The position numbers were made by a program, and so were the translations under genes. Of a stretch of DNA of 64,000 nt, positions 1 through 64,000 are shown in pieces. The stretch's first letter is position 1. Each line of letters begins with the position of its first letter. The notes beneath the pieces were generated by a model. That model was not told where the DNA came from. It saw only the letters and a program-made list of their open reading frames with translations, and did no database searches. This DNA comes from Candidatus Vogelbacteria bacterium. Its GTDB lineage: Bacteria > Patescibacteriota > Minisyncoccia > Phycocordibacterales > XYD1-FULL-46-19. The DNA is taken from assembly GCA_903878275.1 (NCBI GenBank), contig CAIRHC010000007.1, forward strand, positions 8,727 through 72,726. Reading direction: 5' to 3'.

Positions 1-1389
1 TCTGGTAATTCGGCTAATTTGACTGCTTTTTCTTCTAAATATTTTTTAGTGTTTAGTTCTGGGTTCTCAAGAACCTCTTCCATTAAGGCATTTAGAATAA
101 AACCAACTTTTGGCCCTGGTGTCTCACGTGTAACATCCATTATTTTTTTGCCGTCGATTTTCATCATTTTTACTGAAGTCGGCGCCCTCAATGCCTCTTC
201 GATCATTGATTCGTATTTTCTCAAGCGATAAGGCTCTTCTTTTGGACGACCCATTCCGATGCGGTCACAGAAGCGTAAATTCATCAAATCCCAAATGTAT
301 TCTGGCCCGACGTTTACGATAATCCGACGAACGGCTGATAAGGTGATTTTGTCCGGATCAGAGAAGAACATATGGTTTCTGACCAGTTTTACAACAATCT
401 CGGTTAGTTTCACGGGAAACTTTAACCTAGACATTATCTCCTTTACCATTCTTTCCCCTACTACGTCGTGACCGTAAAAGGTGTATTGCTTACCTTTTAC
501 TGATTCGCGTCTGGTTTTCATCTTACCAACGTCGTGTAACAAAGCCGAAAGTCTCACGTGAAACGGGTATTCCTTATCAGCTGAATACTGCAAAGCTCTC
601 AAGGAATGTTCCCAAACGTCATAAATATGCTCCCCTTTCTGCTCGACACCAATCCCCGTTTCTATCTCTGGTAAAATATACTGCAATAGCCCACATTTGT
701 GGCATAAAATAAGACCTTCTTGTGGATTTGGCGACATAATTATCTTAGAAAATTCATCTCGTATTCTTTCTATCGAAGTATTTTTTAATAACTTGGAGTT
801 TTTAAAGATACTTTTCTTGGTGTCGATGTTGCACGTGAAACCAAGCTCGCTGGCGAAACGAATGGCTCTAATAAGCCGTAAACTATCTTCTGTGAAGCGA
901 AGATCGGCTTCCCCTACCGTTTGTACTACTTTGTCCTTTATGTCCTTTATACCGCCGTATAAATCGATTATCTCTTCAGTGAAAGGATTATAAGCTAAAG
1001 CATTGATCGTAAAATCTCGCCGAGCCAAATCTTCTTCCAAACTTTTGCCAAATTTTACCTCATCCGGGTGTCTGTTGTCTGAATAACCAGATTCTAATCT
1101 GAAGGGGGTAATTTCTACAGCTTTTAATTTGGAATCCTCTATCTCTTCGTTGATTACGGTGACAGTGCCAAATTGATTTTCATAAACAGTTTTAGAATAT
1201 AGCGACACGATTTGTTCCGGCGTGGCATTTGTCGTTATATCCCAATCTTTTGGTTCCCGGCCGATTAAGCCGTCTCGGACACAACCGCCCACTAAAAAAG
1301 CCTCAAAACCGTTATTTTTCAAGGTTTTGGCGTTGTCCAAGATAATTTCTGGAATTTTTAATTTAATTTTCGGGTTATTTTCAGGCATT
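1..1389 (-). CDS. cca: CCA-adding enzyme / tRNA nucleotidyltransferase (head domain + HD domain); C-terminus runs off the window start
   Basis: Own translation of minus strand from ATG (revcomp of 1387-1389): MPENNPKIKLKIPEIILDNAKTLKNNGFEAFLVGGCVRDGLIGREPKDWD (GGxVRD head motif); HD motif LLHDVGK from revcomp around 520-545; no stop before position 1, which is why it is absent from the ORF track; plus-strand ORFs 19-993 are antisense to it. Confidence 0.8.
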
Positions 1390-1448
1390 ATTTTAATTTT
1401 AACTAAAATTTTGATATTTATCCAATTTTATGGTACTTTTTATCTATT

Positions 1449-1520
1449 GCCCTTGTAGTTTAATGGATAAAACGACGGTCTTCGGAACCGTTGATGTGGG
1501 TTCGATTCCTGCCAGGGGCA
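1449..1520 (+). tRNA. tRNA-Arg (anticodon TCG), 72 nt, no encoded CCA
   Basis: Hand-folded cloverleaf: acceptor GCCCTTG/CAGGGGC (one G-T pair), anticodon stem ACGGT/ACCGT, loop CTTCGGA, T-loop TTCGATT. Confidence 0.8.
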
Positions 1521-1695
1521 CACGAGTGAAACGAAGTGGGTCATTGGCAGGAATCGAACAGGAGTGGGGTCGGGAGAACATTTTGTTCTCCAGTGGAGGA
1601 AGGCAGGGAGTTCGTCTTCTGACGAACGACCGTCGGAAAACCGTGGGTTTCCGAGGAGTGAGATTTCCTCCATGGGCACACGGTAAAAAATAATT
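1521..1695 (+). repeat. tRNA-trailer structured module, copy A (diverged)
   Basis: GGCAGGAATCGAAC (1546-1559) is a perfect inverted copy of the tRNA-Arg T-arm GTTCGATTCCTGCC (1500-1513). A GC-rich hairpin GGGAGAAC-ATTTT-GTTCTCC follows, then further hairpins (GTTCGTC/GACGAAC, TCGGAAA/TTTCCGA), and the module ends with a degenerate direct repeat of the tRNA-Arg 3' end (ATTTCCTCCATGGGCACACGG, 1663-1683, versus ATTCCTGCCAGGGGCACACGA). Confidence 0.6.
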
Positions 1696-1696
1696 A

Positions 1697-1782
1697 GGGC
1701 ACGTGGCGGAATCTGGTATACGCGTACGTCTCAGAAGCGTATGGAGTGATCCTTGGGAGTTCGAGTCTCCCCGTGCCCACCA
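1697..1782 (+). tRNA. tRNA-Leu (anticodon CAG), long variable arm, CCA encoded
   Basis: Acceptor GGGCACG/CGTGCCC, anticodon stem TACGT/GCGTA, loop CTCAGAA, 13-nt variable arm, T-arm GGGAG-TTCGAGT-CTCCC, ends ACCA at 1782. Confidence 0.8.
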
Positions 1783-1960
1783 AATAATACTAGCTAGTGT
1801 TATTTGGTGGGCACGAGAAAGGCAACTGCTTGCCTTTTGTGGGAGACTCGAACAACGGAACGATATTTTTTCAGTAGAAAAAATTAGTGAGTTGGTGCCT
1901 AGACCAAGGTGAGCGACGGCGAACCTTGAGTCGAAGGAGAGTCGCTCCCCCGTGCCCACA
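1783..1960 (+). repeat. tRNA-trailer structured module, Leu copy
   Basis: TTATTTGGTGGGCACG (1800-1815) is a perfect inverted copy of CGTGCCCACCAAATAA (1772-1787). GGGAGACTCGAAC (1841-1853) is an inverted copy of the T-arm GTTCGAGTCTCCC (1759-1771). An inner hairpin AAAGGCAA-CTGC-TTGCCTTT is present, and the tRNA 3' end is repeated directly as GCTCCCCCGTGCCCACA (1944-1960). Confidence 0.6.
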
Positions 1961-2036
1961 CTTACCTATTTGAATTTTTGTAATAATTTGGTAAAATAGT
2001 TTTTGTTGGATTAGGTAAATAAATGAGCGGGTATGG

Positions 2037-2107
2037 TTTAGTGGTAGAACACGACCTTGCCAAGGTTGAGACGGGAGTCCGATTCTCCCTACCCGCACAA
2101 AAGACTT
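2037..2107 (+). tRNA. tRNA-Gly (anticodon GCC)
   Basis: Acceptor GCGGGTA/TACCCGC, anticodon stem CGACC/GGTTG with loop TTGCCAA, T-arm GGGAG-TCCGATT-CTCCC; no trailer module, followed by a plain terminator. Confidence 0.8.
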
Positions 2108-2134
2108 GTTTCATAGAATCAAGAAAAGAAAAAA

Positions 2135-2160
2135 GGACGGCGTTTGCCGTCCTTTTTTTG
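2135..2160 (+). terminator. Rho-independent terminator after the tRNA cluster
   Basis: GGACGGCG-TTT-GCCGTCC hairpin followed by a T7 run. Confidence 0.7.
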
Positions 2161-2419
2161 GGTCGTTTAGTCACTTTTAAACCTTAAAAAAACCAAAAAC
2201 TGTGGATAAACCTGTGTCCAATGGGGATAAGAGACGGCTTTTAACTTCTTTGGTTGTCCTTTGATTCGTCCGTTGCCTTTTAAAATATGGCTTAAAATAA
2301 CGTTATTCTGTAATTTTGACCAGAAATAAGGGTTTTTCACCCCGAAAGTGTTTCTTAAGAAACACTTTCGGGGCATTTTTCAGAAAAATGTCTAAAAATA
2401 GACAAAGAATGTCCGGTTT

Positions 2420-2893
2420 GTGCTAAAATTAAATTGTTTAAATATCTCAAAAATAATGTTTGGTAATTCTTCAAAAACAGACAATCGAACCGAAAAACAA
2501 ATTGTCGGTGCGAAAGGGGAGCAACTCGCTTGCGATTACTTAATAAAAAATGGTTATCGAATACTAAAACGAAATTATTGGAAACCGCAGGGCGAGATCG
2601 ATATCGTGGCTCAAAAGGGGAGCATTCTTTATTTTATCGAAGTAAAAACCGTTTCTTCGACACCGGAATTTGTCAAAATGTTGTCTGAAAATAGGGGAAT
2701 GTTTGATAATTATCAGCCTGAAGACAACATTCACCCTTGGAAAATAAAAAGATTATCGAGAGTTATTGAAATTTTCCTGTCCGAAAACCACATTGATGAC
2801 GATCAGGACTGGCAAGTCGATGCCATTTGCGTGTACTTAGAAAAGGGGAGCGACAAAATGCTGAAAATCGAGTATCTGGAAGATATTATGTAA
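2420..2893 (+). CDS. YraN-family (UPF0102) predicted PD-(D/E)xK endonuclease with C-terminal extension; true start probably the ATG at 2456
   Basis: GEQLACDYLIKNGYRILKRNYWKPQGEIDIVAQKGSILYFIEVKT matches the YraN signature (GE.LA..YL...GY.IL.RN.R...GEIDLIA......VFVEVK). Confidence 0.75.
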   Translation: MLKLNCLNISKIMFGNSSKTDNRTEKQIVGAKGEQLACDYLIKNGYRILKRNYWKPQGEIDIVAQKGSILYFIEVKTVSSTPEFVKMLSENRGMFDNYQPEDNIHPWKIKRLSRVIEIFLSENHIDDDQDWQVDAICVYLEKGSDKMLKIEYLEDIM

Positions 2894-2947
2894 AAAATTA
2901 AAGGGGCAGGATACTTTTTGTATCTGCCCCTAAACCTTAAACCATTT

Positions 2948-4102
2948 TTACTCTCCTTTCTGCCGGAAGTTCCAGCAACCTTCGGTGTCGACGAAACCGT
3001 CGCGACACAGTTGTTCATTTGATAACTCCTTGGCACGACGACCAAGGCATGAGTTGCACTTGCCTTCGGCGAAGTTGGCACACTTTGTGCCACACTTTCC
3101 ACCATAACACCGAGAACGGACAATCCGCATCTCGGTCGACTCCCAAGCTTGGTCGAGAGTCTTGGTTTTTACACTTCCTAATTTCACCTCCTCTGCCCCA
3201 ATGCAAGGGCGGACATCACCGTACTGTGATATGTACATATGGTGCATGTATCTATCGCAGACGGTACCGACATAGCTCTGGGATAACTCCCAGCTTTGAC
3301 CGAACTCATCTTTGTCGATTTGTTGGAGCTCAAGAAGCGCCACTTTGATTCCCTCGCCGGGGATTTTCAAGTGACAACTTTGAGCACGTCCCACATCAAG
3401 GACGGAGTCGCAGTCAAAGATAATATTATTCTTGCGACAGAAGCGCAAAACTTCTGCCACGTCATTGACGTTTGACGGACCATCAGGCTCGTCCGACGCC
3501 ATTATTGAAGTCACGAGTGCCAACCGGCTTTCGCGACCAAATTTTCTGGCAATCTCATCCTCTGGGGAATTGAAGCCAGCGTTAATCAGTGCTTGAAGGG
3601 TGGCGTTTCTTTTTGCGCCGTAACCTTCAATGTTGCGTCCGTGAGCTGGGTCGCTCACGAACTTGTCTTGCTCTTCCGGGTCGAGTGTGTTGCCCTTGAG
3701 CATTAGCTCGACCGGCAGTTTTTTTAACTTGGCGATAAGTTCCTCTGTCAGGAACTCGCCGGTTGTGAATACCGTGACAAACATTCCCAACTCGGTTGCC
3801 CGAGTCAAGAACCACATTGTGAGCTCGAGGTTCCGTTCAATGAACGGTTCCCCAGCCCCGGGGATACCAAGAGAATCGACACCGATACTCTCGGCTTCGG
3901 CCAGAAGGCGATTGTAGTCGTCTTTTGACAACAAATCGTCTGGCCTGTTTGGCTTTCCTCCTCTGGCGTAGCAGTATGTGCACGCCAAGTTGCAGAAGCC
4001 GGGCAACTCAACCCACAGACTCTGTAGTCTGCCGGTATTTGCACGGCGGAGGCCGTGCTGCACTGCCGTATTCTTCATTTTTTTACTCCTTTTAATTTTC
4101 AA
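2948..4102 (-). CDS. Radical SAM protein with C-terminal Cys-rich SPASM/twitch-like domain
   Basis: CNLACTYCYA (CxxxCxxC) near the N-terminus; C-terminal cysteine cluster CYGGKCGTKCANFAEGKCNSCLG...C...C; RBS AAAGGAG 8 nt before the ATG. Confidence 0.8.
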   Translation of the reverse strand: MKIKRSKKMKNTAVQHGLRRANTGRLQSLWVELPGFCNLACTYCYARGGKPNRPDDLLSKDDYNRLLAEAESIGVDSLGIPGAGEPFIERNLELTMWFLTRATELGMFVTVFTTGEFLTEELIAKLKKLPVELMLKGNTLDPEEQDKFVSDPAHGRNIEGYGAKRNATLQALINAGFNSPEDEIARKFGRESRLALVTSIMASDEPDGPSNVNDVAEVLRFCRKNNIIFDCDSVLDVGRAQSCHLKIPGEGIKVALLELQQIDKDEFGQSWELSQSYVGTVCDRYMHHMYISQYGDVRPCIGAEEVKLGSVKTKTLDQAWESTEMRIVRSRCYGGKCGTKCANFAEGKCNSCLGRRAKELSNEQLCRDGFVDTEGCWNFRQKGE

Positions 4103-4118
4103 CGTTCTTCTGGCGCTA

Positions 4119-4147
4119 AGTATACCAGATTATTGTAAATATGTCAA
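4119..4147 (-). promoter_or_regulatory. Consensus sigma70-type promoter for the radical SAM gene (TTGACA-17-TATACT on minus strand)
   Basis: Revcomp of 4119-4147 reads TTGACATATTTACAATAATCTGGTATACT, a perfect -35, 17-bp spacer and near-perfect -10, 20 nt upstream of the RBS; lies in a divergent intergenic region shared with the TrmB-like gene. Confidence 0.6.
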
Positions 4148-4248
4148 TATAATTTCGTCACTTTTACATAAAATTATCATATAATATATCTTTATTTTGC
4201 TTAATAAAAATGACTTGACTATGTAAAATAAGAGTATAAAATATAATA

Positions 4249-5046
4249 GTGACGACATATGTTCGTCAAAATAAAACTATGGATATTCAATTTATTATCG
4301 AAAAATTGGGACTAGGGGAGAAGCAAGCTGGGGTTTACATGGCTCTTCTTCAGATGGGATCAGGCAACATTAAACAAATTGCCAAAAATTCTGATCTCAA
4401 GCGGACGACTGTCTATAGTGTGTTAGATAATTTGATTCAAAAAGGATTTGTGATCTTGGTTAAAAAAGGTGCTCATCGTGTGTATTTTGCCGAAGATCCC
4501 AAAAAACTTTCTATTCTCTATGATAACGAAATATTAAAAATAAAAGAACGTCAGAAAGCCATAGCTGAAGTTTTACCAGAACTCGGTTCGCTTTATAATG
4601 CCAACGCGGCTAAACCCGCCATTCGTTTTTATGAAGGGTTGGAGGCTTTGAAGCAAGTTTTTAATGAAACTCTGGAGTTAAAGAAAGGGGAAGAAATTTT
4701 AGTCTATTCTTCAGCTGAATCAATCCATACTTATTTAGGTGATGTATATGTCAAGAATTATCTAGCCCAAAGAAAACAAAAGGGGATAATTCAAAGAGCT
4801 ATTGCTGAAGACTCTCTCTCTGCTCAAGAGCATCTTAAACACGACAAAGAAGAATTACGCCAGACTAGACTGGTAAGTAAGGAATTTTTTCCGTTTTCTA
4901 ATGAGATAAATATTTTTCGTAATAAAATGTTGATTATTTCTTATAAAGATTTCTTTGGGGTTGTTATCGAGAGTGCTGAAATTGCTAAAACCCAAAAAGC
5001 GATTTTTGAATTGGCATGGATTGGGTCTAAAAATATCAAAAAGTAA
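4249..5046 (+). CDS. TrmB-family HTH transcriptional regulator (start possibly the ATG at 4279, MDIQF)
   Basis: N-terminal winged helix LGLGEKQAGVYMALLQMGSGNIKQIAKNSDLKRTTVYSVLDNLIQKGFV, typical TrmB N-domain; 265 aa. Confidence 0.65.
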   Translation: MTTYVRQNKTMDIQFIIEKLGLGEKQAGVYMALLQMGSGNIKQIAKNSDLKRTTVYSVLDNLIQKGFVILVKKGAHRVYFAEDPKKLSILYDNEILKIKERQKAIAEVLPELGSLYNANAAKPAIRFYEGLEALKQVFNETLELKKGEEILVYSSAESIHTYLGDVYVKNYLAQRKQKGIIQRAIAEDSLSAQEHLKHDKEELRQTRLVSKEFFPFSNEINIFRNKMLIISYKDFFGVVIESAEIAKTQKAIFELAWIGSKNIKK

Positions 5047-5177
5047 TTTAGCTAGAGTTTTTGAAATATTCCTCCATAAAATTGACTTTTGTCTAAAATA
5101 TTGTATGATTGTAAAAGATTGGTCGGCTGTCGATCAATGAAACGAAGTTCTTTGTTTAATCTAGTTGGAGAAAAAAG

Positions 5178-5453
5178 ATGACCGAGCATAAAGTGAATGA
5201 AGAAGTGGAGTTGCGCATTTTGCGCAAATTATTCAAGAGACATATTTCGCAAGGTCGATTGATGTCGGCCAACGAGTTTAATCGCCATGTCACTAATCTG
5301 GCGAAAGAGCTCGGCGAGAATACAGATGATCTCCGTCAGTTGGCGGAAAAATTTCTGACCGAGATTGTTGGGGATATGCTCACACAATCTCTGAAAAAGT
5401 CAGTAACATCACAAATTCCCGAAGTCGAGCATTTTGGGAGTTCAGTGAAATAA
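5178..5453 (+). CDS. Hypothetical protein (91 aa)
   Basis: ORF with GGAGAAAAAAGATG RBS; no recognisable motif. Confidence 0.45.
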   Translation: MTEHKVNEEVELRILRKLFKRHISQGRLMSANEFNRHVTNLAKELGENTDDLRQLAEKFLTEIVGDMLTQSLKKSVTSQIPEVEHFGSSVK

Positions 5454-5669
5454 AGACGGCAAGGTCGAGCCCGCCCCGGCTCTCAAAGGGTAATTGAACC
5501 TCCTCGCTTGGCGAGCAAGGTTCAGAATAAGAACCCTCCTCCTGTCTTTGTTTTTTTGTAAGGCTAGGCGATTTGTCGCTTAGCCTTTTAATTTGGCTGG
5601 TTTTTCTTAGGTTTTTTAATATTTGAATTTAGATTGTTTTTAGGCTATAATTTTAGAGTTATTAAATAT

Positions 5670-5741
5670 CGGGGTGTAGTGCAACGGCTAGCACGAGTCC
5701 TTTGGGAGGATTTAATCCGAGTTCGAATCTCGGCACCCCGA
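5670..5741 (+). tRNA. tRNA-Pro (anticodon TGG), no encoded CCA
   Basis: Acceptor CGGGGTG/CACCCCG, anticodon stem AGTCC/GGATT with loop TTTGGGA, T-arm CCGAG-TTCGAAT-CTCGG. Confidence 0.8.
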
Positions 5742-5922
5742 CAAAAAACAAAAGAGCTGGAAATTTCCAGTTCTTTGTTTTTTGTCTCGAGATTCGAACC
5801 AGAGGTGGGGTCGGGAGGACTGGGTGTCCTCCCGTGGAGGAAATTATTCAAAACCGAGGGGTTTGAAAGCGCAATTCGCTTTAGCGAATGAGCAGTGAGT
5901 GTTCTCGGCACCCCGACAAAAT
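5742..5922 (+). repeat. tRNA-trailer structured module, copy B (canonical)
   Basis: In order: a terminator-like hairpin (AAAAAACAAAAGAGCTGGAAATTTCCAGTTCTTTGTTTTTT); TCGAGATTCGAAC, an inverted T-arm copy; the GC hairpin GGGAGGAC-TGGGT-GTCCTCCC; a 55-nt core TTATTCAAAACCGAGGGGTTTGAAAGCGCAATTCGCTTTAGCGAATGAGCAGTGAG (5844-5899); and a direct repeat of the tRNA-Pro 3' end, CTCGGCACCCCGACAAAA (5904-5922). Confidence 0.7.
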
Positions 5923-5978
5923 TTTTATATTCTCAACTTGTGTATTGACAAAGTAATTACATTGTCTATACTAGAATT

Positions 5979-6227
5979 ATGTCTACTTTAAGTATTAGGA
6001 TTGAAGATAAAACCAAAGCTGAAGCAAGTAAAACTCTGGCTCGTCTTGGGCTTGATATGTCTAGCGCGATCAAACTTTTTCTTTATCAGGTAGTAAAGGA
6101 AGACGGTCTGCCTTTTACTCCGACCAATAATCTGGCGATAATTAAAGCTCGCTTCGATACTCAAGTGCTTGAAGCCAAGAAAAACCGTGGTTTCAAGACG
6201 GCAAAAGAGGCGCTTGATGATTTATAA
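5979..6227 (+). CDS. dinJ: DinJ/RelB-family antitoxin
   Basis: MSTLSIRIEDKTKAEASKTLARLGLDMSSAIKLFLYQVVKEDGLPFTP matches the DinJ ribbon-helix-helix N-terminus; immediately followed by the yafQ-like toxin. Confidence 0.8.
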   Translation: MSTLSIRIEDKTKAEASKTLARLGLDMSSAIKLFLYQVVKEDGLPFTPTNNLAIIKARFDTQVLEAKKNRGFKTAKEALDDL

Positions 6228-6230
6228 AAT

Positions 6231-6515
6231 ATGTACATTATCAAGCGGACTAAAGATTTTGAAAGGTCTTTTAAAAAACTTAAGCAGGCGGGACTTTCAA
6301 AAAATAAAAGAAATATCTTAGAATCTGTAATTGATATAATAGCTTTGGGTCAAAAACCGAGCGAGAAATATAAAGACCATCAATTAAAAGGGGAATTGAG
6401 GTTTTTTCGTGAATGTCATATTTTTAATGATCTTTTGGTGATTTACAAAATCGAAAAAGACGAGTTGATCCTAGTTTTGGTTGACATTGGTAGTCATGCT
6501 CAATTATTTGGATAA
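6231..6515 (+). CDS. yafQ: YafQ-family mRNA interferase toxin (RelE/ParE superfamily)
   Basis: DHQLKGELRFFRECHIFNDLLVIYKIEKDELILVLVDIGSHAQLFG matches the YafQ C-terminal signature (H.LTG.W.GYRDCHI.PDWLLIY......L.LVRTGSHSELF). Confidence 0.85.
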   Translation: MYIIKRTKDFERSFKKLKQAGLSKNKRNILESVIDIIALGQKPSEKYKDHQLKGELRFFRECHIFNDLLVIYKIEKDELILVLVDIGSHAQLFG

Positions 6516-6563
6516 AACAGACGCATTTTGAATTAAGGTATTTTAAGTGGTAGGATAAAATAT

Positions 6564-6755
6564 CGGAGTGTAGTGTAACGGTAACATCCACGACACGCCC
6601 GCCTACCTTTTTATCGGGGCATAGTGTAACGGTAACATTTACGATTCGGGTTCGTAAGACTCAGGGTTCGAATCCCTGTGCCCCGACAAGAGAAGTGAGA
6701 AAAGGTGGGCAGGTGAAGGTTCGTGGGACTCAGGGTTCGAATCCCGGCACTCCGA
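6564..6755 (+). pseudogene. Disrupted or split tRNA-Pro-like gene: 5' half 6564-6590, 3' half about 6716-6755, interrupted by an insertion that carries a complete tRNA-Pro(CGG)
   Basis: The 5' half CGGAGTG-TA-GTGTAACGGTAACAT-CCACG matches the tRNA-Pro(CGG) 5' half through the D-arm. The 3' half CGTGG-GACT-CAGGG-TTCGAAT-CCCGG-CACTCCG-A carries the complementary acceptor strand and complementary anticodon-stem strands (CCACG/CGTGG). The T-stem has one mismatch. Confidence 0.45.
6615..6686 (+). tRNA. tRNA-Pro (anticodon CGG), no encoded CCA, nested between the halves of the split tRNA
   Basis: Acceptor CGGGGCA/TGCCCCG, anticodon stem TACGA/TCGTA with loop TTCGGGT, T-arm CAGGG-TTCGAAT-CCCTG. Confidence 0.75.
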
Positions 6756-6903
6756 CAAAACTGAAAAGTTTTTCGGAGTGCAGGGATTCGAACGGGAAGG
6801 GGTAGGGAAACGGGAGTTTCCCTTGGCGGAGTTATTCAAACCGAGGGGTTTGAAAGCGCAATTCGCTTTAGCGAATGAGCAGTGAGATTCCCGGCACTCC
6901 GAC
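6756..6903 (+). repeat. tRNA-trailer structured module, copy C
   Basis: TCGGAGTGCAGGGATTCGAAC is an inverted copy of the preceding 3' end GGTTCGAATCCCGGCACTCCGA. The GC hairpin is GGGAAAC-GGGA-GTTTCCC, which covaries with copies A and B. The 55-nt core (6832-6886) is near-identical to copy B. The module ends with a direct repeat ATTCCCGGCACTCCGACA (6886-6903). Confidence 0.7.
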
Positions 6904-6936
6904 ACAACGAAAAATTAATAATTTAATTAAACAGTT

Positions 6937-7449
6937 ATGATCGAACAAAATTCAAGTGTGGAAAAAATTGAAAATGTGAGGAAATTTCTAATTAGGTCGA
7001 ATGAGGCTGGTTATGCTGGTGGGGAAGATAAGAAATGGATTAAGGAGGCGGATAGCTCGACCACGATCGCTTATGAAGATGGTGATTGGAAATTTAATGA
7101 TAACTTCTTCGGTGGTGAGCCGTATGGTGGGCGGGAAGTGATTTTTAAAGAGGGAAAGCCGGAATGGATGATGGTTTATTACGGTTTGATTAGCGATAAG
7201 GACTTGGATAAAAACAAGGTTTATGGTTTTTTGCGCTCGGCTCTGAAATTGGCGCCAGCCGAAATGCCTTTGCGTGGCCCAGATCTTTTTGTGCAGGAAA
7301 TTGATGGTCAAAAGTGGGTTTATGAAAATAAGGTTGGTGGCAAGATGGAAAATTTTTCTGGTAAAGAAACTATTAGTATCGATGGCCGGGAGATTTTTTA
7401 TACGGATTATTTCGGTGGCTTGGTGGATGTGGATAGGGAGGCTATTTAA
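6937..7449 (+). CDS. Hypothetical protein (170 aa)
   Basis: Clean ORF after the tRNA region, followed by a bidirectional terminator; no motif recognised. Confidence 0.5.
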   Translation: MIEQNSSVEKIENVRKFLIRSNEAGYAGGEDKKWIKEADSSTTIAYEDGDWKFNDNFFGGEPYGGREVIFKEGKPEWMMVYYGLISDKDLDKNKVYGFLRSALKLAPAEMPLRGPDLFVQEIDGQKWVYENKVGGKMENFSGKETISIDGREIFYTDYFGGLVDVDREAI

Positions 7450-7484
7450 TCTTAAATTACGAAATTAGGTTTCCTATGCTTTTC

Positions 7485-7552
7485 TGTCATTCCCGCGTAG
7501 GCGGGAATCTAGGTTTTGTCGAGTTGGTCTAGATTCCCGGCGGGAATGACAA
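7485..7552. repeat. Inverted pair of REP-like palindromic units (TGTCATTCCCGC-N5-GCGGGAATCTAG family)
   Basis: GTCATTCCCGCGTAGGCGGGAATCTAG (7486-7512) and CTAGATTCCCGGCGGGAATGACA (7529-7551) face each other with a 17-nt spacer; each unit has an internal palindrome; a third copy lies at 63655-63684. Confidence 0.6.
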
Positions 7553-7605
7553 TCGTTAAGGTTATTAATTTGGGGGACTAGAACGCCAGGATTAAAATCT
7601 TAAAC

Positions 7606-7650
7606 TAAAACCGTCCCGACTCAGCTAGCTGAGTCGGGACGGTTTTTTTA
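7606..7650. terminator. Bidirectional rho-independent terminator between convergent genes
   Basis: ACCGTCCCGACTCAGC-TAGC-GCTGAGTCGGGACGGT perfect 16-bp stem flanked by A and T runs. Confidence 0.8.
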
Positions 7651-7670
7651 ACCTTTCGCACGCTGGCGAG

Positions 7671-7943
7671 TTATTTTTTACCCCAGCTCTTTTTGTGAGC
7701 GTAGAAGTAGTAGATCATGTCTAAAATACCCATAGTGTTGACTAGGAGTAAAACGACAAACCAAACTTTGGCACCGTTTCTGGCGGCGCGCCATAAGGCG
7801 AGACCTTTCCAGACGATTGTCCAAACTATTATGACCGCTATTAATGTGGCTGCACCTATTACAGCCGCAGCTGCTGAGATGCCCCAGACCATGTCTGGCA
7901 GTTTGTCTGCCATGAAGGCTGGATTATTTATTAATTTATCCAT
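7671..7943 (-). CDS. Small two-TM membrane protein (DUF-type, common in CPR)
   Basis: Two hydrophobic helices (AAAAVIGAATLIAVIIVWTIVW, VWFVVLLLVNTMGILDMIYY) and a WRAARNGAKVW motif. Confidence 0.5.
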   Translation of the reverse strand: MDKLINNPAFMADKLPDMVWGISAAAAVIGAATLIAVIIVWTIVWKGLALWRAARNGAKVWFVVLLLVNTMGILDMIYYFYAHKKSWGKK

Positions 7944-8098
7944 ATGCCATTTATTATAGCAAAATTTTTTGTAAAAAAATTATTAAAAAGAAATAGCTGT
8001 TGATAACTTTTTTTACCTGGTTAAATAAATTTGTTTTACAAATCTAGCTTTGCTATTTAACTGGGTGGATGTAAAGTATAATCAGGTTTGGCTTAAAA

Positions 8099-8629
8099 AT
8101 GGAATTTAATTATCAAATCAAAAAAAGTAGAATCGCTCGGCGTCTGAAAATTACGATTCATCATGATGGGCGAGTGGTGGTCACTTCACCTTTTTACTTA
8201 CCGGCCATTTTGGCGCGAAAATTTGTCGATAAAAAAAGTGATTGGATAAGAAAGAAGTTGGAATTTTTCGCGCGGAAAAAATTGATTGCGCCGGAAATTA
8301 AGGTGGGGAGTTTTCGAAAAAATAAAGAAGCCGCGCGAGCACTGGTGCTCGCGCGGGTCGCTCACTTTAATCAATTTTATAATTTCCGTTTTCAAAAAAT
8401 TTTTATCAAAAATCAAAAAACGGTGTGGGGGAGTTGTTCGCGAAAAGGCAATTTAAATTTTAATTACAAAATTTTATTTTTACCAAAAAATTTACAAGAC
8501 TATATTATTGTTCACGAACTTTGTCATCTTGGTGAAATGAATCACTCGTCAAAATTTTGGGCACTGGTGGAAAAAACTTTACCAGATTATTTGGTTGTGC
8601 GAAAAAATTTAAAAAGAAGGATTTTATAA
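8099..8629 (+). CDS. YgjP-like (DUF45/WLM) zinc metallohydrolase
   Basis: HEXXH in IIVHELCHLGEMNHSSKFWALVEKTLPDY matches the YgjP family motif (HEL.HL.e.nHs..FW.LV...lPdy). Confidence 0.8.
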   Translation: MEFNYQIKKSRIARRLKITIHHDGRVVVTSPFYLPAILARKFVDKKSDWIRKKLEFFARKKLIAPEIKVGSFRKNKEAARALVLARVAHFNQFYNFRFQKIFIKNQKTVWGSCSRKGNLNFNYKILFLPKNLQDYIIVHELCHLGEMNHSSKFWALVEKTLPDYLVVRKNLKRRIL

Positions 8630-8692
8630 ATTTTGAACAAAAAACATTTTAGTGGGATAATGAGATTATTAAAAGTTTAACTAAATAATTTT

Positions 8693-9097
8693 ATGATTGG
8701 ATATGTAAATAATATTGAAGAACTAACTTTGGCAAATGAAAATTTTCGCCAAGTTTTATACACGGGCAAACATTGCCAATTGGTTTTAATGAGTTTAAAA
8801 CCAAGTGAAGATATTGGAATGGAGGTGCACGAAAATGTTGATCAGTTTTTTCGGATTGAAAAAGGGGAAGGCAGGGTAATTATTGATGATGTCGAACATT
8901 TGATCAAAGATGGTTCGGCGATTATTATTCCCGCCGGAGCAAATCACAATGTGATAAATTCTTCAGCTGTTGATTCGTTGAAACTTTACACAATTTATTC
9001 GCCAGCCAATCATCAAAAAGATATTGTTCATAAAACAAAAGCTGATGCGGAAGCCGATGAAGGGGTCGAACATTTTGATGGCGTAACTTCAGAATAA
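8693..9097 (+). CDS. Cupin-domain protein
   Basis: Cupin motifs G-x-EVHENVDQ ... IPAGANHNVIN. Confidence 0.65.
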   Translation: MIGYVNNIEELTLANENFRQVLYTGKHCQLVLMSLKPSEDIGMEVHENVDQFFRIEKGEGRVIIDDVEHLIKDGSAIIIPAGANHNVINSSAVDSLKLYTIYSPANHQKDIVHKTKADAEADEGVEHFDGVTSE

Positions 9098-9102
9098 TTT
9101 GT

Positions 9103-9513
9103 ATGTATTTTGTCGCTCAAAATTGGCAGGCTTGGTATGAAGCTTTGATCAAGCCGACTTGGACACCGAGTGCTGGAACTATCGGATTGATTTGGACGAT
9201 TCTTTACCCGATTATTTTAGGGAGTTATATTTACACTATTTATTTGTGGCGTAAAGGCAAGTTGCCGATTAAAGTTCCGCTAATTTTTTCCGTAAACGTT
9301 TTAGCTAATTTAATTTTTACGCCAATTCAATTTGGTTTGGAAAATCTCTGGCTCGCTAGTCTGGATATTTTGGTGGTTTGGACAACGATCGTTTTGCTGA
9401 TTTTTAGTGCTTGGCGTCACAATAAATTTTTAGCGCTAGTCCAGATCCCGTATCTTACATGGGTTTCAATTGCGACTGTTTTACAACTGACCGTCAACGC
9501 TTGGAATTTTTAG
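9103..9513 (+). CDS. TspO/MBR-family tryptophan-rich sensory protein
   Basis: IKPTWTPSAGTIGLIWTILYPIIL matches the TspO N-terminal signature (KPSWTPP.WVF.PVWT.LY); five predicted TM helices, Trp-rich. Confidence 0.75.
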   Translation: MYFVAQNWQAWYEALIKPTWTPSAGTIGLIWTILYPIILGSYIYTIYLWRKGKLPIKVPLIFSVNVLANLIFTPIQFGLENLWLASLDILVVWTTIVLLIFSAWRHNKFLALVQIPYLTWVSIATVLQLTVNAWNF

Positions 9514-9859
9514 AAATCATTTTAGCCAAGTAAAACAAGGGTTTCACACCGGCTAAGGCAAAAATTGGCAGCGGAAATCTGACGTTTCACAGACAAGAGA
9601 ATTGAAAAAGGTGGGTGCTTAATTACTAAAATAGTTTAAAATCAAAAATATCTAGCTGTTTAAATCTAGAAGTCCAAGGTTCGTCGGTGGCAAGATTTAA
9701 TATTTTACTCCTGTTTTGTTTCGGCTGGAAGTTTGGTTTGACTTTGATATTACTTTTTGTTTTAATGTTTGTGTGTAGTAAGTTTCCTAAATTATTTTGG
9801 GTCAAAAATAATTTAGGAAGGTCAGCTTACTCAATATTAGAATTGTTAATTTGTGTTAA

Positions 9860-10240
9860 ATGTCTAGCAAGTTATATGTCGGGGGTTTGCCATACAAAAC
9901 AAATGATGGCGAAATGCAACAGTTGTTTGCTCAAGCAGGAAGTGTGACTTCCTCACGAGTTATTATTGATAAAATGACCGGTCGTTCACGAGGTTTTGGT
10001 TTTATTGAAATGGCGTCTGATGAAGATGCGCAAAAAGCGATTTCAATGTTTAACGGTCAAGAATATGAAGGACGAAAATTGATCGTCAACGAAGCTCGTC
10101 CGATGGAAGATCGTCCTCCACGTCGTGAAGGTGGTTACAATAATAATCGCGGTGGCAATGGCGGAGGCTATGGCAGTAATGGCAGTGGTTATGGTGGCAA
10201 CAATAGTTATGGCGGAAACGGCGGAGGCAATCGCTACTAA
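9860..10240 (+). CDS. RRM-type RNA-binding protein with Gly/Asn-rich C-terminal tail
   Basis: RNP-2 LYVGGL and RNP-1 RGFGFIEM motifs; C-terminal GGNGGGYGSNGSGYGG low-complexity tail; long structured 5' UTR (9540-9859) that includes a CCTAAATTATTTTGGGTCAAAAATAATTTAGG hairpin. Confidence 0.85.
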   Translation: MSSKLYVGGLPYKTNDGEMQQLFAQAGSVTSSRVIIDKMTGRSRGFGFIEMASDEDAQKAISMFNGQEYEGRKLIVNEARPMEDRPPRREGGYNNNRGGNGGGYGSNGSGYGGNNSYGGNGGGNRY

Positions 10241-10336
10241 TTTTATTTCTTGAATTTTTAATTAAATAAAACAAAAAATCTGGCAATCTTTGTCAGATTT
10301 TTTGTTTCTAAAATTTTATCGTGGTAAAATAAAACC

Positions 10337-10558
10337 ATGTTTTATGGTTTAGCAATTTTAGCTCTCGCCTGGTTGGTTCAACTTCTTTCTGTGTGGAAAG
10401 GAAGACACACTTTGCAACCATGGTTTCTTCGCTTATCGGTGGTCGGGTTTGTGCTGATCGTTCTGGAAACTTTTGATAAAAATAATTTGCCACACTCGTG
10501 GCCGGCGCTCGCTTCGCTCGCGATTATTTTGATTTTAACCTGGCGGTTTCGGAAATAG
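10337..10558 (+). CDS. Hypothetical small membrane protein (73 aa)
   Basis: Two hydrophobic helices; followed by a terminator hairpin at 10573-10598. Confidence 0.35.
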   Translation: MFYGLAILALAWLVQLLSVWKGRHTLQPWFLRLSVVGFVLIVLETFDKNNLPHSWPALASLAIILILTWRFRK

Positions 10559-10572
10559 GATCGCAAAATAAA

Positions 10573-10598
10573 AACCGGAAAAATCCGGTTTTTATTTT
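10573..10598. terminator. Bidirectional terminator (ACCGGA-AAAAT-CCGGT + T-run)
   Basis: The hairpin is flanked by A and T runs on both sides; it serves the plus-strand gene and the minus-strand tRNA-Trp. Confidence 0.6.
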
Positions 10599-10599
10599 G

Positions 10600-10670
10600 T
10601 GCGGGATGGGAGAGTCGAACTCCCCACCACAGTTTGGAAAACTGTTATTTTACCGATAAACTAATCCCGC
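10600..10670 (-). tRNA. tRNA-Trp (anticodon CCA)
   Basis: Revcomp gives GCGGGAT-TA-GTTTATCGGTAAAAT-A-ACAGT-TTTCCAA-ACTGT-GGTG-GGGAG-TTCGACT-CTCCC-ATCCCGC-A; acceptor and all stems pair. Confidence 0.8.
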
Positions 10671-10812
10671 CAAAATTCGCTGGAGCGAATTTTGGCGGGC
10701 AAATCCACCTCATTCGCATCTCAACAATCTTCAAAATCTTAGCAAAAAAAGTGACGAATGCCAAATCGATCAAAAATTTGAATACCATAAAAAATGGTGG
10801 TAGGATGGAAAA

Positions 10813-11643
10813 ATGAAAAAGTATTTTTATCTAAATGGCAAAATTTTACCGACGGCAAAGCCCGCTATTTTTATCAACGATCTTGGTTTGTTGCGTGGCT
10901 ATGGTGTCTTCGATTTTTTAAAAACTTACAATGGTAAACTTTTTGAGTTGTCCGAACATTACAAGCGATTTGTTAATTCGGCGAAAATGCTTGATTTGAA
11001 GGTGCCTGTGTCTGAAAAACAATTGGCCGAAATTTTATCTAAATTATTGAAAAAAAATAATTCTCGCGACGCTAGTTTCCGACTTTTGCTGACGCCTGGT
11101 CCGAGCGACAACGGTTTAAATTTTGGGACAGATAAAACCACGTTTGCTGTCTTGGTAGAGGATGTTTACGATTTACCGGCAAAACTTTTTACTCACGGCG
11201 GTAAATTGATGACTTGTGATTATCAACGAATGTTGCCGGAATCAAAGAATCTAAATTACATTCAAGCGGTCAAGCTGCAGAAAGAAAAAAACCGCAAAGG
11301 AGCGATTGAAATTCTTTATAAAAAAGAGGGTTTTATTACCGAGTGTACGACTAGTAATTTTTTCATTTTTAAAAAAGGTGTGCTGATCACCCCGAAAGAT
11401 AATATTCTCGGTGGAATTACGCGCAAAAAAGTTTTGGCTTTGGCAAAACATTTTTATCCGATTGAGGTTCGTGATTTGACCGAGAAAGAAATTTTTACTG
11501 CTGACGAAGCTTTTTTGACCGCGACCAATAAAAAAGTTTTACCAATTGTAATGATTGACGGGAAAAAGATTGGCAGTGGTAAAGTGGGTGAAGAGACCAA
11601 GAAGCTGATGAATTTGTTTGCTGATTATACTAATAATTATTAA
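10813..11643 (+). CDS. Class IV PLP-dependent aminotransferase (branched-chain / D-amino-acid aminotransferase family)
   Basis: LRGYGVFDFLK ... TADEAFLTATNKKVLPIVMIDGKKIG resembles the BCAT/DAAT fold-type IV signature (E.F.TGT...V.PV..ID). Confidence 0.8.
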   Translation: MKKYFYLNGKILPTAKPAIFINDLGLLRGYGVFDFLKTYNGKLFELSEHYKRFVNSAKMLDLKVPVSEKQLAEILSKLLKKNNSRDASFRLLLTPGPSDNGLNFGTDKTTFAVLVEDVYDLPAKLFTHGGKLMTCDYQRMLPESKNLNYIQAVKLQKEKNRKGAIEILYKKEGFITECTTSNFFIFKKGVLITPKDNILGGITRKKVLALAKHFYPIEVRDLTEKEIFTADEAFLTATNKKVLPIVMIDGKKIGSGKVGEETKKLMNLFADYTNNY

Positions 11644-11647
11644 AACT

Positions 11648-11690
11648 AAAAATACCCCGCCGGCTACAAGCCGGCGGGGTATTTTTTATC
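11648..11690. terminator. Bidirectional terminator between the aminotransferase and hup
   Basis: ATACCCCGCCGGCT-ACAA-GCCGGCGGGGTAT 14-bp stem with flanking A and T runs. Confidence 0.8.
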
Positions 11691-11692
11691 AC

Positions 11693-11965
11693 TTATTTAA
11701 CCCCATCTTTTAAAGCTTTTCCCGCTTTAAATTTTGGTACGCGCATCGCTGGGACGTGGACCGTCTCGCCTGTGCGTGGGTTTCGCGCTTCACGCGCTTT
11801 ACGGACATTGGCAGTAAAGATACCAAGACCAGAAATTGAGACTTCGTCACCTTTTTTCAATGTAGAGATGATTGAATCGATGATGAGTTCCATTACTTTT
11901 TCGGCACCAGCCTTTGTCCCTCCGATATTTTCATGAATCAATTCGATAAGAGCTTGCTTATTCAT
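11693..11965 (-). CDS. hup: DNA-binding protein HU
   Basis: MNKQALIELIHENIGGTKAGAEKVMELIIDSI...GFGTFEV-like core ...RNPRTGETVHVPAMRVPKFKAGKALKD; classic HU arm motif. Confidence 0.9.
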   Translation of the reverse strand: MNKQALIELIHENIGGTKAGAEKVMELIIDSIISTLKKGDEVSISGLGIFTANVRKAREARNPRTGETVHVPAMRVPKFKAGKALKDGVK

Positions 11966-12198
11966 AGTTATAATAAATTTTATTTATTAATAAAAGCGAC
12001 CTGACTATTTGACCTGGGGCTATTATATTACAACGCTATTTTAAGCGCAACCAAATCGCAACTATTGACGAATATAATTTTATCTAGCGTAATCAATAAC
12101 GCGAGTTTCACGGATGATAGGGATTTTGGCAGGATATTATTGTCACAGCGAACACATCGCTTTGTGGCAGTGTTATTTTTATGTATAATTAAAAGAAC

Positions 12199-12930
12199 AT
12201 GAAAAAATATTTTAATTCTTACTGCCTAATTTTTCCTATTTATTATATTATCTTCATAATCATTGGTGCTTTGGGGTACCTTTTTTTGTTTTCTAGTGGT
12301 GATTCTTTCGGTCAGGGGTTGGTATCAATATTAGGTATCCTGTTTTTCTTTTTCTGGCTTATCATCCCGCTCAATGTTTTTTTTCAATCACCACAGATTT
12401 CGGGTTATCTATCTTACTATCTGGTTGCTTTTTTGGTAAATGTGTTTATTTTATTCTATTTTGGTTTATGGTTAGATTTTTTTAGCCAAAGGAATAATCT
12501 AGAAACAAACAAGAAGGGTAATTATAAAACTAGATTAGTAATTTCTTCTTTTATCGTCATCCTTTTGATAATTAGCGCAGTATTTTCAAACATTTTTGGT
12601 TATGCTTGTGAAATCAATAAGAATTATGATAATTCTAATGACAAAGATGAGTGCTATTCCCAGCTAGGAAGTTCTCGAAAAGATATTTCGCTTTGTAACC
12701 GTATTGTTGAAGGTTCGCTTGATAGCAGAGCTTTTTATCATAAAGGATTGTGCTATGGGAAGATTGCCAAAGTCCGAAATGACGAATCTTTGTGTGGTAC
12801 ACTCAATAATAGTGGAGATCGAGATTCTTGTTACTTAATTTCTGGTTTCAGCAAAAATGATTGTTCTAAGTTGACAAGTCCAGTAGAGAAAAAATACTGC
12901 GAGTCTTCTTCCGCTGGAATTACTAGATAA
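12199..12930 (+). CDS. Hypothetical membrane protein with Cys-rich C-terminal repeats (D.D.CY)
   Basis: Four or more N-terminal TM helices; C-terminal repeated NDKDECY / GDRDSCY / KNDCSK motifs. Confidence 0.45.
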   Translation: MKKYFNSYCLIFPIYYIIFIIIGALGYLFLFSSGDSFGQGLVSILGILFFFFWLIIPLNVFFQSPQISGYLSYYLVAFLVNVFILFYFGLWLDFFSQRNNLETNKKGNYKTRLVISSFIVILLIISAVFSNIFGYACEINKNYDNSNDKDECYSQLGSSRKDISLCNRIVEGSLDSRAFYHKGLCYGKIAKVRNDESLCGTLNNSGDRDSCYLISGFSKNDCSKLTSPVEKKYCESSSAGITR

Positions 12931-12952
12931 AAAAAGTGGTAAAATTAAGAAG

Positions 12953-13477
12953 ATGAAAAAAGAAAACAACCTAGCTTTTATCGATGGGCAAAATTTGCAT
13001 CTTGGCACTAAATTAAACAATTGGGTCGTAGATTTATACAAATTTAGAATTTATTTAAAGGATAAGTATCACGTTACCGAGGCCTATTATTTTCTTGGCT
13101 GTGTCTCCGAAGCTGAACAAGATTTATACAATAACTTACAAAAAGCTGGTTTTATTATCGTTTTTAAAGAGCACATTACAACCTTAAAAGGAACAAAGAA
13201 GGGTAATGTGGATACTGATATTGTTTTTGAAATAATGAAAAATCTTATTGATAACAAAGATTTTGATAAAATTATTCTTGTTTCTTGCGATGGTGATTAT
13301 AAAAAGGTAGTTGATTATTCGATCAGAAAAAATCGGTTTAAAAAGATACTTTTTCCGAACCGGAAATTTGCCTCGTCTTTATATCGACATTTAGAATTGG
13401 CATTTTTTGATAATTTAGATAATCCCGATATTAGAGCAAAGATTGAATATTTACACCAAAAGAAAAGGGCTCCTTAG
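12953..13477 (+). CDS. NYN-domain (LabA-like) putative RNase
   Basis: N-terminal LAFIDGQNL and a central acidic cluster VSCDGDY, typical of the NYN/PIN-like fold; a truncated paralog lies at 33062-33241. Confidence 0.65.
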   Translation: MKKENNLAFIDGQNLHLGTKLNNWVVDLYKFRIYLKDKYHVTEAYYFLGCVSEAEQDLYNNLQKAGFIIVFKEHITTLKGTKKGNVDTDIVFEIMKNLIDNKDFDKIILVSCDGDYKKVVDYSIRKNRFKKILFPNRKFASSLYRHLELAFFDNLDNPDIRAKIEYLHQKKRAP

Positions 13478-13556
13478 GCACTTACACCGTTCGGATCCCT
13501 TTTCGTCTGAATATATTAATATAATATACCCTTTTCTCTTTGTGTCAAGTGGATAA

Positions 13557-15086
13557 TTATCTCGCGTAATCAATGACGCGAGTTTCACGGATGACGGTGA
13601 TTTTGATTTCACCAGGGTATTTTAGTTCTTGTTCTATTCTCAAGGCGACATCTCGGGCTAGACGACGAGCTTCCATATCGGTCACTTGTTCTGGACTGAC
13701 GAAAACTCGAATCTCGCGTCCAGCTTGGATGGCATAAGTTTTTTCAATGCCAGGGAAAGAATTGGCGATATCCTCAAGCTCCTTCAATCGTTTTAGGTAA
13801 TTTTCAAGACTGTCACGACGAGCGCCAGGGCGAGAGCTGGAAATAGCATCGGCGACTTTCACGATAATCGACTCTAGCGTCTCAAATGGGTATTCTTCGT
13901 GGTGAGATTGCATCGCTTTGATGATATTTTCACTTGTTCCGAATTTTTCGAGAATACGGCGACCAATTTCAACGTGAGTGCCGGGAATTTCGTGATCAAC
14001 AGCTTTGCCGATATCGTGAAGCAAGCCACCAGCTTTGGCGGTTTGCGGGTCAGCCCCAAGCTCTTCGGCGAGCATTCCCGAGAGGTGAGCCACTTCGATT
14101 GAGTGTTGCAAGACGTTTTGACCATAACTCGAACGGAAATGGAGGCGACCAAGAATCAACAAAACTCGGGGGTCAAGGTTGAAAACGCCGGCTTCATAAG
14201 CGGCACGCTCACCTTTTTCTTTGATGGTCTTGGAGATTTCCTCTTTAGCTTTTTCGACAATCTCTTCAATTTTTGCTGGTTGAATACGACCGTCGGCAAT
14301 GAGGTTTTCCAGAGCGGTTTTAGCAATTTGGCGACGAACAGGGTCAAAAGACGATAAAACAATTGAGCCCGGAGTATCGTCAATTATTACCTCGACGCCC
14401 GTGGCTTTTTCAAAAGCGCGGATGTTGCGACCTTCTTTACCGATAATCTTACCCTTGATGTCGTCGGAAGTGATATCGACGGTGGTGGACATTACATCTG
14501 GTACGGTCGAGGTCGAAAGTCGTTGAATTACGGTCGAAATAATCTCTTTAGATTTTTGCTCTAAGCGGTCAGTGGCTTCCATCTCGAGTTTTTGAATTCG
14601 GACGGTGAGATCTTCTTCGTAATTTTTCTCAATAATCTTCATCATTTCACCTTTAGCCTCCTCGACAGACAGGCGAGAGACTTTTTGGAGCTCTTTTTCT
14701 TTTTCTTCTTCGATTTTTACAATTCGCTCTTTAATTTCACGAACACTTTCAATTTTTTTCTTGATCTCGTCAGCTTCTTTATCGATATCGACTTGGCGAC
14801 GATCCAAAAGCTCGTCTTTTTTGATCAGACGATCCTCTGTTTTTTTAAACTCTTTTTCTTTTTCATCTCCTTTTTCGCGAGCTTCTTGGATGATTTTTGA
14901 AGCTTCTTGTTCGGCTTCGCCGGTGGTATGCTGGGCTTTATCTTTGGCTTCTAACAGGATTTGTTTGACCTGCAACTCCATCGAACCTTTTTGGGCGGAC
15001 AAGAGGAGCCAGCGTAAAACATAGCCAATCGCCAAGCCTAAAACACCAGATGCTCCCATTAGGAGAAAGGCAATTTTTAAACTCAT
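13557..15086 (-). CDS. rny: Ribonuclease Y
   Basis: N-terminal TM anchor, long coiled coil (E/K-rich), KH domain (GKIIGKEGRNIRAFE) and HD domain (LLHDIGKAVDHE); 509 aa. Confidence 0.9.
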   Translation of the reverse strand: MSLKIAFLLMGASGVLGLAIGYVLRWLLLSAQKGSMELQVKQILLEAKDKAQHTTGEAEQEASKIIQEAREKGDEKEKEFKKTEDRLIKKDELLDRRQVDIDKEADEIKKKIESVREIKERIVKIEEEKEKELQKVSRLSVEEAKGEMMKIIEKNYEEDLTVRIQKLEMEATDRLEQKSKEIISTVIQRLSTSTVPDVMSTTVDITSDDIKGKIIGKEGRNIRAFEKATGVEVIIDDTPGSIVLSSFDPVRRQIAKTALENLIADGRIQPAKIEEIVEKAKEEISKTIKEKGERAAYEAGVFNLDPRVLLILGRLHFRSSYGQNVLQHSIEVAHLSGMLAEELGADPQTAKAGGLLHDIGKAVDHEIPGTHVEIGRRILEKFGTSENIIKAMQSHHEEYPFETLESIIVKVADAISSSRPGARRDSLENYLKRLKELEDIANSFPGIEKTYAIQAGREIRVFVSPEQVTDMEARRLARDVALRIEQELKYPGEIKITVIRETRVIDYAR

Positions 15087-15402
15087 AAGCGTTTTGGAGT
15101 CGCTTAATATTTAGACGGTATATCTTTTTAGACAAAGAAAAATCAATTTTTCGGGCTTATTCTTGAATGATTTTTGAACATTTGTGATTTTTTTAAACAT
15201 AACCAGCTAAGTAGTAAGCAGACTTTAAATTAATATTTATAATAAAATCTTAAACTATCCTTTTTTATACGTAACATTATTATGATAGCAGACAAAAATA
15301 GGGTAGTCAAATTAGGCATAATATGGTAGAAATAAGGGTGGATAGGCTTGGTATCATTTCGGCATCAAGCTGGCTCTTTTTAAAATTAAGGAGGAAAAAA
15401 GA

Positions 15403-15672
15403 ATGAGTTCGAAAAAGAATAAGGTTGTGGTGCTCGGCGGTCACAAAATTGGTGCCGGTGACACCTTCCGGCTTTTAACGCCAAAAGAGATTTGGAAGCT
15501 TTCGCTCGAACTGGGCGAAAAAAATGCAAACTTAATTAAAAAATTTAGTGCGGTCCCTTTGGTTGTGTCGCGAGTTGAGCGGGCACCGGGTGGTCACGGA
15601 GTGGTACACTCGGAGTTTCAAGGAGAAGCCTTCTCGGTGATAAGTGGACTAGTCCGACCGACTAGCGGGTAG
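15403..15672 (+). CDS. Hypothetical protein (89 aa)
   Basis: Strong RBS AAGGAGGAAAAAAGAATG; no motif recognised; followed by a terminator. Confidence 0.45.
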   Translation: MSSKKNKVVVLGGHKIGAGDTFRLLTPKEIWKLSLELGEKNANLIKKFSAVPLVVSRVERAPGGHGVVHSEFQGEAFSVISGLVRPTSG

Positions 15673-15692
15673 TATTTTTTTTGGCAATAAAA

Positions 15693-15732
15693 CAGCCGGC
15701 GAAACTTCGTTTCGCCGGCTGTAATTTTTTAT
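15693..15732 (+). terminator. Rho-independent terminator
   Basis: CAGCCGGCGAAAC-TTCG-TTTCGCCGGCTG followed by TAATTTTTTAT. Confidence 0.75.
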
Positions 15733-15835
15733 CTTTCCCCCCCCCTTTTTTTTTAGTTTAAAAAATAAAGCGAGGCTTCAAAAAATCTGTACCCTAAACA
15801 AGAAGATGGTGAGTGAGTATTTTTCAATCTAAATT

Positions 15836-16417
15836 TTACTTCTTTTTATTTATTATCTCATCAATAATCCCGTATTTTTTAGCTTCGTCGGCAGACATAT
15901 AGAAGTCACGGTCGAGGTCTTTTTCAATTTGGGCTTCTTTGCGTCCGGTATTTTCAGCCATAATTTTGGTCAGGTTTCTCTTTGTTTTCAAGATGTGTTC
16001 GGCCGTGATCGCAATATCCGAAGCTTGACCTTCGGTGCCACCAAGTGGCTGGTGGATCATTACTTCAGAATTTGGTAAAGCGTAGCGTTTGCCTTTAGCT
16101 CCAGCGGACAAAACCCAGGCGCCACCGGAGGCGGCAATGCCGACACAGACCGTCGAAACGTCTGGTTTGATATGACTCATCGTGTCCATTATGGCGAGAG
16201 TAGAAGAGACTGAACCGCCGGGGGAATTTACGTATAATGTGATGTCTTTTTTGTTGTCTTCGGATTCTAGAAAAAGTAGTTGGGCAATAATAATGTTGGC
16301 GACATTGTCGTCAATGGGACCGCCGAGGAAAATAATGCGATCTCGTAATAGTCGTGAATAAATATCATAGGCTCGCTCTCCGAATTGTGATTTTTCAATA
16401 ACTGTCGGTATTAACAT
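15836..16417 (-). CDS. clpP: ATP-dependent Clp protease proteolytic subunit
   Basis: Catalytic Ser region [19 protein letters not shown], and the [17 protein letters not shown] signature. Confidence 0.9.
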
Positions 16418-16510
16418 ATTTTTTAAGAATTAAGTAATAATTTTTATTAAAGCACGGAAATGGAAAAAAGGCAAAATTTAACCGGCAAAAATCTGTGATT
16501 TTTGCCGGTA

Positions 16511-16753
16511 CTAGCCCGAATACGGATTTGGCGGAGCATTTATTATCCAGTCCCGATAATCATTTTCGGATACTGATTTTTCTCCGATCTGGTGGAGTGT
16601 TTCGTTTAACTTATTCAAGGGTACTCCCATTTCCGAGAGAACTTGAACTATTGGCACATTGCGTCGGAATTGCCGAATTGTAGCTTCGCCAAGTTGATCG
16701 ATCGTGATAGCTCCGGCGACAACCAAGTCCGATCCGAGTGGGTCTTTTTTCAT
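16511..16753 (-). CDS. Hypothetical protein (80 aa) between tig and clpP
   Basis: AGGAGG RBS 6 nt upstream of the ATG (revcomp of 16754-16775); no motif recognised. Confidence 0.5.
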   Translation of the reverse strand: MKKDPLGSDLVVAGAITIDQLGEATIRQFRRNVPIVQVLSEMGVPLNKLNETLHQIGEKSVSENDYRDWIINAPPNPYSG

Positions 16754-16989
16754 TGCAACCTCCTTTCTGGGGGATTTTGTGCTAAACCTTTAAAATTATG
16801 TCGAAAAAAAACAATAAAAGCAACCACTAAAACGAGGATTATTCCATTTTTAAACCCTTGCGGAATTGTCGCCAGCATGGTTTTCGCCCTTTGTTTTTTT
16901 GTTGCTTTAGCAACAAGGGCGAAATGGCGACTTGGAGCAGAGGAAAAAGCCCCGCTGGGGCTTTTTCTGTGGTTTTAAAATGGAATTAA

Positions 16990-18048
16990 TCAGAGTGACT
17001 CTAAGAACTCAAAAACTTTTTCATTAATAATCAGATTTCCCGCATAGGATTTCAGCCGTCTTTCGTCTACTGTCGGATATTGTTTTTTCAAATAATCAAC
17101 TTCACGTTCCAATTCTTCTTCTGGTGCTCCAATTTGTTCGGTGCGAGCAATTTCATTTAAAATCAGACTAACCTCTACTCGGTACTTAGCGTCTTTGTCC
17201 CAGCCGGTCATCAATTCATCGCGAGTTTTTTTGAGATGATTTAGATAATCGTCAAAATTCAAACCCATTTGACCGATCTGCCCTTCCATTTCTGCCATCA
17301 TTTTGTCTTTTTCGGCCTCAACCAAAATTTTCGGGATAATCATTTCCGATTTTTTGTTTATTTCATCGACAATTTTCAAGCGTTTTTTCTCTTTGGCGCG
17401 ATATTTTTTTTCTAAATCAAGATTTTCTTGAACCTTTGCTTTCAATTCGTCGAGAGTTTGAAATTGTCCGAGAGCCTTGGCAAAATCATCATTTAATTCA
17501 GGCAATTCGCCAGCCGGGGAAGGTTCGTGATCACATTTTTCACCTTCTTTGTGTTCGTGTTCGGCGTGACTATTTGTGGCACGTTGTTTGCGTAAATTTT
17601 CCAAAACATCACTTATCTCTTGATCGGTAATTTTAATTTCTTCGGCTTTTTCGCTATTCACCTCTTTGGCGATAGTTTTGTAGTCAGCCAAAGTTATCTT
17701 TGGCATCGTGGCGGTCTTTATTTTAAAACCGAGTGGATTATCTTTGGCTAGTTTGGTAATCGAGACTTCTGGTCGCCCAATAGCGTCGATTTTATGGTCA
17801 CTTAAAATATCGGGATAAATTTGACCGATGGCAATTTCACCCATTTCCAGCAATATTTTTTCTTCGCCGACTTTTTCCACCAAAACTTTTTCTGGAATAT
17901 GACCTTTGCGAAAGCCGTCAATTTGGGCATTTTCACCTAAATTCTTAATCGCTTTGGCTCGAAAAGTCGCAAAATCTTCGCTATTTAATTCGCCGACAAT
18001 TTCAATTTCGGCATCTCCAATTTTATTTATTTTAATATCTGGCTTCAT
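16990..18048 (-). CDS. tig: Trigger factor, short form that apparently lacks the PPIase domain
   Basis: N-terminal ribosome-binding signature GFRKGHIPEKV; after LENLRKQRAT the sequence passes directly into C-domain-like helices (ELPELNDDFAKALG...), with no FKBP-like segment; 352 aa versus about 430 aa typical. Confidence 0.8.
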   Translation of the reverse strand: MKPDIKINKIGDAEIEIVGELNSEDFATFRAKAIKNLGENAQIDGFRKGHIPEKVLVEKVGEEKILLEMGEIAIGQIYPDILSDHKIDAIGRPEVSITKLAKDNPLGFKIKTATMPKITLADYKTIAKEVNSEKAEEIKITDQEISDVLENLRKQRATNSHAEHEHKEGEKCDHEPSPAGELPELNDDFAKALGQFQTLDELKAKVQENLDLEKKYRAKEKKRLKIVDEINKKSEMIIPKILVEAEKDKMMAEMEGQIGQMGLNFDDYLNHLKKTRDELMTGWDKDAKYRVEVSLILNEIARTEQIGAPEEELEREVDYLKKQYPTVDERRLKSYAGNLIINEKVFEFLESL

Positions 18049-18051
18049 ATT

Positions 18052-18276
18052 TTATTCTGCTGGCGTAACTTCTGGTGAGGTTGTCGCTTCAATATTATTT
18101 TGGATAATTTCCGGATTTTTTTCGGTCGGAGTTACCTCGGAAGGTGGAGGAGTTGTCGGGCTAGTCGGGGCGACACCACCGTTGATGCCGTAAAACCAAA
18201 ACCAGCCACCAAAAAAGAGGATGGCGACAACGAGCGTAATAATAATGATTGGACCTTGAACGTCTTTGTTTTCCAT
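18052..18276 (-). CDS. Small membrane protein with Pro/Thr-rich tail
   Basis: One TM helix (IIIITLVVAILFFGGWFWFY) then a PTSPTTPPPSEVTPTEK tail. Confidence 0.4.
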   Translation of the reverse strand: MENKDVQGPIIIITLVVAILFFGGWFWFYGINGGVAPTSPTTPPPSEVTPTEKNPEIIQNNIEATTSPEVTPAE

Positions 18277-18339
18277 ATGATTTTACTTGGGCGAACATCC
18301 CGAAGGGATGTTTTAGCCTAGAATTAAACTATTAATTTT

Positions 18340-18960
18340 TTAAATAGCGTCTTTGATCGCCTTGTGAGCCTGACCAATTTCTTGATTGGCAATACGGATA
18401 TTTTTCACTGTATCTTTCACTAGTTCTTTTAGTTGTTTTAAGGTAATTGCTGATTTTGTTGGTTTTGAAGCTCCGTCTCTGGCGGAAATTATAACCAAAT
18501 TATTCTCGGCTTTTTCGATGGCTTCTCTGGCGGTATTCAAATGATTCGTCACTTCGGTTTTTTGGATTTGAGTTAGTGGTGAGCTGGTCGCTAGATTTTC
18601 GACTAATAGATAGTAGTTTTCAATTTTAATGATTGAAGTTTCCAAATTACTACCCATCATTCTGGAGTAACCATTGGCTTGAGTGTTGCCCCAAGCGTTA
18701 AACTTATTTTGCCAATAAGCTAGGCGATTGGTTAAAGCGGTTTTTTCTCGGCTCCAAAAATTTGGTTTGGCGACAAAAGTCGTACTGCTGGCTGGGTAAC
18801 CAAGCGTGGTAAAGCTGTTGGTTGGAACTTCTTCCGCCATAGACAAAACTGGCGAGAGGATAGCCAAGAGAATGATAATTTTTAGGGTTGTTTTTGACAC
18901 CCCGTCAGAAAAACACCCATCAGGGTAGCTATATTTACTGCTGTTTGATTTGCACATCAT
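18340..18960 (-). CDS. Hypothetical secreted protein
   Basis: Signal-like hydrophobic stretch IIILLAILSPVLSMA; start codon uncertain. Confidence 0.5.
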   Translation of the reverse strand: MMCKSNSSKYSYPDGCFSDGVSKTTLKIIILLAILSPVLSMAEEVPTNSFTTLGYPASSTTFVAKPNFWSREKTALTNRLAYWQNKFNAWGNTQANGYSRMMGSNLETSIIKIENYYLLVENLATSSPLTQIQKTEVTNHLNTAREAIEKAENNLVIISARDGASKPTKSAITLKQLKELVKDTVKNIRIANQEIGQAHKAIKDAI

Positions 18961-19061
18961 ATTTTTGTTGGTTTTTTAAATTTAGCTTCTAACGGGGCAA
19001 GTATTTTCAGTGTAAACCTTTTGCAGGATAATACAACAATAGGGTTGGTTTGGGAAGAGGC

Positions 19062-19097
19062 AAACCGCCCGCCCCGCTTTTGGCGGGGCGGGCGGTT
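19062..19097 (-). terminator. Terminator downstream of hppA
   Basis: AACCGCCCGCCCCGC-TTTT-GCGGGGCGGGCGGTT, GC-rich 15-bp stem. Confidence 0.75.
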
Positions 19098-19109
19098 AAT
19101 CCCACCTTC

Positions 19110-21116
19110 CTAACCCATCAAACTCACCAACAAGCCAACCATCAACAAAGCTACAATGTTTAAAATCTTAATCATCGGGTTGATCGCCGGACCAGCGGTA
19201 TCTTTGTAGGGATCACCGACAGTATCACCGGTCACCGCTGCTTTGTGAGCGTCCGAACCTTTACCACCGTGATTTCCTAATTCAATATATTTTTTGGCGT
19301 TATCCCAAGCGCCACCACCAGAGGTCATCGAGACTGCCAGGAAGAAGCCCGTGATTATAGAGCCAACTAGGAGGCCTCCAAGGGCAACTGGGCCCAAGAT
19401 TAAGCCGACAAGAATAGGCGTAAGCACCGGAATAAGAGCTGGAACAATCATTTGGCGAATTGCCGCCACCGTCACGATGTCCACACACTTAGCGTAATCC
19501 GGTTTGCCGGTACCAGCCATAATGCCGGGAATTTCGCGGAATTGTCGTCGGACTTCGTCCACAATTTTGCCAGCCGATTTGCCAACTGCCTCCATACATA
19601 GAGCGGCGAAATAATAAGGCAAAAGACCGCCGATAAACAAACCGACAATCACATAAGGATCATTCAAGCTAAAAGTTAATTCTTTGCCAAGAGTAATAAA
19701 TTCTTGAGCATAAGCCGCAAACAAAACCAACGCCGCGAGAGCCGCCGAACCAATAGCGTAACCCTTGGTCACGGCTTTGGTGGTGTTGCCGACCGCATCA
19801 AGCGGGTCGGTGACATTACGGACTGATTCTGGCAGCCCTGCCATTTCGGCGATACCACCAGCGTTGTCAGTGATTGGACCATAAGAATCAATCGCGACAA
19901 TAATACCGGTCATCGAGAGCATTCCCATCGCGGCAATCGCAATACCGTAAAGTTCGGCGAAATAATAAGCGGCGAGAATACCGCCGACAATTGTGACGAG
20001 CGGTAAAGCCGTTGATTTCATTGAGATGGCGAGACCTTGAATTACGTTTGTGCCGTGACCAGATTCAGAGGCTTTGGCAATCGATTTTACTGGTGCGTAT
20101 TCAGTTGAAGTAAAGTATTCTGTAATATAGACAAGCAAACCAGTGACAATCAATCCGACAATCGCACAAGCGAAAAGATCGAGGGTGTCGTAAAGACCGT
20201 TACTCGCCATCAGCCAGTTAGTCAAAGGATAAAAAGCGACAGCCGACAAGACGCCAGCGGCGATTAAACCTTTATAAAGAGCACCCATAATATTCTGGCT
20301 TTTGCCAAGACGGACAAACCAGGTGCCAACAATAGAGCAGAGGATGGCGACACCGCCAAGAGCGAGCGGATAAATCAAAGCCGATTCGTTGCCTTTGAAA
20401 AGTAAAGAGCCGAGCAACATTGTGGCAATCAAGGTCACCGCGTAAGTTTCAAATAAGTCTGCCGCCATACCGGCACAGTCTCCGACATTGTCGCCCACGT
20501 TATCGGCAATTACGGCTGGATTTCGAGGATCGTCTTCGGGGATTCCGGCTTCGACTTTGCCGACCAAGTCTGCGCCGACGTCGGCCGCCTTAGTATAAAT
20601 ACCACCACCAAGACGAGCGAAGACCGAAATTAAACTGGCGCCAAAACCAAGACCGATCAAGGCTTTGACATCACCGGTTAAAGCAAAGAAAACACTAACG
20701 CCAAGTAAAGCCAAACCGACGACCAGCAAACCAGTCACCGAGCCACCACGAAAGGCGAGTTGTAAAGCGTCATTTAAACCATTTTTCGCCGCTTCGGTGG
20801 TGCGGACATTGGTGCGAACAGAAACGTTCATTCCCACATAACCAGCTAGAGCCGAGAAGACGGCACCGATGACGAAACCTAAAGCGGTAACTGGACCGAG
20901 AGCCAGCCATAAAATCGCAAACAAAATCACCGCAATACCGGCAATAGTTTTGTATTGACGATTCAAATAAGCACTGGCACCTTCTTGGATTGCCAAAGCA
21001 ATTTCTTGCATTTTGGCGTCGCCAGCTGGGCGTTTGATAATAAGGCTAATCAGGACTAGTCCGTAAGCGATAGCGATTAACGAACTGCCGATAGCAAACC
21101 AGATGTAGATACTCAT
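19110..21116 (-). CDS. hppA: Membrane-bound proton-translocating pyrophosphatase (H+-PPase)
   Basis: 668 aa polytopic; signature [19 protein letters not shown] and [19 protein letters not shown]. Confidence 0.95.
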
Positions 21117-21247
21117 AGATTATGTTTGTTAAAAAGTGATTATAATTTGATAATAAATAATGGCTGTATCATAGCATATTTTCATAAATTGGCTAGGAAG
21201 TAATACTTCTTGTTTATTTTTGGTTATACGAATGGTAAAATTAAAAA

Positions 21248-21640
21248 ATGGAACAAAAATTTGATTTGTGGAATGAAATAAAGAAAAAAATTGACAGCGA
21301 AGACAATCTCACCGAACGATTTCCAAAAGAAGGTGAGGTCTGGATGAGCTCGTTGGGAAAAAATGTCGGTTTTGAACAAAATGGTTCCAATGACAACTTT
21401 TCTCGTCCCGTTTTGATAATAAAAAAGTTTAATAATCAGATGTTCTGGACTATTCCATTGTCTACCAAAAAGAAAGCCTTTGATTTTTACCACAACTATA
21501 CCGATCCTAGCGGAGAGAAGGTGTCAGCAATCTTGGCTCAACTGAAGTTGTCAAGTGTTAAAAGATTAAAAAGAAAAATTTATGATTTACCAAGCCAGCA
21601 ACTCCCAGAAATTAAAGAAAAATTGAAAAAATTTCTCTAA
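21248..21640 (+). CDS. MazF/PemK/EndoA-family endoribonuclease toxin homolog with about 25-aa N-terminal extension; no cognate antitoxin gene
   Basis: GEVWMSSLGKNVGFEQNGSNDNFSRPVLIIKK...IPLSTKK...AQLKLSSVKRLKRKIYDLPSQQLPEIKEKLKKFL aligns with B. subtilis EndoA ([28 protein letters not shown]...ITAQ...EQIRTIDKQRLTDKITHLDDEMMDKVDEAL); paralog at 31212. Confidence 0.65.
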   Translation: MEQKFDLWNEIKKKIDSEDNLTERFPKEGEVWMSSLGKNVGFEQNGSNDNFSRPVLIIKKFNNQMFWTIPLSTKKKAFDFYHNYTDPSGEKVSAILAQLKLSSVKRLKRKIYDLPSQQLPEIKEKLKKFL

Positions 21641-21682
21641 AATTCGAAACCCCGCCAATTGTGGCGGGGTTTCTCGGAGCCT
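21641..21682 (+). terminator. Terminator AAACCCCGCC-AATT-GTGGCGGGGTTTCTCGGAG; the same motif family recurs at 33346-33386
   Basis: Hairpin plus T-run; near-identical framework (AAACCCC...GGGGTTTCTCGGAG) at 33346-33386. Confidence 0.6.
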
Positions 21683-21733
21683 TACGGCACTTTATATTCA
21701 AAGAATATCAATTATAAAGGAAAAGTCAAGTTT

Positions 21734-22909
21734 TTACACTGGCTCCCCATCAATGACTTCCGCAATTTCTTCACCTTTTTCTTCAATCGCCTCGCCTTCT
21801 GGCGTGCTGATATCAATTTTCCAGCCGGTCAATTTAGCAGCGAGGCGAGCATTTTGACCACCTTTGCCGACGGCGAGCGAAAATTGATCGGGGCTGACCG
21901 AAATTTGAGCCTCGTGATTTTCTTCGTCTAATTCAATACTCAAAACTTTGGCTGGTGAGAGAGCATTGCTGATGAAAGTTTTGGCATCGTCTGACCATTC
22001 GGTAATATCAATTTTTTCACCACCCAATTCGCTGATGACGGTCGAAACACGAGCGCCTTTTTGTCCGACACAAGAACCAACCGGGTCAATGCTGGGATTG
22101 TTGGAAGCGACGGCAATCTTGGTACGGGCGCCGGCCTCGCGGGCGATAGATTTTATTTCTACAATACCGCTGGCAATTTCTGGGGCTTCAGTTTCAAAAA
22201 GCTTGGCAATAAATTTCGGATGCGAACGAGACAGTCTCAAATTTATGCCACGTGGCGTTTCTTCCACTTGATACAAATAAGCGCGGATTCTCTCACCTTG
22301 GCGATAAAATTCGCCAGCGATCTGATCTTCGCGTAAAATAATCCCAATTGCCCGTCCCAAATCGACAAAGACATTCCCGCGGTCAATTTTTTGCACCGTG
22401 CCATTCATAATTTGCCCTTCTTTTTCTTTGTATTCTTCGAGCGTGGTCTCTTTTTCGGCTTCACGGATACGCTGAATGATCACTTGTTTGGCAGTTTGGG
22501 CGGCAATTCGTCCGTAATCGTCTTGGGTGTCGAGTGGAAAAATAATTTCATCATCCACCTGCGAGTCTTTTTTCATCTTTCGAGCGTCTTCGACGGTCAT
22601 ATGGTGCTCGTCATTAAAGCGCGGCCGAAGATCTTTTTCCTCGCCATCTTCTTCGTTTTCGTCCTCATTCTCCAATTCCTCCGGCATTTTGACGGTTGTC
22701 TCGTCGGCAACAATCTTGATTTGGCTAAAATCTACCTTTCCGCTGTCAACATCAAAATGCGCCCGAATAATCTGACCTTTTTTGCCGTAGTCTTTTTTGT
22801 AAGCGGCGACCAAAGCATCTTCGATCGCTTCGATAATTCGCTGTCTTGGAATGTGTTTTTCTTCCTCAAGCTGTTCCAAACCAGCTTTTAGGGCTTTTAA
22901 ATCCATCAT
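21734..22909 (-). CDS. nusA: Transcription termination/antitermination factor NusA (start moved to MMDLKAL at 22909)
   Basis: N-terminal LEQLEEEKHIPRQRIIEAIEDALVAAYKK, an S1 domain, two KH domains (GSCVGQKGARVSTVISELGGEKIDI); the ORF-track N-terminal extension overlaps a 40-bp palindrome and is unlikely to be coding. Confidence 0.9.
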   Translation of the reverse strand: MMDLKALKAGLEQLEEEKHIPRQRIIEAIEDALVAAYKKDYGKKGQIIRAHFDVDSGKVDFSQIKIVADETTVKMPEELENEDENEEDGEEKDLRPRFNDEHHMTVEDARKMKKDSQVDDEIIFPLDTQDDYGRIAAQTAKQVIIQRIREAEKETTLEEYKEKEGQIMNGTVQKIDRGNVFVDLGRAIGIILREDQIAGEFYRQGERIRAYLYQVEETPRGINLRLSRSHPKFIAKLFETEAPEIASGIVEIKSIAREAGARTKIAVASNNPSIDPVGSCVGQKGARVSTVISELGGEKIDITEWSDDAKTFISNALSPAKVLSIELDEENHEAQISVSPDQFSLAVGKGGQNARLAAKLTGWKIDISTPEGEAIEEKGEEIAEVIDGEPV

Positions 22910-22921
22910 AATTTTGCTTGG

Positions 22922-22961
22922 GCGCCCGGTTTTTCTTGAAAATTCAAGAAAAACCGGGCGC
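22922..22961. promoter_or_regulatory. Perfect 18-bp-arm palindrome immediately upstream of nusA
   Basis: GCGCCCGGTTTTTCTTGA-AAATT-TCAAGAAAAACCGGGCGC; 13 nt upstream of the proposed nusA start. Confidence 0.5.
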
Positions 22962-23291
22962 ATCCTATTTTATTAATTAATAATAGTGTCTATTTAAAAA
23001 AATGACCCGGTTGCAGTGAGCAATCAGGATTAAATACATGGTAAACTTTGAAAGTGAATTTGTCAATTTGGTTAATAAAAAAATTTTTTAAAAATACTCG
23101 GAATTTTTGCTTGCAAAAATTCCGAGTATTTCCTTTTCCAAAAAGTTATCAACAGTTTTAAAGAAATTTATTTTCGGTGCTGTCAATTTTATTGTATAAT
23201 AAAAACAAACTAAAAAGCGTTCTGCGAAATCTTTTTTTGTGTAATAAAATTATTATTAATAAATAACATAAAGCTAAAACATTCCTTTGGA

Positions 23292-23669
23292 ATGTTCGCT
23301 AAAAAAATTATGGATCAATTAGCTCCTTCGGTTCCATCCGAAAATGGGACAAAAAAAATCACTATTATTAGTGTCGTGGTTATTGTGTTACTTCTGGTCG
23401 TTGCTTTTGTACTTCTTTCAACTGGTGGTAATCAATCAGCTCCGGGTATCACTACTGGTGGTGCTCAAAAGATGACCGATGCCCAGCGTCAAGCGATTAT
23501 GGATTCATTAGCCAAGTCCGCCGCGACCGCGCCAAAAATGACCGACAAAGAACGCACCGCCATTATGGACTCACTGGCCAAGTCCGCTGCAACTGCGCCA
23601 AAAATGACCGACGCCGAACGTCAAGCCATTATGGATTCACTCGCCAAGTCCGCTGCCTCGGCTCAATAA
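23292..23669 (+). CDS. Small N-terminally anchored protein with three tandem 22-aa repeats (KMTD.[QE]R.AIMDSLAKSAA.AP)
   Basis: TM helix ITIISVVVIVLLLVVAFVLL, then three 66-bp tandem repeats (23469-23666) that differ mostly at synonymous positions. Confidence 0.6.
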   Translation: MFAKKIMDQLAPSVPSENGTKKITIISVVVIVLLLVVAFVLLSTGGNQSAPGITTGGAQKMTDAQRQAIMDSLAKSAATAPKMTDKERTAIMDSLAKSAATAPKMTDAERQAIMDSLAKSAASAQ

Positions 23670-23767
23670 ATATTATAAATAAACCCGCCGAAATTTTTCC
23701 CAAAAAAATTTCGGCGGCCAATCATCCCAAACATTAAAAACTAATCATTAAACATTAACCAACAACT

Positions 23768-26700
23768 ATGTCAAAATATCAAAAACTTATCCCAACCCTA
23801 AAAATGCTTCTCTTGGTCGTGGCCTTGCTGGCTAGTAGTACGGTGGCTCTGGCTGACTACTCTGCACCGACAGACTCGCCACCAACCTGTAATCCAAATA
23901 CTCCGGGCTGTTTGGTTCCGATAAATGTTGGGACAAGTTCGGCAAGCTCACAAGAAAAGAAGGGATTGTTGAGTCTTGGTGTTTTGAGTTTGATAAGTGG
24001 TTACGTTGATACAACACTGGAAGCTGCAAAAAATATGGTCGCAACGATTGTTTCTGATACCACCTCTTTGAATATTTTTGGTAGAGGCACTTTTCCTAAT
24101 CGAGTAACAAAGGTTTGGGACAACCTTTGGGTTACTGGCACTGCCTCTTCGACAAATGTCGTAACCACAAATCTCTATGCAACAAGCACGTACGCCACTC
24201 ACTATTATTGTGCCGATGGTGGTACAACTTGTGGAATAGGTGGTACCGCTGGCGTAAAAACAATAACTGGTAATACTGGTATTACCGCATCCTCTCCTGA
24301 TTCGTCTGGTAATGTCAATTTGACAAACACTGGAATCGTCGGAATAGAACCTGGTAATGGTATCGAAGTCTCCTCAAAAGATTCTAACGGTAAAGTGACC
24401 ATAACAAACAAAAATCCGAATGCTGGTGTTTCTCAAATAACTAGCACGGGTGGTACGGTGAAAATTACCCCAACCGATGGTGGGGGGAAAGGGATTGTTA
24501 ATCTTGAGGTTGATCCTACTAAAATCGTTACCGGAGTTTCTGGCTTAAAGAAAAGTGGTAGCATAACCTTGACTGGAACTGAAACTGACGGTGTGTACAC
24601 TGGCGAAGTCACGATCGGAGGCGGAGGTCCCGGCGAATCTGTCTGGGTTCCAAACTATAATGATCCTGATCAACAGGGGCATATTGGTGTTAATTATCCG
24701 GCAGGTGCTGTCGGCATCGGTGAACATAGCCCAAATCACCAACTAGAGTTGGGAACCAATTTTACTGGTTCCACAGCTGCGCAGGACGAGTTGTTCGGCG
24801 ATATGATGGCCTCTTTTCTCGTGCTTAATTATTTTGAGACCAACCCGATAAGTAGTGTTGCTTCGAGCCGTGTAATAAATGCTCTCTATTCTGTCAAAAG
24901 AGCTGGTACAGATGGAAATACTCCACCATATAAACAAACTGATCTATATTTTAACGAAAACAAAGTTGCCACGAATGAAAATATAAATAATATCATTCAG
25001 GAATGTATCAATGCTGGCAGTTGTTCAAGTTTTGGCGACAATCTATGGTCAGTTTCAACCGACGCCAACGGTAAAAAGACAATGGCTCCGAACGGTAATC
25101 CCGATATTATAAGTCTCGGCACTGTAAATACTGGTGAATTAGGTGCTACCGACATTAAAACTATCGGCGGTGGCTTAGGCAATATTACCGCTGGACGTTA
25201 TGTTTATGCCAATCAAGGACTTTACCTTGGAAAACCGGATCCGAGTGTGCTTGGACAAAGCTCTGTCAGTCAGCTTATTGGTGATGAAAGGATTCTAAAG
25301 TGGGAAGATAGTCCGGTTTTGACTTTAAAAAACTATGCTGATTATATTACCAATTTGGGCGATAACTCTTGGATTGTTGGAGATGGTACTATTTCTCTAA
25401 AAACTCCAGCAAATAAAGTTAACATCGACTCAAAAGACATCACTATCGGTAAAATGACAGCTGACAACGTTTCCGATGGCACAGTCACTGTTCTTAGCAA
25501 TCTTGTAACAAAGAATATAGACACACCTAATGATATTACTGCTGGGAACATCAATGCTGTTTACGATGTTAAAGCAAACAGAGTTATAACTGGCCAAGAT
25601 CTTCAACTTGGTCTCGCCAACTCGATCATCCGTCAACAAAAAATTGGTGACACTGACGCTTCAGCTTTGACATTCTTAACTGGCGGACAAGCTGCCGCCA
25701 ACATTTATTCTGGCGGTCTATCTGTCGCCACTCAATACACCGCGGCGTCAATTCCTCCAAACAAAGGTGCTTATATCGAAGGTTCTGTCGGCATCGGCAC
25801 ACAGCCAGCTACCGATATGAAACTCGACGTTGTTGGTAATATCAAAGCCTCGGATAAAGTATTAGCTTCAAATCTATGTACCGTAGATGGGGCAAATTGT
25901 AAATCAACCGGAGATATTATAAACAATTTCGGCGGCACCAACGTCTGGGAGACTTCTTCTTATCCTAATGCTGTAACTGGTCCAAACATCCAAGCTGAAT
26001 ATTCTGATGCTCGAGCTGGAAATACTGGTGTTGTCGCGAAGAATATGAACGCTCTGGGTTCTTCGGGCTTTGGAGCTATTAAGGACTATGATCCCACCAA
26101 GCAGGCACCAGGAGCGCCTTATGTCGGAGATCCTTTCCGAGATTCGATCCGCTTTATGGCTTATGGAAGTAGTATTAGCGAGGGTTTGGATTCGATAAAA
26201 AAGAGCGGTGCGGAAATAATGTCTGGTGTAAATATGACCGGCGGTTTGTCTATTACTGCTGGTGCGCCTGCCGGTGATATTCGTTTCTATGCCGGCGGAC
26301 GTAAAGCTGAAAACAGGATAATGACTCTGACGAAGGCTAATGGTAAACAATATATTCAGGCTCCTTCTGCGACCTTGGGAGTAAAGGATATTACAGCAGA
26401 CTCTGTCGGCATCGGCACAGCTGCTCCCCGTGGCAGTCTAGACATCAACAAAGGTTCAGCAATGTGGTCCAGCTACAACTATGGCAAACAGCTTGTTCTT
26501 GATGCTGGTACCGGACAAAACACCGGTATGGCAATTGTCGGAGACGATGCAAAAAGCAAAAACTGGGGAATTACCGCTGGCTCTGACGGTGAGAGCTTGA
26601 CCATAAGTGCAATGCCTAAATTAGACGATTTTAGTACACCACCCGATGGTTTTATGAGTTTTAATAGAGCAACCGGTGTCTCTTTCAACAAAAATGTCGG

Positions 26701-29700
26701 TGTTAATGGGAATATTCAAGGCATTGGTGTCTTGGCTGATAATGTCACAGCAAATTCTGTACAACTAGCCGGCAATGGGGGTGGCGACGGTCTTACCTCC
26801 GATTCCAATAATAAACTTCTCTGGAATAATACTCCGGTTGGAGGCAATAATACTTTTATTGGTGGTGATAGCTCCTGGGCTTCGACTACTGATTTCTTAT
26901 ATCCAAATAGTGATCAATTCAGTAAAAACGTCGGCATCGGCACCCAATCTCCGTCCGAAAAACTAGAAGTTGCTGGAAATATTAAAGCCACTGGGAATAT
27001 CAGTGCTCAAGAAGGTTATTTCAATAAACTAGCCACATTTGGTGCCGGAGCTGTTACTTTTGGAAAACATGTTGTTAGTAGTATCTTGCAAGTCAACGGT
27101 GGTGTCGATCTGGCTGTTCACACAGGCAACGTCGGCATCGGGTTGCCTAAGATTATGCAGGCTGGAGACTCTCCCGGTAACCCCTCCGCTCCTGGCATAC
27201 CAACCGCTAAGTTAGATGTCGGCGGGGATATCAAGTCAAATTCTCTGATTTTAAATTCAAAAAATAGCGCTACTGACAACAGTGGAGCTCTTGAGGTTGT
27301 AAGGATTGGTGGAGTGCCAACTGTCCCACCTTCAGACGCAGTGACGGTTTCCAGTTGTCAGTCCTGGAGGAATGGTTACCCCACAAACTTTTTTACCGCT
27401 TACGATGATGTACAAGGTTGTAATGCCGCTGTTGATGCTGGCGATTTGGTTTTCCCTCATGAGATCATTCCTGCCTCTGGCGGGACTCCAGCTTCGGGCG
27501 GATCGGTCAGTCTCTATTTCGACGGCAAACCAGTCGGCGACAATGCGTGGACCAAAAACGGTAACGATATCACCAACAGTAATACTGGCAATGTTAATAT
27601 AAATTCAAATAACATAACGATCGGACGAATGAAAAGTGATGGCTATACCCCCGACGGTACAACACTCATCTTGAGTAATCTCGAAACAAAAAATCTTTTT
27701 TCCTATGGAGGTATTTCAAACCTAGGCAATATTACTACTCAAGGCAACGTCGGTATCGTCAATAATATCACTGGATATGTTCCCCGTGGCAGTCTAGACA
27801 TCAACAAAGGTTCAGCAATGTGGTCTGGCTCCAACTACGGCAAACAACTTGTTCTAGATGCTGGTGTCGGACAAAACACCGGTATGGCAATCGTCGGAGA
27901 TAATGGGGCTGGCAAAAACTGGGGAATTACTACCACTGGTAGTGGTGACAACCTGGTTATAAGTGCAATGCCTGGCTTGGAATATAGCGATACTGGTCAT
28001 CAACCTGATAATTTTATGAATTTTAGTAGAACAACCGGTGTATCCTTCAACAAAAATGTCAGTATCACTGGCAATGTAAATGCCAGCGGAAATATCACCG
28101 GAAACGATGTCGCCGCAAATACTCTGAATGTCCCGACAATCACGACGACCAACCTTATCGCTTCTGGTTCAGTCATCTCTCCTGTTGTCGCCTTAACTAA
28201 TAATTCTGCCAACCCCGTGTATAAAAGTCTCACTATGGACAATAGTGGAAAGCTGTTGTTTGGCGGCAAACCAGTCGGCGATAACAATTGGACAAAAGAT
28301 GCCCGGGAAAATATTAGTAACAGTAATACTGGCCTAGTCTCTGTCGGTCCAGTTAAAGATTATCTTTCGAGTTCGAACATTAAATTTGCTGTTAATGGTG
28401 GTAGTATGGTGGTAAGTGATGATCTGTATGTTGGTAGTGGAGGTTCTGACCCGAAGGGTGAGCTTATTTTGCAAGGGAAGAAGGGGATTCAGTTTTTAAA
28501 TTCGCTCGAAATTAGTGATACTGCCGCGCCTAATTCTTTGTACACAAAAAACTCCGGGTCGGACCTATACTACAATGGCCTACAGATAAATACCCCACCG
28601 TCTTGGAATCCAAGTGGCAATAATATCTCATATGCTGATACCGGCAACGTCGGCATCGGCACCAATGCTCCGCTTGGAAAATTAGATATTACTGGTGGAG
28701 CATCTTCTATCCCCCCTTCTTCAGGAGTTGCCCCGGCGACATCGCTTGCTCTTCGTTTGCACGACAACTCTAATGTCGTTTTAGATTTTGGTCTGAACAA
28801 CAGTAACGGTTCGTGGTTGCAAACAGCCAACAAAACAGACTTGAATGCAAACTATCCATTATCATTAAATCCAAACGGTGGAGGCGTCATTATTGGAAAA
28901 AACCCAATAAATGGTACCATCACTGCTGGATTGACATTGGATGTAGCCGGAGCCATAAAAGGTACCGATGTTTTTGCAACTCACTTGAATGTTGCTAATA
29001 ATGATTTTAATCCACTCGAACCAGCTATCAAGGCTGCTTCATATGTCTCTGGTCGATATGGTGGAGGATATGTTATGCGGGATAATACTAATAATTATGC
29101 GGGTATGTGGACAGACAACAACGGAAATACATTGAAGTTGTCCGCTGGCGGGTCGGCAGATAGTGGTAAATTGAATACGACCAACATAATGTCCTTAAAC
29201 TACAATGGAGATGTTGATGCGACAAATTTCTGTATAACCAGAGGTACCAAACGGAAATGTCTTTCTGACCTATTATTCACAAATTCTTCAATAAAGTTGG
29301 ATTCTCTTGGTGTAGATAAGAATACTGTTTCTTTTAAGATATCTTGGGGAAAGGTAGTCGTCTCGGATACTGTTAACTGGCGAGTTGCATACAAAGACAA
29401 CACCGGGGTGGAGAAAGAAAAATACAACATACCAATCACTGAGGCTGCCGGTGAGTACTCTGGAAGTTTTGAAGTTACTGGTGCGACCGGTAACTTTGTG
29501 TTGACAGCGTCTCTTGTTTCAGGTGGGGGTATTGATGATAGTGTTTTTGCACAATTTTATATTACCCCACCACCAACACCTAGTGTTAACATTGTGTATG
29601 CTGCCTCTGAAAAATGCCCTGCACCTATTACAGATCCAAATTGTTTCTTGCCTAAGTTTCGGTTTGACTACGCAAACATTCCTGATCACTATAAAGCGAT

Positions 29701-30898
29701 TGTCAACACTACTGGTCAATGGTTGTTTCCTGCGCCAAAACCAGGCGAGGGTGCAACTCACGGACCAGTCACCGGGGAAGGGATAGACGTTGTTGGCACC
29801 AACGTATTCAATAATGATGGTTTATCTCAACCTACTTACAGTGGCGTAGGTACGAAAGAGATGACGGTTCAAATAGTATCAGAATATGACATGGAAAATG
29901 TTCTCGTGAGTGACACGGTGCAATACAATTCTGACGGTACGATAAATGTCGATAAAGGAAGAATGGTATTTGAAGCTAACGGTATCCCGAAACAAGATGC
30001 TAACGGAAATGTGACTTGGGGCGTAGGTCTCTTTAATGACGGTGATTTTGACTGGAGTAGTGGTTACAAAATTGTTTGGTCTGAAAGCCGCAATCCTACT
30101 CTTTGGTACACTTTGGCCACTCTTGACAATCTATCTCTTACAAAAGGTGCTTCGGCGAGCTTGTATGACTACAGTGCTGGTCAAAGTACTTTCAATCCAT
30201 ACACCTCCCAGGGTCTCGTTGGTGGTCTTAGTTATGACATGAGTTTTAAAATTGTGAACGGTTCTGGGGTGGCAGTGTCACCTGTCGTGAGAGAGAACGT
30301 GACTATTTTAAAGAAAGATGGCGCTTGCGGTCCTAGTAATACTGCTTCAGGAGTTGTGCCAAATCACGTGTATTCAGTAGCTGGCTATAATAATGAAATT
30401 CGAGCAGATTCTGATTCCTGTTCAGTCGGTACTGTGGCGAGCACATTTACTCTCAATCCTGGTGGTGAACCTGGTTGGACTTGTGGCGGCTCTGGTAGTG
30501 GAACAATCAACCCGTCTCCTGACTGTAAGGGTTACTTTGCTCCGACTGCAAAGAGAGCCCCAACATATACTGTCCCATGGAGGCATACTAATAATGGCTA
30601 TTATGTAAATGTATATGATAATCAACAAATCGACCATGTAAATACTGCCACAGGGGGAGGGCTACCTTGTGTAATACGAGCATTATCAGAATTAGGGAGT
30701 GATCAGATATCTTGGATTGCTGCTAGACTTAACGCCTATGGTGCGAATAGCGGCGGGGCGCTAGAGTTAAAAATAGCTGAACCGGCATACGGGATGAGCA
30801 AGGTAACACTGGCATGGCTGTGTATGGGTGTGGACGAGAACTGGTATGAGGTTCCTAATGCTGGGCAGGTTTATAACCCTCCATTGACCACAGATTAG
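23768..30898 (+). CDS. Giant secreted surface protein (2376 aa), Gly/Thr/Asn-rich with recurring (N/S)VGIGT...KLDV motifs and internal ~100-aa duplications
   Basis: Signal peptide MSKYQKLIPTLKMLLLVVALLASSTVALA; at least 7 copies of the (V/I)GIGT motif; a duplicated block PRGSLDINKGSAMWS..NYGKQLVLDAG.GQNTGMAIVGD...NWGIT...ISAMP......F.R.TGVSFNKNV at about 26420-26720 and 27780-28090; Cys-containing C-terminal region; minus-strand ORFs inside it are antisense artefacts. Confidence 0.85.
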   Translation: MSKYQKLIPTLKMLLLVVALLASSTVALADYSAPTDSPPTCNPNTPGCLVPINVGTSSASSQEKKGLLSLGVLSLISGYVDTTLEAAKNMVATIVSDTTSLNIFGRGTFPNRVTKVWDNLWVTGTASSTNVVTTNLYATSTYATHYYCADGGTTCGIGGTAGVKTITGNTGITASSPDSSGNVNLTNTGIVGIEPGNGIEVSSKDSNGKVTITNKNPNAGVSQITSTGGTVKITPTDGGGKGIVNLEVDPTKIVTGVSGLKKSGSITLTGTETDGVYTGEVTIGGGGPGESVWVPNYNDPDQQGHIGVNYPAGAVGIGEHSPNHQLELGTNFTGSTAAQDELFGDMMASFLVLNYFETNPISSVASSRVINALYSVKRAGTDGNTPPYKQTDLYFNENKVATNENINNIIQECINAGSCSSFGDNLWSVSTDANGKKTMAPNGNPDIISLGTVNTGELGATDIKTIGGGLGNITAGRYVYANQGLYLGKPDPSVLGQSSVSQLIGDERILKWEDSPVLTLKNYADYITNLGDNSWIVGDGTISLKTPANKVNIDSKDITIGKMTADNVSDGTVTVLSNLVTKNIDTPNDITAGNINAVYDVKANRVITGQDLQLGLANSIIRQQKIGDTDASALTFLTGGQAAANIYSGGLSVATQYTAASIPPNKGAYIEGSVGIGTQPATDMKLDVVGNIKASDKVLASNLCTVDGANCKSTGDIINNFGGTNVWETSSYPNAVTGPNIQAEYSDARAGNTGVVAKNMNALGSSGFGAIKDYDPTKQAPGAPYVGDPFRDSIRFMAYGSSISEGLDSIKKSGAEIMSGVNMTGGLSITAGAPAGDIRFYAGGRKAENRIMTLTKANGKQYIQAPSATLGVKDITADSVGIGTAAPRGSLDINKGSAMWSSYNYGKQLVLDAGTGQNTGMAIVGDDAKSKNWGITAGSDGESLTISAMPKLDDFSTPPDGFMSFNRATGVSFNKNVGVNGNIQGIGVLADNVTANSVQLAGNGGGDGLTSDSNNKLLWNNTPVGGNNTFIGGDSSWASTTDFLYPNSDQFSKNVGIGTQSPSEKLEVAGNIKATGNISAQEGYFNKLATFGAGAVTFGKHVVSSILQVNGGVDLAVHTGNVGIGLPKIMQAGDSPGNPSAPGIPTAKLDVGGDIKSNSLILNSKNSATDNSGALEVVRIGGVPTVPPSDAVTVSSCQSWRNGYPTNFFTAYDDVQGCNAAVDAGDLVFPHEIIPASGGTPASGGSVSLYFDGKPVGDNAWTKNGNDITNSNTGNVNINSNNITIGRMKSDGYTPDGTTLILSNLETKNLFSYGGISNLGNITTQGNVGIVNNITGYVPRGSLDINKGSAMWSGSNYGKQLVLDAGVGQNTGMAIVGDNGAGKNWGITTTGSGDNLVISAMPGLEYSDTGHQPDNFMNFSRTTGVSFNKNVSITGNVNASGNITGNDVAANTLNVPTITTTNLIASGSVISPVVALTNNSANPVYKSLTMDNSGKLLFGGKPVGDNNWTKDARENISNSNTGLVSVGPVKDYLSSSNIKFAVNGGSMVVSDDLYVGSGGSDPKGELILQGKKGIQFLNSLEISDTAAPNSLYTKNSGSDLYYNGLQINTPPSWNPSGNNISYADTGNVGIGTNAPLGKLDITGGASSIPPSSGVAPATSLALRLHDNSNVVLDFGLNNSNGSWLQTANKTDLNANYPLSLNPNGGGVIIGKNPINGTITAGLTLDVAGAIKGTDVFATHLNVANNDFNPLEPAIKAASYVSGRYGGGYVMRDNTNNYAGMWTDNNGNTLKLSAGGSADSGKLNTTNIMSLNYNGDVDATNFCITRGTKRKCLSDLLFTNSSIKLDSLGVDKNTVSFKISWGKVVVSDTVNWRVAYKDNTGVEKEKYNIPITEAAGEYSGSFEVTGATGNFVLTASLVSGGGIDDSVFAQFYITPPPTPSVNIVYAASEKCPAPITDPNCFLPKFRFDYANIPDHYKAIVNTTGQWLFPAPKPGEGATHGPVTGEGIDVVGTNVFNNDGLSQPTYSGVGTKEMTVQIVSEYDMENVLVSDTVQYNSDGTINVDKGRMVFEANGIPKQDANGNVTWGVGLFNDGDFDWSSGYKIVWSESRNPTLWYTLATLDNLSLTKGASASLYDYSAGQSTFNPYTSQGLVGGLSYDMSFKIVNGSGVAVSPVVRENVTILKKDGACGPSNTASGVVPNHVYSVAGYNNEIRADSDSCSVGTVASTFTLNPGGEPGWTCGGSGSGTINPSPDCKGYFAPTAKRAPTYTVPWRHTNNGYYVNVYDNQQIDHVNTATGGGLPCVIRALSELGSDQISWIAARLNAYGANSGGALELKIAEPAYGMSKVTLAWLCMGVDENWYEVPNAGQVYNPPLTTD

Positions 30899-30934
30899 TA
30901 GCCGGAGGAGGCGAAGCCTTCGCTCTGGGTGCCA

Positions 30935-31150
30935 CAATAGGGGGAGGTCGAACCTCACCTCAAGGTGCCAAATAGGGGGAGGTCGAACCTCACCTCAAGG
31001 TGCCAAATGTGTTGTAATATAATTTGTTAACGAGGCGGGAAAAATGTGTTGTAATTTGCTGACGATAGGATAATTAAAAAAGAAAAAACCACCCCAGGAA
31101 TTTCGCCTAGCAAAATTCCTGGGGTGGTTTAGTTTTCCGGTTTTTGTTTT
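30935..31150 (+). repeat. Cassette-punctuating repeat unit 1 (with 34-nt tandem duplication and terminator hairpin)
   Basis: AATAGGGGGAGGTCGAACCTCACCTCAAGGTGCC occurs twice in tandem, followed by AAATGTGTTGTAAT...GCTGACGATAGGATAAT and then the hairpin CCACCCCAGGAATTT-CGCCTAGCA-AAATTCCTGGGGTGG + TTTAG. Confidence 0.7.
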
Positions 31151-31191
31151 TTCTCTTTTTTTTACAAAAGACTTCGTTTGGAAATAATGTT

Positions 31192-31202
31192 TGTGATATA
31201 AT
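31192..31202 (+). promoter_or_regulatory. Extended -10 promoter (TGTGATATAAT) 9 nt upstream of the ATG, giving a near-leaderless mRNA
   Basis: The same 60-nt promoter segment (TTTTACA[A/G]GAGACTTCGTTTGGAAATAATGTTTGTG[A/C]TATAAT) precedes the NYN fragment, with its -10 at 33044-33054. Confidence 0.5.
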
Positions 31203-31211
31203 CTTCTCAAG

Positions 31212-31601
31212 ATGATAAAAAGATTTTTGGAGTGGCTGGAGTTAAAAGTAAAACTTAATGATTTAGAAAGCGAGCCACCAATCGTTCATGAAAGAGAGCT
31301 TTGGTGGATTAGTTTTGGTGAAAATATTGGTTCGGAAATTGACGGGAAAAGTCAATTGTTTTCTCGTCCCGGTTTAATTCTCAAGAAACTATCCCGTAGT
31401 TTCTATCTTGTTGCTCCGACGACATCTCAAATAAAAACCGGTTCTTGGTATTCAACGATAAAACACAAGGGTAAAGAGATGTCTGTTTGTTTACATCAGG
31501 TCAGAACGGTTGATTGTCGACGTTTATCTAGCTTAATGGGGCAAGTTGACGAAAAAGATTTTACCGTAATCAAAGAGTCATTTTTCAAATTATATCGGTA
31601 A
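31212..31601 (+). CDS. MazF/PemK/EndoA-family toxin homolog (paralog of 21248-21640) with N-terminal extension; no antitoxin
   Basis: RELWWISFGENIGSEIDGKSQLFSRPGLILKK...VAPTTSQ...HQVRTVDCRRLSSLMGQVDEKDFTVIKESF aligns with EndoA (RPVLVIQ...ITAQ...EQIRTIDKQRL...LDDEMMDKVDEAL). Confidence 0.7.
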   Translation: MIKRFLEWLELKVKLNDLESEPPIVHERELWWISFGENIGSEIDGKSQLFSRPGLILKKLSRSFYLVAPTTSQIKTGSWYSTIKHKGKEMSVCLHQVRTVDCRRLSSLMGQVDEKDFTVIKESFFKLYR

Positions 31602-31716
31602 AGTTACTTGAAAAAAATATTCCTCACCTTTTTATGGGTGAGGCCGTGGCTAAATGCCGAATGTATTTTTAGTATAGACCTTATTTAAAAAAAGTCAAAT
31701 TTTACTGTTTTAACTC

Positions 31717-31845
31717 CTCCGAAAGTCGAGGTCGAACCTCATATTCGGGAAAAATGTGTTGTAATTTGTCGATGGTAGGCTAATCAAAAAAGAAAAAACC
31801 ACCCAAGGAATTTCGCTAGACGAAATTCCTTGGGTGGAGTTGTTT
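31717..31845 (+). repeat. Cassette-punctuating repeat unit 2
   Basis: GAGGTCGAACCTCA...AAATGTGTTGTAATTTGTCGATGGTAGGCTAATCAAAAAAGAAAAAA + hairpin CCACCCAAGGAATTTCG-CTAGA-CGAAATTCCTTGGGTGG; the compensatory CCAGG>CAAGG / CCTGG>CTTGG change preserves the stem. Confidence 0.7.
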
Positions 31846-31902
31846 TTTGGTCAGTTTTATCAACTTTATAAACTTACAGTATTTTGACAAACTTTATAAA
31901 GT

Positions 31903-32844
31903 TTGCTAATATCAGTTTTAATGACGATTAAAGAAAAATTACAAATTATCAAACAAACTACCGGTTTAACTCAAACCAAACTGGCAGAGCGCTTAGGCGT
32001 GTCTTTTGTCACCTTTAATAGTTGGTGGACGGGGAAAACCTTGCCTCGTTTGAAAAAGCAGGTTCTTATTGGCGAGTTGTTTCTAACCTTAACTGGTCAG
32101 AAAATTATCCCGACCGAACAACTGCTCGCGAAGAAGCAAGCTCTACAAAAAAAATCAGCTGAACACAAGAGTGTTATTTCTGAAATATTAAATAATCCAG
32201 ATCTTCGAGATAGTTTCCTGTTAAAACTTACTTACAATAGTAATAAAATTGAAGGGAGCACTTTGTCTGAATCAGAGACTGCCGCGATTCTTTTTGATAA
32301 CACCGCTTTACCAGACAAAAGTTTAATCGAACAATTAGAAGCCAAAAATCACCAGACTGCTCTTAATTATCTTTTTGATTATATCGCAAAAAATGATGAG
32401 TTGACTGAAAAATTGGTGTTAAAACTTCACAGTATTTTAATGAATGGCATTCGTGATGATGCTGGGGTTTATCGTAACCATGGCGTCAGAATTCTTGGGG
32501 TTGATTTGCCGACCGCTAATTATTTGAAAGTCCCCGAATTGATTCCCGGTATAATTAGGAGGGCGAATAGTAAATCTAAAGATGTCGTGGCTTTGTCGGC
32601 AGAAATTCATAGTCGGTTTGAACAAATCCACCCTTTTTCTGACGGTAACGGTCGGATCGGACGGATTTTGATGACCGCGATGTTGCTTCGGGCAAACATG
32701 GCGCCAGCGATAGTTAAACAGGAAGACAAACAGTTTTATTATGCTTGTCTTTATGGGGCTCAAGTCAAAGAAAACTATAACCAGTTAGAAGATTTTTTGT
32801 GTGATGCCATAACAAACGGTTTTAAAGTCTTGGAGCGAGATTAA
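31903..32844 (+). CDS. Fic/Doc-family protein (AMPylator) with N-terminal XRE-type HTH
   Basis: Fic motif HPFSDGNGRIGR; N-terminal LTQTKLAERLGVSFVTFNSWWTG helix-turn-helix; likely true start MTIKEK at 31921. Confidence 0.9.
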   Translation: MLISVLMTIKEKLQIIKQTTGLTQTKLAERLGVSFVTFNSWWTGKTLPRLKKQVLIGELFLTLTGQKIIPTEQLLAKKQALQKKSAEHKSVISEILNNPDLRDSFLLKLTYNSNKIEGSTLSESETAAILFDNTALPDKSLIEQLEAKNHQTALNYLFDYIAKNDELTEKLVLKLHSILMNGIRDDAGVYRNHGVRILGVDLPTANYLKVPELIPGIIRRANSKSKDVVALSAEIHSRFEQIHPFSDGNGRIGRILMTAMLLRANMAPAIVKQEDKQFYYACLYGAQVKENYNQLEDFLCDAITNGFKVLERD

Positions 32845-32846
32845 AC

Positions 32847-33000
32847 CGAAAGTCGCCGAAAGTCGAGGTCGAACCTCACCTCAAGGTGCCAAATGTGTTG
32901 TAATTTCCTGACGGTAGGATAATCAAAAACGAAAAAACCACCCCAGGAATTTCGCTTAGCGAAATTCCTGGGGTGGTTTTAGTCCTCTGGTTTTTATAAT
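32847..33000 (+). repeat. Cassette-punctuating repeat unit 3
   Basis: CGAAAGTCGAGGTCGAACCTCACCTCAAGGTGCCAAATGTGTTGTAATTTCCTGACGGTAGGATAATCAAAAACGAAAAAA + hairpin CCACCCCAGGAATTTCGC-TTAG-GCGAAATTCCTGGGGTGG + TTTTAG. Confidence 0.7.
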
Positions 33001-33061
33001 ATTTTTTCTTTTTTTACAGGAGACTTCGTTTGGAAATAATGTTTGTGCTATAATCAGAAAA

Positions 33062-33241
33062 ATGAAGAAAGAAAATAACTATGCCTTTATTGATAGTCAG
33101 AATTTGAATTTGGCAATTAGATATTTAGGGTGGGAATTGGATTTTGCTAAGTTTCGAATTTATCTAAAAGATTGTTTTGGCGTAGATAAAGCCTATCTTT
33201 TTATCGGTTTTGTAAACGACAATCAACCGCTTTATACTTAA
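33062..33241 (+). pseudogene. Truncated N-terminal fragment (59 aa) of an NYN-domain gene, paralogous to 12953-13477
   Basis: Own translation: MKKENNYAFIDSQNLNLAIRYLGWELDFAKFRIYLKDCFGVDKAYLFIGFVNDNQPLYT*. This matches the first ~55 aa of the full-length paralog (MKKENNLAFIDGQNLHLGTKLNNWVVDLYKFRIYLKDKYHVTEAYYFLGCV), then a stop. It is driven by the duplicated extended -10 promoter at 33044-33054. Confidence 0.6.
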
Positions 33242-33345
33242 GAAAAAGAGGCATAACCTAGGGACGAAACCCTTCGGGCAGCCTCTTTATCGTGATAGTT
33301 TAATAATAGCAAATATGGCTGATGTGTCAACGTAAGCTTAGTTAA

Positions 33346-33386
33346 AACATCGAAACCCCACATTGCTGTGGGGTTTCTCGGAGGCC
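33346..33386 (+). terminator. Terminator AAACCCCACATTGCTGTGGGGTTTCTCGGAGGCC, same family as 21641-21682
   Basis: Hairpin + T-run; shares the AAACCCC...GGGGTTTCTCGGAG framework. Confidence 0.5.
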
Positions 33387-33491
33387 GAAGCCATAATACT
33401 TATTATAATATACCACTTATTTTTTTAAGCAAGGGCGGGGGCGGTTTAGTTTCCGGTTTTTCTGATCTTTTCTAGCCACATTTCTTGTTTT

Positions 33492-33920
33492 ATGCTAAAA
33501 TTACAGTATATGGTTATCGATGTGGAAAAAAGAGATGAAATCATTGAATACTGGCGGGAAGGAGCGGGAGAAGCGCTTGAAAACGCTGAATATTTAATGG
33601 AGAAGAAAAGTTTTTCCTATGCTTTATTTTTTGCTCATTTAGCGACAGAAAAAATTCTTAAATCTCTGGTGATTAAGAAAACCAACGACCATGCTCCTCG
33701 GACTCATGATTTACTCTATTTGGTCGGGTTGTCGGGGGTTGATTTATCAAAAAGCCAAGAGAATCTGTTGTTAGAAATTGGTAAATTCAATATTGAAGGT
33801 CGTTATCCAGAAGAAAAACAAGAAGCTTCAAAAAAAATTAACCAAGCAATGGTAGAAAATTATCTAATTAAAATTAAAGAATTATATTTATGGTTATCGT
33901 CGGAGCAGAAAGAAAAATAA
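33492..33920 (+). CDS. HEPN-domain protein (toxin component of a HEPN/MNT module)
   Basis: All-helical; ALFFAHLATEKILKSLVIKK...HDLLYLV resembles HEPN helices; immediately followed by and overlapping an MNT nucleotidyltransferase gene. Confidence 0.6.
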   Translation: MLKLQYMVIDVEKRDEIIEYWREGAGEALENAEYLMEKKSFSYALFFAHLATEKILKSLVIKKTNDHAPRTHDLLYLVGLSGVDLSKSQENLLLEIGKFNIEGRYPEEKQEASKKINQAMVENYLIKIKELYLWLSSEQKEK

Positions 33921-34231
33921 TTAGTAGCGAGGAAATTAAAAAAATCCTGGCTCTTTTTAAAGAAAAGTTGGTGGCAGAAAAAGTGCCTTTTGCGAGCATT
34001 TATCTTTTTGGTTCTTATGCGACAGGCGAGGCTGACCGTGATAGTGATATTGATATTGCGGTGGTGATTTCGCCAAAGGCGAAAATTGACGAGGAGCTCG
34101 TTGACCATTGGCGTTGGTTAGCTAAAGAGATAAATGTTAAGACTGAAGTGCATATTATCAAAACTGAAGATTTTGATAATCGCTATCTATCTTTACCCGC
34201 TTATATTAAAAAAGACGGGATTGTTGTTTAG
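33890..34231 (+). CDS. Minimal nucleotidyltransferase (MNT) antitoxin-type protein
   Basis: GS-x9-DxD polymerase-beta-type motif LFGSYATGEADRDSDIDIAVV; overlaps the HEPN gene by 31 nt. Confidence 0.8.
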   Translation: MVIVGAERKIISSEEIKKILALFKEKLVAEKVPFASIYLFGSYATGEADRDSDIDIAVVISPKAKIDEELVDHWRWLAKEINVKTEVHIIKTEDFDNRYLSLPAYIKKDGIVV

Positions 34232-34232
34232 G

Positions 34233-34345
34233 GTAATATAATTTGCTGACGAGAAAATAATCAAAAACGAAAAAACCACCCCAGGAATTTCGCTTAGCGA
34301 AATTCCTGGGGTGGTTTTAGATTTCTGGTTTTTCTGATTTTTTTC
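34233..34345 (+). repeat. Cassette-punctuating repeat unit 4 (lacks the GAGGTCGAACCTC head)
   Basis: GGTAATATAATTTGCTGACGAGAAAATAATCAAAAACGAAAAAA + hairpin CCACCCCAGGAATTTCGC-TTAG-GCGAAATTCCTGGGGTGG + TTTTAG, directly upstream of pilB. Confidence 0.7.
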
Positions 34346-34386
34346 TTTCTCTTTTTCTGTTGTTCTGTTAAAATTAAATAAGTTTT

Positions 34387-36141
34387 ATGCCTATCGAAGT
34401 TGGACCACTAAAAAAGTTTTTACTTGATGCTCGCTTGATTTCCAAAAGTGATTTGGAAATTGCCGAGCAGGAATCGATCGAGAAAAAAACTCGACTCGAG
34501 GATGTTTTATTGAACAAGGGGCTTTTATCGGAAGACGATATTCGTCAGGTCAAAGCTTATGTTGGCGGTATTCCGTTTGTCGATTTAAAAAACCAAAAAA
34601 TTCCGAAAGATATTTTGTTTATCGTGCCCGAACCACTCGCTCGCAAGCACAACATAATTGCCTACAACAAGACACCGGCTGGTTTGGAGGTGGCGATGCT
34701 TGATCCGCTTGATCTCGAGCACATTGATTTCATCCGCAAAAGTTCTGGTCTGAAAATTTTACCTCGTCTGACCGACACCGAATCAATCAAAAAAACTTTA
34801 CTGCTCTATCAAAAAAGTTTGAAAGCCGAGTTTGGCGATATTATCCAAAAGGAAACTCTGGCGATTAAAAATTTGGCCAACACTAAAAGTGGTGAAGAAG
34901 TGAGTGCAGTTGAGTTACAAAAGCTTGCTGAAGATTTACCGGTTATTCGCATCGTCGATACGGTTTTGTCGCACGCCATTATGCAAAAAGCGTCGGATAT
35001 TCATATCGAGCCATTTGAAAAAGAAGTTTTGATTCGTTATCGGCTTGACGGCGTGCTTTACGACGCAATGGTCTTACCGAAAGAGACGGCTTCCGGCTTG
35101 GTCGCACGCATAAAAGTGCTGACCAATCTTCGTCTCGATGAAAAAAGATTGCCACAAGACGGGCGTTTCAAAATTCAAAACAAGGATCAGAATGTATCTT
35201 TTCGTGTTTCGACTTTGCCGACCAGCTTTGGTGAAAAGATTGTAATGCGTCTTTTGCCTGATGCGACCAGCGATCTGACGCTCGAGAGTATGGGTTTTCA
35301 CGGGACTGATTTGGAAAAAATCCAGGAAGCGCTCAAACAAACGACCGGGATGGTCTTGGTCACTGGTCCGACCGGTTCGGGAAAATCGACCACAGTTTAT
35401 ACGATTTTAAATATTTTAAATACGCCAGGGGTTAATATTTCCACTATTGAAGATCCGATCGAATATCAGATGCCGAGGATTAACCAAACTCAAGTCAAAC
35501 CAGAAATTGGTCTAACCTTTGCTGGCGGTTTGCGTGCCCTCGTCCGCCAAGATCCAGATATTATTATGGTTGGGGAAATTCGCGATCGTGAGACGGCGGG
35601 GCTGGCTATCAATGCCGCTTTGACTGGCCACTTGGTTTTATCGACCTTGCACACCAATTCGGCGGCGGGCACTTTGCCTCGTTTGCTTGATATGGGTGTC
35701 GAGCCATTTTTGGTGACCTCGACCATTAAAATTGTCATTGCTCAAAGACTGGTTCGACGCTTGACCGACGAAAAAGAAGAATACAAATTGACCGAAGCGG
35801 AACTGGCGGACATTGGCAAACACGCTGATTTGACGGCGGTGCTTGCTTTGCTAAAAAAAGAAAGAATTTTAAAAATGACCGACACTTGGCAAGATGTTAG
35901 TTTTTATCGACCGAAAGCTGGCGTTGATGAAAAAGAAGCCTATACTGGTCGGATTTGTATTACGGAAATTTTAACAATGAATCGGGCGTTGCGCGATTTG
36001 ATTACCGAAAACAAAACCGCCGACGAGCTAGAAGAGTTTGCCAAAAAAGCCGGAATGATCTCGATGCTCGAAGATGGTATTTTTAAAGCGGCACAAGGTA
36101 TTACGTCCATTGAAGAAGTTTTTCGAGCGGTAAGTGAATAA
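34387..36141 (+). CDS. pilB: Type IV pilus assembly ATPase PilB (GspE family)
   Basis: Walker A GPTGSGKST; GspE N-domain; His-box region LSTLHTNSAAG. Confidence 0.9.
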   Translation: MPIEVGPLKKFLLDARLISKSDLEIAEQESIEKKTRLEDVLLNKGLLSEDDIRQVKAYVGGIPFVDLKNQKIPKDILFIVPEPLARKHNIIAYNKTPAGLEVAMLDPLDLEHIDFIRKSSGLKILPRLTDTESIKKTLLLYQKSLKAEFGDIIQKETLAIKNLANTKSGEEVSAVELQKLAEDLPVIRIVDTVLSHAIMQKASDIHIEPFEKEVLIRYRLDGVLYDAMVLPKETASGLVARIKVLTNLRLDEKRLPQDGRFKIQNKDQNVSFRVSTLPTSFGEKIVMRLLPDATSDLTLESMGFHGTDLEKIQEALKQTTGMVLVTGPTGSGKSTTVYTILNILNTPGVNISTIEDPIEYQMPRINQTQVKPEIGLTFAGGLRALVRQDPDIIMVGEIRDRETAGLAINAALTGHLVLSTLHTNSAAGTLPRLLDMGVEPFLVTSTIKIVIAQRLVRRLTDEKEEYKLTEAELADIGKHADLTAVLALLKKERILKMTDTWQDVSFYRPKAGVDEKEAYTGRICITEILTMNRALRDLITENKTADELEEFAKKAGMISMLEDGIFKAAQGITSIEEVFRAVSE

Positions 36142-37372
36142 TAAAATGAAGCTTTATTATCGAGCAAAAAAACCAAATGGTGAAGAGGTGACCGGCATTC
36201 GCGATTCGGCAGATCGTTTTGCTTTGGCGCGCGAGCTTCGCGACCAAAATTTAACCGTCTTTTTTGTTAGTGAAGATATCCGAGGGGCTAGTCAGCAAGG
36301 GCGTTTGTCTTTTATTAATTCATTGACTAAACACATCAGCCTGAAAGAAAAAATTATTTTTATCAAAAATCTGGGCGCAATGATTGGTGCGGGCTTGTCG
36401 CTTATTCGGACATTGTCGGTTTTGGAGCGGCAGAGTGGTAGCGGTTATCTGAAAAAAATTATTGCTGATTTGGCGGATAAAATAAATAGTGGGCAAAATT
36501 TAAGTTCGGCGCTAGCAAGTTATCCAAAAGTTTTTTCGGAAATTTTAGTCTCAATGACGGCGGTGGGGGAAGAGACCGGCAAATTGCCCGAGACTTTAAA
36601 AACTGTCAGTGAACAACTGGCGAAAAATTATGATCTTCGACGCAAAGTGTCGGGGGCGTTGATTTATCCGGCGATTGTTATTTTTGCCATCATTGTCATC
36701 GGAATTTTAATGATGGTTTATCTCGTGCCATCTTTGACAGCGACCTTTAAAGATATGAAAGTGGCGTTGCCTTTTTCGACGCAAGCAATGATTTGGTTGA
36801 GCGATTTTTTTGTTAATAATCTCTATTATATTTTAGGAATGATGGCGGTTTCTTTTATCGCTTTTGGCGTTTGCCTGCGTTCGGCCACGGGGCGAATTAT
36901 TTTGGACCGTTTTATTTTAAGTTTGCCGTTTTTTGGGAAAATTACTCGTTGGTTTAATAGCGCGATTATTATGCGCAACGTATCCTCGCTCGTCAGCTCG
37001 GGAGTGAGTATGGTCAAGACGATTGAGATTACCGAACGTGTGACGCAAAATCATTATTACAAAAAAGTGATGAAAGAGGCTTTTGTCAAAGTGCAAAAAG
37101 GGACATCGTTATCTTCTATTTTTAATGATAACCAAAACTTGTTTCCGGTTTTTGTGATTGAATTGACGGCAGTCGGGGAAGAGACTGGTAAATTGCCGGA
37201 GATGCTTTTGCAAGGCGCATTTTTTTATGAAGAGGAGGTGGAGCAGGTGACCAAAAATATTTCGTCGGTGATTGAGCCAATTTTGATGATTGTGATTGGT
37301 GTTGCTGTCGGCTTTTTTGCGGTGTCGATGCTCGGACCGATGTATTCTTTAAGCAGCGCGATTAGTAAATAA
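36134..37372 (+). CDS. pilC: Type IV pilus platform protein PilC (GspF family)
   Basis: Duplicated GspF domains with the (A/S)VGEETGKLPE motif twice; polytopic. Confidence 0.9.
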   Translation: MNNKMKLYYRAKKPNGEEVTGIRDSADRFALARELRDQNLTVFFVSEDIRGASQQGRLSFINSLTKHISLKEKIIFIKNLGAMIGAGLSLIRTLSVLERQSGSGYLKKIIADLADKINSGQNLSSALASYPKVFSEILVSMTAVGEETGKLPETLKTVSEQLAKNYDLRRKVSGALIYPAIVIFAIIVIGILMMVYLVPSLTATFKDMKVALPFSTQAMIWLSDFFVNNLYYILGMMAVSFIAFGVCLRSATGRIILDRFILSLPFFGKITRWFNSAIIMRNVSSLVSSGVSMVKTIEITERVTQNHYYKKVMKEAFVKVQKGTSLSSIFNDNQNLFPVFVIELTAVGEETGKLPEMLLQGAFFYEEEVEQVTKNISSVIEPILMIVIGVAVGFFAVSMLGPMYSLSSAISK

Positions 37373-37378
37373 AAAAAC

Positions 37379-39193
37379 TTGTTTTTTTTACGTTCAAATC
37401 AAAACCTACAATCTACAACCTACAACCTACAAACTAGTTGGGTGTCCGGGTTCACTTTGGTTGAGACGCTGGTGGCGGTGGCGATTTTTGGCATTATTGC
37501 ACTCGCGGTTTACGATGGTTTCGCCAGTGTCAGTGTTTTATCGAATGCGTCTCAATTAAAATCTCAAGCTTTGGCGCTCGCGACCGAGCAGATCGAAGTA
37601 ATACGAAATTTGCCTTATTCTGATGTCGGACTTATTGATGGTTTGCCAGCGGGGAAAATTCCCAATACTCAAAATCTAACACGTGGTGGTAAAACTTTTT
37701 TGGTGACGACGGCTATCCGCAACATCGATGACCCATTTGATGGCACAATCGGTGGTACACCAAACGATCTTAGTCCGGCTGATTACAAACAAGCGGAAGT
37801 TACGGTGGAATGTCAGAGTTGTCGCAATTTTAGTCTGGTTGTTTCGGACACGATTGTTGGGCCTGGTGGTCTGGAGACGAGTACTGGTAATGGCGCTTTG
37901 TTTGTTAAAGTTTTTGATGCCAATGGTCAGCCGGTGATGAATGCGAACGTTCATATTGAAAATCTGACTAATTCTCCCAAGATTATTATCAATGACGTGT
38001 CCGACAAAAATGGTTTGCTCGCGGTTGTTGATGCTCCACCCGGTAATTTTGCTTATAAAATAACTGTCAGTAAAGATGGCTATTCTAGCGCTCAAACTTA
38101 TGCCAGTGGCGAAAATGGTTTGACCAACCCTGCTGATCCCAACGCGACAGTGGTGGCGGGGCAGGTGACGCAAGTCAGCTTGGTGATTGATAAATTGAGC
38201 CAGATCAAAGTGACGGCTTCTAATGCGCTTTGTCAGCCACTTGGACCGTTCAATTTTAGTTTGGCGGGTGATAAGTATTTGTCGGTTGATCCCGCGATTT
38301 TGAAATATCAAAAAGATTTGGTAGTTGATTCTTCCGGCTTGCTTAATTTGACTGGTCTGGAGTGGGGAACCTACACTCTTGAATCAAAAGATAATGTTTA
38401 TGATGTGGCTGGCTCGTTCCCACTTTTTTCGGTACCGGTGGCGCCTGGTTCGACCAACGAAGTGACTTTAGTTTTGACGCCGAAAATTCCCAAAGGGCTC
38501 TTGGTTTCAGTTAAAGATGGCGTGACGGGATTACCTTTGTCTGGTGCCAGCGTGAATTTGTCTGGTGAAAGCACCAACGATACATTGATGACCAACCAAG
38601 GTTTTTTTAATGATACTGACTGGTCGACCGGTTCTTTTGAAACTGATGGCAAAATCGAAACAGTAAGTCCCGCCGGTGAAATTAAATTAAAAAAACCGTT
38701 TGCGGTTTACGAGACGAGCGGGCAATTAATTTCCGGCATTTTTGATACCGGCACCAGCTCGGTTTCGTATTATAATATTTCTTGGACACCGACCGACCAG
38801 GCAACTTCAACTGGTGCTGATGCGGTGCGATTGCAGATTGCTTCAAGCGCCTCGTCGTCGCCAGATTCTTGGGACTTTACTGGGCCAGATGGCACAGCCA
38901 ATACTTTTTATACGGTCGGCAATAGTAATGTCAGCACCAATCATAATGGTCATCGCTATTTGCGCTATAAAGTTTTCTTACGTACGGCGGATGAAAATTT
39001 CACACCAAACGTGTCCGATATCTCTATTACTTACAGTTCGGCGTGTGTGCCGTTTGGACAAGTTTTTTTCAAAGGTCTGGCTAGTGGGACTTATAATTTA
39101 ACCGCCAGTTTATCTGGCTATCAGCCGTTTAATGGGCAAGTCAGTATCGCGAACAACTGGCAAAGTTATGAAATAATTTTAAATCCACAATAG
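37379..39193 (+). CDS. Large pilin-like protein with prepilin-type N-terminal cleavage/methylation motif (start may be the internal GTG at 37445)
   Basis: GFTLVETLVAVAIFGIIALAV class-III signal; 604 aa beta-rich; four CTACAAC heptamer repeats in the first 60 nt. Confidence 0.7.
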   Translation: MFFLRSNQNLQSTTYNLQTSWVSGFTLVETLVAVAIFGIIALAVYDGFASVSVLSNASQLKSQALALATEQIEVIRNLPYSDVGLIDGLPAGKIPNTQNLTRGGKTFLVTTAIRNIDDPFDGTIGGTPNDLSPADYKQAEVTVECQSCRNFSLVVSDTIVGPGGLETSTGNGALFVKVFDANGQPVMNANVHIENLTNSPKIIINDVSDKNGLLAVVDAPPGNFAYKITVSKDGYSSAQTYASGENGLTNPADPNATVVAGQVTQVSLVIDKLSQIKVTASNALCQPLGPFNFSLAGDKYLSVDPAILKYQKDLVVDSSGLLNLTGLEWGTYTLESKDNVYDVAGSFPLFSVPVAPGSTNEVTLVLTPKIPKGLLVSVKDGVTGLPLSGASVNLSGESTNDTLMTNQGFFNDTDWSTGSFETDGKIETVSPAGEIKLKKPFAVYETSGQLISGIFDTGTSSVSYYNISWTPTDQATSTGADAVRLQIASSASSSPDSWDFTGPDGTANTFYTVGNSNVSTNHNGHRYLRYKVFLRTADENFTPNVSDISITYSSACVPFGQVFFKGLASGTYNLTASLSGYQPFNGQVSIANNWQSYEIILNPQ

Positions 39194-39195
39194 TT

Positions 39196-39801
39196 ATGAA
39201 AAAAGGTTTTACTTTGATAGAAATTTTGGTAGTGATGGGAATCATCGTTTTAATCGGCGGGGCGATTATGCGTTTTGGTAGTGATATTTTTATCAATAAT
39301 CTTCGTCAGCAAAAAACTTTTAATAACGAAAGTGAAGCCAAATTGGCTTTGAGTCAACTGGTTACCGAATTGCGGACGATGTCCCAGTCAAACACTGGCA
39401 CTTATCCGATTGAAGCCGTTTCGACCAGCTCGCTAATTTTTTACAGTGACATTAATAAAGATAATTTAAAAGAGCGAGTTAGATATTTTCGTGATGGTGT
39501 TGTTTTTAAAAAAGGTTTGGTTGTTCCGACTGGTCAGCCGTATGTTTATAATTTAAGTAATGAAAAAGTTTCGACTTTGATTTCTTCGCTTGCTTCGACG
39601 ACCGAGCCAATTTTTTCTTTTTATGATCATTCTTATGCTGGCAGTACGACGACCGAGGCGCTGGCTGATCCGGTTTCAATTCAAAATATCCGGTTGATTA
39701 AAATTAATTTTTCAGTTGGTAGCACTGATTCATTTGCTAAACCGGTGACGATTAATTTGACCAGTCAGGTGACACCACGGAACTTGAAAGATAATTTGTA
39801 A
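39196..39801 (+). CDS. Type IV pilin / pseudopilin
   Basis: MKKGFTLIEILVVMGIIVLIGGAIM prepilin leader + methylation motif. Confidence 0.85.
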   Translation: MKKGFTLIEILVVMGIIVLIGGAIMRFGSDIFINNLRQQKTFNNESEAKLALSQLVTELRTMSQSNTGTYPIEAVSTSSLIFYSDINKDNLKERVRYFRDGVVFKKGLVVPTGQPYVYNLSNEKVSTLISSLASTTEPIFSFYDHSYAGSTTTEALADPVSIQNIRLIKINFSVGSTDSFAKPVTINLTSQVTPRNLKDNL

Positions 39802-39808
39802 AATCAAA

Positions 39809-41281
39809 ATGATAAATAAAAAATTAGAGAATTTAAACCGCCAAAATTTTTCAAGGAAAAATTTTGGCGGTCAAGAAAAAACTCAAGGCTACTTACTAAT
39901 CCAAGTCTTAGTTTTTGGCTCGATTGGCGTGATGATTGTCGGAGCGCTGATTGGTTGGGGGAACACCGCTTTTAAGTTGTCTGATTTTTTGGTTGCTAGG
40001 GAAAGAGCATTTCAGGTTGCCGAAGCTGGCATTGATTATTATCGTTGGCATTTGGCACATTCGCCAAAAGATTTTCAAGATGGCACCGCCACCTCTGGAC
40101 CATACATTCATATTTTCGAAGACAAACTTGGAAATCAGATTGGTAAATTTACTTTAAATATTATTCCACCAATGGTCGGTTCGACTATCGTGACCGTACA
40201 ATCAAATGGTTTGATTGATGGTTATCCGAATGTAAAAAGAACAATCGAAGCCAAATATGCGATTCCGTCACTGGCTAAATATGCGTTTGTTGCTAATTCA
40301 GCGATGCGTTTTGGCGAAGGGACTGAAGTGTTTGGACCAATCCATTCTAATGGCGGGATTCGTTTTGATGGTTTGGCTCACAACTTGGTGACGAGCGCTC
40401 AAGCGAGTTATCACGATCCCGACCAAGATACTGGTTTGGAATATGGCGTGCACACACACAAATTACCAGTTGATACTTTTCCGCCTACTTCGGTGCCGAG
40501 CAGAACGGATGTCTTTGCGACGGGGCGACAATTCCCGGTGCCGGCAGTAGATTTTACTGGTTTTACTGCTGATCTAGCGCAAATCAAAGCTGATGCCAAG
40601 ACGGCGGGTAAATACTTTGCGAGTTCGGGCGGTCTTGGTTATCGTGTTCTTCTAAAAATTGATAAAACTTTTGATTTGTACAAAGTAAATTCTTTTACCT
40701 CGGTCGATCGTAATTGTACAAATAGTGGCAATCAAACCGGTTGGGGGAGTTGGAGCGTCGATCGGGAAACAAAAATTGGCAACTATCCATTTCCGGTTAA
40801 CGGTCTAATCTTCCTGGAGGATAATGTTTGGGTTGAAGGGAAAATTAATGAATCTCGCTTGACGATTGCCTCGGGCGTTTTTCCGGAAAGTGCCAATACG
40901 AATACGAGTATTACGGTCAATAAGGATTTATTGTACACAAATTATGACGGTCGGGATGTTTTATCTTTAATTGCCCAAAATAATATAAATGTCGGCTTGT
41001 TTAGCGATGATGATTTAGAAATTGATGGGGCGCTGGTGGCAAAAACGGGTCGGGTTGGGCGATATTATTACACTAGTAGTTGCGGAAGCTCTTACAAGCG
41101 GTCAAAGCTGACTTTGTTTGGAATGATCGCCACCAATTTGCGTTATGGTTTTGCCTATACTGATGGCACTGGTTATAATGTTCGAAATATTACTTACGAT
41201 GGCAATATGCTCTATGGTCCGCCACCGTCTTTTCCTTTGACCTCGGATAAGTATCAGATTTTATCGTGGAGAGAAATATAG
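39809..41281 (+). CDS. Hypothetical pilus-associated protein (PilX/minor-pilin-like), N-terminal TM
   Basis: GYLLIQVLVFGSIGVMIVGALIGW hydrophobic segment; in-operon position after the pilins. Confidence 0.55.
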   Translation: MINKKLENLNRQNFSRKNFGGQEKTQGYLLIQVLVFGSIGVMIVGALIGWGNTAFKLSDFLVARERAFQVAEAGIDYYRWHLAHSPKDFQDGTATSGPYIHIFEDKLGNQIGKFTLNIIPPMVGSTIVTVQSNGLIDGYPNVKRTIEAKYAIPSLAKYAFVANSAMRFGEGTEVFGPIHSNGGIRFDGLAHNLVTSAQASYHDPDQDTGLEYGVHTHKLPVDTFPPTSVPSRTDVFATGRQFPVPAVDFTGFTADLAQIKADAKTAGKYFASSGGLGYRVLLKIDKTFDLYKVNSFTSVDRNCTNSGNQTGWGSWSVDRETKIGNYPFPVNGLIFLEDNVWVEGKINESRLTIASGVFPESANTNTSITVNKDLLYTNYDGRDVLSLIAQNNINVGLFSDDDLEIDGALVAKTGRVGRYYYTSSCGSSYKRSKLTLFGMIATNLRYGFAYTDGTGYNVRNITYDGNMLYGPPPSFPLTSDKYQILSWREI

Positions 41282-41318
41282 GGCTCAACTTTTTGCTTTT
41301 AAAAACCACAAAAAATTT

Positions 41319-41346
41319 CCCCCGAGCGACTTTGTCGCTCGGGGGA
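41319..41346. terminator. Bidirectional terminator CCCCCGAGCGAC-TTTG-TCGCTCGGGGG
   Basis: Perfect 12-bp GC stem between convergent genes. Confidence 0.75.
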
Positions 41347-41351
41347 TGATT

Positions 41352-41549
41352 CTAGCTAATTTTTTGTATTTCACCTTTGGCCACGTATGGGCAAAGTTTT
41401 CCAACTTTTAGCACGGAACAGTGCCGGTGTGTCGTCGGGTCTGGTGTAAAATTGCATAAGCAGAAACACCCAACTAGTTGACCAGCTAAACGATTTATAT
41501 TAATGGTCGGTTCATATTCGCACTTTGTGTGAACAAGGTTTTTGGTCAT
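41352..41549 (-). CDS. Small Cys-rich hypothetical protein (65 aa)
   Basis: RBS AGGAGAAAAAAATG; MTKNLVHTKCEYEPTININRLAGQLVGCFCLCNFTPDPTTHRHCSVLKVGKLCPYVAKGEIQKIS, 6 Cys. Confidence 0.45.
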   Translation of the reverse strand: MTKNLVHTKCEYEPTININRLAGQLVGCFCLCNFTPDPTTHRHCSVLKVGKLCPYVAKGEIQKIS

Positions 41550-41563
41550 TTTTTTCTCCTCAT

Positions 41564-41755
41564 TTAGTCCATCTGGAATGGACAACCTCTGTTCTTGGTA
41601 ATGTGTGGGCACTTAAGATTAATTGGGCAAGAGTACAGTGTTCTCTTGCCGTTCTTGTCGGCTGGTGAAGTGGTGATTGCCACTTGGCCATACTGACAGC
41701 GTACGTACTGGGAATTGATGTGTCGCCGATCAGCGACGGTTGCTGCGTTGCTCAT
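41564..41755 (-). CDS. Small Cys-containing hypothetical protein (63 aa)
   Basis: RBS GGAGGT 8 nt upstream; 4 Cys (C..C pattern: YSCPINLKCPH...GCP). Confidence 0.45.
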   Translation of the reverse strand: MSNAATVADRRHINSQYVRCQYGQVAITTSPADKNGKRTLYSCPINLKCPHITKNRGCPFQMD

Positions 41756-42018
41756 AATTTTAACCTCCGTTTGTTGTTAGTGAAATTACTCTTACTTTGA
41801 CAAGGAACAAATTAAATTAAACGAAAACCGGTTCGCCGTTGGGCGAACCGGTTTATTCGAAGAATTTTGAAATATCAACGAAATTAACCAATCGCCCGAG
41901 GCGAGTTGGTAAACCAAAAATAAAAACTGGTAATTCGTTGACTTATCATCCTGTTTTTAGTTTAGCAAAAACTTAAATTGATGGCAATGTCCAACAAATT
42001 TTGCTAAAATCTAGACAT

Positions 42019-42789
42019 ATGGCTACAAAAAAAATAATTGCGGGTAATTGGAAAATGAATCCCGTCAGCACAAAAGAAGCATTAGCACTTTATTCGGGGA
42101 TTAAAAAAAATTCAGCTCGCTTAAAACAAACAACCGCGGTAGTTTTTCCGCCGGCGGTATTTTTGGCAACTTTGCGTGATAAAGGTGTAAGTATCAAACT
42201 CGATTTGGGGGCGCAAAATGTTTTTTACGAAGAAATAGGAGCTTTTACGGGGCAAATTTCACCGTTGATGTTGAAAAATGTCGGAGCCAAATGGGTAATT
42301 ATTGGTCACTCGGAAGCTCGGGCGTCTGGTGATACGGATTTAGAAATAAACGTCAAGATTTTGTCGGCGTTAAAAAATGGTTTCAAGATAATTTTGTGTA
42401 TTGGTGAAAAAACTCGTGACGCTCAAGGAAAATATCTCGCGGTTTTGCAAGAGCAATTGGAGAAAGCACTGGTAAATTTTCCGGCTAAGAAACTAGGGCA
42501 GTTGGCTATTGCTTATGAACCGGTTTGGGCGATTGGTAAAGATGCGACTGGCGTAGAAACCCCAGATGGATTTTTACATAATTCAATTGTGATCAAAAAA
42601 ACTTTAAGTCAGATTTTTGACCCTAAAAAGGCAAAAACGGTGCCAATTTTATATGGCGGTTCGGTTGGTGTAAAAAACGCCGAGAGTTTTCTGGTGGCAG
42701 GGCATGCTGATGGTCTTTTAGTGGGACGAGAATCTCTGGATATTGCCAGTTTTAGCGAAATTTTAAAAATTGCAGAAAAGGTAAAATAG
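42019..42789 (+). CDS. tpiA: Triosephosphate isomerase
   Basis: IAGNWKMN, AYEPVWAIG, GGSV signature motifs; ORF track begins at an upstream TTG, but the ATG at 42019 (MATKK) fits the TIM N-terminus. Confidence 0.9.
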   Translation: MATKKIIAGNWKMNPVSTKEALALYSGIKKNSARLKQTTAVVFPPAVFLATLRDKGVSIKLDLGAQNVFYEEIGAFTGQISPLMLKNVGAKWVIIGHSEARASGDTDLEINVKILSALKNGFKIILCIGEKTRDAQGKYLAVLQEQLEKALVNFPAKKLGQLAIAYEPVWAIGKDATGVETPDGFLHNSIVIKKTLSQIFDPKKAKTVPILYGGSVGVKNAESFLVAGHADGLLVGRESLDIASFSEILKIAEKVK

Positions 42790-42811
42790 TCTAGAAAAAG
42801 TTTTAAAAACC

Positions 42812-42848
42812 GCCAGAACTCACAAGTGAGTTCTGGCGGTGGGCTTTC
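42812..42848. terminator. Bidirectional terminator AAAACCGCCAGAACTCAC-AAG-TGAGTTCTGGCGGT
   Basis: 13-bp stem between tpiA and a convergent small gene. Confidence 0.75.
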
Positions 42849-42857
42849 TGGTCAGCG

Positions 42858-43091
42858 CTAGGCGCTTTCCAGAAAAAATTCTAAAGCGCGCATATCGGCT
42901 TCGACTTTGCAGTCGAGCCGACAAAACGGGCCAGAAGAGTGTTTACTTTTTCTCCGGACAAACCAGGCTTTAGTTTGAGGCGCTATAGGCGCTTCACAAC
43001 AAAGGCAAACCGTCGGCAAACCGACTGGCTTTTTTTCTACTTTGCCAAGCAAAAAGTCTTTTGCCGACTTTCGGCAATTAATTTTAGTCAT
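42858..43091 (-). CDS. Hypothetical Cys-rich small protein (77 aa), possible zinc ribbon
   Basis: CLCC ... CRLDC cysteine pairs. Confidence 0.4.
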   Translation of the reverse strand: MTKINCRKSAKDFLLGKVEKKPVGLPTVCLCCEAPIAPQTKAWFVRRKSKHSSGPFCRLDCKVEADMRALEFFLESA

Positions 43092-43214
43092 TCAATGTCC
43101 TCCTTTCTGTTTTTATACTAACATCTTTTGAAATTTACGTCAAAAAAATTGGCAAGGTTTGGCAAAAAAATGACTGTGCTATAATGAAAGCATTAATAAA
43201 CTAATAAGTAATTT

Positions 43215-44336
43215 ATGAAATTTATCAGACAATTAAAAAAGAAAGATTTATCAGGAAAAACTGTTTTGCTTCGGGCTGATTTTAATGTGCCAATTAAAAA
43301 TGGAAAAGTGGAAGAAGATTATCGTATCGAGCATACTTTGCCGACGATAAATTATTTACAAAAAAATGGTGCGCGAATTATTTTGATGAGCCATTTGGGT
43401 GACGATGGTTCGGCGACCTTGGCACCAGTGGCAAAATATTTAACTAAGTTTTTTCCAACAAAATTAGAAAAAACACTCGAAAAAGATAAAATTTCGGCGA
43501 TTTTAGCTAAAAATGAGGTTGTTTTACTAGAAAATCTTCGTGGCAATGATGGTGAGAAAAAAAATGATTTGGTTTTTGCTAAAAAATTAGCTAGCTTAGC
43601 CGATCTTTACGTTAACGATGCTTTCGCTGTTTGTCACCGAGCTCACGCTTCGGTTGTCGGCGTACCGAAATTTTTGCCAAGCTGTGCTGGTTTTCGTTTA
43701 GAAAAAGAAATCAGTAATTTGGCGAAAGTGTTTAAACCAAAATTACCGTTTGTCGTGATTTTAGGTGGCATAAAATTTCAGACGAAAATTCCGTTGATTA
43801 AAAAATTAGAGAAAAATGCTGATAAAATTTTCTTGGGTGGAGCGCTCGCTAATTCTTTTTATAAAGCCAAAGGTTTTGAGGTCGGGCAATCGACCGCCGA
43901 GGACGAGGTGGCTTATTTGAAACCTTTTTTGAAAAATAAAAAACTGGTTTTGCCAGTTGATGTGGAAGTGCTAAATAAAAAAACCAACAAAAAAGCTTTT
44001 AAAAAGGCAGAAGAGGTGACTAAAGATGAAATGATTGTCGATGTTGGTTCCGAGGGCTTAAAAGCTATTGCCGAAGGGGTGAAAAAAGCCAAAACGATTC
44101 TCTGGAATGGTCCATTTGGTTGGTTTGAGCTTGGTTATAAAAAAGGCACACTGGAAATCGCCAAAATTTTGGCGAGCAGTAAAGCTTTTTCGGTGGTGGG
44201 TGGTGGTGATACCTTGGCGTCAATTAAAACTTTGAAATTGATGGATAAATTTGGTTTTGTCTCGACTGGTGGCGGTGCGATGCTTGATTTTATTGGTAGC
44301 GGGGGAAACTTGCCAGGGATTAAAGCTCTAAAATAA
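43215..44336 (+). CDS. pgk: Phosphoglycerate kinase
   Basis: LLRADFNVPI, ILMSHLGDDG, GGGAMLDF motifs; 373 aa. Confidence 0.9.
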   Translation: MKFIRQLKKKDLSGKTVLLRADFNVPIKNGKVEEDYRIEHTLPTINYLQKNGARIILMSHLGDDGSATLAPVAKYLTKFFPTKLEKTLEKDKISAILAKNEVVLLENLRGNDGEKKNDLVFAKKLASLADLYVNDAFAVCHRAHASVVGVPKFLPSCAGFRLEKEISNLAKVFKPKLPFVVILGGIKFQTKIPLIKKLEKNADKIFLGGALANSFYKAKGFEVGQSTAEDEVAYLKPFLKNKKLVLPVDVEVLNKKTNKKAFKKAEEVTKDEMIVDVGSEGLKAIAEGVKKAKTILWNGPFGWFELGYKKGTLEIAKILASSKAFSVVGGGDTLASIKTLKLMDKFGFVSTGGGAMLDFIGSGGNLPGIKALK

Positions 44337-44340
44337 AAAA

Positions 44341-44818
44341 ATGGAAAATAGTAAGAAATTTTTTTGTGGACGAAGAGCGACAATTTCTATTGGATTTTTC
44401 ATGGCTGTTTTCGGTGGTCTGTTGGTTTATTCTGTTTTTTTGGGCAAAACCAATGATTTTTTCGGAGTAATTTTAATGTTCACATTTTTTTCATTAATCG
44501 TTTTTCCGTTATCATATTTTAGTTTTCGTTGGTATGAAGTTTTAGAAAAAGAGATTACGATTAAATATCTTTTTGGCTATCGGACGGAATTTTTTTTTAC
44601 CAAGGTTCTTGGGACGTCGTTTTCCGTCTGTTATTAAGTTGGAAGAAATAAAAACAATAGAAACGTTAAATGCTTACTTTTCGGAGAGCATTTATCGTGA
44701 TTTTGTTAAAATCATCACAAATAATAGGCAGATTTTTTATCTAGTATTTGACAAACAAATAGAAGCGATAAATTTTAAATTTATTGTTGAACAAAATTTA
44801 CTTAAGATGAGAGATTAA
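44341..44818 (+). CDS. Probable bPH_2/YdbS-like membrane protein split into two ORFs by a frameshift in a T9 run (about 44595-44603)
   Basis: ORF 44341-44637 (2 TM helices) and ORF 44573-44818 overlap across ttttttttt; joining them at the T-run gives a protein of about 155 aa with 2 TM helices plus a beta-rich C-domain, the usual architecture of bacterial PH-domain proteins. Confidence 0.45.
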
Positions 44819-45229
44819 GTTTTCTTTAATCGAGATTTGAATATTCTTAAATTCTTGTTCGGTTTCCCCACCTTTGCCTTTCCAGTTTTGGAAACCGTCA
44901 TTTTCAAATCTTGGGACTAGGTGGATGTGAGAGTGGTCGATGAGCTGTCCTCCGGCACGGTTGTTGTTCATAATAATATTCAAACCGTCGGCATTAGTGC
45001 CGATTTTGACGGCTTCGGCTAATTTTTTAATTATTTCGCCAACAAAAGGGAAGATTTCTATCGGCGCATCAAAAATATTTACGAAATGTTTTTTAGGAAT
45101 AATGAGTGTGTGCCCGAGATTGACCGGATTGATGTCTAAGATTGATAAAAAATTTTCATCCTCGTAGACCTTGTAAGCGGGGATTTCCCCAGCGATTATT
45201 TTGCAAAAAAGACAATTATTGTTTTCCAT
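44798..45229 (-). CDS. HIT-family (histidine triad) hydrolase
   Basis: HIT motif DHSHIHLVPR; NLGHTLIIPKKHF. Confidence 0.9.
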   Translation of the reverse strand: MENNNCLFCKIIAGEIPAYKVYEDENFLSILDINPVNLGHTLIIPKKHFVNIFDAPIEIFPFVGEIIKKLAEAVKIGTNADGLNIIMNNNRAGGQLIDHSHIHLVPRFENDGFQNWKGKGGETEQEFKNIQISIKENLISHLK

Positions 45230-45231
45230 AT

Positions 45232-45486
45232 TTACCCGGTTAAATAAGATTTGATACGACGCTTGATAAACATTCGACCGTGGTATGTTTTAAAATATTT
45301 TTCTCGGTGGGTAGCATCATCTCTATTTAAACATGATTCATAGTAGACAAGCAATAGGGGACGGCGATCTTTTGTAGATTCGACTAACCCTCGACAGTGT
45401 TTATCAAATCTTAATTTTAAATCTTTGGTGTAACCAGTGTAGAAATTGTGATCTTTTTGAGATAGTAAAATATAAGTATAAAACAT
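45232..45486 (-). CDS. Stand-alone GIY-YIG nuclease domain protein (UPF0213-like), copy 1
   Basis: MFYTYILLSQKDHNFYTGYTKDLKLRFDKH: GIY (FYTYIL) and YIG (YTGYT) elements, conserved R and E. Confidence 0.85.
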   Translation of the reverse strand: MFYTYILLSQKDHNFYTGYTKDLKLRFDKHCRGLVESTKDRRPLLLVYYESCLNRDDATHREKYFKTYHGRMFIKRRIKSYLTG

Positions 45487-45533
45487 TGATATTTAGATTT
45501 AAAATTATTTAACTGGGTAAATTATAGCTTATC

Positions 45534-47327
45534 TTGGTGGTGTGCTACAATATTTTAATGTCAATAAAAAAATGGGCGTTAAAAAAGCCAATTAGTAAGA
45601 AAATTGCGGAAAATTTAAAAAATTACCCAGAATTAACGCAAAAATTACTCTTTTATCGGGGGATTAAAACAATTGAAGAAGCGGAAATTTATCTTAATCC
45701 AAATTTTGAGCGAGATGTGCTCGATCCATTTTTATTTGCCGATATGGACAAAGCGGTGGATCGTATTATCGAAGCGATTCATAAAAAAGAAAAAATAATT
45801 ATTTTTGGTGATTATGATGCAGATGGCGTGCCGGGGGCGGCGATTTTGGCATCGTTTTTTGAACGGATTGGGTATTCTGATTTTGATGTTTATATTCCCG
45901 ATCGTCACCTTGAAGCCTATGGTTTGAGCGAAAAAAGTGTCAAACAATTTATTGCGGATAAAATTGATTTGGTGATTACTGTCGATTGTGGGGTGACCAA
46001 TAACGAAGACATTGCTTTGGCGAAAGAAAATGGTTTGGATGTGATTGTGACTGATCACCATCTGACAGGCGAGACTTTGCCAGATGCTGTGGCGATTGTT
46101 GATGCGAAAAGAATCGATGACAAATATCCGTTTAAATCTTTGGCAGGTTCTGGCGTCGCTTTTAAGTTGGTCTGTGCGATTTTGACTCGAGATCGTTTTA
46201 ATGTGCCGGTCGGCTGGGAGAAGTGGCTTCTTGATTTGGTGGCGATTGCGACGGTGTCGGATATGGTGCCCTTGGTTGGCGAGAATCGCGTGCTGACTTA
46301 TTTTGGTCTGAAAGTGCTTCGACAGACGAGGCGACTTGGAATGATTGCTTTACTTCACGAATTGAAAATTAAACCAGAAAATGTAATGGAAGATGATATT
46401 GGTTTCATGATTGGACCGCGGCTAAATTCGGCGGGGCGAATGTCTCACGCCTCGCAAGCTTATTTTTTACTGCAAACAAAAGACGGTATTGAAGCGGTGA
46501 CGATCGCTAAGCATTTGGAAGAAAAAAATAAAGAGCGGAAAGATTCAGTGGATGTCATTTTGCGAGGAGCGGAAGAAAAATTGTTGGGTAAAAATTTGCC
46601 ACCGGTTATTGTGGTCGGGAGTGTCGATTGGAGCTTGGGAGTTTTAGGTTTGACCAGTAGTCGTTTGGTGGAAAAATATAATCGCCCAGTTTTTTTGTGG
46701 GGTAAAAATGGTAACGGCGAAATAAAAGGTTCTTGTCGGTCTGATGGTACGGTTAATTTGGTTGAATTGATGAAAGAAGCCGGCGGGGAAGATTATTTTA
46801 TAAATTTTGGTGGGCACATCATGGCGGGTGGTTTTTCGATTACCGAAGATAAAGTTGGTGAGTTGGCAGAGAGAATAAATAAGGCGTATGAAAAAATAGA
46901 GAAAAAAGACGTAGCCGTGTCTATCGAGGTTGATGAGCAATTAAGTTTGGACGAGGTGACCTGGGATAATTATTATCAAGTGGAAAAACTAGGACCATTT
47001 GGAATAGAAAATACGAAACCGGTTTTTTTGCTGGCGGGGGTTGATATTTTTTCAGCCAAAACTTTTGGTAATGGCGGAATTCATTTGGAATTGGCTTTTA
47101 AGAACAGTAAAGGCAAAGTCATTCCGGCAATTGGTTTTTTTGTTTGCCCGCCAAGTTTGGTTGGCGAAAATTTTGATGGTCAAAATGGGCATCATTTTCC
47201 CGAAGTTAATCTGACCGCTGGTCAGAAAGTAGATATTTTAGTGAATTTGGAAAAATCAACATTTAAGAATTTCCCCGAACTCCGGATGAGGATTGTCGAC
47301 ATTAAAAAAGTTCACCCAGTTAAATAA
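45534..47327 (+). CDS. recJ: Single-stranded-DNA-specific exonuclease RecJ
   Basis: DHH motifs (IFGDYDADG, VDCG, TDHH) and a DHHA1 domain with GGH. Confidence 0.9.
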   Translation: MVVCYNILMSIKKWALKKPISKKIAENLKNYPELTQKLLFYRGIKTIEEAEIYLNPNFERDVLDPFLFADMDKAVDRIIEAIHKKEKIIIFGDYDADGVPGAAILASFFERIGYSDFDVYIPDRHLEAYGLSEKSVKQFIADKIDLVITVDCGVTNNEDIALAKENGLDVIVTDHHLTGETLPDAVAIVDAKRIDDKYPFKSLAGSGVAFKLVCAILTRDRFNVPVGWEKWLLDLVAIATVSDMVPLVGENRVLTYFGLKVLRQTRRLGMIALLHELKIKPENVMEDDIGFMIGPRLNSAGRMSHASQAYFLLQTKDGIEAVTIAKHLEEKNKERKDSVDVILRGAEEKLLGKNLPPVIVVGSVDWSLGVLGLTSSRLVEKYNRPVFLWGKNGNGEIKGSCRSDGTVNLVELMKEAGGEDYFINFGGHIMAGGFSITEDKVGELAERINKAYEKIEKKDVAVSIEVDEQLSLDEVTWDNYYQVEKLGPFGIENTKPVFLLAGVDIFSAKTFGNGGIHLELAFKNSKGKVIPAIGFFVCPPSLVGENFDGQNGHHFPEVNLTAGQKVDILVNLEKSTFKNFPELRMRIVDIKKVHPVK

Positions 47328-47340
47328 TTTTAAATCTAAA

Positions 47341-47600
47341 TGACAATGTTCTATACCTACGTTCTATTATCAAAGAAAGATAACCAATTCTATACTGGTT
47401 ACACCAAAGATTTAAAATTAAGATTTGATAAGCACAATAAAGGTTTAGTAGAATCCACAAAAAAATCTTCGTCCACTATTGCTTGTGTACTATGAGTCGT
47501 GCTTAAATAGAGATGATGCTACTCATCGTGAGAAGTATTTAAAGACATATCACGGTCGAATGTTTATCAAACGTCGTATCAAATCTTATTTAACCGGGTA
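47341..47600 (+). pseudogene. GIY-YIG nuclease gene, copy 2, frameshifted; inverted duplicate of 45232-45486
   Basis: Translates MTMFYTYVLLSKKDNQFYTGYTKDLKLRFDKHNKGLVESTKKSSSTIACVL*; the +1 frame continues YESCLNRDDATHREKYLKTYHGRMFIKRRIKSYLTG*; versus copy 1 there is one extra A in an A9 run (aaaaaaaaa versus aaaagat). Confidence 0.6.
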
Positions 47601-47601
47601 A

Positions 47602-48048
47602 ATGGAAAAAATTTATTTAAATACTGATGGCGGGTCACGAGGTAATCCCGGTCCGGCGGGAGCGGGAGCTTTTATTTATAATGAAAAAGGGGAGATGGTG
47701 CGTAAGGCGCACTTGTTTCTCGGGGTGATGACCAACAACGAAGCGGAGTATCAGGCGGTGATTCTTGGTTTGGAGACTTTGAAAAAAGTTTTTGGCAAAG
47801 AAAAAATAAAAGATTTGGACGTGACCATCAGGTTGGATAGCGAACTGGTTTGTCGGCAACTAAAAAACGAATATCAAATTAAAGAAGAAAAACTAATTCC
47901 ACTTTTTATTAAAGTCCACAATTTGCAAGTGTCAGAATTTAAACATTTAAATTTTGAGGCGATTCCGCGTGAGAAAAATTTTGAAGCGGATAAACTGGCG
48001 AACGAAGCGATGGATTTGGGTAGTAGTCAGCCGGCCGGTCTCTTTTAA
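47602..48048 (+). CDS. rnhA: Ribonuclease HI
   Basis: TDGGSRGNPGPAGAGA catalytic Asp region, NNEAEYQAVILGLE, and the C-terminal D..AN motif. Confidence 0.85.
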   Translation: MEKIYLNTDGGSRGNPGPAGAGAFIYNEKGEMVRKAHLFLGVMTNNEAEYQAVILGLETLKKVFGKEKIKDLDVTIRLDSELVCRQLKNEYQIKEEKLIPLFIKVHNLQVSEFKHLNFEAIPREKNFEADKLANEAMDLGSSQPAGLF

Positions 48049-48052
48049 AAAA

Positions 48053-49585
48053 ATGTTGGAGAAAATAAGAAAAACCGCTACGTTTTTAATTGGCGGTTTT
48101 TTCTTGGGTGTCTTTCTGCAATCTTTAATTGACTTTGGCTGGTCATTTTTTTATTTGGCGATTTTGTTGGCGTTGGCTTTTTTATTTTTATTTTTAATTT
48201 TTAAAAAATCTGGTTATTTAATTTTGGCTATTATTTTTTGTGGGTTAGCTCTTGGTGGTGGGCGATTGGAAATGACCAATCCGCAGATCGAGAAAATTCC
48301 GGTTGGTCAAACTTTTATTTTAAAAGCGAAAATAATTGAAGAACCGGATGAGCGGGAAGCTAAAACGCGATTGATTGTCTCGGAAAATAAAACTGGGACA
48401 AAAATTTTAATTAGCACCGAACGTTTTCCGAAATATAATCTTGGCGATGAAATAAAAGTGACCGGCAAATTAGCTAAGCCGGCGAATTTTTTAACGACCA
48501 TTGGTAAAGAATTTGATTATCAAAATTATTTGGCGACAAGTGAAATTTATTATCAAATGTTTAGTCCGCAAATTGAGCTTTTAAAAACGGGAGGAGTATC
48601 TTTAACTGGTCTATTGATTGGCATAAAAAATAATTTCTTAACCGCTTTGGCAAAAGTTTTGCCGGAACCACAAAATTCTTTGATGGGCGGTTTGGTTTTG
48701 GGTTTGAAATCGGGCTTGGGTACGGAAATAGAAAATAATTTTCGTCGTACCGGCTTGTCACATATGATTGTGTTGTCTGGTTACAATATTACTATCATTT
48801 CGGCGGGAATAATGAGCGCGTTGTTTTTCTTGCCGAGAATTATTTCTTTTGGTGGGGGAATTATCGGGATTATTTTATTTATTTTAATGGTCGGCAGTGG
48901 TGCCTCGGCGGTGCGAGCGGCGACGATGGCGATATTGGCGCTTTTAGCTCGTGGTTATGGTCGGCTGTACGATGCGGGACTCGCTTTAATCATCGCCGGT
49001 TTTTTTATGGTCGTTTGGAATCCGCGGTTGCTGGTTTTTGATTTTGGTTTTCAGTTGTCGTTTTTGGCGACGCTCGGTATTATTTTTTTAGCTCCAGTGA
49101 TTGAAGATTTTTTATGTTTTCTCCCCCAAGTTTGGACACGTTTGGGTTCACCAAATATTAATATCGTTAATTTGAAACCGAAAAATAAAATGGAAAAAGG
49201 TTTCCGCGAACTAGTCGCGACTACACTTGGCGCGCAAATTATGGTGTTTCCGTGGATTTTGTACAAAATGGGAAACTTGTCGATTGTCGGTTTATTGGCG
49301 AATATCATTGTTTTGCCGATTGTGCCGATCGCAATGTTTTTTGGATTTATTACTGGTGCCCTTGGTATTATTTCAACAACAGTTTCAATGCCTTTTGCTT
49401 ACATTTCCCATTTTTTACTTAGTTATATTTTGTTTGCGGCAGAAAAATTTGCCCAAATTCCGTTCGCCTCTTTGGAGCTTAAAAATTTTCCGTTAGTATT
49501 GGTTCTCTTAGTCTATATTTTAATTTTGGTCTTTTTGCTAAAATACCAAGCAAATGTGGCCAAGAATCAGATGGATAATAATTAG
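48053..49585 (+). CDS. comEC: ComEC/Rec2 DNA-internalisation channel, membrane (competence) domain
   Basis: Polytopic, with the ComEC competence-domain signature (GLSHMIVLSGYNITII); start moved to the ATG at 48053, after the rnhA stop. Confidence 0.8.
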   Translation: MLEKIRKTATFLIGGFFLGVFLQSLIDFGWSFFYLAILLALAFLFLFLIFKKSGYLILAIIFCGLALGGGRLEMTNPQIEKIPVGQTFILKAKIIEEPDEREAKTRLIVSENKTGTKILISTERFPKYNLGDEIKVTGKLAKPANFLTTIGKEFDYQNYLATSEIYYQMFSPQIELLKTGGVSLTGLLIGIKNNFLTALAKVLPEPQNSLMGGLVLGLKSGLGTEIENNFRRTGLSHMIVLSGYNITIISAGIMSALFFLPRIISFGGGIIGIILFILMVGSGASAVRAATMAILALLARGYGRLYDAGLALIIAGFFMVVWNPRLLVFDFGFQLSFLATLGIIFLAPVIEDFLCFLPQVWTRLGSPNINIVNLKPKNKMEKGFRELVATTLGAQIMVFPWILYKMGNLSIVGLLANIIVLPIVPIAMFFGFITGALGIISTTVSMPFAYISHFLLSYILFAAEKFAQIPFASLELKNFPLVLVLLVYILILVFLLKYQANVAKNQMDNN

Positions 49586-50399
49586 CGTTTTCGTTTTGGT
49601 GACCGTTTTGGTCTGGGTGACTGTTTGGCTGGAAATGCCGAGTAAATTTTTGACGGTGGCTTTTCTCGATGTCGGGCAAGGTGATGCGATTTTAATTACG
49701 ACGCCAAATAAAAATCAGGTGTTGATTGATGGCGGACCAGATAAAAAAATTTTACGAGCTCTTGGATCGGCAATGCCATTTTTTGATCATTCGCTTGATC
49801 TGGTGATGGAGTCTCATCCTGATGCGGATCACATTAATGGCTTGCCAGATGTTTTTCAGCGATTTTCGGTCGGGGCATTTATGGAGCCGCCAATTTCGGG
49901 TAAGACGAATATTTATCAAGCTTTAAAAACCGAGGTGAAAAATGAACCAGCTCCAGATATTATTGCTCAAAAAGGGACGAGAATTGTTTTAGATAACAAT
50001 GTTTATCTTGACGTTCTGTGGACTAATGCCGGCGGTAAAAAAGCGGATACCAACGAAGCCTCAATCGTCGCCAAACTAACTTATGGTCAAAATTCTTTTT
50101 TGTTTACGGGTGATTCGCCAGAAAGCGTCGAAAGCTACATGGCTTATCCGGCTGGCGATAAATTAAAAGCTGATGTGTTGAAGGTAAGTCACCACGGCTC
50201 GAAAAATTCTAATCCGGAAATTTTTCTAAAAAAAGTAAAACCAGAATTTGCCGTGATTTCGGTCGGGGCGAAAAATAAATACGGTCATCCAAATCAAGAG
50301 GTGGTTGATCGGCTGAACAGTATTAAAGCCCAAATTTTGATGACGAAAGATCTGGGAACGATTACTTTAAAATCGGATGGGGAAAGTGTAGGGTTTTAA
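49554..50399 (+). CDS. ComEC C-terminal metallo-beta-lactamase-fold domain encoded as a separate, overlapping ORF
   Basis: N-terminal TM helix, then MBL motifs DVGQGDAILI and HPDADHINGL (HxHxDH); overlaps the channel ORF by 32 nt in another frame. Confidence 0.8.
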   Translation: MWPRIRWIIISVFVLVTVLVWVTVWLEMPSKFLTVAFLDVGQGDAILITTPNKNQVLIDGGPDKKILRALGSAMPFFDHSLDLVMESHPDADHINGLPDVFQRFSVGAFMEPPISGKTNIYQALKTEVKNEPAPDIIAQKGTRIVLDNNVYLDVLWTNAGGKKADTNEASIVAKLTYGQNSFLFTGDSPESVESYMAYPAGDKLKADVLKVSHHGSKNSNPEIFLKKVKPEFAVISVGAKNKYGHPNQEVVDRLNSIKAQILMTKDLGTITLKSDGESVGF

Positions 50400-50552
50400 C
50401 CCTTACAAAATAAAGCTTATTTTCGTCGAAACTTAGTTTCGATTTTTTTAATTTTCAAATATTGACTAATCTAGATAATGCTTGTATAGTCAAAAATAGA
50501 TAATGATCTGGGTAAATGGTTACCTGGTTAACTTAAAGAAGGAGTTTTGTTA

Positions 50553-50729
50553 TGAAGAAGTTTTTAGTTGGGGCGTTGTTGGCGATCTTTGTGTTTGGAT
50601 TGTCTGGGTGCCTGTCTCTTTCTTTTGGGACAAAGACTGTGTACGTTTGTCATCCAGAACCAGCTCCGACAACCTGTATCGTCGAGATGAAGATTCCGAT
50701 TGAACCGAAACCTCAATCGCAATAAAAAT
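50553..50729 (+). CDS. Small lipoprotein (58 aa); not in ORF track (below 60 aa)
   Basis: RBS AAGGAG; MKKFLVGALLAIFVFGLSGCLS, a signal peptide with LSGC lipobox; the ORF-track entry 50503-50703 is in a different frame. Confidence 0.55.
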
Positions 50730-50737
50730 GATTGAGG

Positions 50738-50778
50738 AGAAAAAATGCCCGGCGGAACGAAGTTCCGCCGGGCATTCT
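50738..50778. terminator. Bidirectional terminator ATGCCCGGCGGAAC-GAA-GTTCCGCCGGGCAT
   Basis: 14-bp stem between the lipoprotein gene and convergent rpmB. Confidence 0.8.
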
Positions 50779-50784
50779 ATTTAA

Positions 50785-51048
50785 TTATTTAACCGTAACC
50801 ACTTTTTCTTGCGGGCGAACAGCTTTAGCTGTTTTAGCCTTGGTCACCTTAGATTTAACCAAAAGATTTTTTCCACCTTTTAAGCATCTGGTGCAAACCA
50901 TAATTCGGCTACCATCGGCGGTTTTACCCCACTGTAAATTTGGCTTCTTGCGAAGTTTTGGAATTGGATTATATTTGGTGGCGCGGACGCGGTTTGAGTA
51001 ACCACCGACCACACTGGAACCTTTATCGCAGATTGGGCAAGTTTTCAT
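50785..51048 (-). CDS. rpmB: Ribosomal protein L28
   Basis: CPIC..G......R..AT.......PNLQ pattern typical of bL28, with a lysine-rich C-terminal extension. Confidence 0.7.
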   Translation of the reverse strand: MKTCPICDKGSSVVGGYSNRVRATKYNPIPKLRKKPNLQWGKTADGSRIMVCTRCLKGGKNLLVKSKVTKAKTAKAVRPQEKVVTVK

Positions 51049-51113
51049 ATAAGTGTTCTTATGTTATCATAAAAATCAGTTTTAGCAAGTTTTTGCTTAA
51101 AATCAAATATAAA

Positions 51114-51728
51114 ATGGATACTACTATTATTTTTTCTATAGCGGTCTTGGTAATGTCGGTCGTTGTTCACGAAGTGGCTCACGGCTCAATTGCTTACGCG
51201 TTAGGCGATCCGACTGCCAAAATGGCCGGACGTTTGACTTTGAACCCGATTAAACACATTGACCCATTCGGCTCGATTATTGTGCCACTTATTCTCGCGA
51301 TGATTCCGGGGGGGATGATTTTTGGTTGGGCAAAGCCGGTCCCTTACAATCCTTACAATTTAAAAGCCGGCAAGTATGGTCCGGCTTATGTCGCTCTGGC
51401 TGGACCAGTGTCAAATTTTTTTCTCGCTCTGATCTTCGGCTTGTTTGTTCGGTTTGGAGCGCTGGCAGTATCTTTAAATACTCAAACTATCTCTCTTCTA
51501 TCGATGATTGTAATGATCAATATAATGCTGGGGCTATTTAACCTTATTCCGGTACCGCCCCTCGATGGTTCGACCGTGCTTTTTTCGGTTTTACCGTATC
51601 GTTTTCAGAAATGGTATGACGAAATGGCGCGCTACCAACTTGTCTTTATTGTCGTCATTATTTTTAGTGCCGGCTTTTTTATTGATAAATTGTCCTTAAT
51701 TTTCTTTCATCTCCTGACTGGACTCTAA
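51114..51728 (+). CDS. Site-2 protease family (M50-like) membrane metalloprotease
   Basis: HEVAHG (HExxH) in the first TM helix; GDPTAKMAGRLTLNPIKHIDPFGS typical of this family; start at MDTTIIF (51114); the ORF-track N-terminal extension was rejected. Confidence 0.8.
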   Translation: MDTTIIFSIAVLVMSVVVHEVAHGSIAYALGDPTAKMAGRLTLNPIKHIDPFGSIIVPLILAMIPGGMIFGWAKPVPYNPYNLKAGKYGPAYVALAGPVSNFFLALIFGLFVRFGALAVSLNTQTISLLSMIVMINIMLGLFNLIPVPPLDGSTVLFSVLPYRFQKWYDEMARYQLVFIVVIIFSAGFFIDKLSLIFFHLLTGL

Positions 51729-51776
51729 ACGATATTTATTGTCAAAATCCTCGGGAAAGAGGTATAATGCAAAAGT

Positions 51777-52004
51777 ATGAAAAATATCGCTCAATTTAGA
51801 ATTACTCAAGAAGACGGTTATTATACTGCCAGCGGAATGGATTTGCCGATTGTAACCCAGGGTAAAAGTTGGGATAAATTGGTGAACAATATTCGCGAGG
51901 CAGTTGAGCTGACCTTGGAAGGTGAAGACCTTGCCGATTTTGGTTTTGCCAGTAAACCCTCACTCCTAATGAGTTTCGAGTTGTCTACGGCTTGCCATGC
52001 CTAA
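51777..52004 (+). CDS. hicB: HicB-family antitoxin
   Basis: ITQEDGYYTASGMDLPIVTQGKSWDKLVNNIREAVELTLEGED matches the small HicB/UPF0150 pattern (EDG.Y.A.VPELPG..TQG.T.EEA..N..EAIEL.LE). Confidence 0.75.
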   Translation: MKNIAQFRITQEDGYYTASGMDLPIVTQGKSWDKLVNNIREAVELTLEGEDLADFGFASKPSLLMSFELSTACHA

Positions 52005-52242
52005 CAAGTTGAAGGTTTTATCTAGACCGGATATAGTTAAAATTCTGACTGTTTTTGGTTTCAATTTTTACTCACAGAGAGGTAGTCATATAAAATTAAG
52101 AAGAACAAAAAATGGTCACAATCAGGTTTTGACTGTTCCTGCCCACAAAGAATTAGTCAAAAGCACGACTAAGGCCGTTTATGAACAAGCCTTGAAATAT
52201 ATTCCAGCAGAAGACTTGAAAGAGTATTTTTATAACAAATAA
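51997..52242 (+). CDS. hicA: HicA-family mRNA interferase toxin
   Basis: LTVFGFNFYSQRGSHIKLRRTKNGHNQVLTVPAHKELVKSTTKAVYEQA matches HicA (..GSH..L........VP.H.EL..GTL..IL.QA). Confidence 0.75.
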   Translation: MPNKLKVLSRPDIVKILTVFGFNFYSQRGSHIKLRRTKNGHNQVLTVPAHKELVKSTTKAVYEQALKYIPAEDLKEYFYNK

Positions 52243-52383
52243 ACCATTATTTTTAATCTATGGTGGGGTGTTGCACTCACTTGTCGAACTAACGGGTTGC
52301 ATTTTCTCTCGGTTTATATTAAAGTACTAATTGCTAGCTTCAAACGCTTTTTCTGTTTGGGTTGGTGATATTTTTTTCTAAAA

Positions 52384-52821
52384 ATGCCTACAATTAATCA
52401 ATTAGTCAAAAGACCAAGAAAGTTGATCCGAAAAAAGTCTCGTTCGGTAGCTTTAGCGCGTGGTTTTAACTCTTTATTAAACAAGCCGATTCTTTACCCA
52501 TCTCCTTTTAAGAGAGGCGTTTGTCTGCAAGTCAAAACTACTACTCCAAAGAAACCAAACTCCGCTTTGCGTAAAATTGCTCGTGTTCGCTTGACTAATG
52601 GAATGGAAGTAACCGCCTATATTCCCGGTGAAGGTCACAATTTACAAGAACACTCGGTCGTGATGCTTCGTGGTGGTCGCGTGAAAGACTTGCCCGGTGT
52701 GCGTTATCACATTGTCCGTGGTGTGCTCGATGCGTCTGGTGTAGAGAAGCGCCGACAAGGTAGAAGCTTGTATGGTAACAAACGACCGAAGGCTGGAGCG
52801 GTAACGGCTAAGAAAAAATAA
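52384..52821 (+). CDS. rpsL: Ribosomal protein S12
   Basis: [13 protein letters not shown]...[10 protein letters not shown]...[15 protein letters not shown]. Confidence 0.95.
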
Positions 52822-52827
52822 AATACT

Positions 52828-53307
52828 ATGCGACGACCAATCAAAAGAACAAACAGACTAAAGCCTGATTTTGAATACAAATCTCTAAAAGTTGAGAAGC
52901 TTATCAACTATATTATGGAACGAGGCAAGAAAAATGCTGCTCGGAAGATTGTTTATGGTGCTTTTGATATTATCAAGAAAGATACCAAAGAAGACTCGCT
53001 TGAAATTTTTGAAACTGCCATTCGTAATATCTCGCCGGTAATGGAAATTCGTTCTCGCCGTATTGGTGGTGCCAACTATCAAGTGCCTCACGAAGTTCGC
53101 CCAGAACGAAAATTAGCTTTGGCTTACCGTTGGATTATTGAAGCCGCCAAATCAAAGAAAGGCAAGCCAATGGCACAAAAATTGGCGACCGAACTTATCT
53201 TGTCTAGCAAAAACGAAGGTGACGCGTTCAAAAAGCGTGAGAATGTCCACAAGATGGCGGAAGCCAACCGAGCTTTTGCGCACTTTGCTTTTGCTAAGAG
53301 TAAATAG
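52828..53307 (+). CDS. rpsG: Ribosomal protein S7
   Basis: Conserved uS7 C-terminal block KRENVHKMAEANRAFAHFAF. Confidence 0.95.
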   Translation: MRRPIKRTNRLKPDFEYKSLKVEKLINYIMERGKKNAARKIVYGAFDIIKKDTKEDSLEIFETAIRNISPVMEIRSRRIGGANYQVPHEVRPERKLALAYRWIIEAAKSKKGKPMAQKLATELILSSKNEGDAFKKRENVHKMAEANRAFAHFAFAKSK

Positions 53308-53442
53308 GAAGCACAAAGCTTAAAGCCCAAAAACACAAAGCTTAAGCTTTAAGTTAAAAACTTGCCGAATCTAGTTTTGAGCTAGTAGTTTAAGTTTTAA
53401 GTTAAAATAAAATTAATAGAATTAAATTTAAATATTTTTAAA

Positions 53443-55587
53443 ATGGCACGTGATTATCCATTAGAGAAAGTAAGAAATATTGGAATTATTGCTCACATTG
53501 ACGCGGGGAAAACTACCACCTCGGAACGCGTTCTTTTTTATACAGGTGTTTCTCATAAAATTGGTGAAGTCCACGAAGGAGAGGCGACAATGGACTGGAT
53601 GGAACAAGAACGAGAGCGTGGTATTACGATTACTTCAGCCGCGACCACGGCTTTTTGGACGCCAACTTATGACAATGGCAATCCTGACCGAAAACATCGT
53701 CTTAATATTATTGATACACCGGGACACATTGACTTTACTGTGGAAGTCAAACGAAGTCTTCGCGTGCTCGATGGCGCGGTGGTGGTTTTTGACGGTGTCG
53801 CTGGTGTAGAACCACAATCAGAAACTAACTGGCGTTATGCCGACGAAGGCAAAGTGCCACGAATTTGTTTCATCAACAAGCTCGATCGTATGGGTGCGTC
53901 TTTTGATCACTCTTATAAAACCATTCTTGATCGTCTATCGAAAAAAGCCGTGCGTATTCAAATTCCGATTGGTGTTGATTCTGAACACGAAGGCGTGATT
54001 GATTTGATCAAAATGAAAGGATATCACTTTGAGGGCGATAAGGGTAAAGACATTGTCGAGATTGAAATCCCAGCGAACTTGCTCGAAGATGCCAAGGCTG
54101 TTCGCGCGGAAATGGTAGAAAAAATTGTCGAGCACGATGACAAGACGATGGCCGATTATTTGGATGGCAAAGAAATTTCTGTTGATGATTTGAAACGAGT
54201 TTTACGCAAAGCGGTTATTCATAATGAAATTTTCCCGGTTATGTGTGGTTCGGCTTTGAAAAACAAAGGTGTCCAATTGATGCTCGATGCGGTCGTTGAT
54301 TATTTAACATCACCACTTGATATGCCAGAAATTCACGGTGTAAATCCTACAACTGGGGAAGAAGAAACTCGGAAAATGACTGATGATGAATCTTTTGCGG
54401 CCTTGGCTTTTAAAATGCAAGCCGATCCATTTGTTGGGCAATTAACTTTCTTTCGTGTTTACTCGGGGATGATTAGCTCTGGTTCTTATGTTTACAACTC
54501 GGTCAATGGTGAGCGAGAGCGTGTCGGACGTATCGTGCGTTTGCATGCGAATCACCGTGAAGAAGTATCCGAAGCCTACGCTGGTGAAATTGCGGCGATC
54601 GTGGGTTTGAAAAGCACCAAAACTGGAAATACGCTTTGTGATGAAAATCACCCAATCATTTTGGAAGGTATTAAAGTGCCGGAACCGGTGGTGGAAATGC
54701 GAATTGAACCAAAGACCAAGGCGGATCAAGAAAAGATGGGCCTTGCGATGAAGAAATTGTCTGACGAAGATCCAACTTTCAAAATCAAAACTGATCCAGA
54801 AACGATGGAAACGATTATCGCTGGTATGGGCGAATTGCACCTAGAGGTTCTAGTAGAAAGAATGAAGCGTGAATTTAATGTCGAAGCGAATGTTGGTAAA
54901 CCGCAAGTGGCTTACAAAGAAACCATCACTGGCGAAGCGGAAGCGGAAGGTAAATATATCAAACAGTCTGGTGGTCGTGGTCAGTATGGTCACGTGCGGA
55001 TTCGGGTTAAACCATTGGAGAAAAATATTGATCCCGAAGCTAAAGTCGCCAAGAATATTAAACGTGAAGCTAATTTTGAATTTATTAACAGCATCAAAGG
55101 TGGCGCGATTCCTGGTGAATTTATCCCGCCAGCCGAAAAAGGTATTCGCGAAGGTTTGAGCCGTGGTATTTTGGCTGGTTTCGAAGTGGTGGATGTGTCC
55201 GTCGAGCTTTACGATGGTTCTTATCACGATGTTGACTCGTCAGAAATGGCGTTCAAAATGGCGGGTTCGATGGCGGTACAAGATGCCGCTCGCCGAGCGA
55301 AACCAGTATTGCTTGAACCATTGATGAAAGTAGAAGTGACGGTGCCGGAGAAATTTATGGGTGATATCACTGGGCACATTTCTTCAAAGCGCGGTCAAAT
55401 CGAATCAATGGGAGAAAGAGGTGAACTTAAGGTCATTACTGCCAAAGTTCCGCTCGCCGAAATGTTCGGCTATGTGACCACTCTTCGCTCGATGACCGAA
55501 GGTCGCGGCAACTACACAATGGAATTTTCCGAATACGCGATCATCCCAAACAATGTCGCTTTGGGAATTATTGAAGCGAGAAAATAA
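53443..55587 (+). CDS. fusA: Elongation factor G
   Basis: [21 protein letters not shown]1 motif, DTPGHIDF, the five-domain length of 714 aa. Confidence 0.95.
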
Positions 55588-55595
55588 CTAAAAAC

Positions 55596-55640
55596 AAAAA
55601 AGTTTACTCAAAAAATCCGCCTCTGGCGGATTTTTCTGAT
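55596..55640 (+). terminator. fusA terminator AAAATCCGCC-TCT-GGCGGATTTTTCTG
   Basis: 10-bp stem plus T-run. Confidence 0.75.
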
Positions 55641-55775
55641 AAGTTTTATCAAACACCGGGTGTTGATAGTCTCTGGTGTCGGACATTTTTGTGCTGTGTT
55701 ATCCACCTATTTACCTTGCCAACTTGCCTTGGGGGGGGGTATTATTAGGGGATTAGAAGTTAATCATAAAAATAT

Positions 55776-56589
55776 GGAAGGAGATAAAAATTACAAAAAC
55801 ACAAGAGAAGACTACGCTGAAATAGAAAAATTTGGTCCAGAGTTCGAAGAAAAGATTCAAGAAGGGTCTTTGGAAAAAAAAGATCTTGTTGCTAAAATAA
55901 TTGGTGATATTGAAAATATTGTTAAAGAAACAGGTGAAGACTTGTCACTTGAAAATGGCACGAAGAGGGAAATAGAGGAACTTTCTTTGATTTTGTCGAA
56001 GATGGAGTTGCTTGAAATCATAGATCCAGAAAATTTAAGTAATTTGAAAGAAAAGATTACCTCTTTTTATAACTTACGGCTGGAATACTTAACTTTAGGT
56101 AAATTCGATAAAACATTAGAAGAGAGAGATGGTATCTATTCAAGAATGCCACCTCAATTTCGAGCACCGATATCGAAAGGGACAGAATTAAGACACCGCT
56201 TGTTTTCGGAGAGTAATGATTTTGTCAAAGAATTAAGAGGAGCTCTTCTCTTAGAATTAAAAGCGGACGATGTTGAAAATGACGAAGATTTTTCTGGGAA
56301 ATTGGAAATGTTTGAGGAAAATATGAAGTTGTTAAAATCTTTAAAGGAGGGGGATTTGATAAAAATAACACATAATAAGGGAGAGAAGTTAAAAAAAGAA
56401 AAGTCTGATGTGGTTGTGAGAACTGTTCGTTTCTGTGAATTTAAACCAGCTTTTCGCGGTTCTTTTCAGGGAGATCTAGTGTCTCCAGAGGTATTTTTTA
56501 GCGAAGATATTAAAGGGAAAAAACCATTTTTTTATACCGATAGTGTTAGCCTTGGGCAACTTTTGCGAGTCGAGATAGCCACGGAATAA
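55776..56589 (+). CDS. Hypothetical acidic protein, cargo of the REP-bounded insertion
   Basis: Start taken at MEGDKNYKNT; E/K-rich, no motif recognised; the upstream part of ORF-track entry 55660 overlaps the REP palindrome. Confidence 0.5.
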
Positions 56590-56672
56590 CGGAATAATTG
56601 CGACTAGGGGTTTTTATGTCTTATGTCAAACACCGGGCGTTGATAATTACCCGGGTATTTGGTAGTTTTGGG

Positions 56673-57383
56673 TTATTCAAAATCTAATTCGTCATCTTTA
56701 TCTTTAATTTCTTTGGCACCACTTTCCTCAACCCATTTTTGGTAATCATCACCATTTTCTTTTATTTGCTCTAAAATAATACTTGAATCAAGTAACCGAT
56801 CCCAGCGATTTTGACCGACAAAATCACCAAAGCTTGACCAGCGGTATTTAGTTTCTTTTCCCTGTTGACCAATTTCCATGGGGTTTAGATGAATATAAGC
56901 CGAAGTACAAAGTAATTGTTCGTTATCTTTAACGTGAACAGCACGAAATGGTCCTTGAAATAAGTGTCCAGATTGTTGGTATTTGGCATTAAAATATTTA
57001 GTATAACCGTTAAGAACTTTTTGCATATAAATTGAAACTCCATTGTCTACTGCCGACTGAACTAAAATATGAAAATGATTAGGCATTAAAGAAAAGGCGA
57101 TAATTTTTACTATTTGATTGTCGGTAATTTCTTTTGTCTCTTTATCGCTAATCCCGAAATCATTAGTTTGAAGAAAATTTTTTGTATGAAATCCAATATT
57201 ATTAATACTTTTTAGCGACTGGAAATAGAGAAGATAAAACATAAACCTTGCTCGATCTTTATCGTCTTTAAAAATTTCACACTTTAAATTCCCGCGATTA
57301 ACTAGGTGAAAATATTCTCCAGCGACAAACGGAACTTGACGGTAGGGCATAGCGTTATTATACCACATAAATCTTATTATCAA
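56673..57383 (-). CDS. HUH-family transposase (IS200/IS605 TnpA-like / REP-associated tyrosine transposase-like)
   Basis: HUH motif HFHILVQ, downstream catalytic-Tyr-region YIHLNPM; flanked on both sides by the palindromic repeats. Confidence 0.65.
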   Translation of the reverse strand: MIIRFMWYNNAMPYRQVPFVAGEYFHLVNRGNLKCEIFKDDKDRARFMFYLLYFQSLKSINNIGFHTKNFLQTNDFGISDKETKEITDNQIVKIIAFSLMPNHFHILVQSAVDNGVSIYMQKVLNGYTKYFNAKYQQSGHLFQGPFRAVHVKDNEQLLCTSAYIHLNPMEIGQQGKETKYRWSSFGDFVGQNRWDRLLDSSIILEQIKENGDDYQKWVEESGAKEIKDKDDELDFE

Positions 57384-57873
57384 ACACCGGGTGTTGATAA
57401 CGTTGTGATTGTTCCCAATAATGTGGTGTGGAGCTTGGATTTTTTGATGCTGGTGATCACTGTGTTACAATAGAAGTATTATAAAATATCGTGAAATTTC
57501 AGATCTTAAAATTTATTTAAAATAATATGCTACAAAATACAACAGAAGAATCATCTGGCGAGTTGGAAAAAGAAGATGCTAAAAATACTGAAGACCTTCC
57601 ATTGGAAGCTTTCGGTCTTGATGAGAAAGAAGCCGCAGATATATCCAAAAATTCTGACGAGGTGGAAGATATGAAAAATTTTCTAAATTAATCAAAAAAG
57701 TATCTAAGCAAATTATTGACTGGGAGGGGAAAATTTCCCTGCGTTTCTGCTACCCGGTTGACTTATCTAGTCATTTTGTTATGATAATTACTACGTTCGT
57801 TGCCTGCATTTTGTGGGTGTCGCGTTTTGTTTTTTAATTAAAAATTATTACTAGTTAGCTAATTTTAAATAAT

Positions 57874-59067
57874 ATGGCAGAGAAATTTGATCGGTCTAAG
57901 CCACACTTGAATGTGGGCACCATCGGCCACGTAGACCACGGCAAAACAACATTAACAGCGGCTATTTTGCATGTCTTGAATCTTGCGGGAAACAAGGTGA
58001 AAATGCGAGGCGTCAATGAAATCGACAACGCTCCAGAAGAACGAGAGCGTGGTATTACGATTGCTTTGTCTCACAATGAATACGAGACTGGAAAGCGTCA
58101 CTATGCTCACATCGATGCTCCTGGTCACGCTGACTACATTAAAAATATGATTACCGGTGCTGCTCAAATGGACGGTGCGGTTATCGTCGTTGCCGCGACT
58201 GATGGTCTTATGCCTCAAACTCGCGAGCACGTTCTTTTGGCTCGTCAGGTTGGTGTGCCAAAAATCATTGTTTTCATCAATAAAGTTGATATGGTTGATG
58301 ATCCCGAATTGATAGATTTAGTAGAAGAAGAAATTCGTGAACTTTTGACCAAGCAAGAATACGATGGTGCCAACGCCCCAGTTATTCGTGGCTCGGCTTT
58401 GAAAGCTCTTGATACCAAGTCTGTTGATGATGAATGGGCAAAACCAATTTTGGCTTTGGCTCAAGCGATGGACGATTATTTCCCAGATCCTGTCCGTGAG
58501 ACAGATAAGCCTTTCCTTATGCCGGTCGAAGACATTTTCTCAATTGAAGGTCGTGGTACTGTTGTCACTGGCCGTATCGAACGAGGTATCGTGAAGGTTG
58601 GTGAAGAAATCGAAATTGTCGGTCTTAAACCAACTCAAAAAACTACCGTTACTGGTATCGAAATGTTCAACAAGCAACTCGATGAAGGTATGGCTGGCGA
58701 CAATGCCGGTATCTTGATTCGCGGTTTGAAGAAAGACGATGTGACTCGTGGTCAAGTCTTGGCAAAACCAGGGACGATCACTCCTCATACCGATTTTACA
58801 GCTGAAGTTTACATCTTGAGCAAGGAAGATGGTGGACGACACACTCCATTCTTCAACGGTTACAAACCACAATTCTACATCCGAACCACCGACGTCACTG
58901 GTGAAGTCCAATTAGCTGAAGACGTAAAAATGGTTATGCCAGGTGATACCGTCACTTTCACTGTTAAATTGATTGCTCCGGTTGCGATGGATGAAAAACT
59001 ACGTTTCGCTATTCGTGAAGGCGGGCGCACTGTCGGGGCGGGTGTTGTTACTAAAATTCTTGCCTAA
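57874..59067 (+). CDS. tuf: Elongation factor Tu
   Basis: [26 protein letters not shown] motifs; 397 aa. Confidence 0.95.
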
Positions 59068-59099
59068 TCCAGATTTTATCTAGCATTTTGTAAATTAAT

Positions 59100-59459
59100 A
59101 TGGCCACTACCACTAAAACAAAAAAGACTGTCAAAAAAGAAGACGCCAAAGAAACTTCTCGTTTACGCATCAAAGTTTCGGCTTACGAGCACAAACTTTT
59201 AGATGCTAGTATCAAGCAAATTGTTGATACGGCGATGCGTCACGATGCCAAGCTTCTTGGTCCGATTCCTTTGCCAACAGAAATTAAGAAATATACGGTC
59301 AATCGTAGCTCTTTCATTGATAAAAACTCTCGCGAGCAATTTGAAATGAGAGTACACAAGCGATTGATTGATATTGTCAGTCCTTCTCCAAAAATTATCG
59401 AGAGCCTAACAAATCTAAATTTGCCTAGTGGGGTGAATATTGATGTGAAGATGCTGTAG
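59100..59459 (+). CDS. rpsJ: Ribosomal protein S10 with about 18-aa Lys-rich N-terminal extension
   Basis: RLRIKVSAYEHKLLDASIKQIVDTA...VHKRLIDIVSPSPKIIESL. Confidence 0.95.
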   Translation: MATTTKTKKTVKKEDAKETSRLRIKVSAYEHKLLDASIKQIVDTAMRHDAKLLGPIPLPTEIKKYTVNRSSFIDKNSREQFEMRVHKRLIDIVSPSPKIIESLTNLNLPSGVNIDVKML

Positions 59460-59492
59460 AGAGGCTCAACCTTTTATTTTTTGAAACCACAG

Positions 59493-59720
59493 AAAACCCC
59501 TCCCGCGAGGGGTTTTCCTCTGCTTCGTATCTGGCCGTTCCGCCTTTGTTGCACTAAAAGTGCAACACGACCAAAGGTCAAAAGGCGGAAACCATGCCGG
59601 CCAGCTCTCCGCAAGGGTTTCAAAAAGCAAAAGGTCTCGCCTTGATGGCAAGAATGAACCTTTTTTGATAATTCGCAGATTTACCCGCCTTAATTTTGCT
59701 TTGCAAAATTAAGGCGGGGG
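59493..59720 (+). other. Structured intergenic element downstream of rpsJ: terminator plus nested-helix region
   Basis: Terminator AAAACCCCTCCCGCGAGGGGTTTT; then CTGGCCG-TTCCGCCTTTG-TTGCAC-TAAAA-GTGCAA-...-AAAGGCGGAA-...-CCGGCCAG nested helices; then a perfect hairpin CCCGCCTTAATTTTGC-TTTG-GCAAAATTAAGGCGGG (terminator for the minus-strand gene 59747-60244). Confidence 0.45.
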
Positions 59721-59746
59721 TTTTGGGTCGAGATTTTTTACTTTAT

Positions 59747-60244
59747 TTAACTATTCTGTTTTTTTTTAAATAAAGAAGAAATATTTTTATTGAAGCATAA
59801 AATTAGAACAGCGAGACTCCACCCGATAGGTATTAGCGTGGGGATTAATATAAGAAGAATAGCGGTTATCGATGGTTTCATAAGAAAAATACCAAATGGG
59901 CCAATTAAGAATATTATTACGGTAAATAAACCACCTCCCGAAGGTATCAGGGAAAAAATTCCATAAACAATGGCAAGAGTTCTAGCCCATTTTTTAGTTT
60001 TTAAAAGACCAAAACTAACAAATAATGGGATTATGATGGCGACGATTGCTATTATAAAAATAAATACTCCCATTTTTAGGATTATTTCATAAAAAGTCAT
60101 GGGAATCGGTGCTGGGACAATGGAACCACCCGGTGGCGACATTAACTCCCTAATTGAGGTAAAAAGGTACCATGAGGAAAAGACCGGAAGAATAAAAAAA
60201 AGAAGCGAAAGAATTTTTAAACCAAGAGGTTTAGAATCATTCAT
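59747..60244 (-). CDS. Hypothetical polytopic membrane protein (165 aa) inserted between rpsJ and rplC
   Basis: 5-6 hydrophobic helices; no motif recognised. Confidence 0.5.
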   Translation of the reverse strand: MNDSKPLGLKILSLLFFILPVFSSWYLFTSIRELMSPPGGSIVPAPIPMTFYEIILKMGVFIFIIAIVAIIIPLFVSFGLLKTKKWARTLAIVYGIFSLIPSGGGLFTVIIFLIGPFGIFLMKPSITAILLILIPTLIPIGWSLAVLILCFNKNISSLFKKKQNS

Positions 60245-60367
60245 ATTTTTATGATTAAAATAATAATTTATCTAAACTTATTGTAACATAATCGGCATAT
60301 TTCTTTGCTATTATCTTTGCCAAGACGTATAATTAAGGTATTAAAAATTATTAATAATAAATATCTT

Positions 60368-60799
60368 ATGGATCAATTTATAAAAACTCTTGATGAATAT
60401 TTTGGCAAGAAGGCACCCCAACTGCCAGTCAAAGCCAAAGAAATTATTGTAAAGGTTAGCCCATACTTGGCGATTTTGGGGATTGTTTTTATGGTTATGA
60501 GTATTGTCCCGTTGATGATGCTAGTGTTTGGTTTGGGGGCGGTCAGTGTTTTGGCTGGTTATGTTCCGATGCAAAATGCCTATATTTCTATCGCGGTAAT
60601 GCTGGCAACCGGAATTATCTGTGCGATGGCAATTCCTGGTTTATTTAAAAGAACAAAATATGCTTGGAATCTAATGTTTTATTCCCAGCTTGTTTCGGCG
60701 GTTGGTAGTCTTTTGTCTCTAAATATCATCAGCTTGATTATTGGTTTGGCTATCGGATTCTATATTCTTTTCCAGGTTAAATCTTATTACGTGAATTAA
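60368..60799 (+). CDS. Hypothetical membrane protein (143 aa); start taken at MDQFIK
   Basis: Three or four TM helices; terminator GGGAAACTCCCGCCGGCGAC-TTGTCGCCGGCGGGAGTTTG follows at 60812-60852. Confidence 0.5.
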   Translation: MDQFIKTLDEYFGKKAPQLPVKAKEIIVKVSPYLAILGIVFMVMSIVPLMMLVFGLGAVSVLAGYVPMQNAYISIAVMLATGIICAMAIPGLFKRTKYAWNLMFYSQLVSAVGSLLSLNIISLIIGLAIGFYILFQVKSYYVN

Positions 60800-60945
60800 G
60801 TGAAATTTTAAGGGGAAACTCCCGCCGGCGACTTGTCGCCGGCGGGAGTTTGATTTCTGCCAATTCTAAGCCAACCTCAATTTGACTTTTGGCTGTTATC
60901 TGATAATATACTTTGGAGCTCGGGTCGAGCTATTTTTATCTTTTT

Positions 60946-61572
60946 ATGAAATTTATACTCGGAAAAAAGGAGGGAATGTCACAAATTTTCGATGAATCAG
61001 GCAAAGTTATTGCCGGGACGGTTGTTTTGGCTGGTCCAGTGATTGTGACGAAACTTAAGACTGAAAACGAGACGATCAAAGCTATTCAGGTTGGTTATGG
61101 CGAGCGAAAGCTTAAAAATGTTGCCAAGCCACAGCGAACCATTGCCAAGAAATATGGCAAAGACGGCTTCGGTTTTACTTACTTAAAAGAATTTTCGACT
61201 AAAAAAGGTGTTTTGCCAGAAGTCCAGCTTGGTGACTCGATCGATGTGTCCACTTTTGCTGAAGGTGATACTGTCGAAGTCAGTGCTATTTCCAAAGGTA
61301 AGGGTTTCCAGGGTGTAGTCAAAAGACATGGTTTCAAAGGTGGTCGTCGTAGCCACGGTCAAAAACATTCCGAACGTGAACCAGGTTCTATTGGTGCTGG
61401 TGGTAAGCAAAAAGTTTTGAAAGGTCTCCGAATGGGTGGACGAATGGGTGGCGATCGCATTACGGTCCGTAATTTGAAAGTGGTAAAAATCGACCAAGCT
61501 GGCAATCAGTTATTCATAAGTGGTGCCATTCCTGGACGAAAGGGAACTTTAATCGAGATCGTTAGTCGGTAG
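60946..61572 (+). CDS. rplC: Ribosomal protein L3 (start at MKFILGKKEGMSQIF)
   Basis: N-terminus matches uL3 (MKGLLGKK.GMTQIFDE.G); GKGFQGVVKRHGF motif; ORF-track TTG at 60913 rejected. Confidence 0.95.
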   Translation: MKFILGKKEGMSQIFDESGKVIAGTVVLAGPVIVTKLKTENETIKAIQVGYGERKLKNVAKPQRTIAKKYGKDGFGFTYLKEFSTKKGVLPEVQLGDSIDVSTFAEGDTVEVSAISKGKGFQGVVKRHGFKGGRRSHGQKHSEREPGSIGAGGKQKVLKGLRMGGRMGGDRITVRNLKVVKIDQAGNQLFISGAIPGRKGTLIEIVSR

Positions 61573-61607
61573 TTTGTAGTGAGTAGACAGAAAAAATCAA
61601 AAATATC

Positions 61608-62348
61608 ATGGAAACAAAAACCAAAAAAATCAAAGAAAACTTAACTACTGAAAAGAAAGTGGTTGTTCCTGTGGAAGTCAAAATTTACAACACTGACGGT
61701 AAAGAAAAAGGCGTTTTGGATTTACCAAACAATCTTTTTGGTTTGAAGTGGAATGCCGACTTGGTCCACCAAGTAGTCAACTCAATGCTCTCAAGCGCCA
61801 GGACAGTCATTGCCGATACTAAAGGCCGTGGCGAAGTCCGTGGAGGTGGTAAGAAGCCTTGGCGTCAGAAAGGGACCGGCCGGGCTCGTCACGGCTCATC
61901 TCGTTCGCCGATCTGGAAAGGTGGCGGTGCGACTCACGGTCCTCACGCCGAAAAAAACTACGACAAAAAGGTCAACAAAAAAATGAAGACCAAAGCTTTT
62001 TTCACGGTTTTGTCTCGCAAGCTAAAAGATGGCGAAATTGTTTTTGTGGAGTCTTTAGGATTAGATAAACCAAAAACCAAAGAAGCCCAAATTTATTTAA
62101 ACAATCTCTCAAAAGTGGCTGGTTTGGAAAAAATTAATTTCAAGTCTGGCAAACGAGCTTTGGTGTCTGTTCCGGCCAAGAGTGAAATTGCCGAAAAAAG
62201 TTTTAAAAATATCAAAAGTGCGCACGTTGTTGACCTTCGCAATTTGAACCCTGTCGATCTTTTAACTTATAAATATCTTGTCGTCGCTTCACCAGTCGAA
62301 AGTCTTGGTGTGTTGACCGAGAGAGCAAAAACGATATGTCAAAAATAG
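61608..62348 (+). CDS. rplD: Ribosomal protein L4
   Basis: RGGGKKPWRQKGTGRAR signature. Confidence 0.95.
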   Translation: METKTKKIKENLTTEKKVVVPVEVKIYNTDGKEKGVLDLPNNLFGLKWNADLVHQVVNSMLSSARTVIADTKGRGEVRGGGKKPWRQKGTGRARHGSSRSPIWKGGGATHGPHAEKNYDKKVNKKMKTKAFFTVLSRKLKDGEIVFVESLGLDKPKTKEAQIYLNNLSKVAGLEKINFKSGKRALVSVPAKSEIAEKSFKNIKSAHVVDLRNLNPVDLLTYKYLVVASPVESLGVLTERAKTICQK

Positions 62349-62641
62349 GTAATCAATTAAAAAATGGCATCATCTTGATGGCGCCAAGAATCACCGAGAA
62401 ATCGACTGATTTAGCTGAAGGAGGCAAAAGTGCCACTTACGTTTTCGAGGTGGCAAAAGGTAGCACCAAGACGGAAATCAAACAAGCTTTCATTGCTAAA
62501 TACAAAGCGAAGCCGGTCAAAATCAACGTCATCAATTTGCCATCAAAGACCGTCGTTCGTCGTGGCAAAAAAGGGGTGAAATCTGGTGTCCGCAAAGCCC
62601 TGGTCTTTTTAAAAGCCGGTGAAAAAATTGAAATAATGTAA
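62336..62641 (+). CDS. rplW: Ribosomal protein L23
   Basis: Size, position between L4 and L2, and KYVFEV-type beta strands. Confidence 0.9.
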   Translation: MSKIGNQLKNGIILMAPRITEKSTDLAEGGKSATYVFEVAKGSTKTEIKQAFIAKYKAKPVKINVINLPSKTVVRRGKKGVKSGVRKALVFLKAGEKIEIM

Positions 62642-62642
62642 T

Positions 62643-63482
62643 ATGAAAAAGTACGCTCCTACAACTCCATCACAAAGAAATACTTTGACCGTGACTTACA
62701 AAGGTGTTTTGACGACCAACGAACCACACAAAGCTTTGGTTCGCGGGGCGCAAAGACACGTCGGACGAAACAATCAGGGACGAATTACCGTCAGACACAA
62801 GGGTGGTGGTCACAAGCGATTGGAGCGAGATGTTGATTTTCTATACAACAAAATAAATATTCCGGCCAAAGTGGAGACTGTCGAATACGATCCAAATCGT
62901 TCTGGCTTTATTACTTTGGTTTGTTATCGTGATGGCGAACGACGCTATCACTTGATGCCAAAAAACATCAAAGTTGGCGATACTTTTCTGGCTTCCGAAG
63001 AGGCTGATATCAAAGCTGGTAATCGTTTACCTCTTAAAAAAATTCCGGTTGGAACTTTCATCTACAATCTCGAAATCAAACCTCGTGGTGGTGCCAAGAT
63101 GATCCGTTCGGCGGGGAACTATGGTGAAGTGTTGTCGCACGACGCTGGCTATACTTCCGTCAAAATGCCTTCGACCGAAGTCCGCAAAATTACTGATGAT
63201 TCTTGGGCGTCAATTGGTGAAGTTTCCAACGAAGAACACAAATTAGTCAAATTCGGTAAAGCTGGTCGCTCTCGCTGGATGGGTATCCGCCCAACCGTCC
63301 GAGGTACCGCTATGAACCCTGTCGATCACCCATACGGAGGTGGAGAAGGAAGTCAAGGTCGTGGTACCAAGAGACCAAAGACAATGTGGGGTAAGATTAC
63401 TGGTGGTCGCAAGACTCGAACACCAAAAAAATACTCAAACCACTTGGTGGTATCTCGCCGAAAAGTGGGCAAGAGACGATAG
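62643..63482 (+). CDS. rplB: Ribosomal protein L2
   Basis: GRNNQGRITVRHKGGGHKR and the MNPVDHPYGGGEG signature. Confidence 0.95.
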   Translation: MKKYAPTTPSQRNTLTVTYKGVLTTNEPHKALVRGAQRHVGRNNQGRITVRHKGGGHKRLERDVDFLYNKINIPAKVETVEYDPNRSGFITLVCYRDGERRYHLMPKNIKVGDTFLASEEADIKAGNRLPLKKIPVGTFIYNLEIKPRGGAKMIRSAGNYGEVLSHDAGYTSVKMPSTEVRKITDDSWASIGEVSNEEHKLVKFGKAGRSRWMGIRPTVRGTAMNPVDHPYGGGEGSQGRGTKRPKTMWGKITGGRKTRTPKKYSNHLVVSRRKVGKRR

Positions 63483-63579
63483 TAAATTAAAAAGCAAAAA
63501 GCAAATATCAAAAATTATAAACAAAAAATCCCCAGAGCTTGTCGAAGGGGATTTTTTGTTTAAACTATTTTTTTGCCAC

Positions 63580-63618
63580 CTACTCAATCGTGCGACCGCA
63601 CGATTGAGTAGGTGCAGA
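63580..63618. terminator. Perfect 17-bp palindrome CCACCTACTCAATCGTGC-GAC-CGCACGATTGAGTAGGTG after the rplB operon fragment
   Basis: Follows a weaker hairpin ATCCCC...GGGGAT + T-run at about 63527-63560. Confidence 0.55.
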
Positions 63619-63654
63619 TTTTATAAAAATATTTACCATAATGCATATTCCGGC

Positions 63655-63684
63655 CTAGATTCCCGCCTGCGCGGGAATGACAAA
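63655..63684. repeat. Third copy of the REP-like palindromic unit CTAGATTCCCGC-CTGCG-CGGGAATGACAA
   Basis: Same unit as 7485-7552. Confidence 0.6.
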
Positions 63685-63880
63685 AAGAGTTTTTGTTATA
63701 AATCCCTTTGTTTGAGCTATTTTAGAGTTTTTGGATTCACGGTCGGTGGTCTTGACTAAATATTAAAACCGTGATACAGTCAAAGCAGATACCCTTGTCT
63801 GGGTTTTTGGTCGGTTGCGGGACGCATTGGGCGTTTCCGTGACTTTTGTCAAAAAATGAGAGAAAAAAAGGAGAAGTACA

Positions 63881-64000
63881 ATGAAGAAGATGGCAGTAGT
63901 TGTCGCAGTGTCGTTGTTTGCTGTGGTGTTGGTTGGTTGTCCAAACGGAAATCTGGGCAGTGGTAATTTACCCACTCCGGAAGTCGGGACGAACCAACCA
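63881..64000 (+). CDS. Lipoprotein, N-terminal part (runs off window end)
   Basis: RBS AAAGGAGAAG; MKKMAVVVAVSLFAVVLVGCPNG signal peptide with LVGC lipobox; rpsS is not found after rplB. Confidence 0.55.
   Translation, partial: MKKMAVVVAVSLFAVVLVGCPNGNLGSGNLPTPEVGTNQP

Follow-up and report, generated by a model that had tools for sequence, protein, structure and literature searches.

Within the window, the whole 64-kb stretch of DNA analysed here, we found one very large forward-strand gene for an exported protein, referred to below as the fibre protein, which was the only one of its kind in the window. The open reading frame of 2,376 codons that had been proposed in the initial annotation is real and begins with ATG. 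The features of this gene and of its surroundings are listed here, with aa positions counted in the fibre protein.

23292..23669, + strand: small ORF ahead of the fibre gene, 125 aa, with one transmembrane segment and a 22-aa repeat in three copies (at the DNA level a 66-bp tandem repeat, 2.9 copies)
23768..30898, + strand: fibre gene, ATG start, encoding the 2,376-aa exported fibre protein
23768..23854, + strand: predicted Sec-type signal peptide, aa 1-29 (heuristic reading of the sequence)
23864..24322, + strand: N-terminal head, aa 33-185 (BLASTP against P0029)
24704..24745, + strand: capping-loop motif 1, aa 313-326, GAVGIGEHSPNHQL (motif and profile scan)
25781..25858, + strand: capping-loop motif 2, aa 672-697, GSVGIGTQPATDMKLDVVGNIKAS (motif and profile scan)
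26393..26767, + strand: duplicated block A, aa 876-1000, starting VGIGTAAPRGSLDI, a divergent beta-helix module (self-comparison)
26921..26992, + strand: capping-loop motif, aa 1052-1075, SKNVGIGTQSPSEKLEVAGNIKAT (motif and profile scan)
27122..27247, + strand: capping-loop motif with a 14-residue insertion, aa 1119-1160, GNVGIGLPKIMQAGDSPGNPSAPGIPTAKLDVGGDIKS (motif scan)
27176..27691, + strand: shaft segment, aa 1137-1308, matching P0029 aa 234-400
27503..27601, + strand: lead-in repeat LYFDGKPVGDNAWTK..NSNTG, aa 1246-1278 (self-comparison)
27749..28117, + strand: duplicated block B, aa 1328-1450 (self-comparison)
28244..28345, + strand: lead-in repeat LLFGGKPVGDNNWTK..NSNTG, aa 1493-1526 (self-comparison)
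28610..29002, + strand: canonical beta-helix module, aa 1615-1745 (family profile, phmmer against 8OND, AlphaFold)
29003..30895, + strand: C-terminal region of ~630 aa, aa 1746-2376 (composition; no detectable relative)
30323..30526, + strand: four-Cys pattern ACG..C..WxC..C, aa 2186-2253 (also in P0029)
31086..31130, no strand assigned: strong palindromic hairpin beyond the stop codon of the fibre gene, probably a terminator
34387..39801, + strand: type IV pilus genes pilB, pilC, a 604-aa pilin-like gene and a pilin gene (Pfam)

The mature fibre protein has a computed mass of about 243 kDa and a pI of 4.8. Its composition is rich in Gly (12.6%), Asn (9.6%), Ser (9.3%) and Thr (8.9%), as had been claimed, and Cys is low over most of its length. 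The signal peptide, also claimed before, was borne out heuristically from the sequence alone: its n-region has lysines at positions 3, 6 and 12, its core spans aa 13-24 and is the only hydrophobic stretch of the protein, and D30 is preceded by an A-L-A cleavage site.

The Pfam search recommended in the initial annotation matched no family, either with the whole protein or with ten overlapping segments of 260 aa, and the whole protein was also without a match in NCBIfam, in PHROGs and in a sequence search of the PDB. No full-length relative was found in genome and metagenome scans or in a protein homologue search. This last search returned only the protein itself for the whole sequence, 6 weak matches for the module and none for the C-terminus, and its negatives are weak since both sub-segment queries failed to recover the parent protein. 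About 60% of the fibre protein, including aa 330-670 and the entire C-terminus, is without a detectable relative.

Genes in the neighbourhood encode NusA, an H+-pyrophosphatase, trigger factor, ClpP, toxin-antitoxin systems, the type IV pilus and enzymes of glycolysis, and no phage structural, packaging, integrase or lysis genes were present within 20 kb on either side. The fibre gene is chromosomal and not part of a prophage, an origin that is ruled out by this gene context. Type IV pili had been mentioned in the initial annotation, and Pfam matches confirmed pilB (starting at 34387), pilC (36134) and pilin-like genes (37379 and 39196) in the window, with the N_methyl domain found in the ORFs at 37379 and 39196. 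The fibre protein itself has no N_methyl motif and is thus ruled out as a pilin or minor pilin. The fibre gene and pilB are separated by 3.5 kb, filled only by inserted toxin-antitoxin cassettes.

The same gene order, nusA, small repeat ORF, fibre gene and pilB, was found on a metagenome contig (L161), where pilB follows directly after the fibre gene and PilB is 66% identical. The upstream 125-aa ORF, with the repeat unit KMTD.ER.AIMDSLAKSAA.AP, has a homologue upstream of the L161 fibre (E 4e-7) and may be a partner of the fibre protein. The L161 fibre, P0029, is a positional orthologue of 1,241 aa, about half the length, which shares with our protein the locus order, the head type, one shaft segment and the four-Cys pattern near the C-terminus. 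Alignment was possible only at the head (aa 33-185) and at aa 1137-1308 (40% identity, E 3e-23, 74.5 bits), the sole mid-protein stretch conserved between the two proteins. P0029 differs in its length, in its otherwise unalignable sequence and in lacking the duplicated blocks A and B.

Capping-loop motifs and internal repeats

The exact tetrapeptide VGIG occurs in 6 copies, at aa 315, 674, 880, 1055, 1122 and 1628, and the longer pattern VG[IV][GN]..P...[LV] occurs in 4 copies against 0.01 expected. Inclusion of degenerate copies at aa 1326 (VGIV..) and aa 1704-1735 brings the total to 7-8. The initial count of at least seven motifs therefore stands only in a loose sense, with degenerate copies included; exact VGIG is limited to 6 and the full KLDV.G.IKA tail to about four copies. 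A compositional coincidence does not account for the motif, as residue shuffles gave a mean of 0.17 copies of VGIG and a maximum of 3 against the 6 observed, and as the motif closes a conserved module of ~95-130 aa.

Only one canonical module was detected by profile scan, the remaining modules of the fibre protein being degenerate. The canonical module (aa 1615-1745) consists of a capping loop, a body of ~70 aa (LALRL..VVLDFG..GSWLQT..YPLSLNPNGG) and a second, degenerate capping loop. The family profile, for which this same sequence served as seed, gave the module a score of 155 bits. Among the degenerate copies, the motif at aa 1052-1075 aligned to the capping loop of the MAT protein (see below) in the structure 8OL4 (E 0.024), and the module profile matched aa 878-933 of block A (i-E 8e-7). 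Comparison of block A with the module alignment by hhalign gave an E value of 4.8e-5 and a probability of 68%.

Blocks A and B are products of a real duplication. They had been described as ~100-aa blocks of ~75% identity; protein identity is 78% over the 64-aa core and 62% over 121 aligned residues, and DNA identity is 78.7% over 301 nt. With dS at about 0.56 (dN/dS about 0.55) the duplication is not especially recent, and its earlier description as recent was overstated. The repeated GKPVGDN.WTK segments that had been noticed were found at aa 1246-1278 and aa 1493-1526, which are 59% identical.

Relation of the module to solved fibres

An exhaustive HMMER search with aa 601-1800 recovered 1,642 protein-cluster representatives at E<=1e-3, among which the best-aligned stretch was aa 1620-1735. 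Carriers of the module include phage tail-fibre genes and many genomes of Patescibacteria, DPANN, Bacteroidota and predators. There is no Pfam model covering this GIGT module class. Against the PDB, the module profile matched the trimeric beta-helix shaft of Bd2133 (8OND) with E 6.4e-19, together with four further structures of the same group, and with the module of the fibre protein alone 8OND again ranked first by phmmer (E 5.3e-5).

Bd2133 is one of the mosaic adhesive trimer (MAT) fibres of Bdellovibrio bacteriovorus, which also include Bd1334, Bd2439, Bd2734, Bd2740 and Bd3182 (Caulton et al., Nat Microbiol 2024; PMC10769870). These are surface-displayed trimeric beta-helix adhesins used on prey, one of which binds prey glycans, and they end either in an S74 chaperone or in an adhesive tip that folds independently (PMC10769870). 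In the profile alignment the motif VGINTAAPLQKLHVE falls precisely on the published E813/N814 domain boundary of Bd2133 (PMC10769870). VGIGTxxPxxKL is the counterpart of the beta-helix capping-loop consensus, printed as V-G-G/N-pi-X-X-P-X-X-X-L (PMC10769870), and the two agree once VG may be followed by one hydrophobic residue, which is also the case in Bd2133 (VGINTAAPLQKL). At the sequence level the fibre protein thus has both elements of a MAT shaft, beta-helix domains and capping loop, with 4 exact and 6-8 loose motif copies.

The initial annotation had linked the motif to phage tail-fibre and beta-helix proteins. This link held up, through the match to 8OND, through Peptidase_S74, which is present at the C-terminal end of 15/59 closest relatives, and through PHROG tail-fibre families, which were matched by 8/10 module-bearing ORFs from viral contigs. 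The module was found at 267 viral-contig loci, and its consensus matched annotated phage tail-fibre genes, namely the distal tail fibre of Thermus phage phiFa and tail fibres of Pelagibacter phages. In tblastn searches of GenBank phages only the family consensus gave matches, the module of the fibre protein itself giving none. The module is homologous both to trimeric beta-helix adhesin fibres of solved structure and to the tail fibres of phages.

An AlphaFold check for beta-helix repeats, suggested in the initial annotation, did not return a solenoid. The monomer of the module, modelled from a 70-sequence alignment, was a small beta-sheet of 4-5 strands with a pLDDT of 70.5 (core 76-90), for which Foldseek gave nothing significant in the PDB and BFVD. 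The beta-helix assignment is thus derived from homology with a trimer of intertwined chains and not from a fold predicted for this protein.

The two ends of the fibre protein

The head carries the pattern P..PP.C.P..P.C..PINVG..Q.K.G.L and aligns to aa 53-174 of P0029 (BLASTP, 34% identity, E 7e-10); its motif is common to four further proteins (P0073, P0086, P0147 and L078). By analogy the head would be the cell-proximal end of the fibre. A profile of the MAT-type N-terminal domain, built from the post-signal domain (I.YQG.L..) of 8 module-bearing ORFs, one of which (L035) came from a Bdellovibrionota MAG, and leaving out the HD100 proteins themselves, recovered 24/232 module-bearing proteins including L035, L043 and L048 from Bdellovibrionota. 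It gave no match in the fibre protein, even at E<=10 without filters.

At the other end, the last 450 aa had been described as enriched in Cys and aromatic residues, which agrees with our counts (Cys 1.78% vs 0.62%, Trp 2.22% vs 1.09%, Tyr 5.33% vs 3.01%). The C-terminal ~630 aa had no sequence match in Pfam, NCBIfam, PHROGs or the PDB, known tip folds included, and no homologues in protein, genome and metagenome searches, of which the negative of the protein search is weak. A single-sequence AlphaFold model of the C-terminal 632 aa was unusable (pLDDT 32). The four-Cys pattern recurs at aa 847-900 of P0029 in an alignment that is itself not significant. This region might represent a putative distal tip or specificity region, and the earlier suggestion of a distinct binding domain is plausible.

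No Peptidase_S74 domain (PF13884) was matched by Pfam in the whole protein or in the 260-aa segments, and the S74 catalytic motif SDxxxK ([ST]D.[RK].K) is absent throughout. Self-processing of the S74 type is thus ruled out. The last 1.9 kb of the gene have no repeat elsewhere in the 64-kb window and no reverse-transcriptase domain was present among its annotated ORFs; with neither template repeat nor reverse transcriptase, a target of a diversity-generating retroelement is also ruled out.

Possible functions of the fibre

The fibre protein is best read as a variant of the known MAT and tail-fibre architecture, with a different head and a C-terminus without relatives. It shares with the MATs a signal peptide, a shaft of beta-helix domains closed by a VG(I)[G/N]-x-x-x-P-x-x-x-L capping loop, a mosaic design whose variable C-terminal end is not of the S74 type, as in the eight 'NS74' MATs, and its place as a cellular gene in an organism that is likely to live on other cells. 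It differs in having another conserved head in place of the ~130-aa N-terminal domain of all 21 Bdellovibrio MATs, in being about 2.3 times the typical MAT length (~1,000 aa), in its single canonical module, in a C-terminal 630 aa that fits no known tip fold by sequence, and in the location of its gene in a non-Bdellovibrio genome near type IV pilus genes. Phage Peptidase_S74 tail fibres have the same beta-helix and capping-loop module; the fibre protein is set apart from them by its Sec signal, its chromosomal housekeeping context and the lack of S74 and SDxxxK. In the searchable literature we found no paper tying MAT fibres to Patescibacteria, and a search for the motif itself gave only irrelevant papers, such as those on microcin J25.

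By analogy with these systems, the fibre protein would be a fast-evolving, probably trimeric surface fibre adhesin for sticking to other cells, a reading to which we assign a probability of roughly 0.6. The function of a host-attachment adhesin, put forward in the initial annotation, is the best supported, MAT fibres being surface adhesins, but it stands by analogy only. The acidic protein of ~243 kDa would be exported by Sec and placed on the cell surface, with a shaft of tail-fibre-type beta-helix domains that would each be closed by a VGIGTxxPxxKL capping loop. Three chains might intertwine into one long fibre, whose length would be of the order of 100 nm, provided that MAT dimensions can be scaled up. 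Through its conserved head (aa 30-185) this fibre would be anchored on the surface of the producing cell, and at its far end the lineage-specific, Cys- and aromatic-rich C-terminal ~630 aa might form a tip for binding a ligand on another cell or surface. The shaft would have been lengthened through internal duplication, and a rapid evolution of shaft and tip, between flanks that are conserved, would be in keeping with a specificity determinant. It is by this analogy that we infer trimerisation, orientation, surface display, adhesion and target of the fibre. Counting against a fibre adhesin are the degenerate state of all modules beside the canonical one and the ~60% of the protein without a relative, the lack of an S74 chaperone to drive trimer assembly, and the absent MAT N-terminal domain together with the moderate model of the module (pLDDT 70.5).

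The pI of 4.8, the Thr/Ser/Asn/Gly-rich composition with mostly low Cys, the occurrence of just one such protein in 64 kb and the lack of a recognisable lectin or adhesin domain in the Pfam searches, including that of the segments, would also suit a structural envelope or matrix protein, such as an S-layer-like coat, a sheath or a biofilm fibre, with a shaft that serves mechanically and not for recognition. We consider this rather unlikely, as Pfam and NCBIfam gave neither an SLH domain nor any other known domain for anchoring or lattice formation, the solved relatives are adhesins with variable tips, and the extreme divergence from P0029 suits a specificity determinant better than a conserved coat.

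The fibre could further carry an enzyme, with the C-terminal domain degrading the polysaccharide or wall of another cell like phage tailspikes and endosialidases. Domains of the types Pect-lyase_RHGA_epim, End_tail_spike and Peptidase_G2 occur in single module-bearing relatives, PHROG families with hyaluronidase or tail-spike annotations are touched by viral relatives, and 630 aa would be big enough for an enzyme; yet no catalytic family matched the C-terminus at any threshold tried and its structure prediction was uninformative (pLDDT 32), which makes this function quite improbable.

A role as type IV pilus component or accessory, either as a pilus-associated adhesin or as a fibre cooperating with pilus retraction, is suggested by the position of the fibre gene immediately upstream of pilB in L161 and 3.5 kb upstream of it in the window with only toxin-antitoxin cassettes between, by a precomputed Shufflon_N (PilV) match of the GIGT-fibre relative P0086, and by the MAT authors, who raised a possible interplay of MATs with type IV pili (PMC10769870). 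However, the signal is of the Sec type, with no prepilin signal or N_methyl, which the neighbouring pilins have, and strong hairpins lie between the fibre gene and pilB. The two syntenic loci are related, as seen from the PilB identity of 66%, and their shared order may simply be inherited. Such a role therefore appears very unlikely. Counting against it as well, relatives of PilB or PilC were found within 6 kb at just 2 of 80 module-carrying genome loci, and a general linkage of module-bearing genes to pilus genes is ruled out. That the gene encodes a phage, prophage or tailocin tail fibre trapped in the chromosome is highly improbable even though the module is common in phage tail fibres, given the Sec signal peptide, the lack of phage genes nearby, the conservation of the locus between nusA and pilB in a related organism and the lack of a direct PHROG match.

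Little is known of how ultrasmall episymbiotic bacteria recognise their hosts. Epibiotic growth of cultivated Saccharibacteria requires type IV pili and several unidentified 'adhesins' (PMC10633639). A fibre adhesin of the kind favoured here would be a candidate host-range determinant, and it is predicted to be trimeric, with the conserved head at the cell, the variable tip outward and specificity residing in the tip. Viewed otherwise as a single gene, it would be fairly expected, as a big putative adhesin in a surface-dependent organism. We further propose, as a doubtful extension, that in this lineage nusA, small ORF, fibre gene and pilB are a fixed arrangement, with fibre and pilus forming a two-part capture apparatus in which the fibre recognises the host and the pilus pulls, and that the GIGT module marks one superfamily of recognition fibres. 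If true, a diversifying, MAT-like giant fibre with its own head and a three-repeat membrane protein would be partners of the type IV pilus locus, the superfamily would span phages, bacterial predators, Patescibacteria and DPANN archaea, and organisms living on other cells would have borrowed a phage solution to host recognition.

The comparison also ties giant exported proteins, which make up a large class without annotation, to a solved adhesin architecture, that of MATs and phage S74 fibres. Giant GIGT ORFs of 2,000 to >4,000 aa (L003, L016, L020, L031, L033, L038, L039 and L076) were found in Patescibacteria, Omnitrophota and others. Many giant GIGT proteins differ from the fibre protein by a MAT-type N-terminus (L020, L031, L068) and others by an S74-like C-terminus (L016, L038, L039, L076). 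They resemble it in very large size, export, many VGIG copies and at least one canonical module.

The proposed fibre protein and its conserved module

The fibre gene encodes one long protein:
23768-30898, plus strand: fibre ORF with ATG start, uninterrupted, 2,376 aa
Its N-terminus (MSKYQKLIPTLKMLLLVVALLASSTVALA|DY) is laid out like a Sec signal peptide, and this stretch is the sole hydrophobic segment. The mature protein (~243 kDa, pI 4.8) has a high content of Gly, Asn, Ser and Thr. There are six exact VGIG motifs, where residue shuffles predict 0.17, and four matches to VG[IV][GN]..P...[LV], where 0.01 are expected; the seven or more GIGT motifs of the initial annotation are reached only with two further degenerate copies. 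The internal duplication proposed there involves two blocks of ~120 aa (aa 876-1000 and 1328-1450) with 62% aa identity overall, 78% across a 64-aa core and 78.7% DNA identity over 301 nt. This duplication is real but, because dS is ~0.56 with dN/dS ~0.55, it is not young. Self-comparison also recovered the previously described GKPVGDN.WTK repeat segments, and the last 450 aa are indeed enriched in Cys, Trp and His (~2-3x the rest of the protein) and in Tyr and Phe (~1.4-1.8x).

Neither the whole protein nor overlapping 260-aa segments matched Pfam, NCBIfam or PHROGs, and a PDB sequence search with the whole protein gave no match. A word-indexed homology search with the whole protein returned only the protein itself. 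Since sub-segment queries missed the parent protein, which was present in that database, the absence of word-indexed hits is weak evidence for a low-complexity protein of this kind. When aa 601-1800 were searched exhaustively by HMMER, 1,642 cluster representatives passed E<=1e-3 (175 passed E<=1e-10), compared with six relatives by word-indexed search.

For nearly all 1,642 relatives the best-aligned part was aa 1620-1735. They defined a sharply conserved module, GNVGIGTxxPxxKLxVxG..LPATSGTTQ..LRL..NAVLDIG.N..GAWLQST..L..YPLLLNPNGGNVGIGT, which has no Pfam model despite this number of representatives. A profile from the relatives, seeded with the fibre sequence, found one full module in the fibre protein (aa 1615-1745, 155 bits) and degenerate copies at aa 258-337, 672-697, 878-933, 1052-1128 and 1321-1389. 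The duplicated blocks were divergent versions of the first half of the module (hhalign E 4.8e-5, probability 68%).

The module is widespread. Among species-representative genomes we found 243 loci with a strict 10-residue pattern and tblastn confirmation, of which the best 80 were counted by taxon.

Taxonomic affiliation of module loci (best 80 of 243)
Patescibacteria: about 26 loci
Bacteroidota: 22 loci
Bdellovibrionota: 5 loci
Archaea (DPANN-like): 4 loci
Verrucomicrobiota: 4 loci
Omnitrophota: 2 loci

Module ORFs of Patescibacteria, Omnitrophota and a few other groups are often 2,000 to >4,000 aa long with up to 65 VGIG motifs, several giant ones ending in an S74-like motif. Because such ORFs are frequent, a giant GIGT protein is not unusual in these genomes; the fibre protein is unusual in that no full-length relative was found. 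Its relatives make an affinity of the source organism to Patescibacteria plausible.

Relationship to phage tail fibres and mosaic adhesive trimers

Among the 59 closest relatives, 15 carried Peptidase_S74 and two Phage_T4_gp36. Peptidase_S74 acts as the intramolecular chaperone in endosialidases and in trimeric tail fibres of phages. The module consensus also matched annotated tail-fibre genes of GenBank phages, including the distal tail fibre of Thermus phage phiFa, tail fibres of Pelagibacter phages, the S-CRES1 'chaperone of endosialidase' and the S-TIM5 tail fibre. The module was encoded at 267 IMG/VR loci, and eight of ten module-bearing IMG/VR ORFs tested matched PHROG tail-fibre families. 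One locus classed as viral (L098, 1050-14522) held a giant GIGT ORF of 4,491 aa with 40 VGIG motifs, and three others from three samples (L108, L109, L111) held adjacent GIGT ORF pairs of 2,599 aa and >2,123 aa (2154-9950 and 9958-16326). These giant ORFs may encode fibres of jumbo phages, or their contigs may be cellular and wrongly classed as viral.

Searched against the PDB, the module profile matched 8OND chain A (Bd2133 of Bdellovibrio, E 6.4e-19) and the Bdellovibrio 'cell wall surface anchor family' structures 8OML, 8OJN, 8OL4 and 8ON4. A 161-aa segment of the fibre protein alone also had 8OND as top match (E 5.3e-5). These structures are mosaic adhesive trimer (MAT) fibres of Bdellovibrio bacteriovorus, an architecture known since 2024 (Caulton et al., PMC10769870). 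MAT fibres are trimers of intertwined beta-helices displayed on the cell surface. They have a signal peptide, a conserved N-terminal domain and, at the C-terminus, an S74 chaperone or one among several diverse adhesive tips; one MAT, Bd2439, binds Proteus glycans (PMC10769870). Each MAT beta-helix domain is closed by a 'capping loop', V-G-G/N-pi-X-X-P-X-X-X-L (PMC10769870). In our alignment the Bd2133 stretch VGINTAAPLQKLHVE ends at chain residue 152, which is E813, the boundary between its two beta-helix domains (PMC10769870). Because the aligned motif ends at this boundary, the GIGT motif corresponds to the capping loop, each copy ending one beta-helix domain. The link to phage tail fibres and beta-helices drawn in the initial annotation is thus borne out by the 8OND match, the S74-bearing relatives and the phage tail-fibre matches.

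The predicted beta-helix shaft of the fibre protein rests on homology. A monomer AlphaFold model of the module gave a 4-5-strand sheet at moderate confidence (pLDDT 70.5, core 76-90) with no significant structural neighbours in PDB and BFVD structure libraries, which is unsurprising for a single chain of an intertwined trimer. At its second GNVGIGT motif the module profile also touched human Myelin Regulatory Factor (7dc3_A) without significance (E 1.5), echoing the remark in the MAT paper that S74-containing MyRF carries the capping-loop motif (PMC10769870).

Head, putative tip and proposed role

Two MAT-defining features were not recognised in the fibre protein. The first is the N-terminal domain following the signal peptide: an HMM for it, built from eight module-bearing ORFs (one from Bdellovibrionota), did not match, whereas among 232 module-bearing proteins it recognised 24, Bdellovibrionota ORFs and some giant ORFs of Patescibacteria among them. 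The fibre protein instead has the head pattern P..PP.C....C..PINVG..Q.K.G.L, common to P0029 (a 1,241-aa fibre on metagenome contig L161) and the relatives P0073, P0086, P0147 and L078. P0086, a 653-aa GIGT-fibre protein (L163/L164) with the head AWTEP..PP..PLNVG, has a precomputed Pfam match to Shufflon_N. As Shufflon_N represents the constant part of PilV, an adhesin at the pilus tip, some proteins with this type of head may be related to pilus adhesins.

The second is an S74 domain or recognisable tip. Pfam and motif searches found neither S74 nor SDxxxK in the fibre protein, and its C-terminal ~630 aa had no relative in homologue searches, genome and metagenome scans or PDB sequences; a single-sequence AlphaFold model of this part was unusable (pLDDT 32). 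The only C-terminal feature common to the fibre protein (aa 2186-2253, window 30323-30526) and P0029 (aa 847-900) is a four-Cys pattern, ACG..C..WxC..C, in an alignment not significant by BLAST. Surface proteins of Patescibacteria commonly have Cys-spaced modules of this kind. With its own head type and orphan tip, the fibre protein is a variant of the known MAT-like architecture.

We therefore favour, with a probability of roughly 0.6, a Sec-exported surface fibre adhesin of MAT-like architecture. The head would be retained at the producer's surface, the shaft would comprise six to eight beta-helix domains, each closed by a capping loop, and the distal tip would be lineage-specific; trimerisation, orientation, display and binding we infer from the solved relatives. 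A structural coat or matrix fibre is unlikely, and an enzyme mounted on the fibre as a C-terminal catalytic domain is quite unlikely. As an adhesin, the protein is a candidate host-recognition determinant, with a putative function, and a big adhesin is broadly expected in such an organism. We found no paper tying MAT fibres to Patescibacteria in the searchable literature, and MAT homology provides a structural model that can be tested on a large group of giant, 'dark' surface proteins.

Genomic context and comparison with contig L161

The fibre gene is chromosomal. H+-pyrophosphatase and nusA (minus strand) lie 5' of it; mazF, fic and a HEPN gene lie 3', followed by pilB, pilC and pilin-like genes, then tpiA, pgk, recJ and comEC, then fusA and tuf.
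23292-23669, plus strand: small ORF, 125 aa, one transmembrane segment, immediately upstream of the fibre gene
31212, 31903, 33492: mazF, fic and HEPN gene, between fibre stop codon and pilB
31042, 31752, 32891, 34229: four copies of a 122-nt unit with a 20-bp-stem hairpin, separating mazF, fic and the HEPN gene
30928-31008: 35-bp tandem repeat, with a further copy at 32865-32904
37379-39193, plus strand: 604-aa pilin-like protein of the pilus operon, with N_methyl prepilin motif, CarboxypepD_reg and SpaA-like (prealbumin-fold) domains

The neighbouring pilus operon raises the reading of a pilus-associated component. PilB/PilC relatives were nearby at only 2 of 80 module loci, by which we rejected a general linkage of module genes to pilus genes, and three further proteins that share the head type of the fibre protein were not adjacent to pilus genes; we consider this reading improbable. 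The 604-aa pilin-like protein is an unusually large pilin and could itself be an adhesin. A phage-derived tail fibre, as the module's presence in phages might suggest, is highly improbable, gene context annotation having found no phage genes nearby. A diversity-generating retroelement target was also rejected, as neither reverse transcriptase nor template repeat was found in the window.

The best architectural relative was P0029. L161 (6.1 kb) and window 21734-36141 have a common order of nusA (minus strand), small repeat ORF, fibre and pilB. The small ORF carries three tandem 22-aa repeats, KMTD.ER.AIMDSLAKSAA.AP (66-bp DNA repeat, 2.9 copies, 23466-23656), and is homologous to the 121-aa TM-plus-three-repeats ORF at L161 575-940 (E 4e-7); its product may serve the fibre as a partner or an anchor. 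PilB is 66% identical between the two, whereas the fibres (1,241 and 2,376 aa) are alignable only over aa 33-185 (34%) and 1137-1308 (40%), a striking contrast in rate. The two fibres are positional orthologues evolving far faster than the flanking genes, with growth by duplication and with most of the shaft and the tip replaced. The 3.5-kb interval between fibre and pilB is filled with toxin-antitoxin-type cassettes, and 30928-34350 resembles a series of inserted cassettes; these and the 122-nt unit are absent from L161, where pilB lies directly 3' of the fibre.

Further along, ComEC is seemingly split (47954-50399), a Competence+DUF4131 ORF (47954-49585) overlapping a metallo-beta-lactamase ORF (49554-50399), and an IS200-like transposase (Y1_Tnp, 56673-57383, minus strand) lies between the fusA region and tuf.

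Follow-up and report, generated by a model that had tools for sequence, protein, structure and literature searches.

A repeat-punctuated array of toxin and defence cassettes between a giant gene and pilB in Candidatus Vogelbacteria

The stretch analysed here (64,000 nucleotides, hereafter the window) comes from a CPR bacterium with a small genome and contains, at 31.2–34.3 kb between a giant surface-protein gene and a pilus operon, a series of self-contained toxin/defence modules. A solo MazF-like gene, an HTH-Fic gene, a 59-codon NYN remnant and a HEPN-MNT pair are parted by four full copies and one partial copy of a ~125–170-nt unit, which is built on an 18–20-bp A-tract/T-tract hairpin. The array is an insertion relative to related genomes, and it is not an integron. 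We give about an even chance to the reading that it represents a lineage-specific accretion hotspot, in which homologous recombination re-copied and shuffled the native bidirectional terminator region, whose copies insulate the cassettes from one another.

Layout of the array and its repeat unit

The features of the locus are as follows (units carry no strand assignment).

23768–30898, plus strand: giant ORF of 2376 aa, the upstream anchor; stop codon 30896–30898
30907–31013, plus strand: three tandem ~35-nt head repeats (direct repeats) directly after the giant gene stop, the first copy degenerate
30979–31166: unit 1, with head, partly duplicated AT block, hairpin (31089–31127) and T-rich tail
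31161–31211, plus strand: promoter block common to the MazF-like gene and the NYN remnant; extended −10 TGTGATATAAT at 31192–31202, 9 nt before the ATG
31212–31601, plus strand: solo MazF/PemK-like gene, type 1, 129 aa (PF02452, E=6e-9)
31607–31698, minus strand: predicted type-1 small-RNA module, convergent to the MazF-like gene; promoter TTGACT-16-TATACT (31698→31671)
31719–31876: unit 2, the most diverged copy, with truncated head and hairpin at 31799–31837
31921–32844, plus strand: HTH-Fic gene (Fic E=6.5e-19, plus HTH; PADLOC PDC-S04 and SoFic)
32846–33018: unit 3, with two copies of CCGAAAGTCG, head, AT block, perfect hairpin (32938–32976) and T-rich tail
33013–33241, plus strand: promoter block copy 2 and NYN remnant (59 codons, 33062–33241)
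33243–33330, minus strand: NYN cassette 3' module; promoter TTGACA-16-TG-TATTAT (33330→33303), then hairpin and U-run
33345–33425, minus strand: orphan type-2 3' module, with small UUCG hairpin, UCCGAGA and 11-bp hairpin; no toxin gene adjoining
33431–33475: partial unit x, 3' part only (GGGGCGGTTTAGTTTCCGGTTTTTCTGAT), closest to unit 4
33492–34231, plus strand: overlapping HEPN (PF05168) and MNT (PF01909; 33890–34231) toxin/antitoxin pair; PDC-S09
34232–34352: unit 4, directly after the MNT stop and without head; perfect hairpin (34276–34314), T-rich tail
34366–34374: pilB promoter TGTTAAAAT, 3' of the unit 4 T-rich tail
34387–36141, plus strand: pilB, the conserved gene that anchors the insertion site downstream (T2SSE E=6.6e-125; synteny with relatives L151–L154)

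The giant ORF is without a Pfam match; its position corresponds to that of a large surface-protein gene in the relative L152. An earlier note on this DNA had described a repeat-punctuated array, and its units, hairpin and gene identities stand (PemK/MazF, Fic with HTH, HEPN and MNT by profile matches, NYN by sequence similarity), although several details are corrected below. For example, a unit had been placed at every gene boundary, but beside the four full units the boundary between the NYN remnant and HEPN has only the ~40-nt 3' part at 33431–33475.

The ~122-nt core of the unit recurs at 31042–31163, 31752–31873, 32891–33012 and 34229–34350, and the copies are pairwise 71–85% identical over ~125 nt. 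A search for the hairpin arm CCACCCCAGGAATTTCGC with up to three mismatches returned eight matches, all within the four units (0.05 expected by chance), and the hairpin was not found elsewhere in the 64-kb window. The head GAGGTCGAACCTCA occurs four times in the window, only at the array, and its tandem duplication in unit 1 is recovered by TRF as a repeat of period 35 (2.3 copies, 30928–31008). The hairpin had been called perfect, which holds for units 3 and 4 but not for unit 1, where one C·A mismatch corresponds to G·U on the minus strand (scored there as a 20-pair terminator), nor for unit 2, where the stem is shorter and the loop different. The paired substitution noted in unit 2 is real (C>A / G>T), so that the stem is kept through a compensatory pair in one unit and a G·U pair in another. 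The hairpin folds strongly (z about −6) and has the geometry of a terminator whichever strand is read, the minus strand having the better U-run; each copy is probably a bidirectional terminator, as predicted from this geometry. Extensions of the unit are private to individual cassettes, CCGAAAGTCG being confined to units 2 and 3, around the Fic gene, and TTTTTCTGAT to partial unit x and unit 4, around HEPN-MNT.

These observations bear on the possibility, which we consider improbable, that the unit belongs to an intergenic repeat family dispersed throughout the genome (a MITE-, REP- or BIME-like terminator element) and is clustered here by chance, the toxin genes having arrived independently. 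The element is compact and centred on a palindrome, its 71–85% identity between copies fits an old repeat family, and the copies were counted within 64 kb, a minor part of the genome. However, the four and a half copies are all packed into 3.4 kb, with none elsewhere in the window, they share one orientation and each stands at a cassette boundary. Copies flanking one cassette have private extensions in common, and neither terminal inverted repeats nor target-site duplications were seen.

Cassette promoters and convergent small-RNA modules

The MazF-like gene and the NYN remnant had been credited with an identical 60-nt promoter. A shared promoter is present, with a 27-nt core that is identical and found only at 31169 and 33021 in the 64-kb window, but identity over 63 nt is 84%. 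The extended −10 (TGnTATAAT) does lie as close to the ATG as the earlier note had stated, at 9 nt for the MazF-like gene and 7 nt for NYN, and such near-leaderless promoters, from which transcription would start, are general across these cassettes. The HTH-Fic ORF opens at TTG 31903 and has a TTGACA-17-TAATAT promoter; judging from the sequence, its start is most likely ATG 31921, 9 nt after the extended −10 TGCTAATAT, and HEPN most likely starts at ATG 33510, 8–9 nt after an extended −10.

The type-1 MazF-like family comprises about 1,350 50%-identity clusters at E≤1e-10, and the ORF list contains no antitoxin ORF upstream of the solo MazF-like gene. MNT scores 45 bits against the MntA antitoxin model, below the NCBI cut-off of 60. 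Over 56 aa, the NYN remnant shares 71% identity with the N-terminal part of a 170-aa protein (assigned to NYN, PF01936, by precomputed Pfam hits of the collection), and it shares 56% identity with the intact NYN protein encoded in the window (PF01936 in a profile scan). The latter belongs to one of two solo cassettes outside the array.

12930–13550, plus strand: solo intact NYN cassette (gene 12953–13477, PF01936)
21248–21729, plus strand: solo PemK-like type-2 cassette (gene 21248–21640) with a convergent 3' module, promoter 21729→21702

The intact NYN cassette has an extended −10 TGGTAAAAT 7 nt before the ATG and, at its 3' end, TTGACA-16-TATTAT on the minus strand. The sequence following codon 59 of the remnant had been taken as foreign; judged by eye, it instead looks like the end of the intact NYN gene at 12953–13550 (C-terminal codons and 3' flank), which points to an internal deletion.

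The predicted RNA of the type-1 module (31664→31607) consists of ACAUUCGGCA, a small hairpin, a hairpin and a U-run, and the module is the sole match in the 64-kb window (61.3 bits). The NYN 3' module agrees at 11/12 promoter positions, folds with z = −3.3 and, read from the sequence, resembles the 3' flank of the NYN gene at 12953–13550. The orphan type-2 element also follows the PemK-like-2 gene, at 21645–21729. The AAACCCC...GGGGTTTCTCGGAG element is found at 21.65 kb and again at 33.35 kb, as the earlier note had it; it is the 3' module of PemK-like type-2 cassettes and not a second terminator family that ties together the flanks of the giant gene. MazF-like, PemK-like-2 and NYN cassettes each carry a conserved convergent module for a predicted small RNA, which is a likely RNA antitoxin.

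Comparison with relatives, other Parcubacteria and integrons

In L151–L154 (PilB 66–70% identical), toxin genes are absent from the interval that separates the large surface-protein gene from pilB, which contains an unrelated simple terminator followed by a T-rich spacer. This plain terminator-promoter spacer identifies the 3.4 kb as an insertion, in agreement with the proposal of a modular stack of toxin/defence cassettes put into one spot. The contig of the nearest relative, L150 (PilB 89% identical), begins inside pilB. Homologous loci often break assemblies, many MazF-like contigs being 1–2 kb long, and the source is apparently an uncultured Vogelbacteria/Paceibacterota lineage, all of which could suggest an artefact in which strain variants with different cassettes were chained in tandem. 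This is extremely improbable: the units differ by 15–29% and are therefore not collapsible repeats, the same architecture was assembled independently in several samples (L169–L178), and the cluster holding this PilB lists a longest contig of 149,994 nt.

No true copy of the unit was found in JGI metagenome contigs with a specific hairpin pattern, none in IMG/VR with looser or partial patterns, and none beside homologous cassettes in other genomes; the unit therefore does not travel with the cassettes. The MazF-like, PemK-like-2 and NYN families also occur in repeat-punctuated arrays of other Parcubacteria, where the punctuating repeats are copies of each array's local target. In L169 and L170 the repeat stands before MazF-like, PemK-like-2 and NYN genes and consists of an IVP remnant and a stretch copied from the downstream LamG gene (its promoter and ~57 initial codons). 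In L155 the cassette lies between two copies of a 63-nt stretch from the 3' end of rplT, and L158 has three copies of a promoter-region repeat. Repeats of this kind show visible signs of having recombined. L169 contains a tandem duplication of unit and NYN (period 1039) with a 300-nt repeat core that is 100% identical. The variation in cassette content between strains that had been envisaged is seen in these analogous arrays, since near-identical L169, L170 and L172 (flanks 98.8–99.7% identical) differ in content with breakpoints inside the units. No flanking repeats accompany the solo cassette of L159 or the two solo cassettes of the window (12.9 and 21.2 kb).

The earlier note had likened the array to a sedentary integron, while observing that the window encodes no integrase. 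We regard as very unlikely an integron-like site-specific system in which the unit is an attC-type site, one per cassette, and the recombinase is encoded outside the window. One conserved hairpin element does mark each cassette boundary, the array is rich in toxin-antitoxin genes, and analogous arrays vary between strains. In Vibrio-type chromosomal integrons, too, the attC repeats are ~120 nt long and highly similar, and toxin-antitoxin cassettes bring their own promoters. The greater conservation of the units than of attC sites is not in itself unusual, the VCR repeats of Vibrio being conserved to about the same degree as the array units. However, RYYYAAC / GTTRRRY cores are absent from both strands of every unit, and on folding the stem lacks attC-like extrahelical bases, with A and T runs on its sides as in a terminator. 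Left junctions vary, with the head present, truncated or absent, and cassette and unit meet at different positions in each unit. All cassettes have promoters, none of the ~46 window ORFs scanned is a tyrosine or serine recombinase, and homologous cassettes in other genomes are flanked by different, locally derived repeats. The proposed modular insertion hotspot and its near-leaderless promoters hold, whereas the integron mechanism is not supported.

A model for growth of the array

It is unlikely that a Y1 (HUH, IS200/RAYT-like) transposase mobilises hairpin-bounded cassettes in trans in single-stranded form, with the unit hairpin as a REP-like end. A Y1_Tnp / REP-associated-transposase-like protein is encoded at 56673–57383 (minus strand) within its own mini-array of three copies of a 22-nt imperfect hairpin. 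A similar hairpin, TGTCAACCCCCGGTGTGGATAA, lies 5' of the first MazF-like cassette in L158, where more diverged copies precede the second cassette and the gene after it, and the contig of the L170 array has two Y1_Tnp-like genes at most 7 kb from the array. However, the model matches are weak (Pfam 37 bits; NCBIfam 45 bits, cut-off 80), and the Y1-associated hairpin, which was not found in the array, has no sequence relationship to the unit hairpin. Transposon ends are far shorter than the conserved unit, and the L169/L170 repeats are plainly copied from a coding 5' region; IS200/IS605-type insertion is not known to make long target duplications.

We favour accretion by re-copying of the native spacer. 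Ancestrally, as in the relatives, the large surface-protein gene would have been followed by a single intrinsic terminator, T-rich sequence and the promoter of pilB. This spacer would have gained modules one after another: as listed along the array, the MazF-like toxin with its convergent small RNA, the HTH-Fic gene, a NYN gene with its 3' module and a later internal deletion, a PemK-like type-2 cassette of which the 3' RNA module alone remains, and the HEPN-MNT pair. The unit would correspond to the native spacer itself (3' flank of the giant gene, AT block, and 18–20-bp hairpin between A-run and T-run), re-copied at each cassette addition. Homologous recombination alone is insufficient for the origin of the first target duplication; once present, unit copies could serve as its substrates, through unequal crossover or through circle excision and re-entry by single crossover, and recombination between them may stack, duplicate, delete and exchange cassettes. 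The 15–29% difference between copies is large for in-place duplicates; the copies must be old or imported with cassettes from diverged strains. We postulate that the unit terminators, together with extended −10 promoters 7–9 nt from the ATG, would make each cassette a separate transcription unit, and that the units would shield the giant gene and pilB from read-through.

Repeat unit and genes of the array

A direct-repeat search of the window revealed one conserved block present four times between the stop codon of the 2376-aa ORF (30898), the giant gene, and pilB (34387). The four copies (units 1–4) are 71–85% identical in pairwise comparison over ~125 nt, and alternate with genes of which those below were assigned by Pfam:

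31042–31163, core of unit 1
31212–31601, PemK/MazF-like gene
31752–31873, core of unit 2
31903/31921–32844, HTH plus Fic gene
32891–33012, core of unit 3
33431–33475, partial unit x, in which only the part 3' of the hairpin is kept
33492–33920, HEPN gene
33890–34231, MNT gene
34229–34350, core of unit 4

At the centre of the unit is an 18–20-bp palindrome, CCACCCCAGGAATTTCGC-loop-GCGAAATTCCTGGGGTGG, with an A-run on its 5' side and a T-run on its 3' side. Allowing up to three mismatches, the hairpin arm matched eight times in the 64 kb, always inside the four units, compared with 0.05 matches expected by chance; the head, GAGGTCGAACCTCA, occurs four times in the window, in the array only. Beyond this genome, a 23-base two-arm pattern for the unit-specific hairpin found one match among metagenome contigs, which was an unrelated terminator, and the loose pattern CCACCCNAGGAATTTNG found at least 119 single chance matches in species-representative genomes, none of the matches listed resembling this locus. 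Patterns for the hairpin, head, promoter block and type-1 RNA motif, together with the MazF-like relatives, gave chance matches or nothing in IMG/VR. That the unit is a repeat dispersed genome-wide is very unlikely, given that every arm match in the window falls within the array.

The stem is flawless in units 3 and 4; in unit 1 it contains a single C.A mismatch, which reads as G.U on the minus strand, and unit 2 carries a compensatory C>A / G>T pair and an altered loop. Because of these compensatory and G.U changes the stem appears to be under selection. All four hairpins matched as terminators on the minus strand (17–20 pairs, T-run of at least 6), units 2 and 4 did so on the plus strand as well, and the fold z-scores are about –6. 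With its GC-rich stem, upstream A-run and downstream T-run, the hairpin has the form of an intrinsic bidirectional terminator, and the unit probably insulates each cassette in this way. No Rfam family reached its gathering score in the array, where an E-value scan returned hairpin-driven sub-threshold matches only. Beyond the common core, units 2 and 3, around the Fic gene, have a private extension in common, and partial unit x and unit 4, around the HEPN-MNT pair, a private signature.

The gene identities proposed in the earlier note (MazF-like, Fic with HTH, NYN fragment, HEPN with MNT) agree with Pfam and similarity searches. The Fic gene matched the PADLOC candidate defence families PDC-S04 and SoFic, and the MNT gene PDC-S09; the match of the latter to the MntA antitoxin model is below NCBI's cut-off. 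HEPN and MNT overlap (33492–34231), an adjacent protein toxin and antitoxin of the type II/VII arrangement, and no partner antitoxin ORF was found beside the MazF-like, PemK-like-2 or NYN genes. The NYN remnant is a 59-codon ORF with no Pfam match. Over 56 aa it shares 71% identity with the N-terminus of a 170-aa protein of L169, another Parcubacteria locus, assigned to NYN (PF01936) by precomputed Pfam hits of the collection, and it is 56% identical to the window's intact NYN gene (12953–13477), which matched PF01936 in our own profile scan. The remnant had been described as cut off where foreign sequence begins. We dropped this reading: by eye, the DNA 3' of codon 59 looks like the end of the intact NYN gene (last codons and 3' flank), and the remnant therefore appears to be an internal deletion.

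Every array cassette has its own predicted extended –10 promoter 7–9 nt before the ATG. The MazF-like gene and the NYN remnant have a promoter block in common, with the extended –10 at 9 and 7 nt from the ATG, respectively; the identical part is a 27-nt core found in these two places only. The motif TGnTAnAAT also occurs 7–12 nt before the ATG of the Fic, HEPN and pilB genes, of the window's solo NYN and Y1 transposase-like genes, and of homologous cassettes in L169 and L155 (a further Parcubacteria locus). Extended –10 promoters 6–12 nt before the ATG lie at 34366–34389 (pilB), 33493–33512 (HEPN), 31903–31923 (Fic) and 57350–57372 on the minus strand (Y1). Since promoters this close to the ATG are also found at pilB, HEPN, Fic and Y1, this organism may generally make leaderless or near-leaderless mRNAs, and the cassettes would not be special in this respect. 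In our model, transcription would start at or within a few nt of each ATG and terminate at each unit in both directions.

The repeat-punctuated array of the earlier note is thus real, with four unit copies, an array-confined hairpin and head, the noted tandem duplication of the head in unit 1 (a 35-nt repeat in 2.3–3 copies after the giant gene) and the paired substitutions in unit 2. Several of its particulars needed correction: only units 3 and 4 have a perfect hairpin; the boundary between NYN remnant and HEPN gene holds a partial copy rather than a unit; the shared promoter is not identical over 60 nt; and the NYN flank is not foreign.

Insertion site and counterparts in other Parcubacteria

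The closest relatives by PilB bear the names Candidatus Vogelbacteria or Paceibacterota. Four relatives (loci L151–L154, PilB 66–70% identical) have the same pilB-side order (pilB-pilC-...-TIM-PGK), and the upstream side in L152 comprises NusA, a small ORF and a large surface-protein gene. The spacer before pilB in these relatives is plain: a simple, unrelated terminator, a T-rich stretch, a promoter, and no toxin gene or unit-like sequence; the nearest relative (GCA_026395015.1, PilB 89% identical), whose contig begins inside pilB, was left out of this comparison. A search with the last 500 aa of the giant protein, aimed at the orthologous locus of the closest relative, gave no scoring match. 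Judged by these gene orders, the array is an insertion between the giant gene and pilB. An assembly chimera at this point is scarcely credible. The earlier suggestion of a modular hotspot for toxin/defence cassettes is supported by the toxin-free spacers of the relatives and by analogous strain-variable arrays elsewhere.

Further features were seen around these loci. A small ORF upstream of the giant gene (23292–23669) encodes three near-identical ~20-aa repeats (KMTD.ER.AIMDSLAKSAA), and L152 has a small ORF at the same position. A 23S_rRNA_IVP gene is wedged between pilB and pilC (L152:11705–12079), and a PDDEXK_3 gene between groES and groEL (L169:412–837); these two cases suggest that operon spacers in these genomes commonly receive insertions of single genes.

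Solo MazF-like genes form a large family (about 1,350 clusters), mostly on short contigs, and four other loci were examined for such cassettes. In the L169–L178 group, a MazF-like gene and a PemK-like type-2 gene lie downstream of groEL, followed by two NYN genes (L169) or 23S_rRNA_IVP (L170). The repeats separating them duplicate the 5' part of the downstream LamG gene (promoter and first ~57 codons) and also include an IVP remnant. In L169, unit plus NYN has been duplicated in tandem, and the 300-nt repeat core is 100% identical. L169, L170 and L172 are 98.8–99.7% identical in their shared part, and their cassette content diverges at points inside the units. On this comparison, recombination between repeat copies visibly reshapes L169-type arrays. 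Many contigs in L169/L170/L172 and L179–L181 stop right after the first cassette.

At L155, a 549-nt MazF-like cassette lies between two direct 63-nt copies (87% identical) of the 3' end of rplT:

L155:6893–6955, rplT repeat
L155:7505–7567, rplT repeat

The repeats begin exactly at the rplT stop codon, and the locus looks like an insertion with replacement or duplication of a gene end. At L158, a copy of a promoter-region repeat precedes each of two MazF-like cassettes and the next gene. Because the repeats in L169–L178, L155 and L158 each copy their own local target, the punctuating repeat is, from these comparisons, lineage-specific and target-derived and not a site travelling with the cassette. 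We had also considered that solo cassettes always carry flanking target repeats; this was dropped, as no such repeats flank the solo cassettes at L159 or at 12.9 and 21.2 kb of the window.

Convergent RNA modules beside the toxin genes

Each type-1 MazF-like gene is followed by a predicted minus-strand promoter (TTGACa, 16–17 nt, –10, then 6–7 nt), and by a module consisting of ACAUUCGGCA, a small hairpin, a second hairpin beside the toxin stop codon and a U-rich tail. Module and promoter geometry are kept in five lineages, in which the proteins are 62–72% identical:

Window 31607–31698 (–), type-1 module
L155:7391–7480, type-1 module
L158:7391–7470, type-1 module
L159:2670–2750, type-1 module
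L169:3391–3470, type-1 module

The module is absent from Rfam. Non-Watson–Crick pairs in its stem are C.A on the plus strand and G.U on the minus strand. In this small sample three pairs of the helix change on both sides, a covariation score reached by 7 of 500 shuffles. A covariance model gave a single match in the window (31607–31664, 61 bits), and on that result we dropped the notion that the head and AT block of the unit had been copied from the type-1 small-RNA gene. On these features, the type-1 module is a candidate RNA antitoxin.

PemK-like type-2 genes (46% identical between window and L169) have a different module, with a small hairpin closed by a UUCG or GUAA tetraloop (minus strand), UCCGAGA and a long hairpin:

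Window 21645–21729 (–), type-2 module
Window 33345–33425 (–), type-2 module
L169:4142–4230, type-2 module
L158:7918–8000, type-2 module

The earlier note had read the elements at 21.6 and 33.35 kb as a second terminator family. The element is present at both places, and the 33.35-kb copy is an orphan type-2 module with no toxin gene beside it. NYN genes have a third, distinct 3' module. The truncated NYN of the array has a paralogue in the intact solo NYN cassette (12930–13550, 174 aa), which has a 243-aa ORF on one side and the RNase Y gene on the other. The extended –10 of this cassette is 7 nt from the ATG, and a convergent TTGACA-16-TATTAT promoter lies downstream. The predicted minus-strand RNAs of ~50–60 nt would start at ACAUUCGGC (31664) and near 21695, 33296 and 33398.

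In the type I loci TxpA/RatA and BsrG/SR4 of B. subtilis, a convergent antisense RNA lies at the 3' end of the toxin gene. The present loci are similar in that the toxin gene has no protein antitoxin and that a small convergent predicted unit just downstream ends in a hairpin at the toxin stop codon. They differ in that the toxins are not small membrane peptides but RNase-fold proteins (MazF/PemK, NYN) of ~130–170 aa (129–174 aa for the proteins here, none a small hydrophobic peptide), and in that the predicted type-1 RNA abuts the coding sequence and does not overlap it. CjrA/CjpT of Campylobacter jejuni pVir, another type I locus with a convergent antisense RNA at the toxin 3' end, belongs to the same comparison; according to PMC10470494 and PMC7826846, its antisense RNA CjrA is a validated antitoxin. 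Distant MazF-like homologues on Campylobacter, Helicobacter and Nitratiruptor plasmids have a similar hairpin directly 3' of the stop codon, and one such homologue, carried by a conjugative C. jejuni plasmid about the size of pVir, has a convergent promoter too. By this analogy, the Campylobacterota homologues may be linked to the CjrA/CjpT system. Those on the C. jejuni plasmid pCj2 (L182), a Nitratiruptor plasmid (L184), an H. suis plasmid (L185) and CJIE4 prophages are solo genes, 32–37% identical, with a hairpin of the CCCCGC...GCGGGG type.

A type III (ToxIN-like) locus was considered from the order in the window, where 2.3–3 tandem 35-nt heads and a terminator precede the MazF-like gene. 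This was dropped, as the L155, L158, L159 and L169 cassettes have no upstream repeats; the same head preceding the Fic gene and the NYN remnant also disfavours it.

Routes of array formation

The earlier note likened the layout to a sedentary integron. As in Vibrio-type sedentary chromosomal integrons (VCR/attC), a hairpin-forming repeat of ~120 nt occurs once per cassette, the cassettes are mostly single genes in one orientation, many are toxin–antitoxin or defence genes, some with their own promoters, and cassette content varies between strains, here seen only in the analogous L169/L170 arrays. The resemblance does not extend to the mechanism. First, a Pfam scan found no intI, Phage_integrase, or tyrosine or serine recombinase among ~46 window ORFs, in line with the note's own reading (the pilus-to-recJ genes at 36–47 kb were assigned by synteny with L151–L154 only), and the window has no attI or common Pc promoter, each cassette having a predicted promoter instead. 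Second, a regular-expression search for the attC cores RYYYAAC and GTTRRRY found none on either strand of any unit. Third, the fold, suggested as a check for attC-like extrahelical bases, had none and no bulges; the stem is uninterrupted on both strands. Fourth, there is no fixed cassette boundary, as the left junctions between cassette and unit vary (full head, truncated head, duplicated CCGAAAGTCG, no head, 3' part alone). Lastly, the array repeat is a terminator-type hairpin apparently copied from the local spacer, and other lineages punctuate with different, locally derived repeats. An integron mechanism is not supported, and an integron-like site-specific system is very improbable.

A Y1/HUH enzyme could instead have mobilised the cassettes. 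The sole mobility gene found in the window encodes a Y1_Tnp/RAYT-like protein (weak model match):

56673–57383, minus strand, Y1_Tnp/RAYT-like ORF

Between fusA and tuf, a 22-nt imperfect hairpin (TATCAACRCCCGGTGTTTGAYA, minus strand) occurs three times and brackets this gene, with its near-leaderless promoter, and an unannotated 309-aa ORF, so that the window has a second, distinct repeat-punctuated mini-array (55647–57399). Y1-like genes also lie within 7 kb of the L170 array, and a similar hairpin precedes the first L158 cassette. As in REP/RAYT and IS200/IS605 elements, hairpin repeats punctuate small cassettes and a Y1-like gene is at hand in the window. Here, however, the unit hairpin differs in sequence from the Y1-associated one, of which the array has no copy, and lies inside a much longer conserved block with the character of an intrinsic terminator. 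The Y1 gene with its own imperfect hairpins belongs to a separate element, and we regard Y1/HUH mobilisation of the array as unlikely.

We give about even chances to a reading by analogy with the other loci, in which the native spacer was re-copied as cassettes accrued. The unit would be the native giant-gene-to-pilB spacer, i.e. its terminator region, duplicated with each accumulating cassette, and the copies would then provide homology for stacking, exchange and deletion of cassettes. This fits because flanking units share private features (2 and 3 around Fic; x and 4 around HEPN-MNT). Its weak points are the 15–29% divergence between unit copies and the origin of the first duplication, for which it does not account. 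Such an array would be a variant of a known theme, the defence/toxin–antitoxin islands that grow by tandem accretion, in a phylum where little has been described. As in those islands, successive insertions occupy one hotspot between conserved core genes, every insertion is flanked by a target repeat, and gain and loss occur by recombination between repeats. Unlike them, the cassettes are only 0.5–1 kb and encode no integrase, and the diverged repeats reach lengths of 60 to over 300 nt, with no tRNA or other known att site. Literature on toxin–antitoxin hotspots, integrons or leaderless mRNAs in CPR yielded no description of such arrays.

A bolder reading, which we hold to be doubtful, is a hitherto undescribed cassette system of CPR/Parcubacteria. 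Minimal, self-contained modules of promoter, near-leaderless toxin ORF and convergent RNA antitoxin (MazF-like, PemK-like-2, NYN) would insert at arbitrary sites, intergenic or at gene ends, each capture duplicating tens to hundreds of target nt, and would be stacked, swapped or lost between strains via the duplicated targets. If true, the system would work as an integron does while having neither attC nor IntI, and its modules might be supplied by natural transformation or a trans-acting HUH enzyme.

CPR bacteria have tiny genomes with few recognised mobile elements, and little is understood of the ways in which they gain and replace defence and toxin genes. In this array and its Parcubacteria counterparts, tiny autonomous toxin cassettes recurrently accumulate at fixed positions between core genes, with copies of local sequence separating them, and vary among near-identical strains; the repeats also account for fragmented metagenome assemblies at such loci. 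The convergent RNA modules offer a testable account of many 'orphan' MazF-like and NYN toxins, namely an RNA antitoxin, a lead worth following. Were the recombination route established, it would represent a mode of gene capture needing no dedicated integrase.
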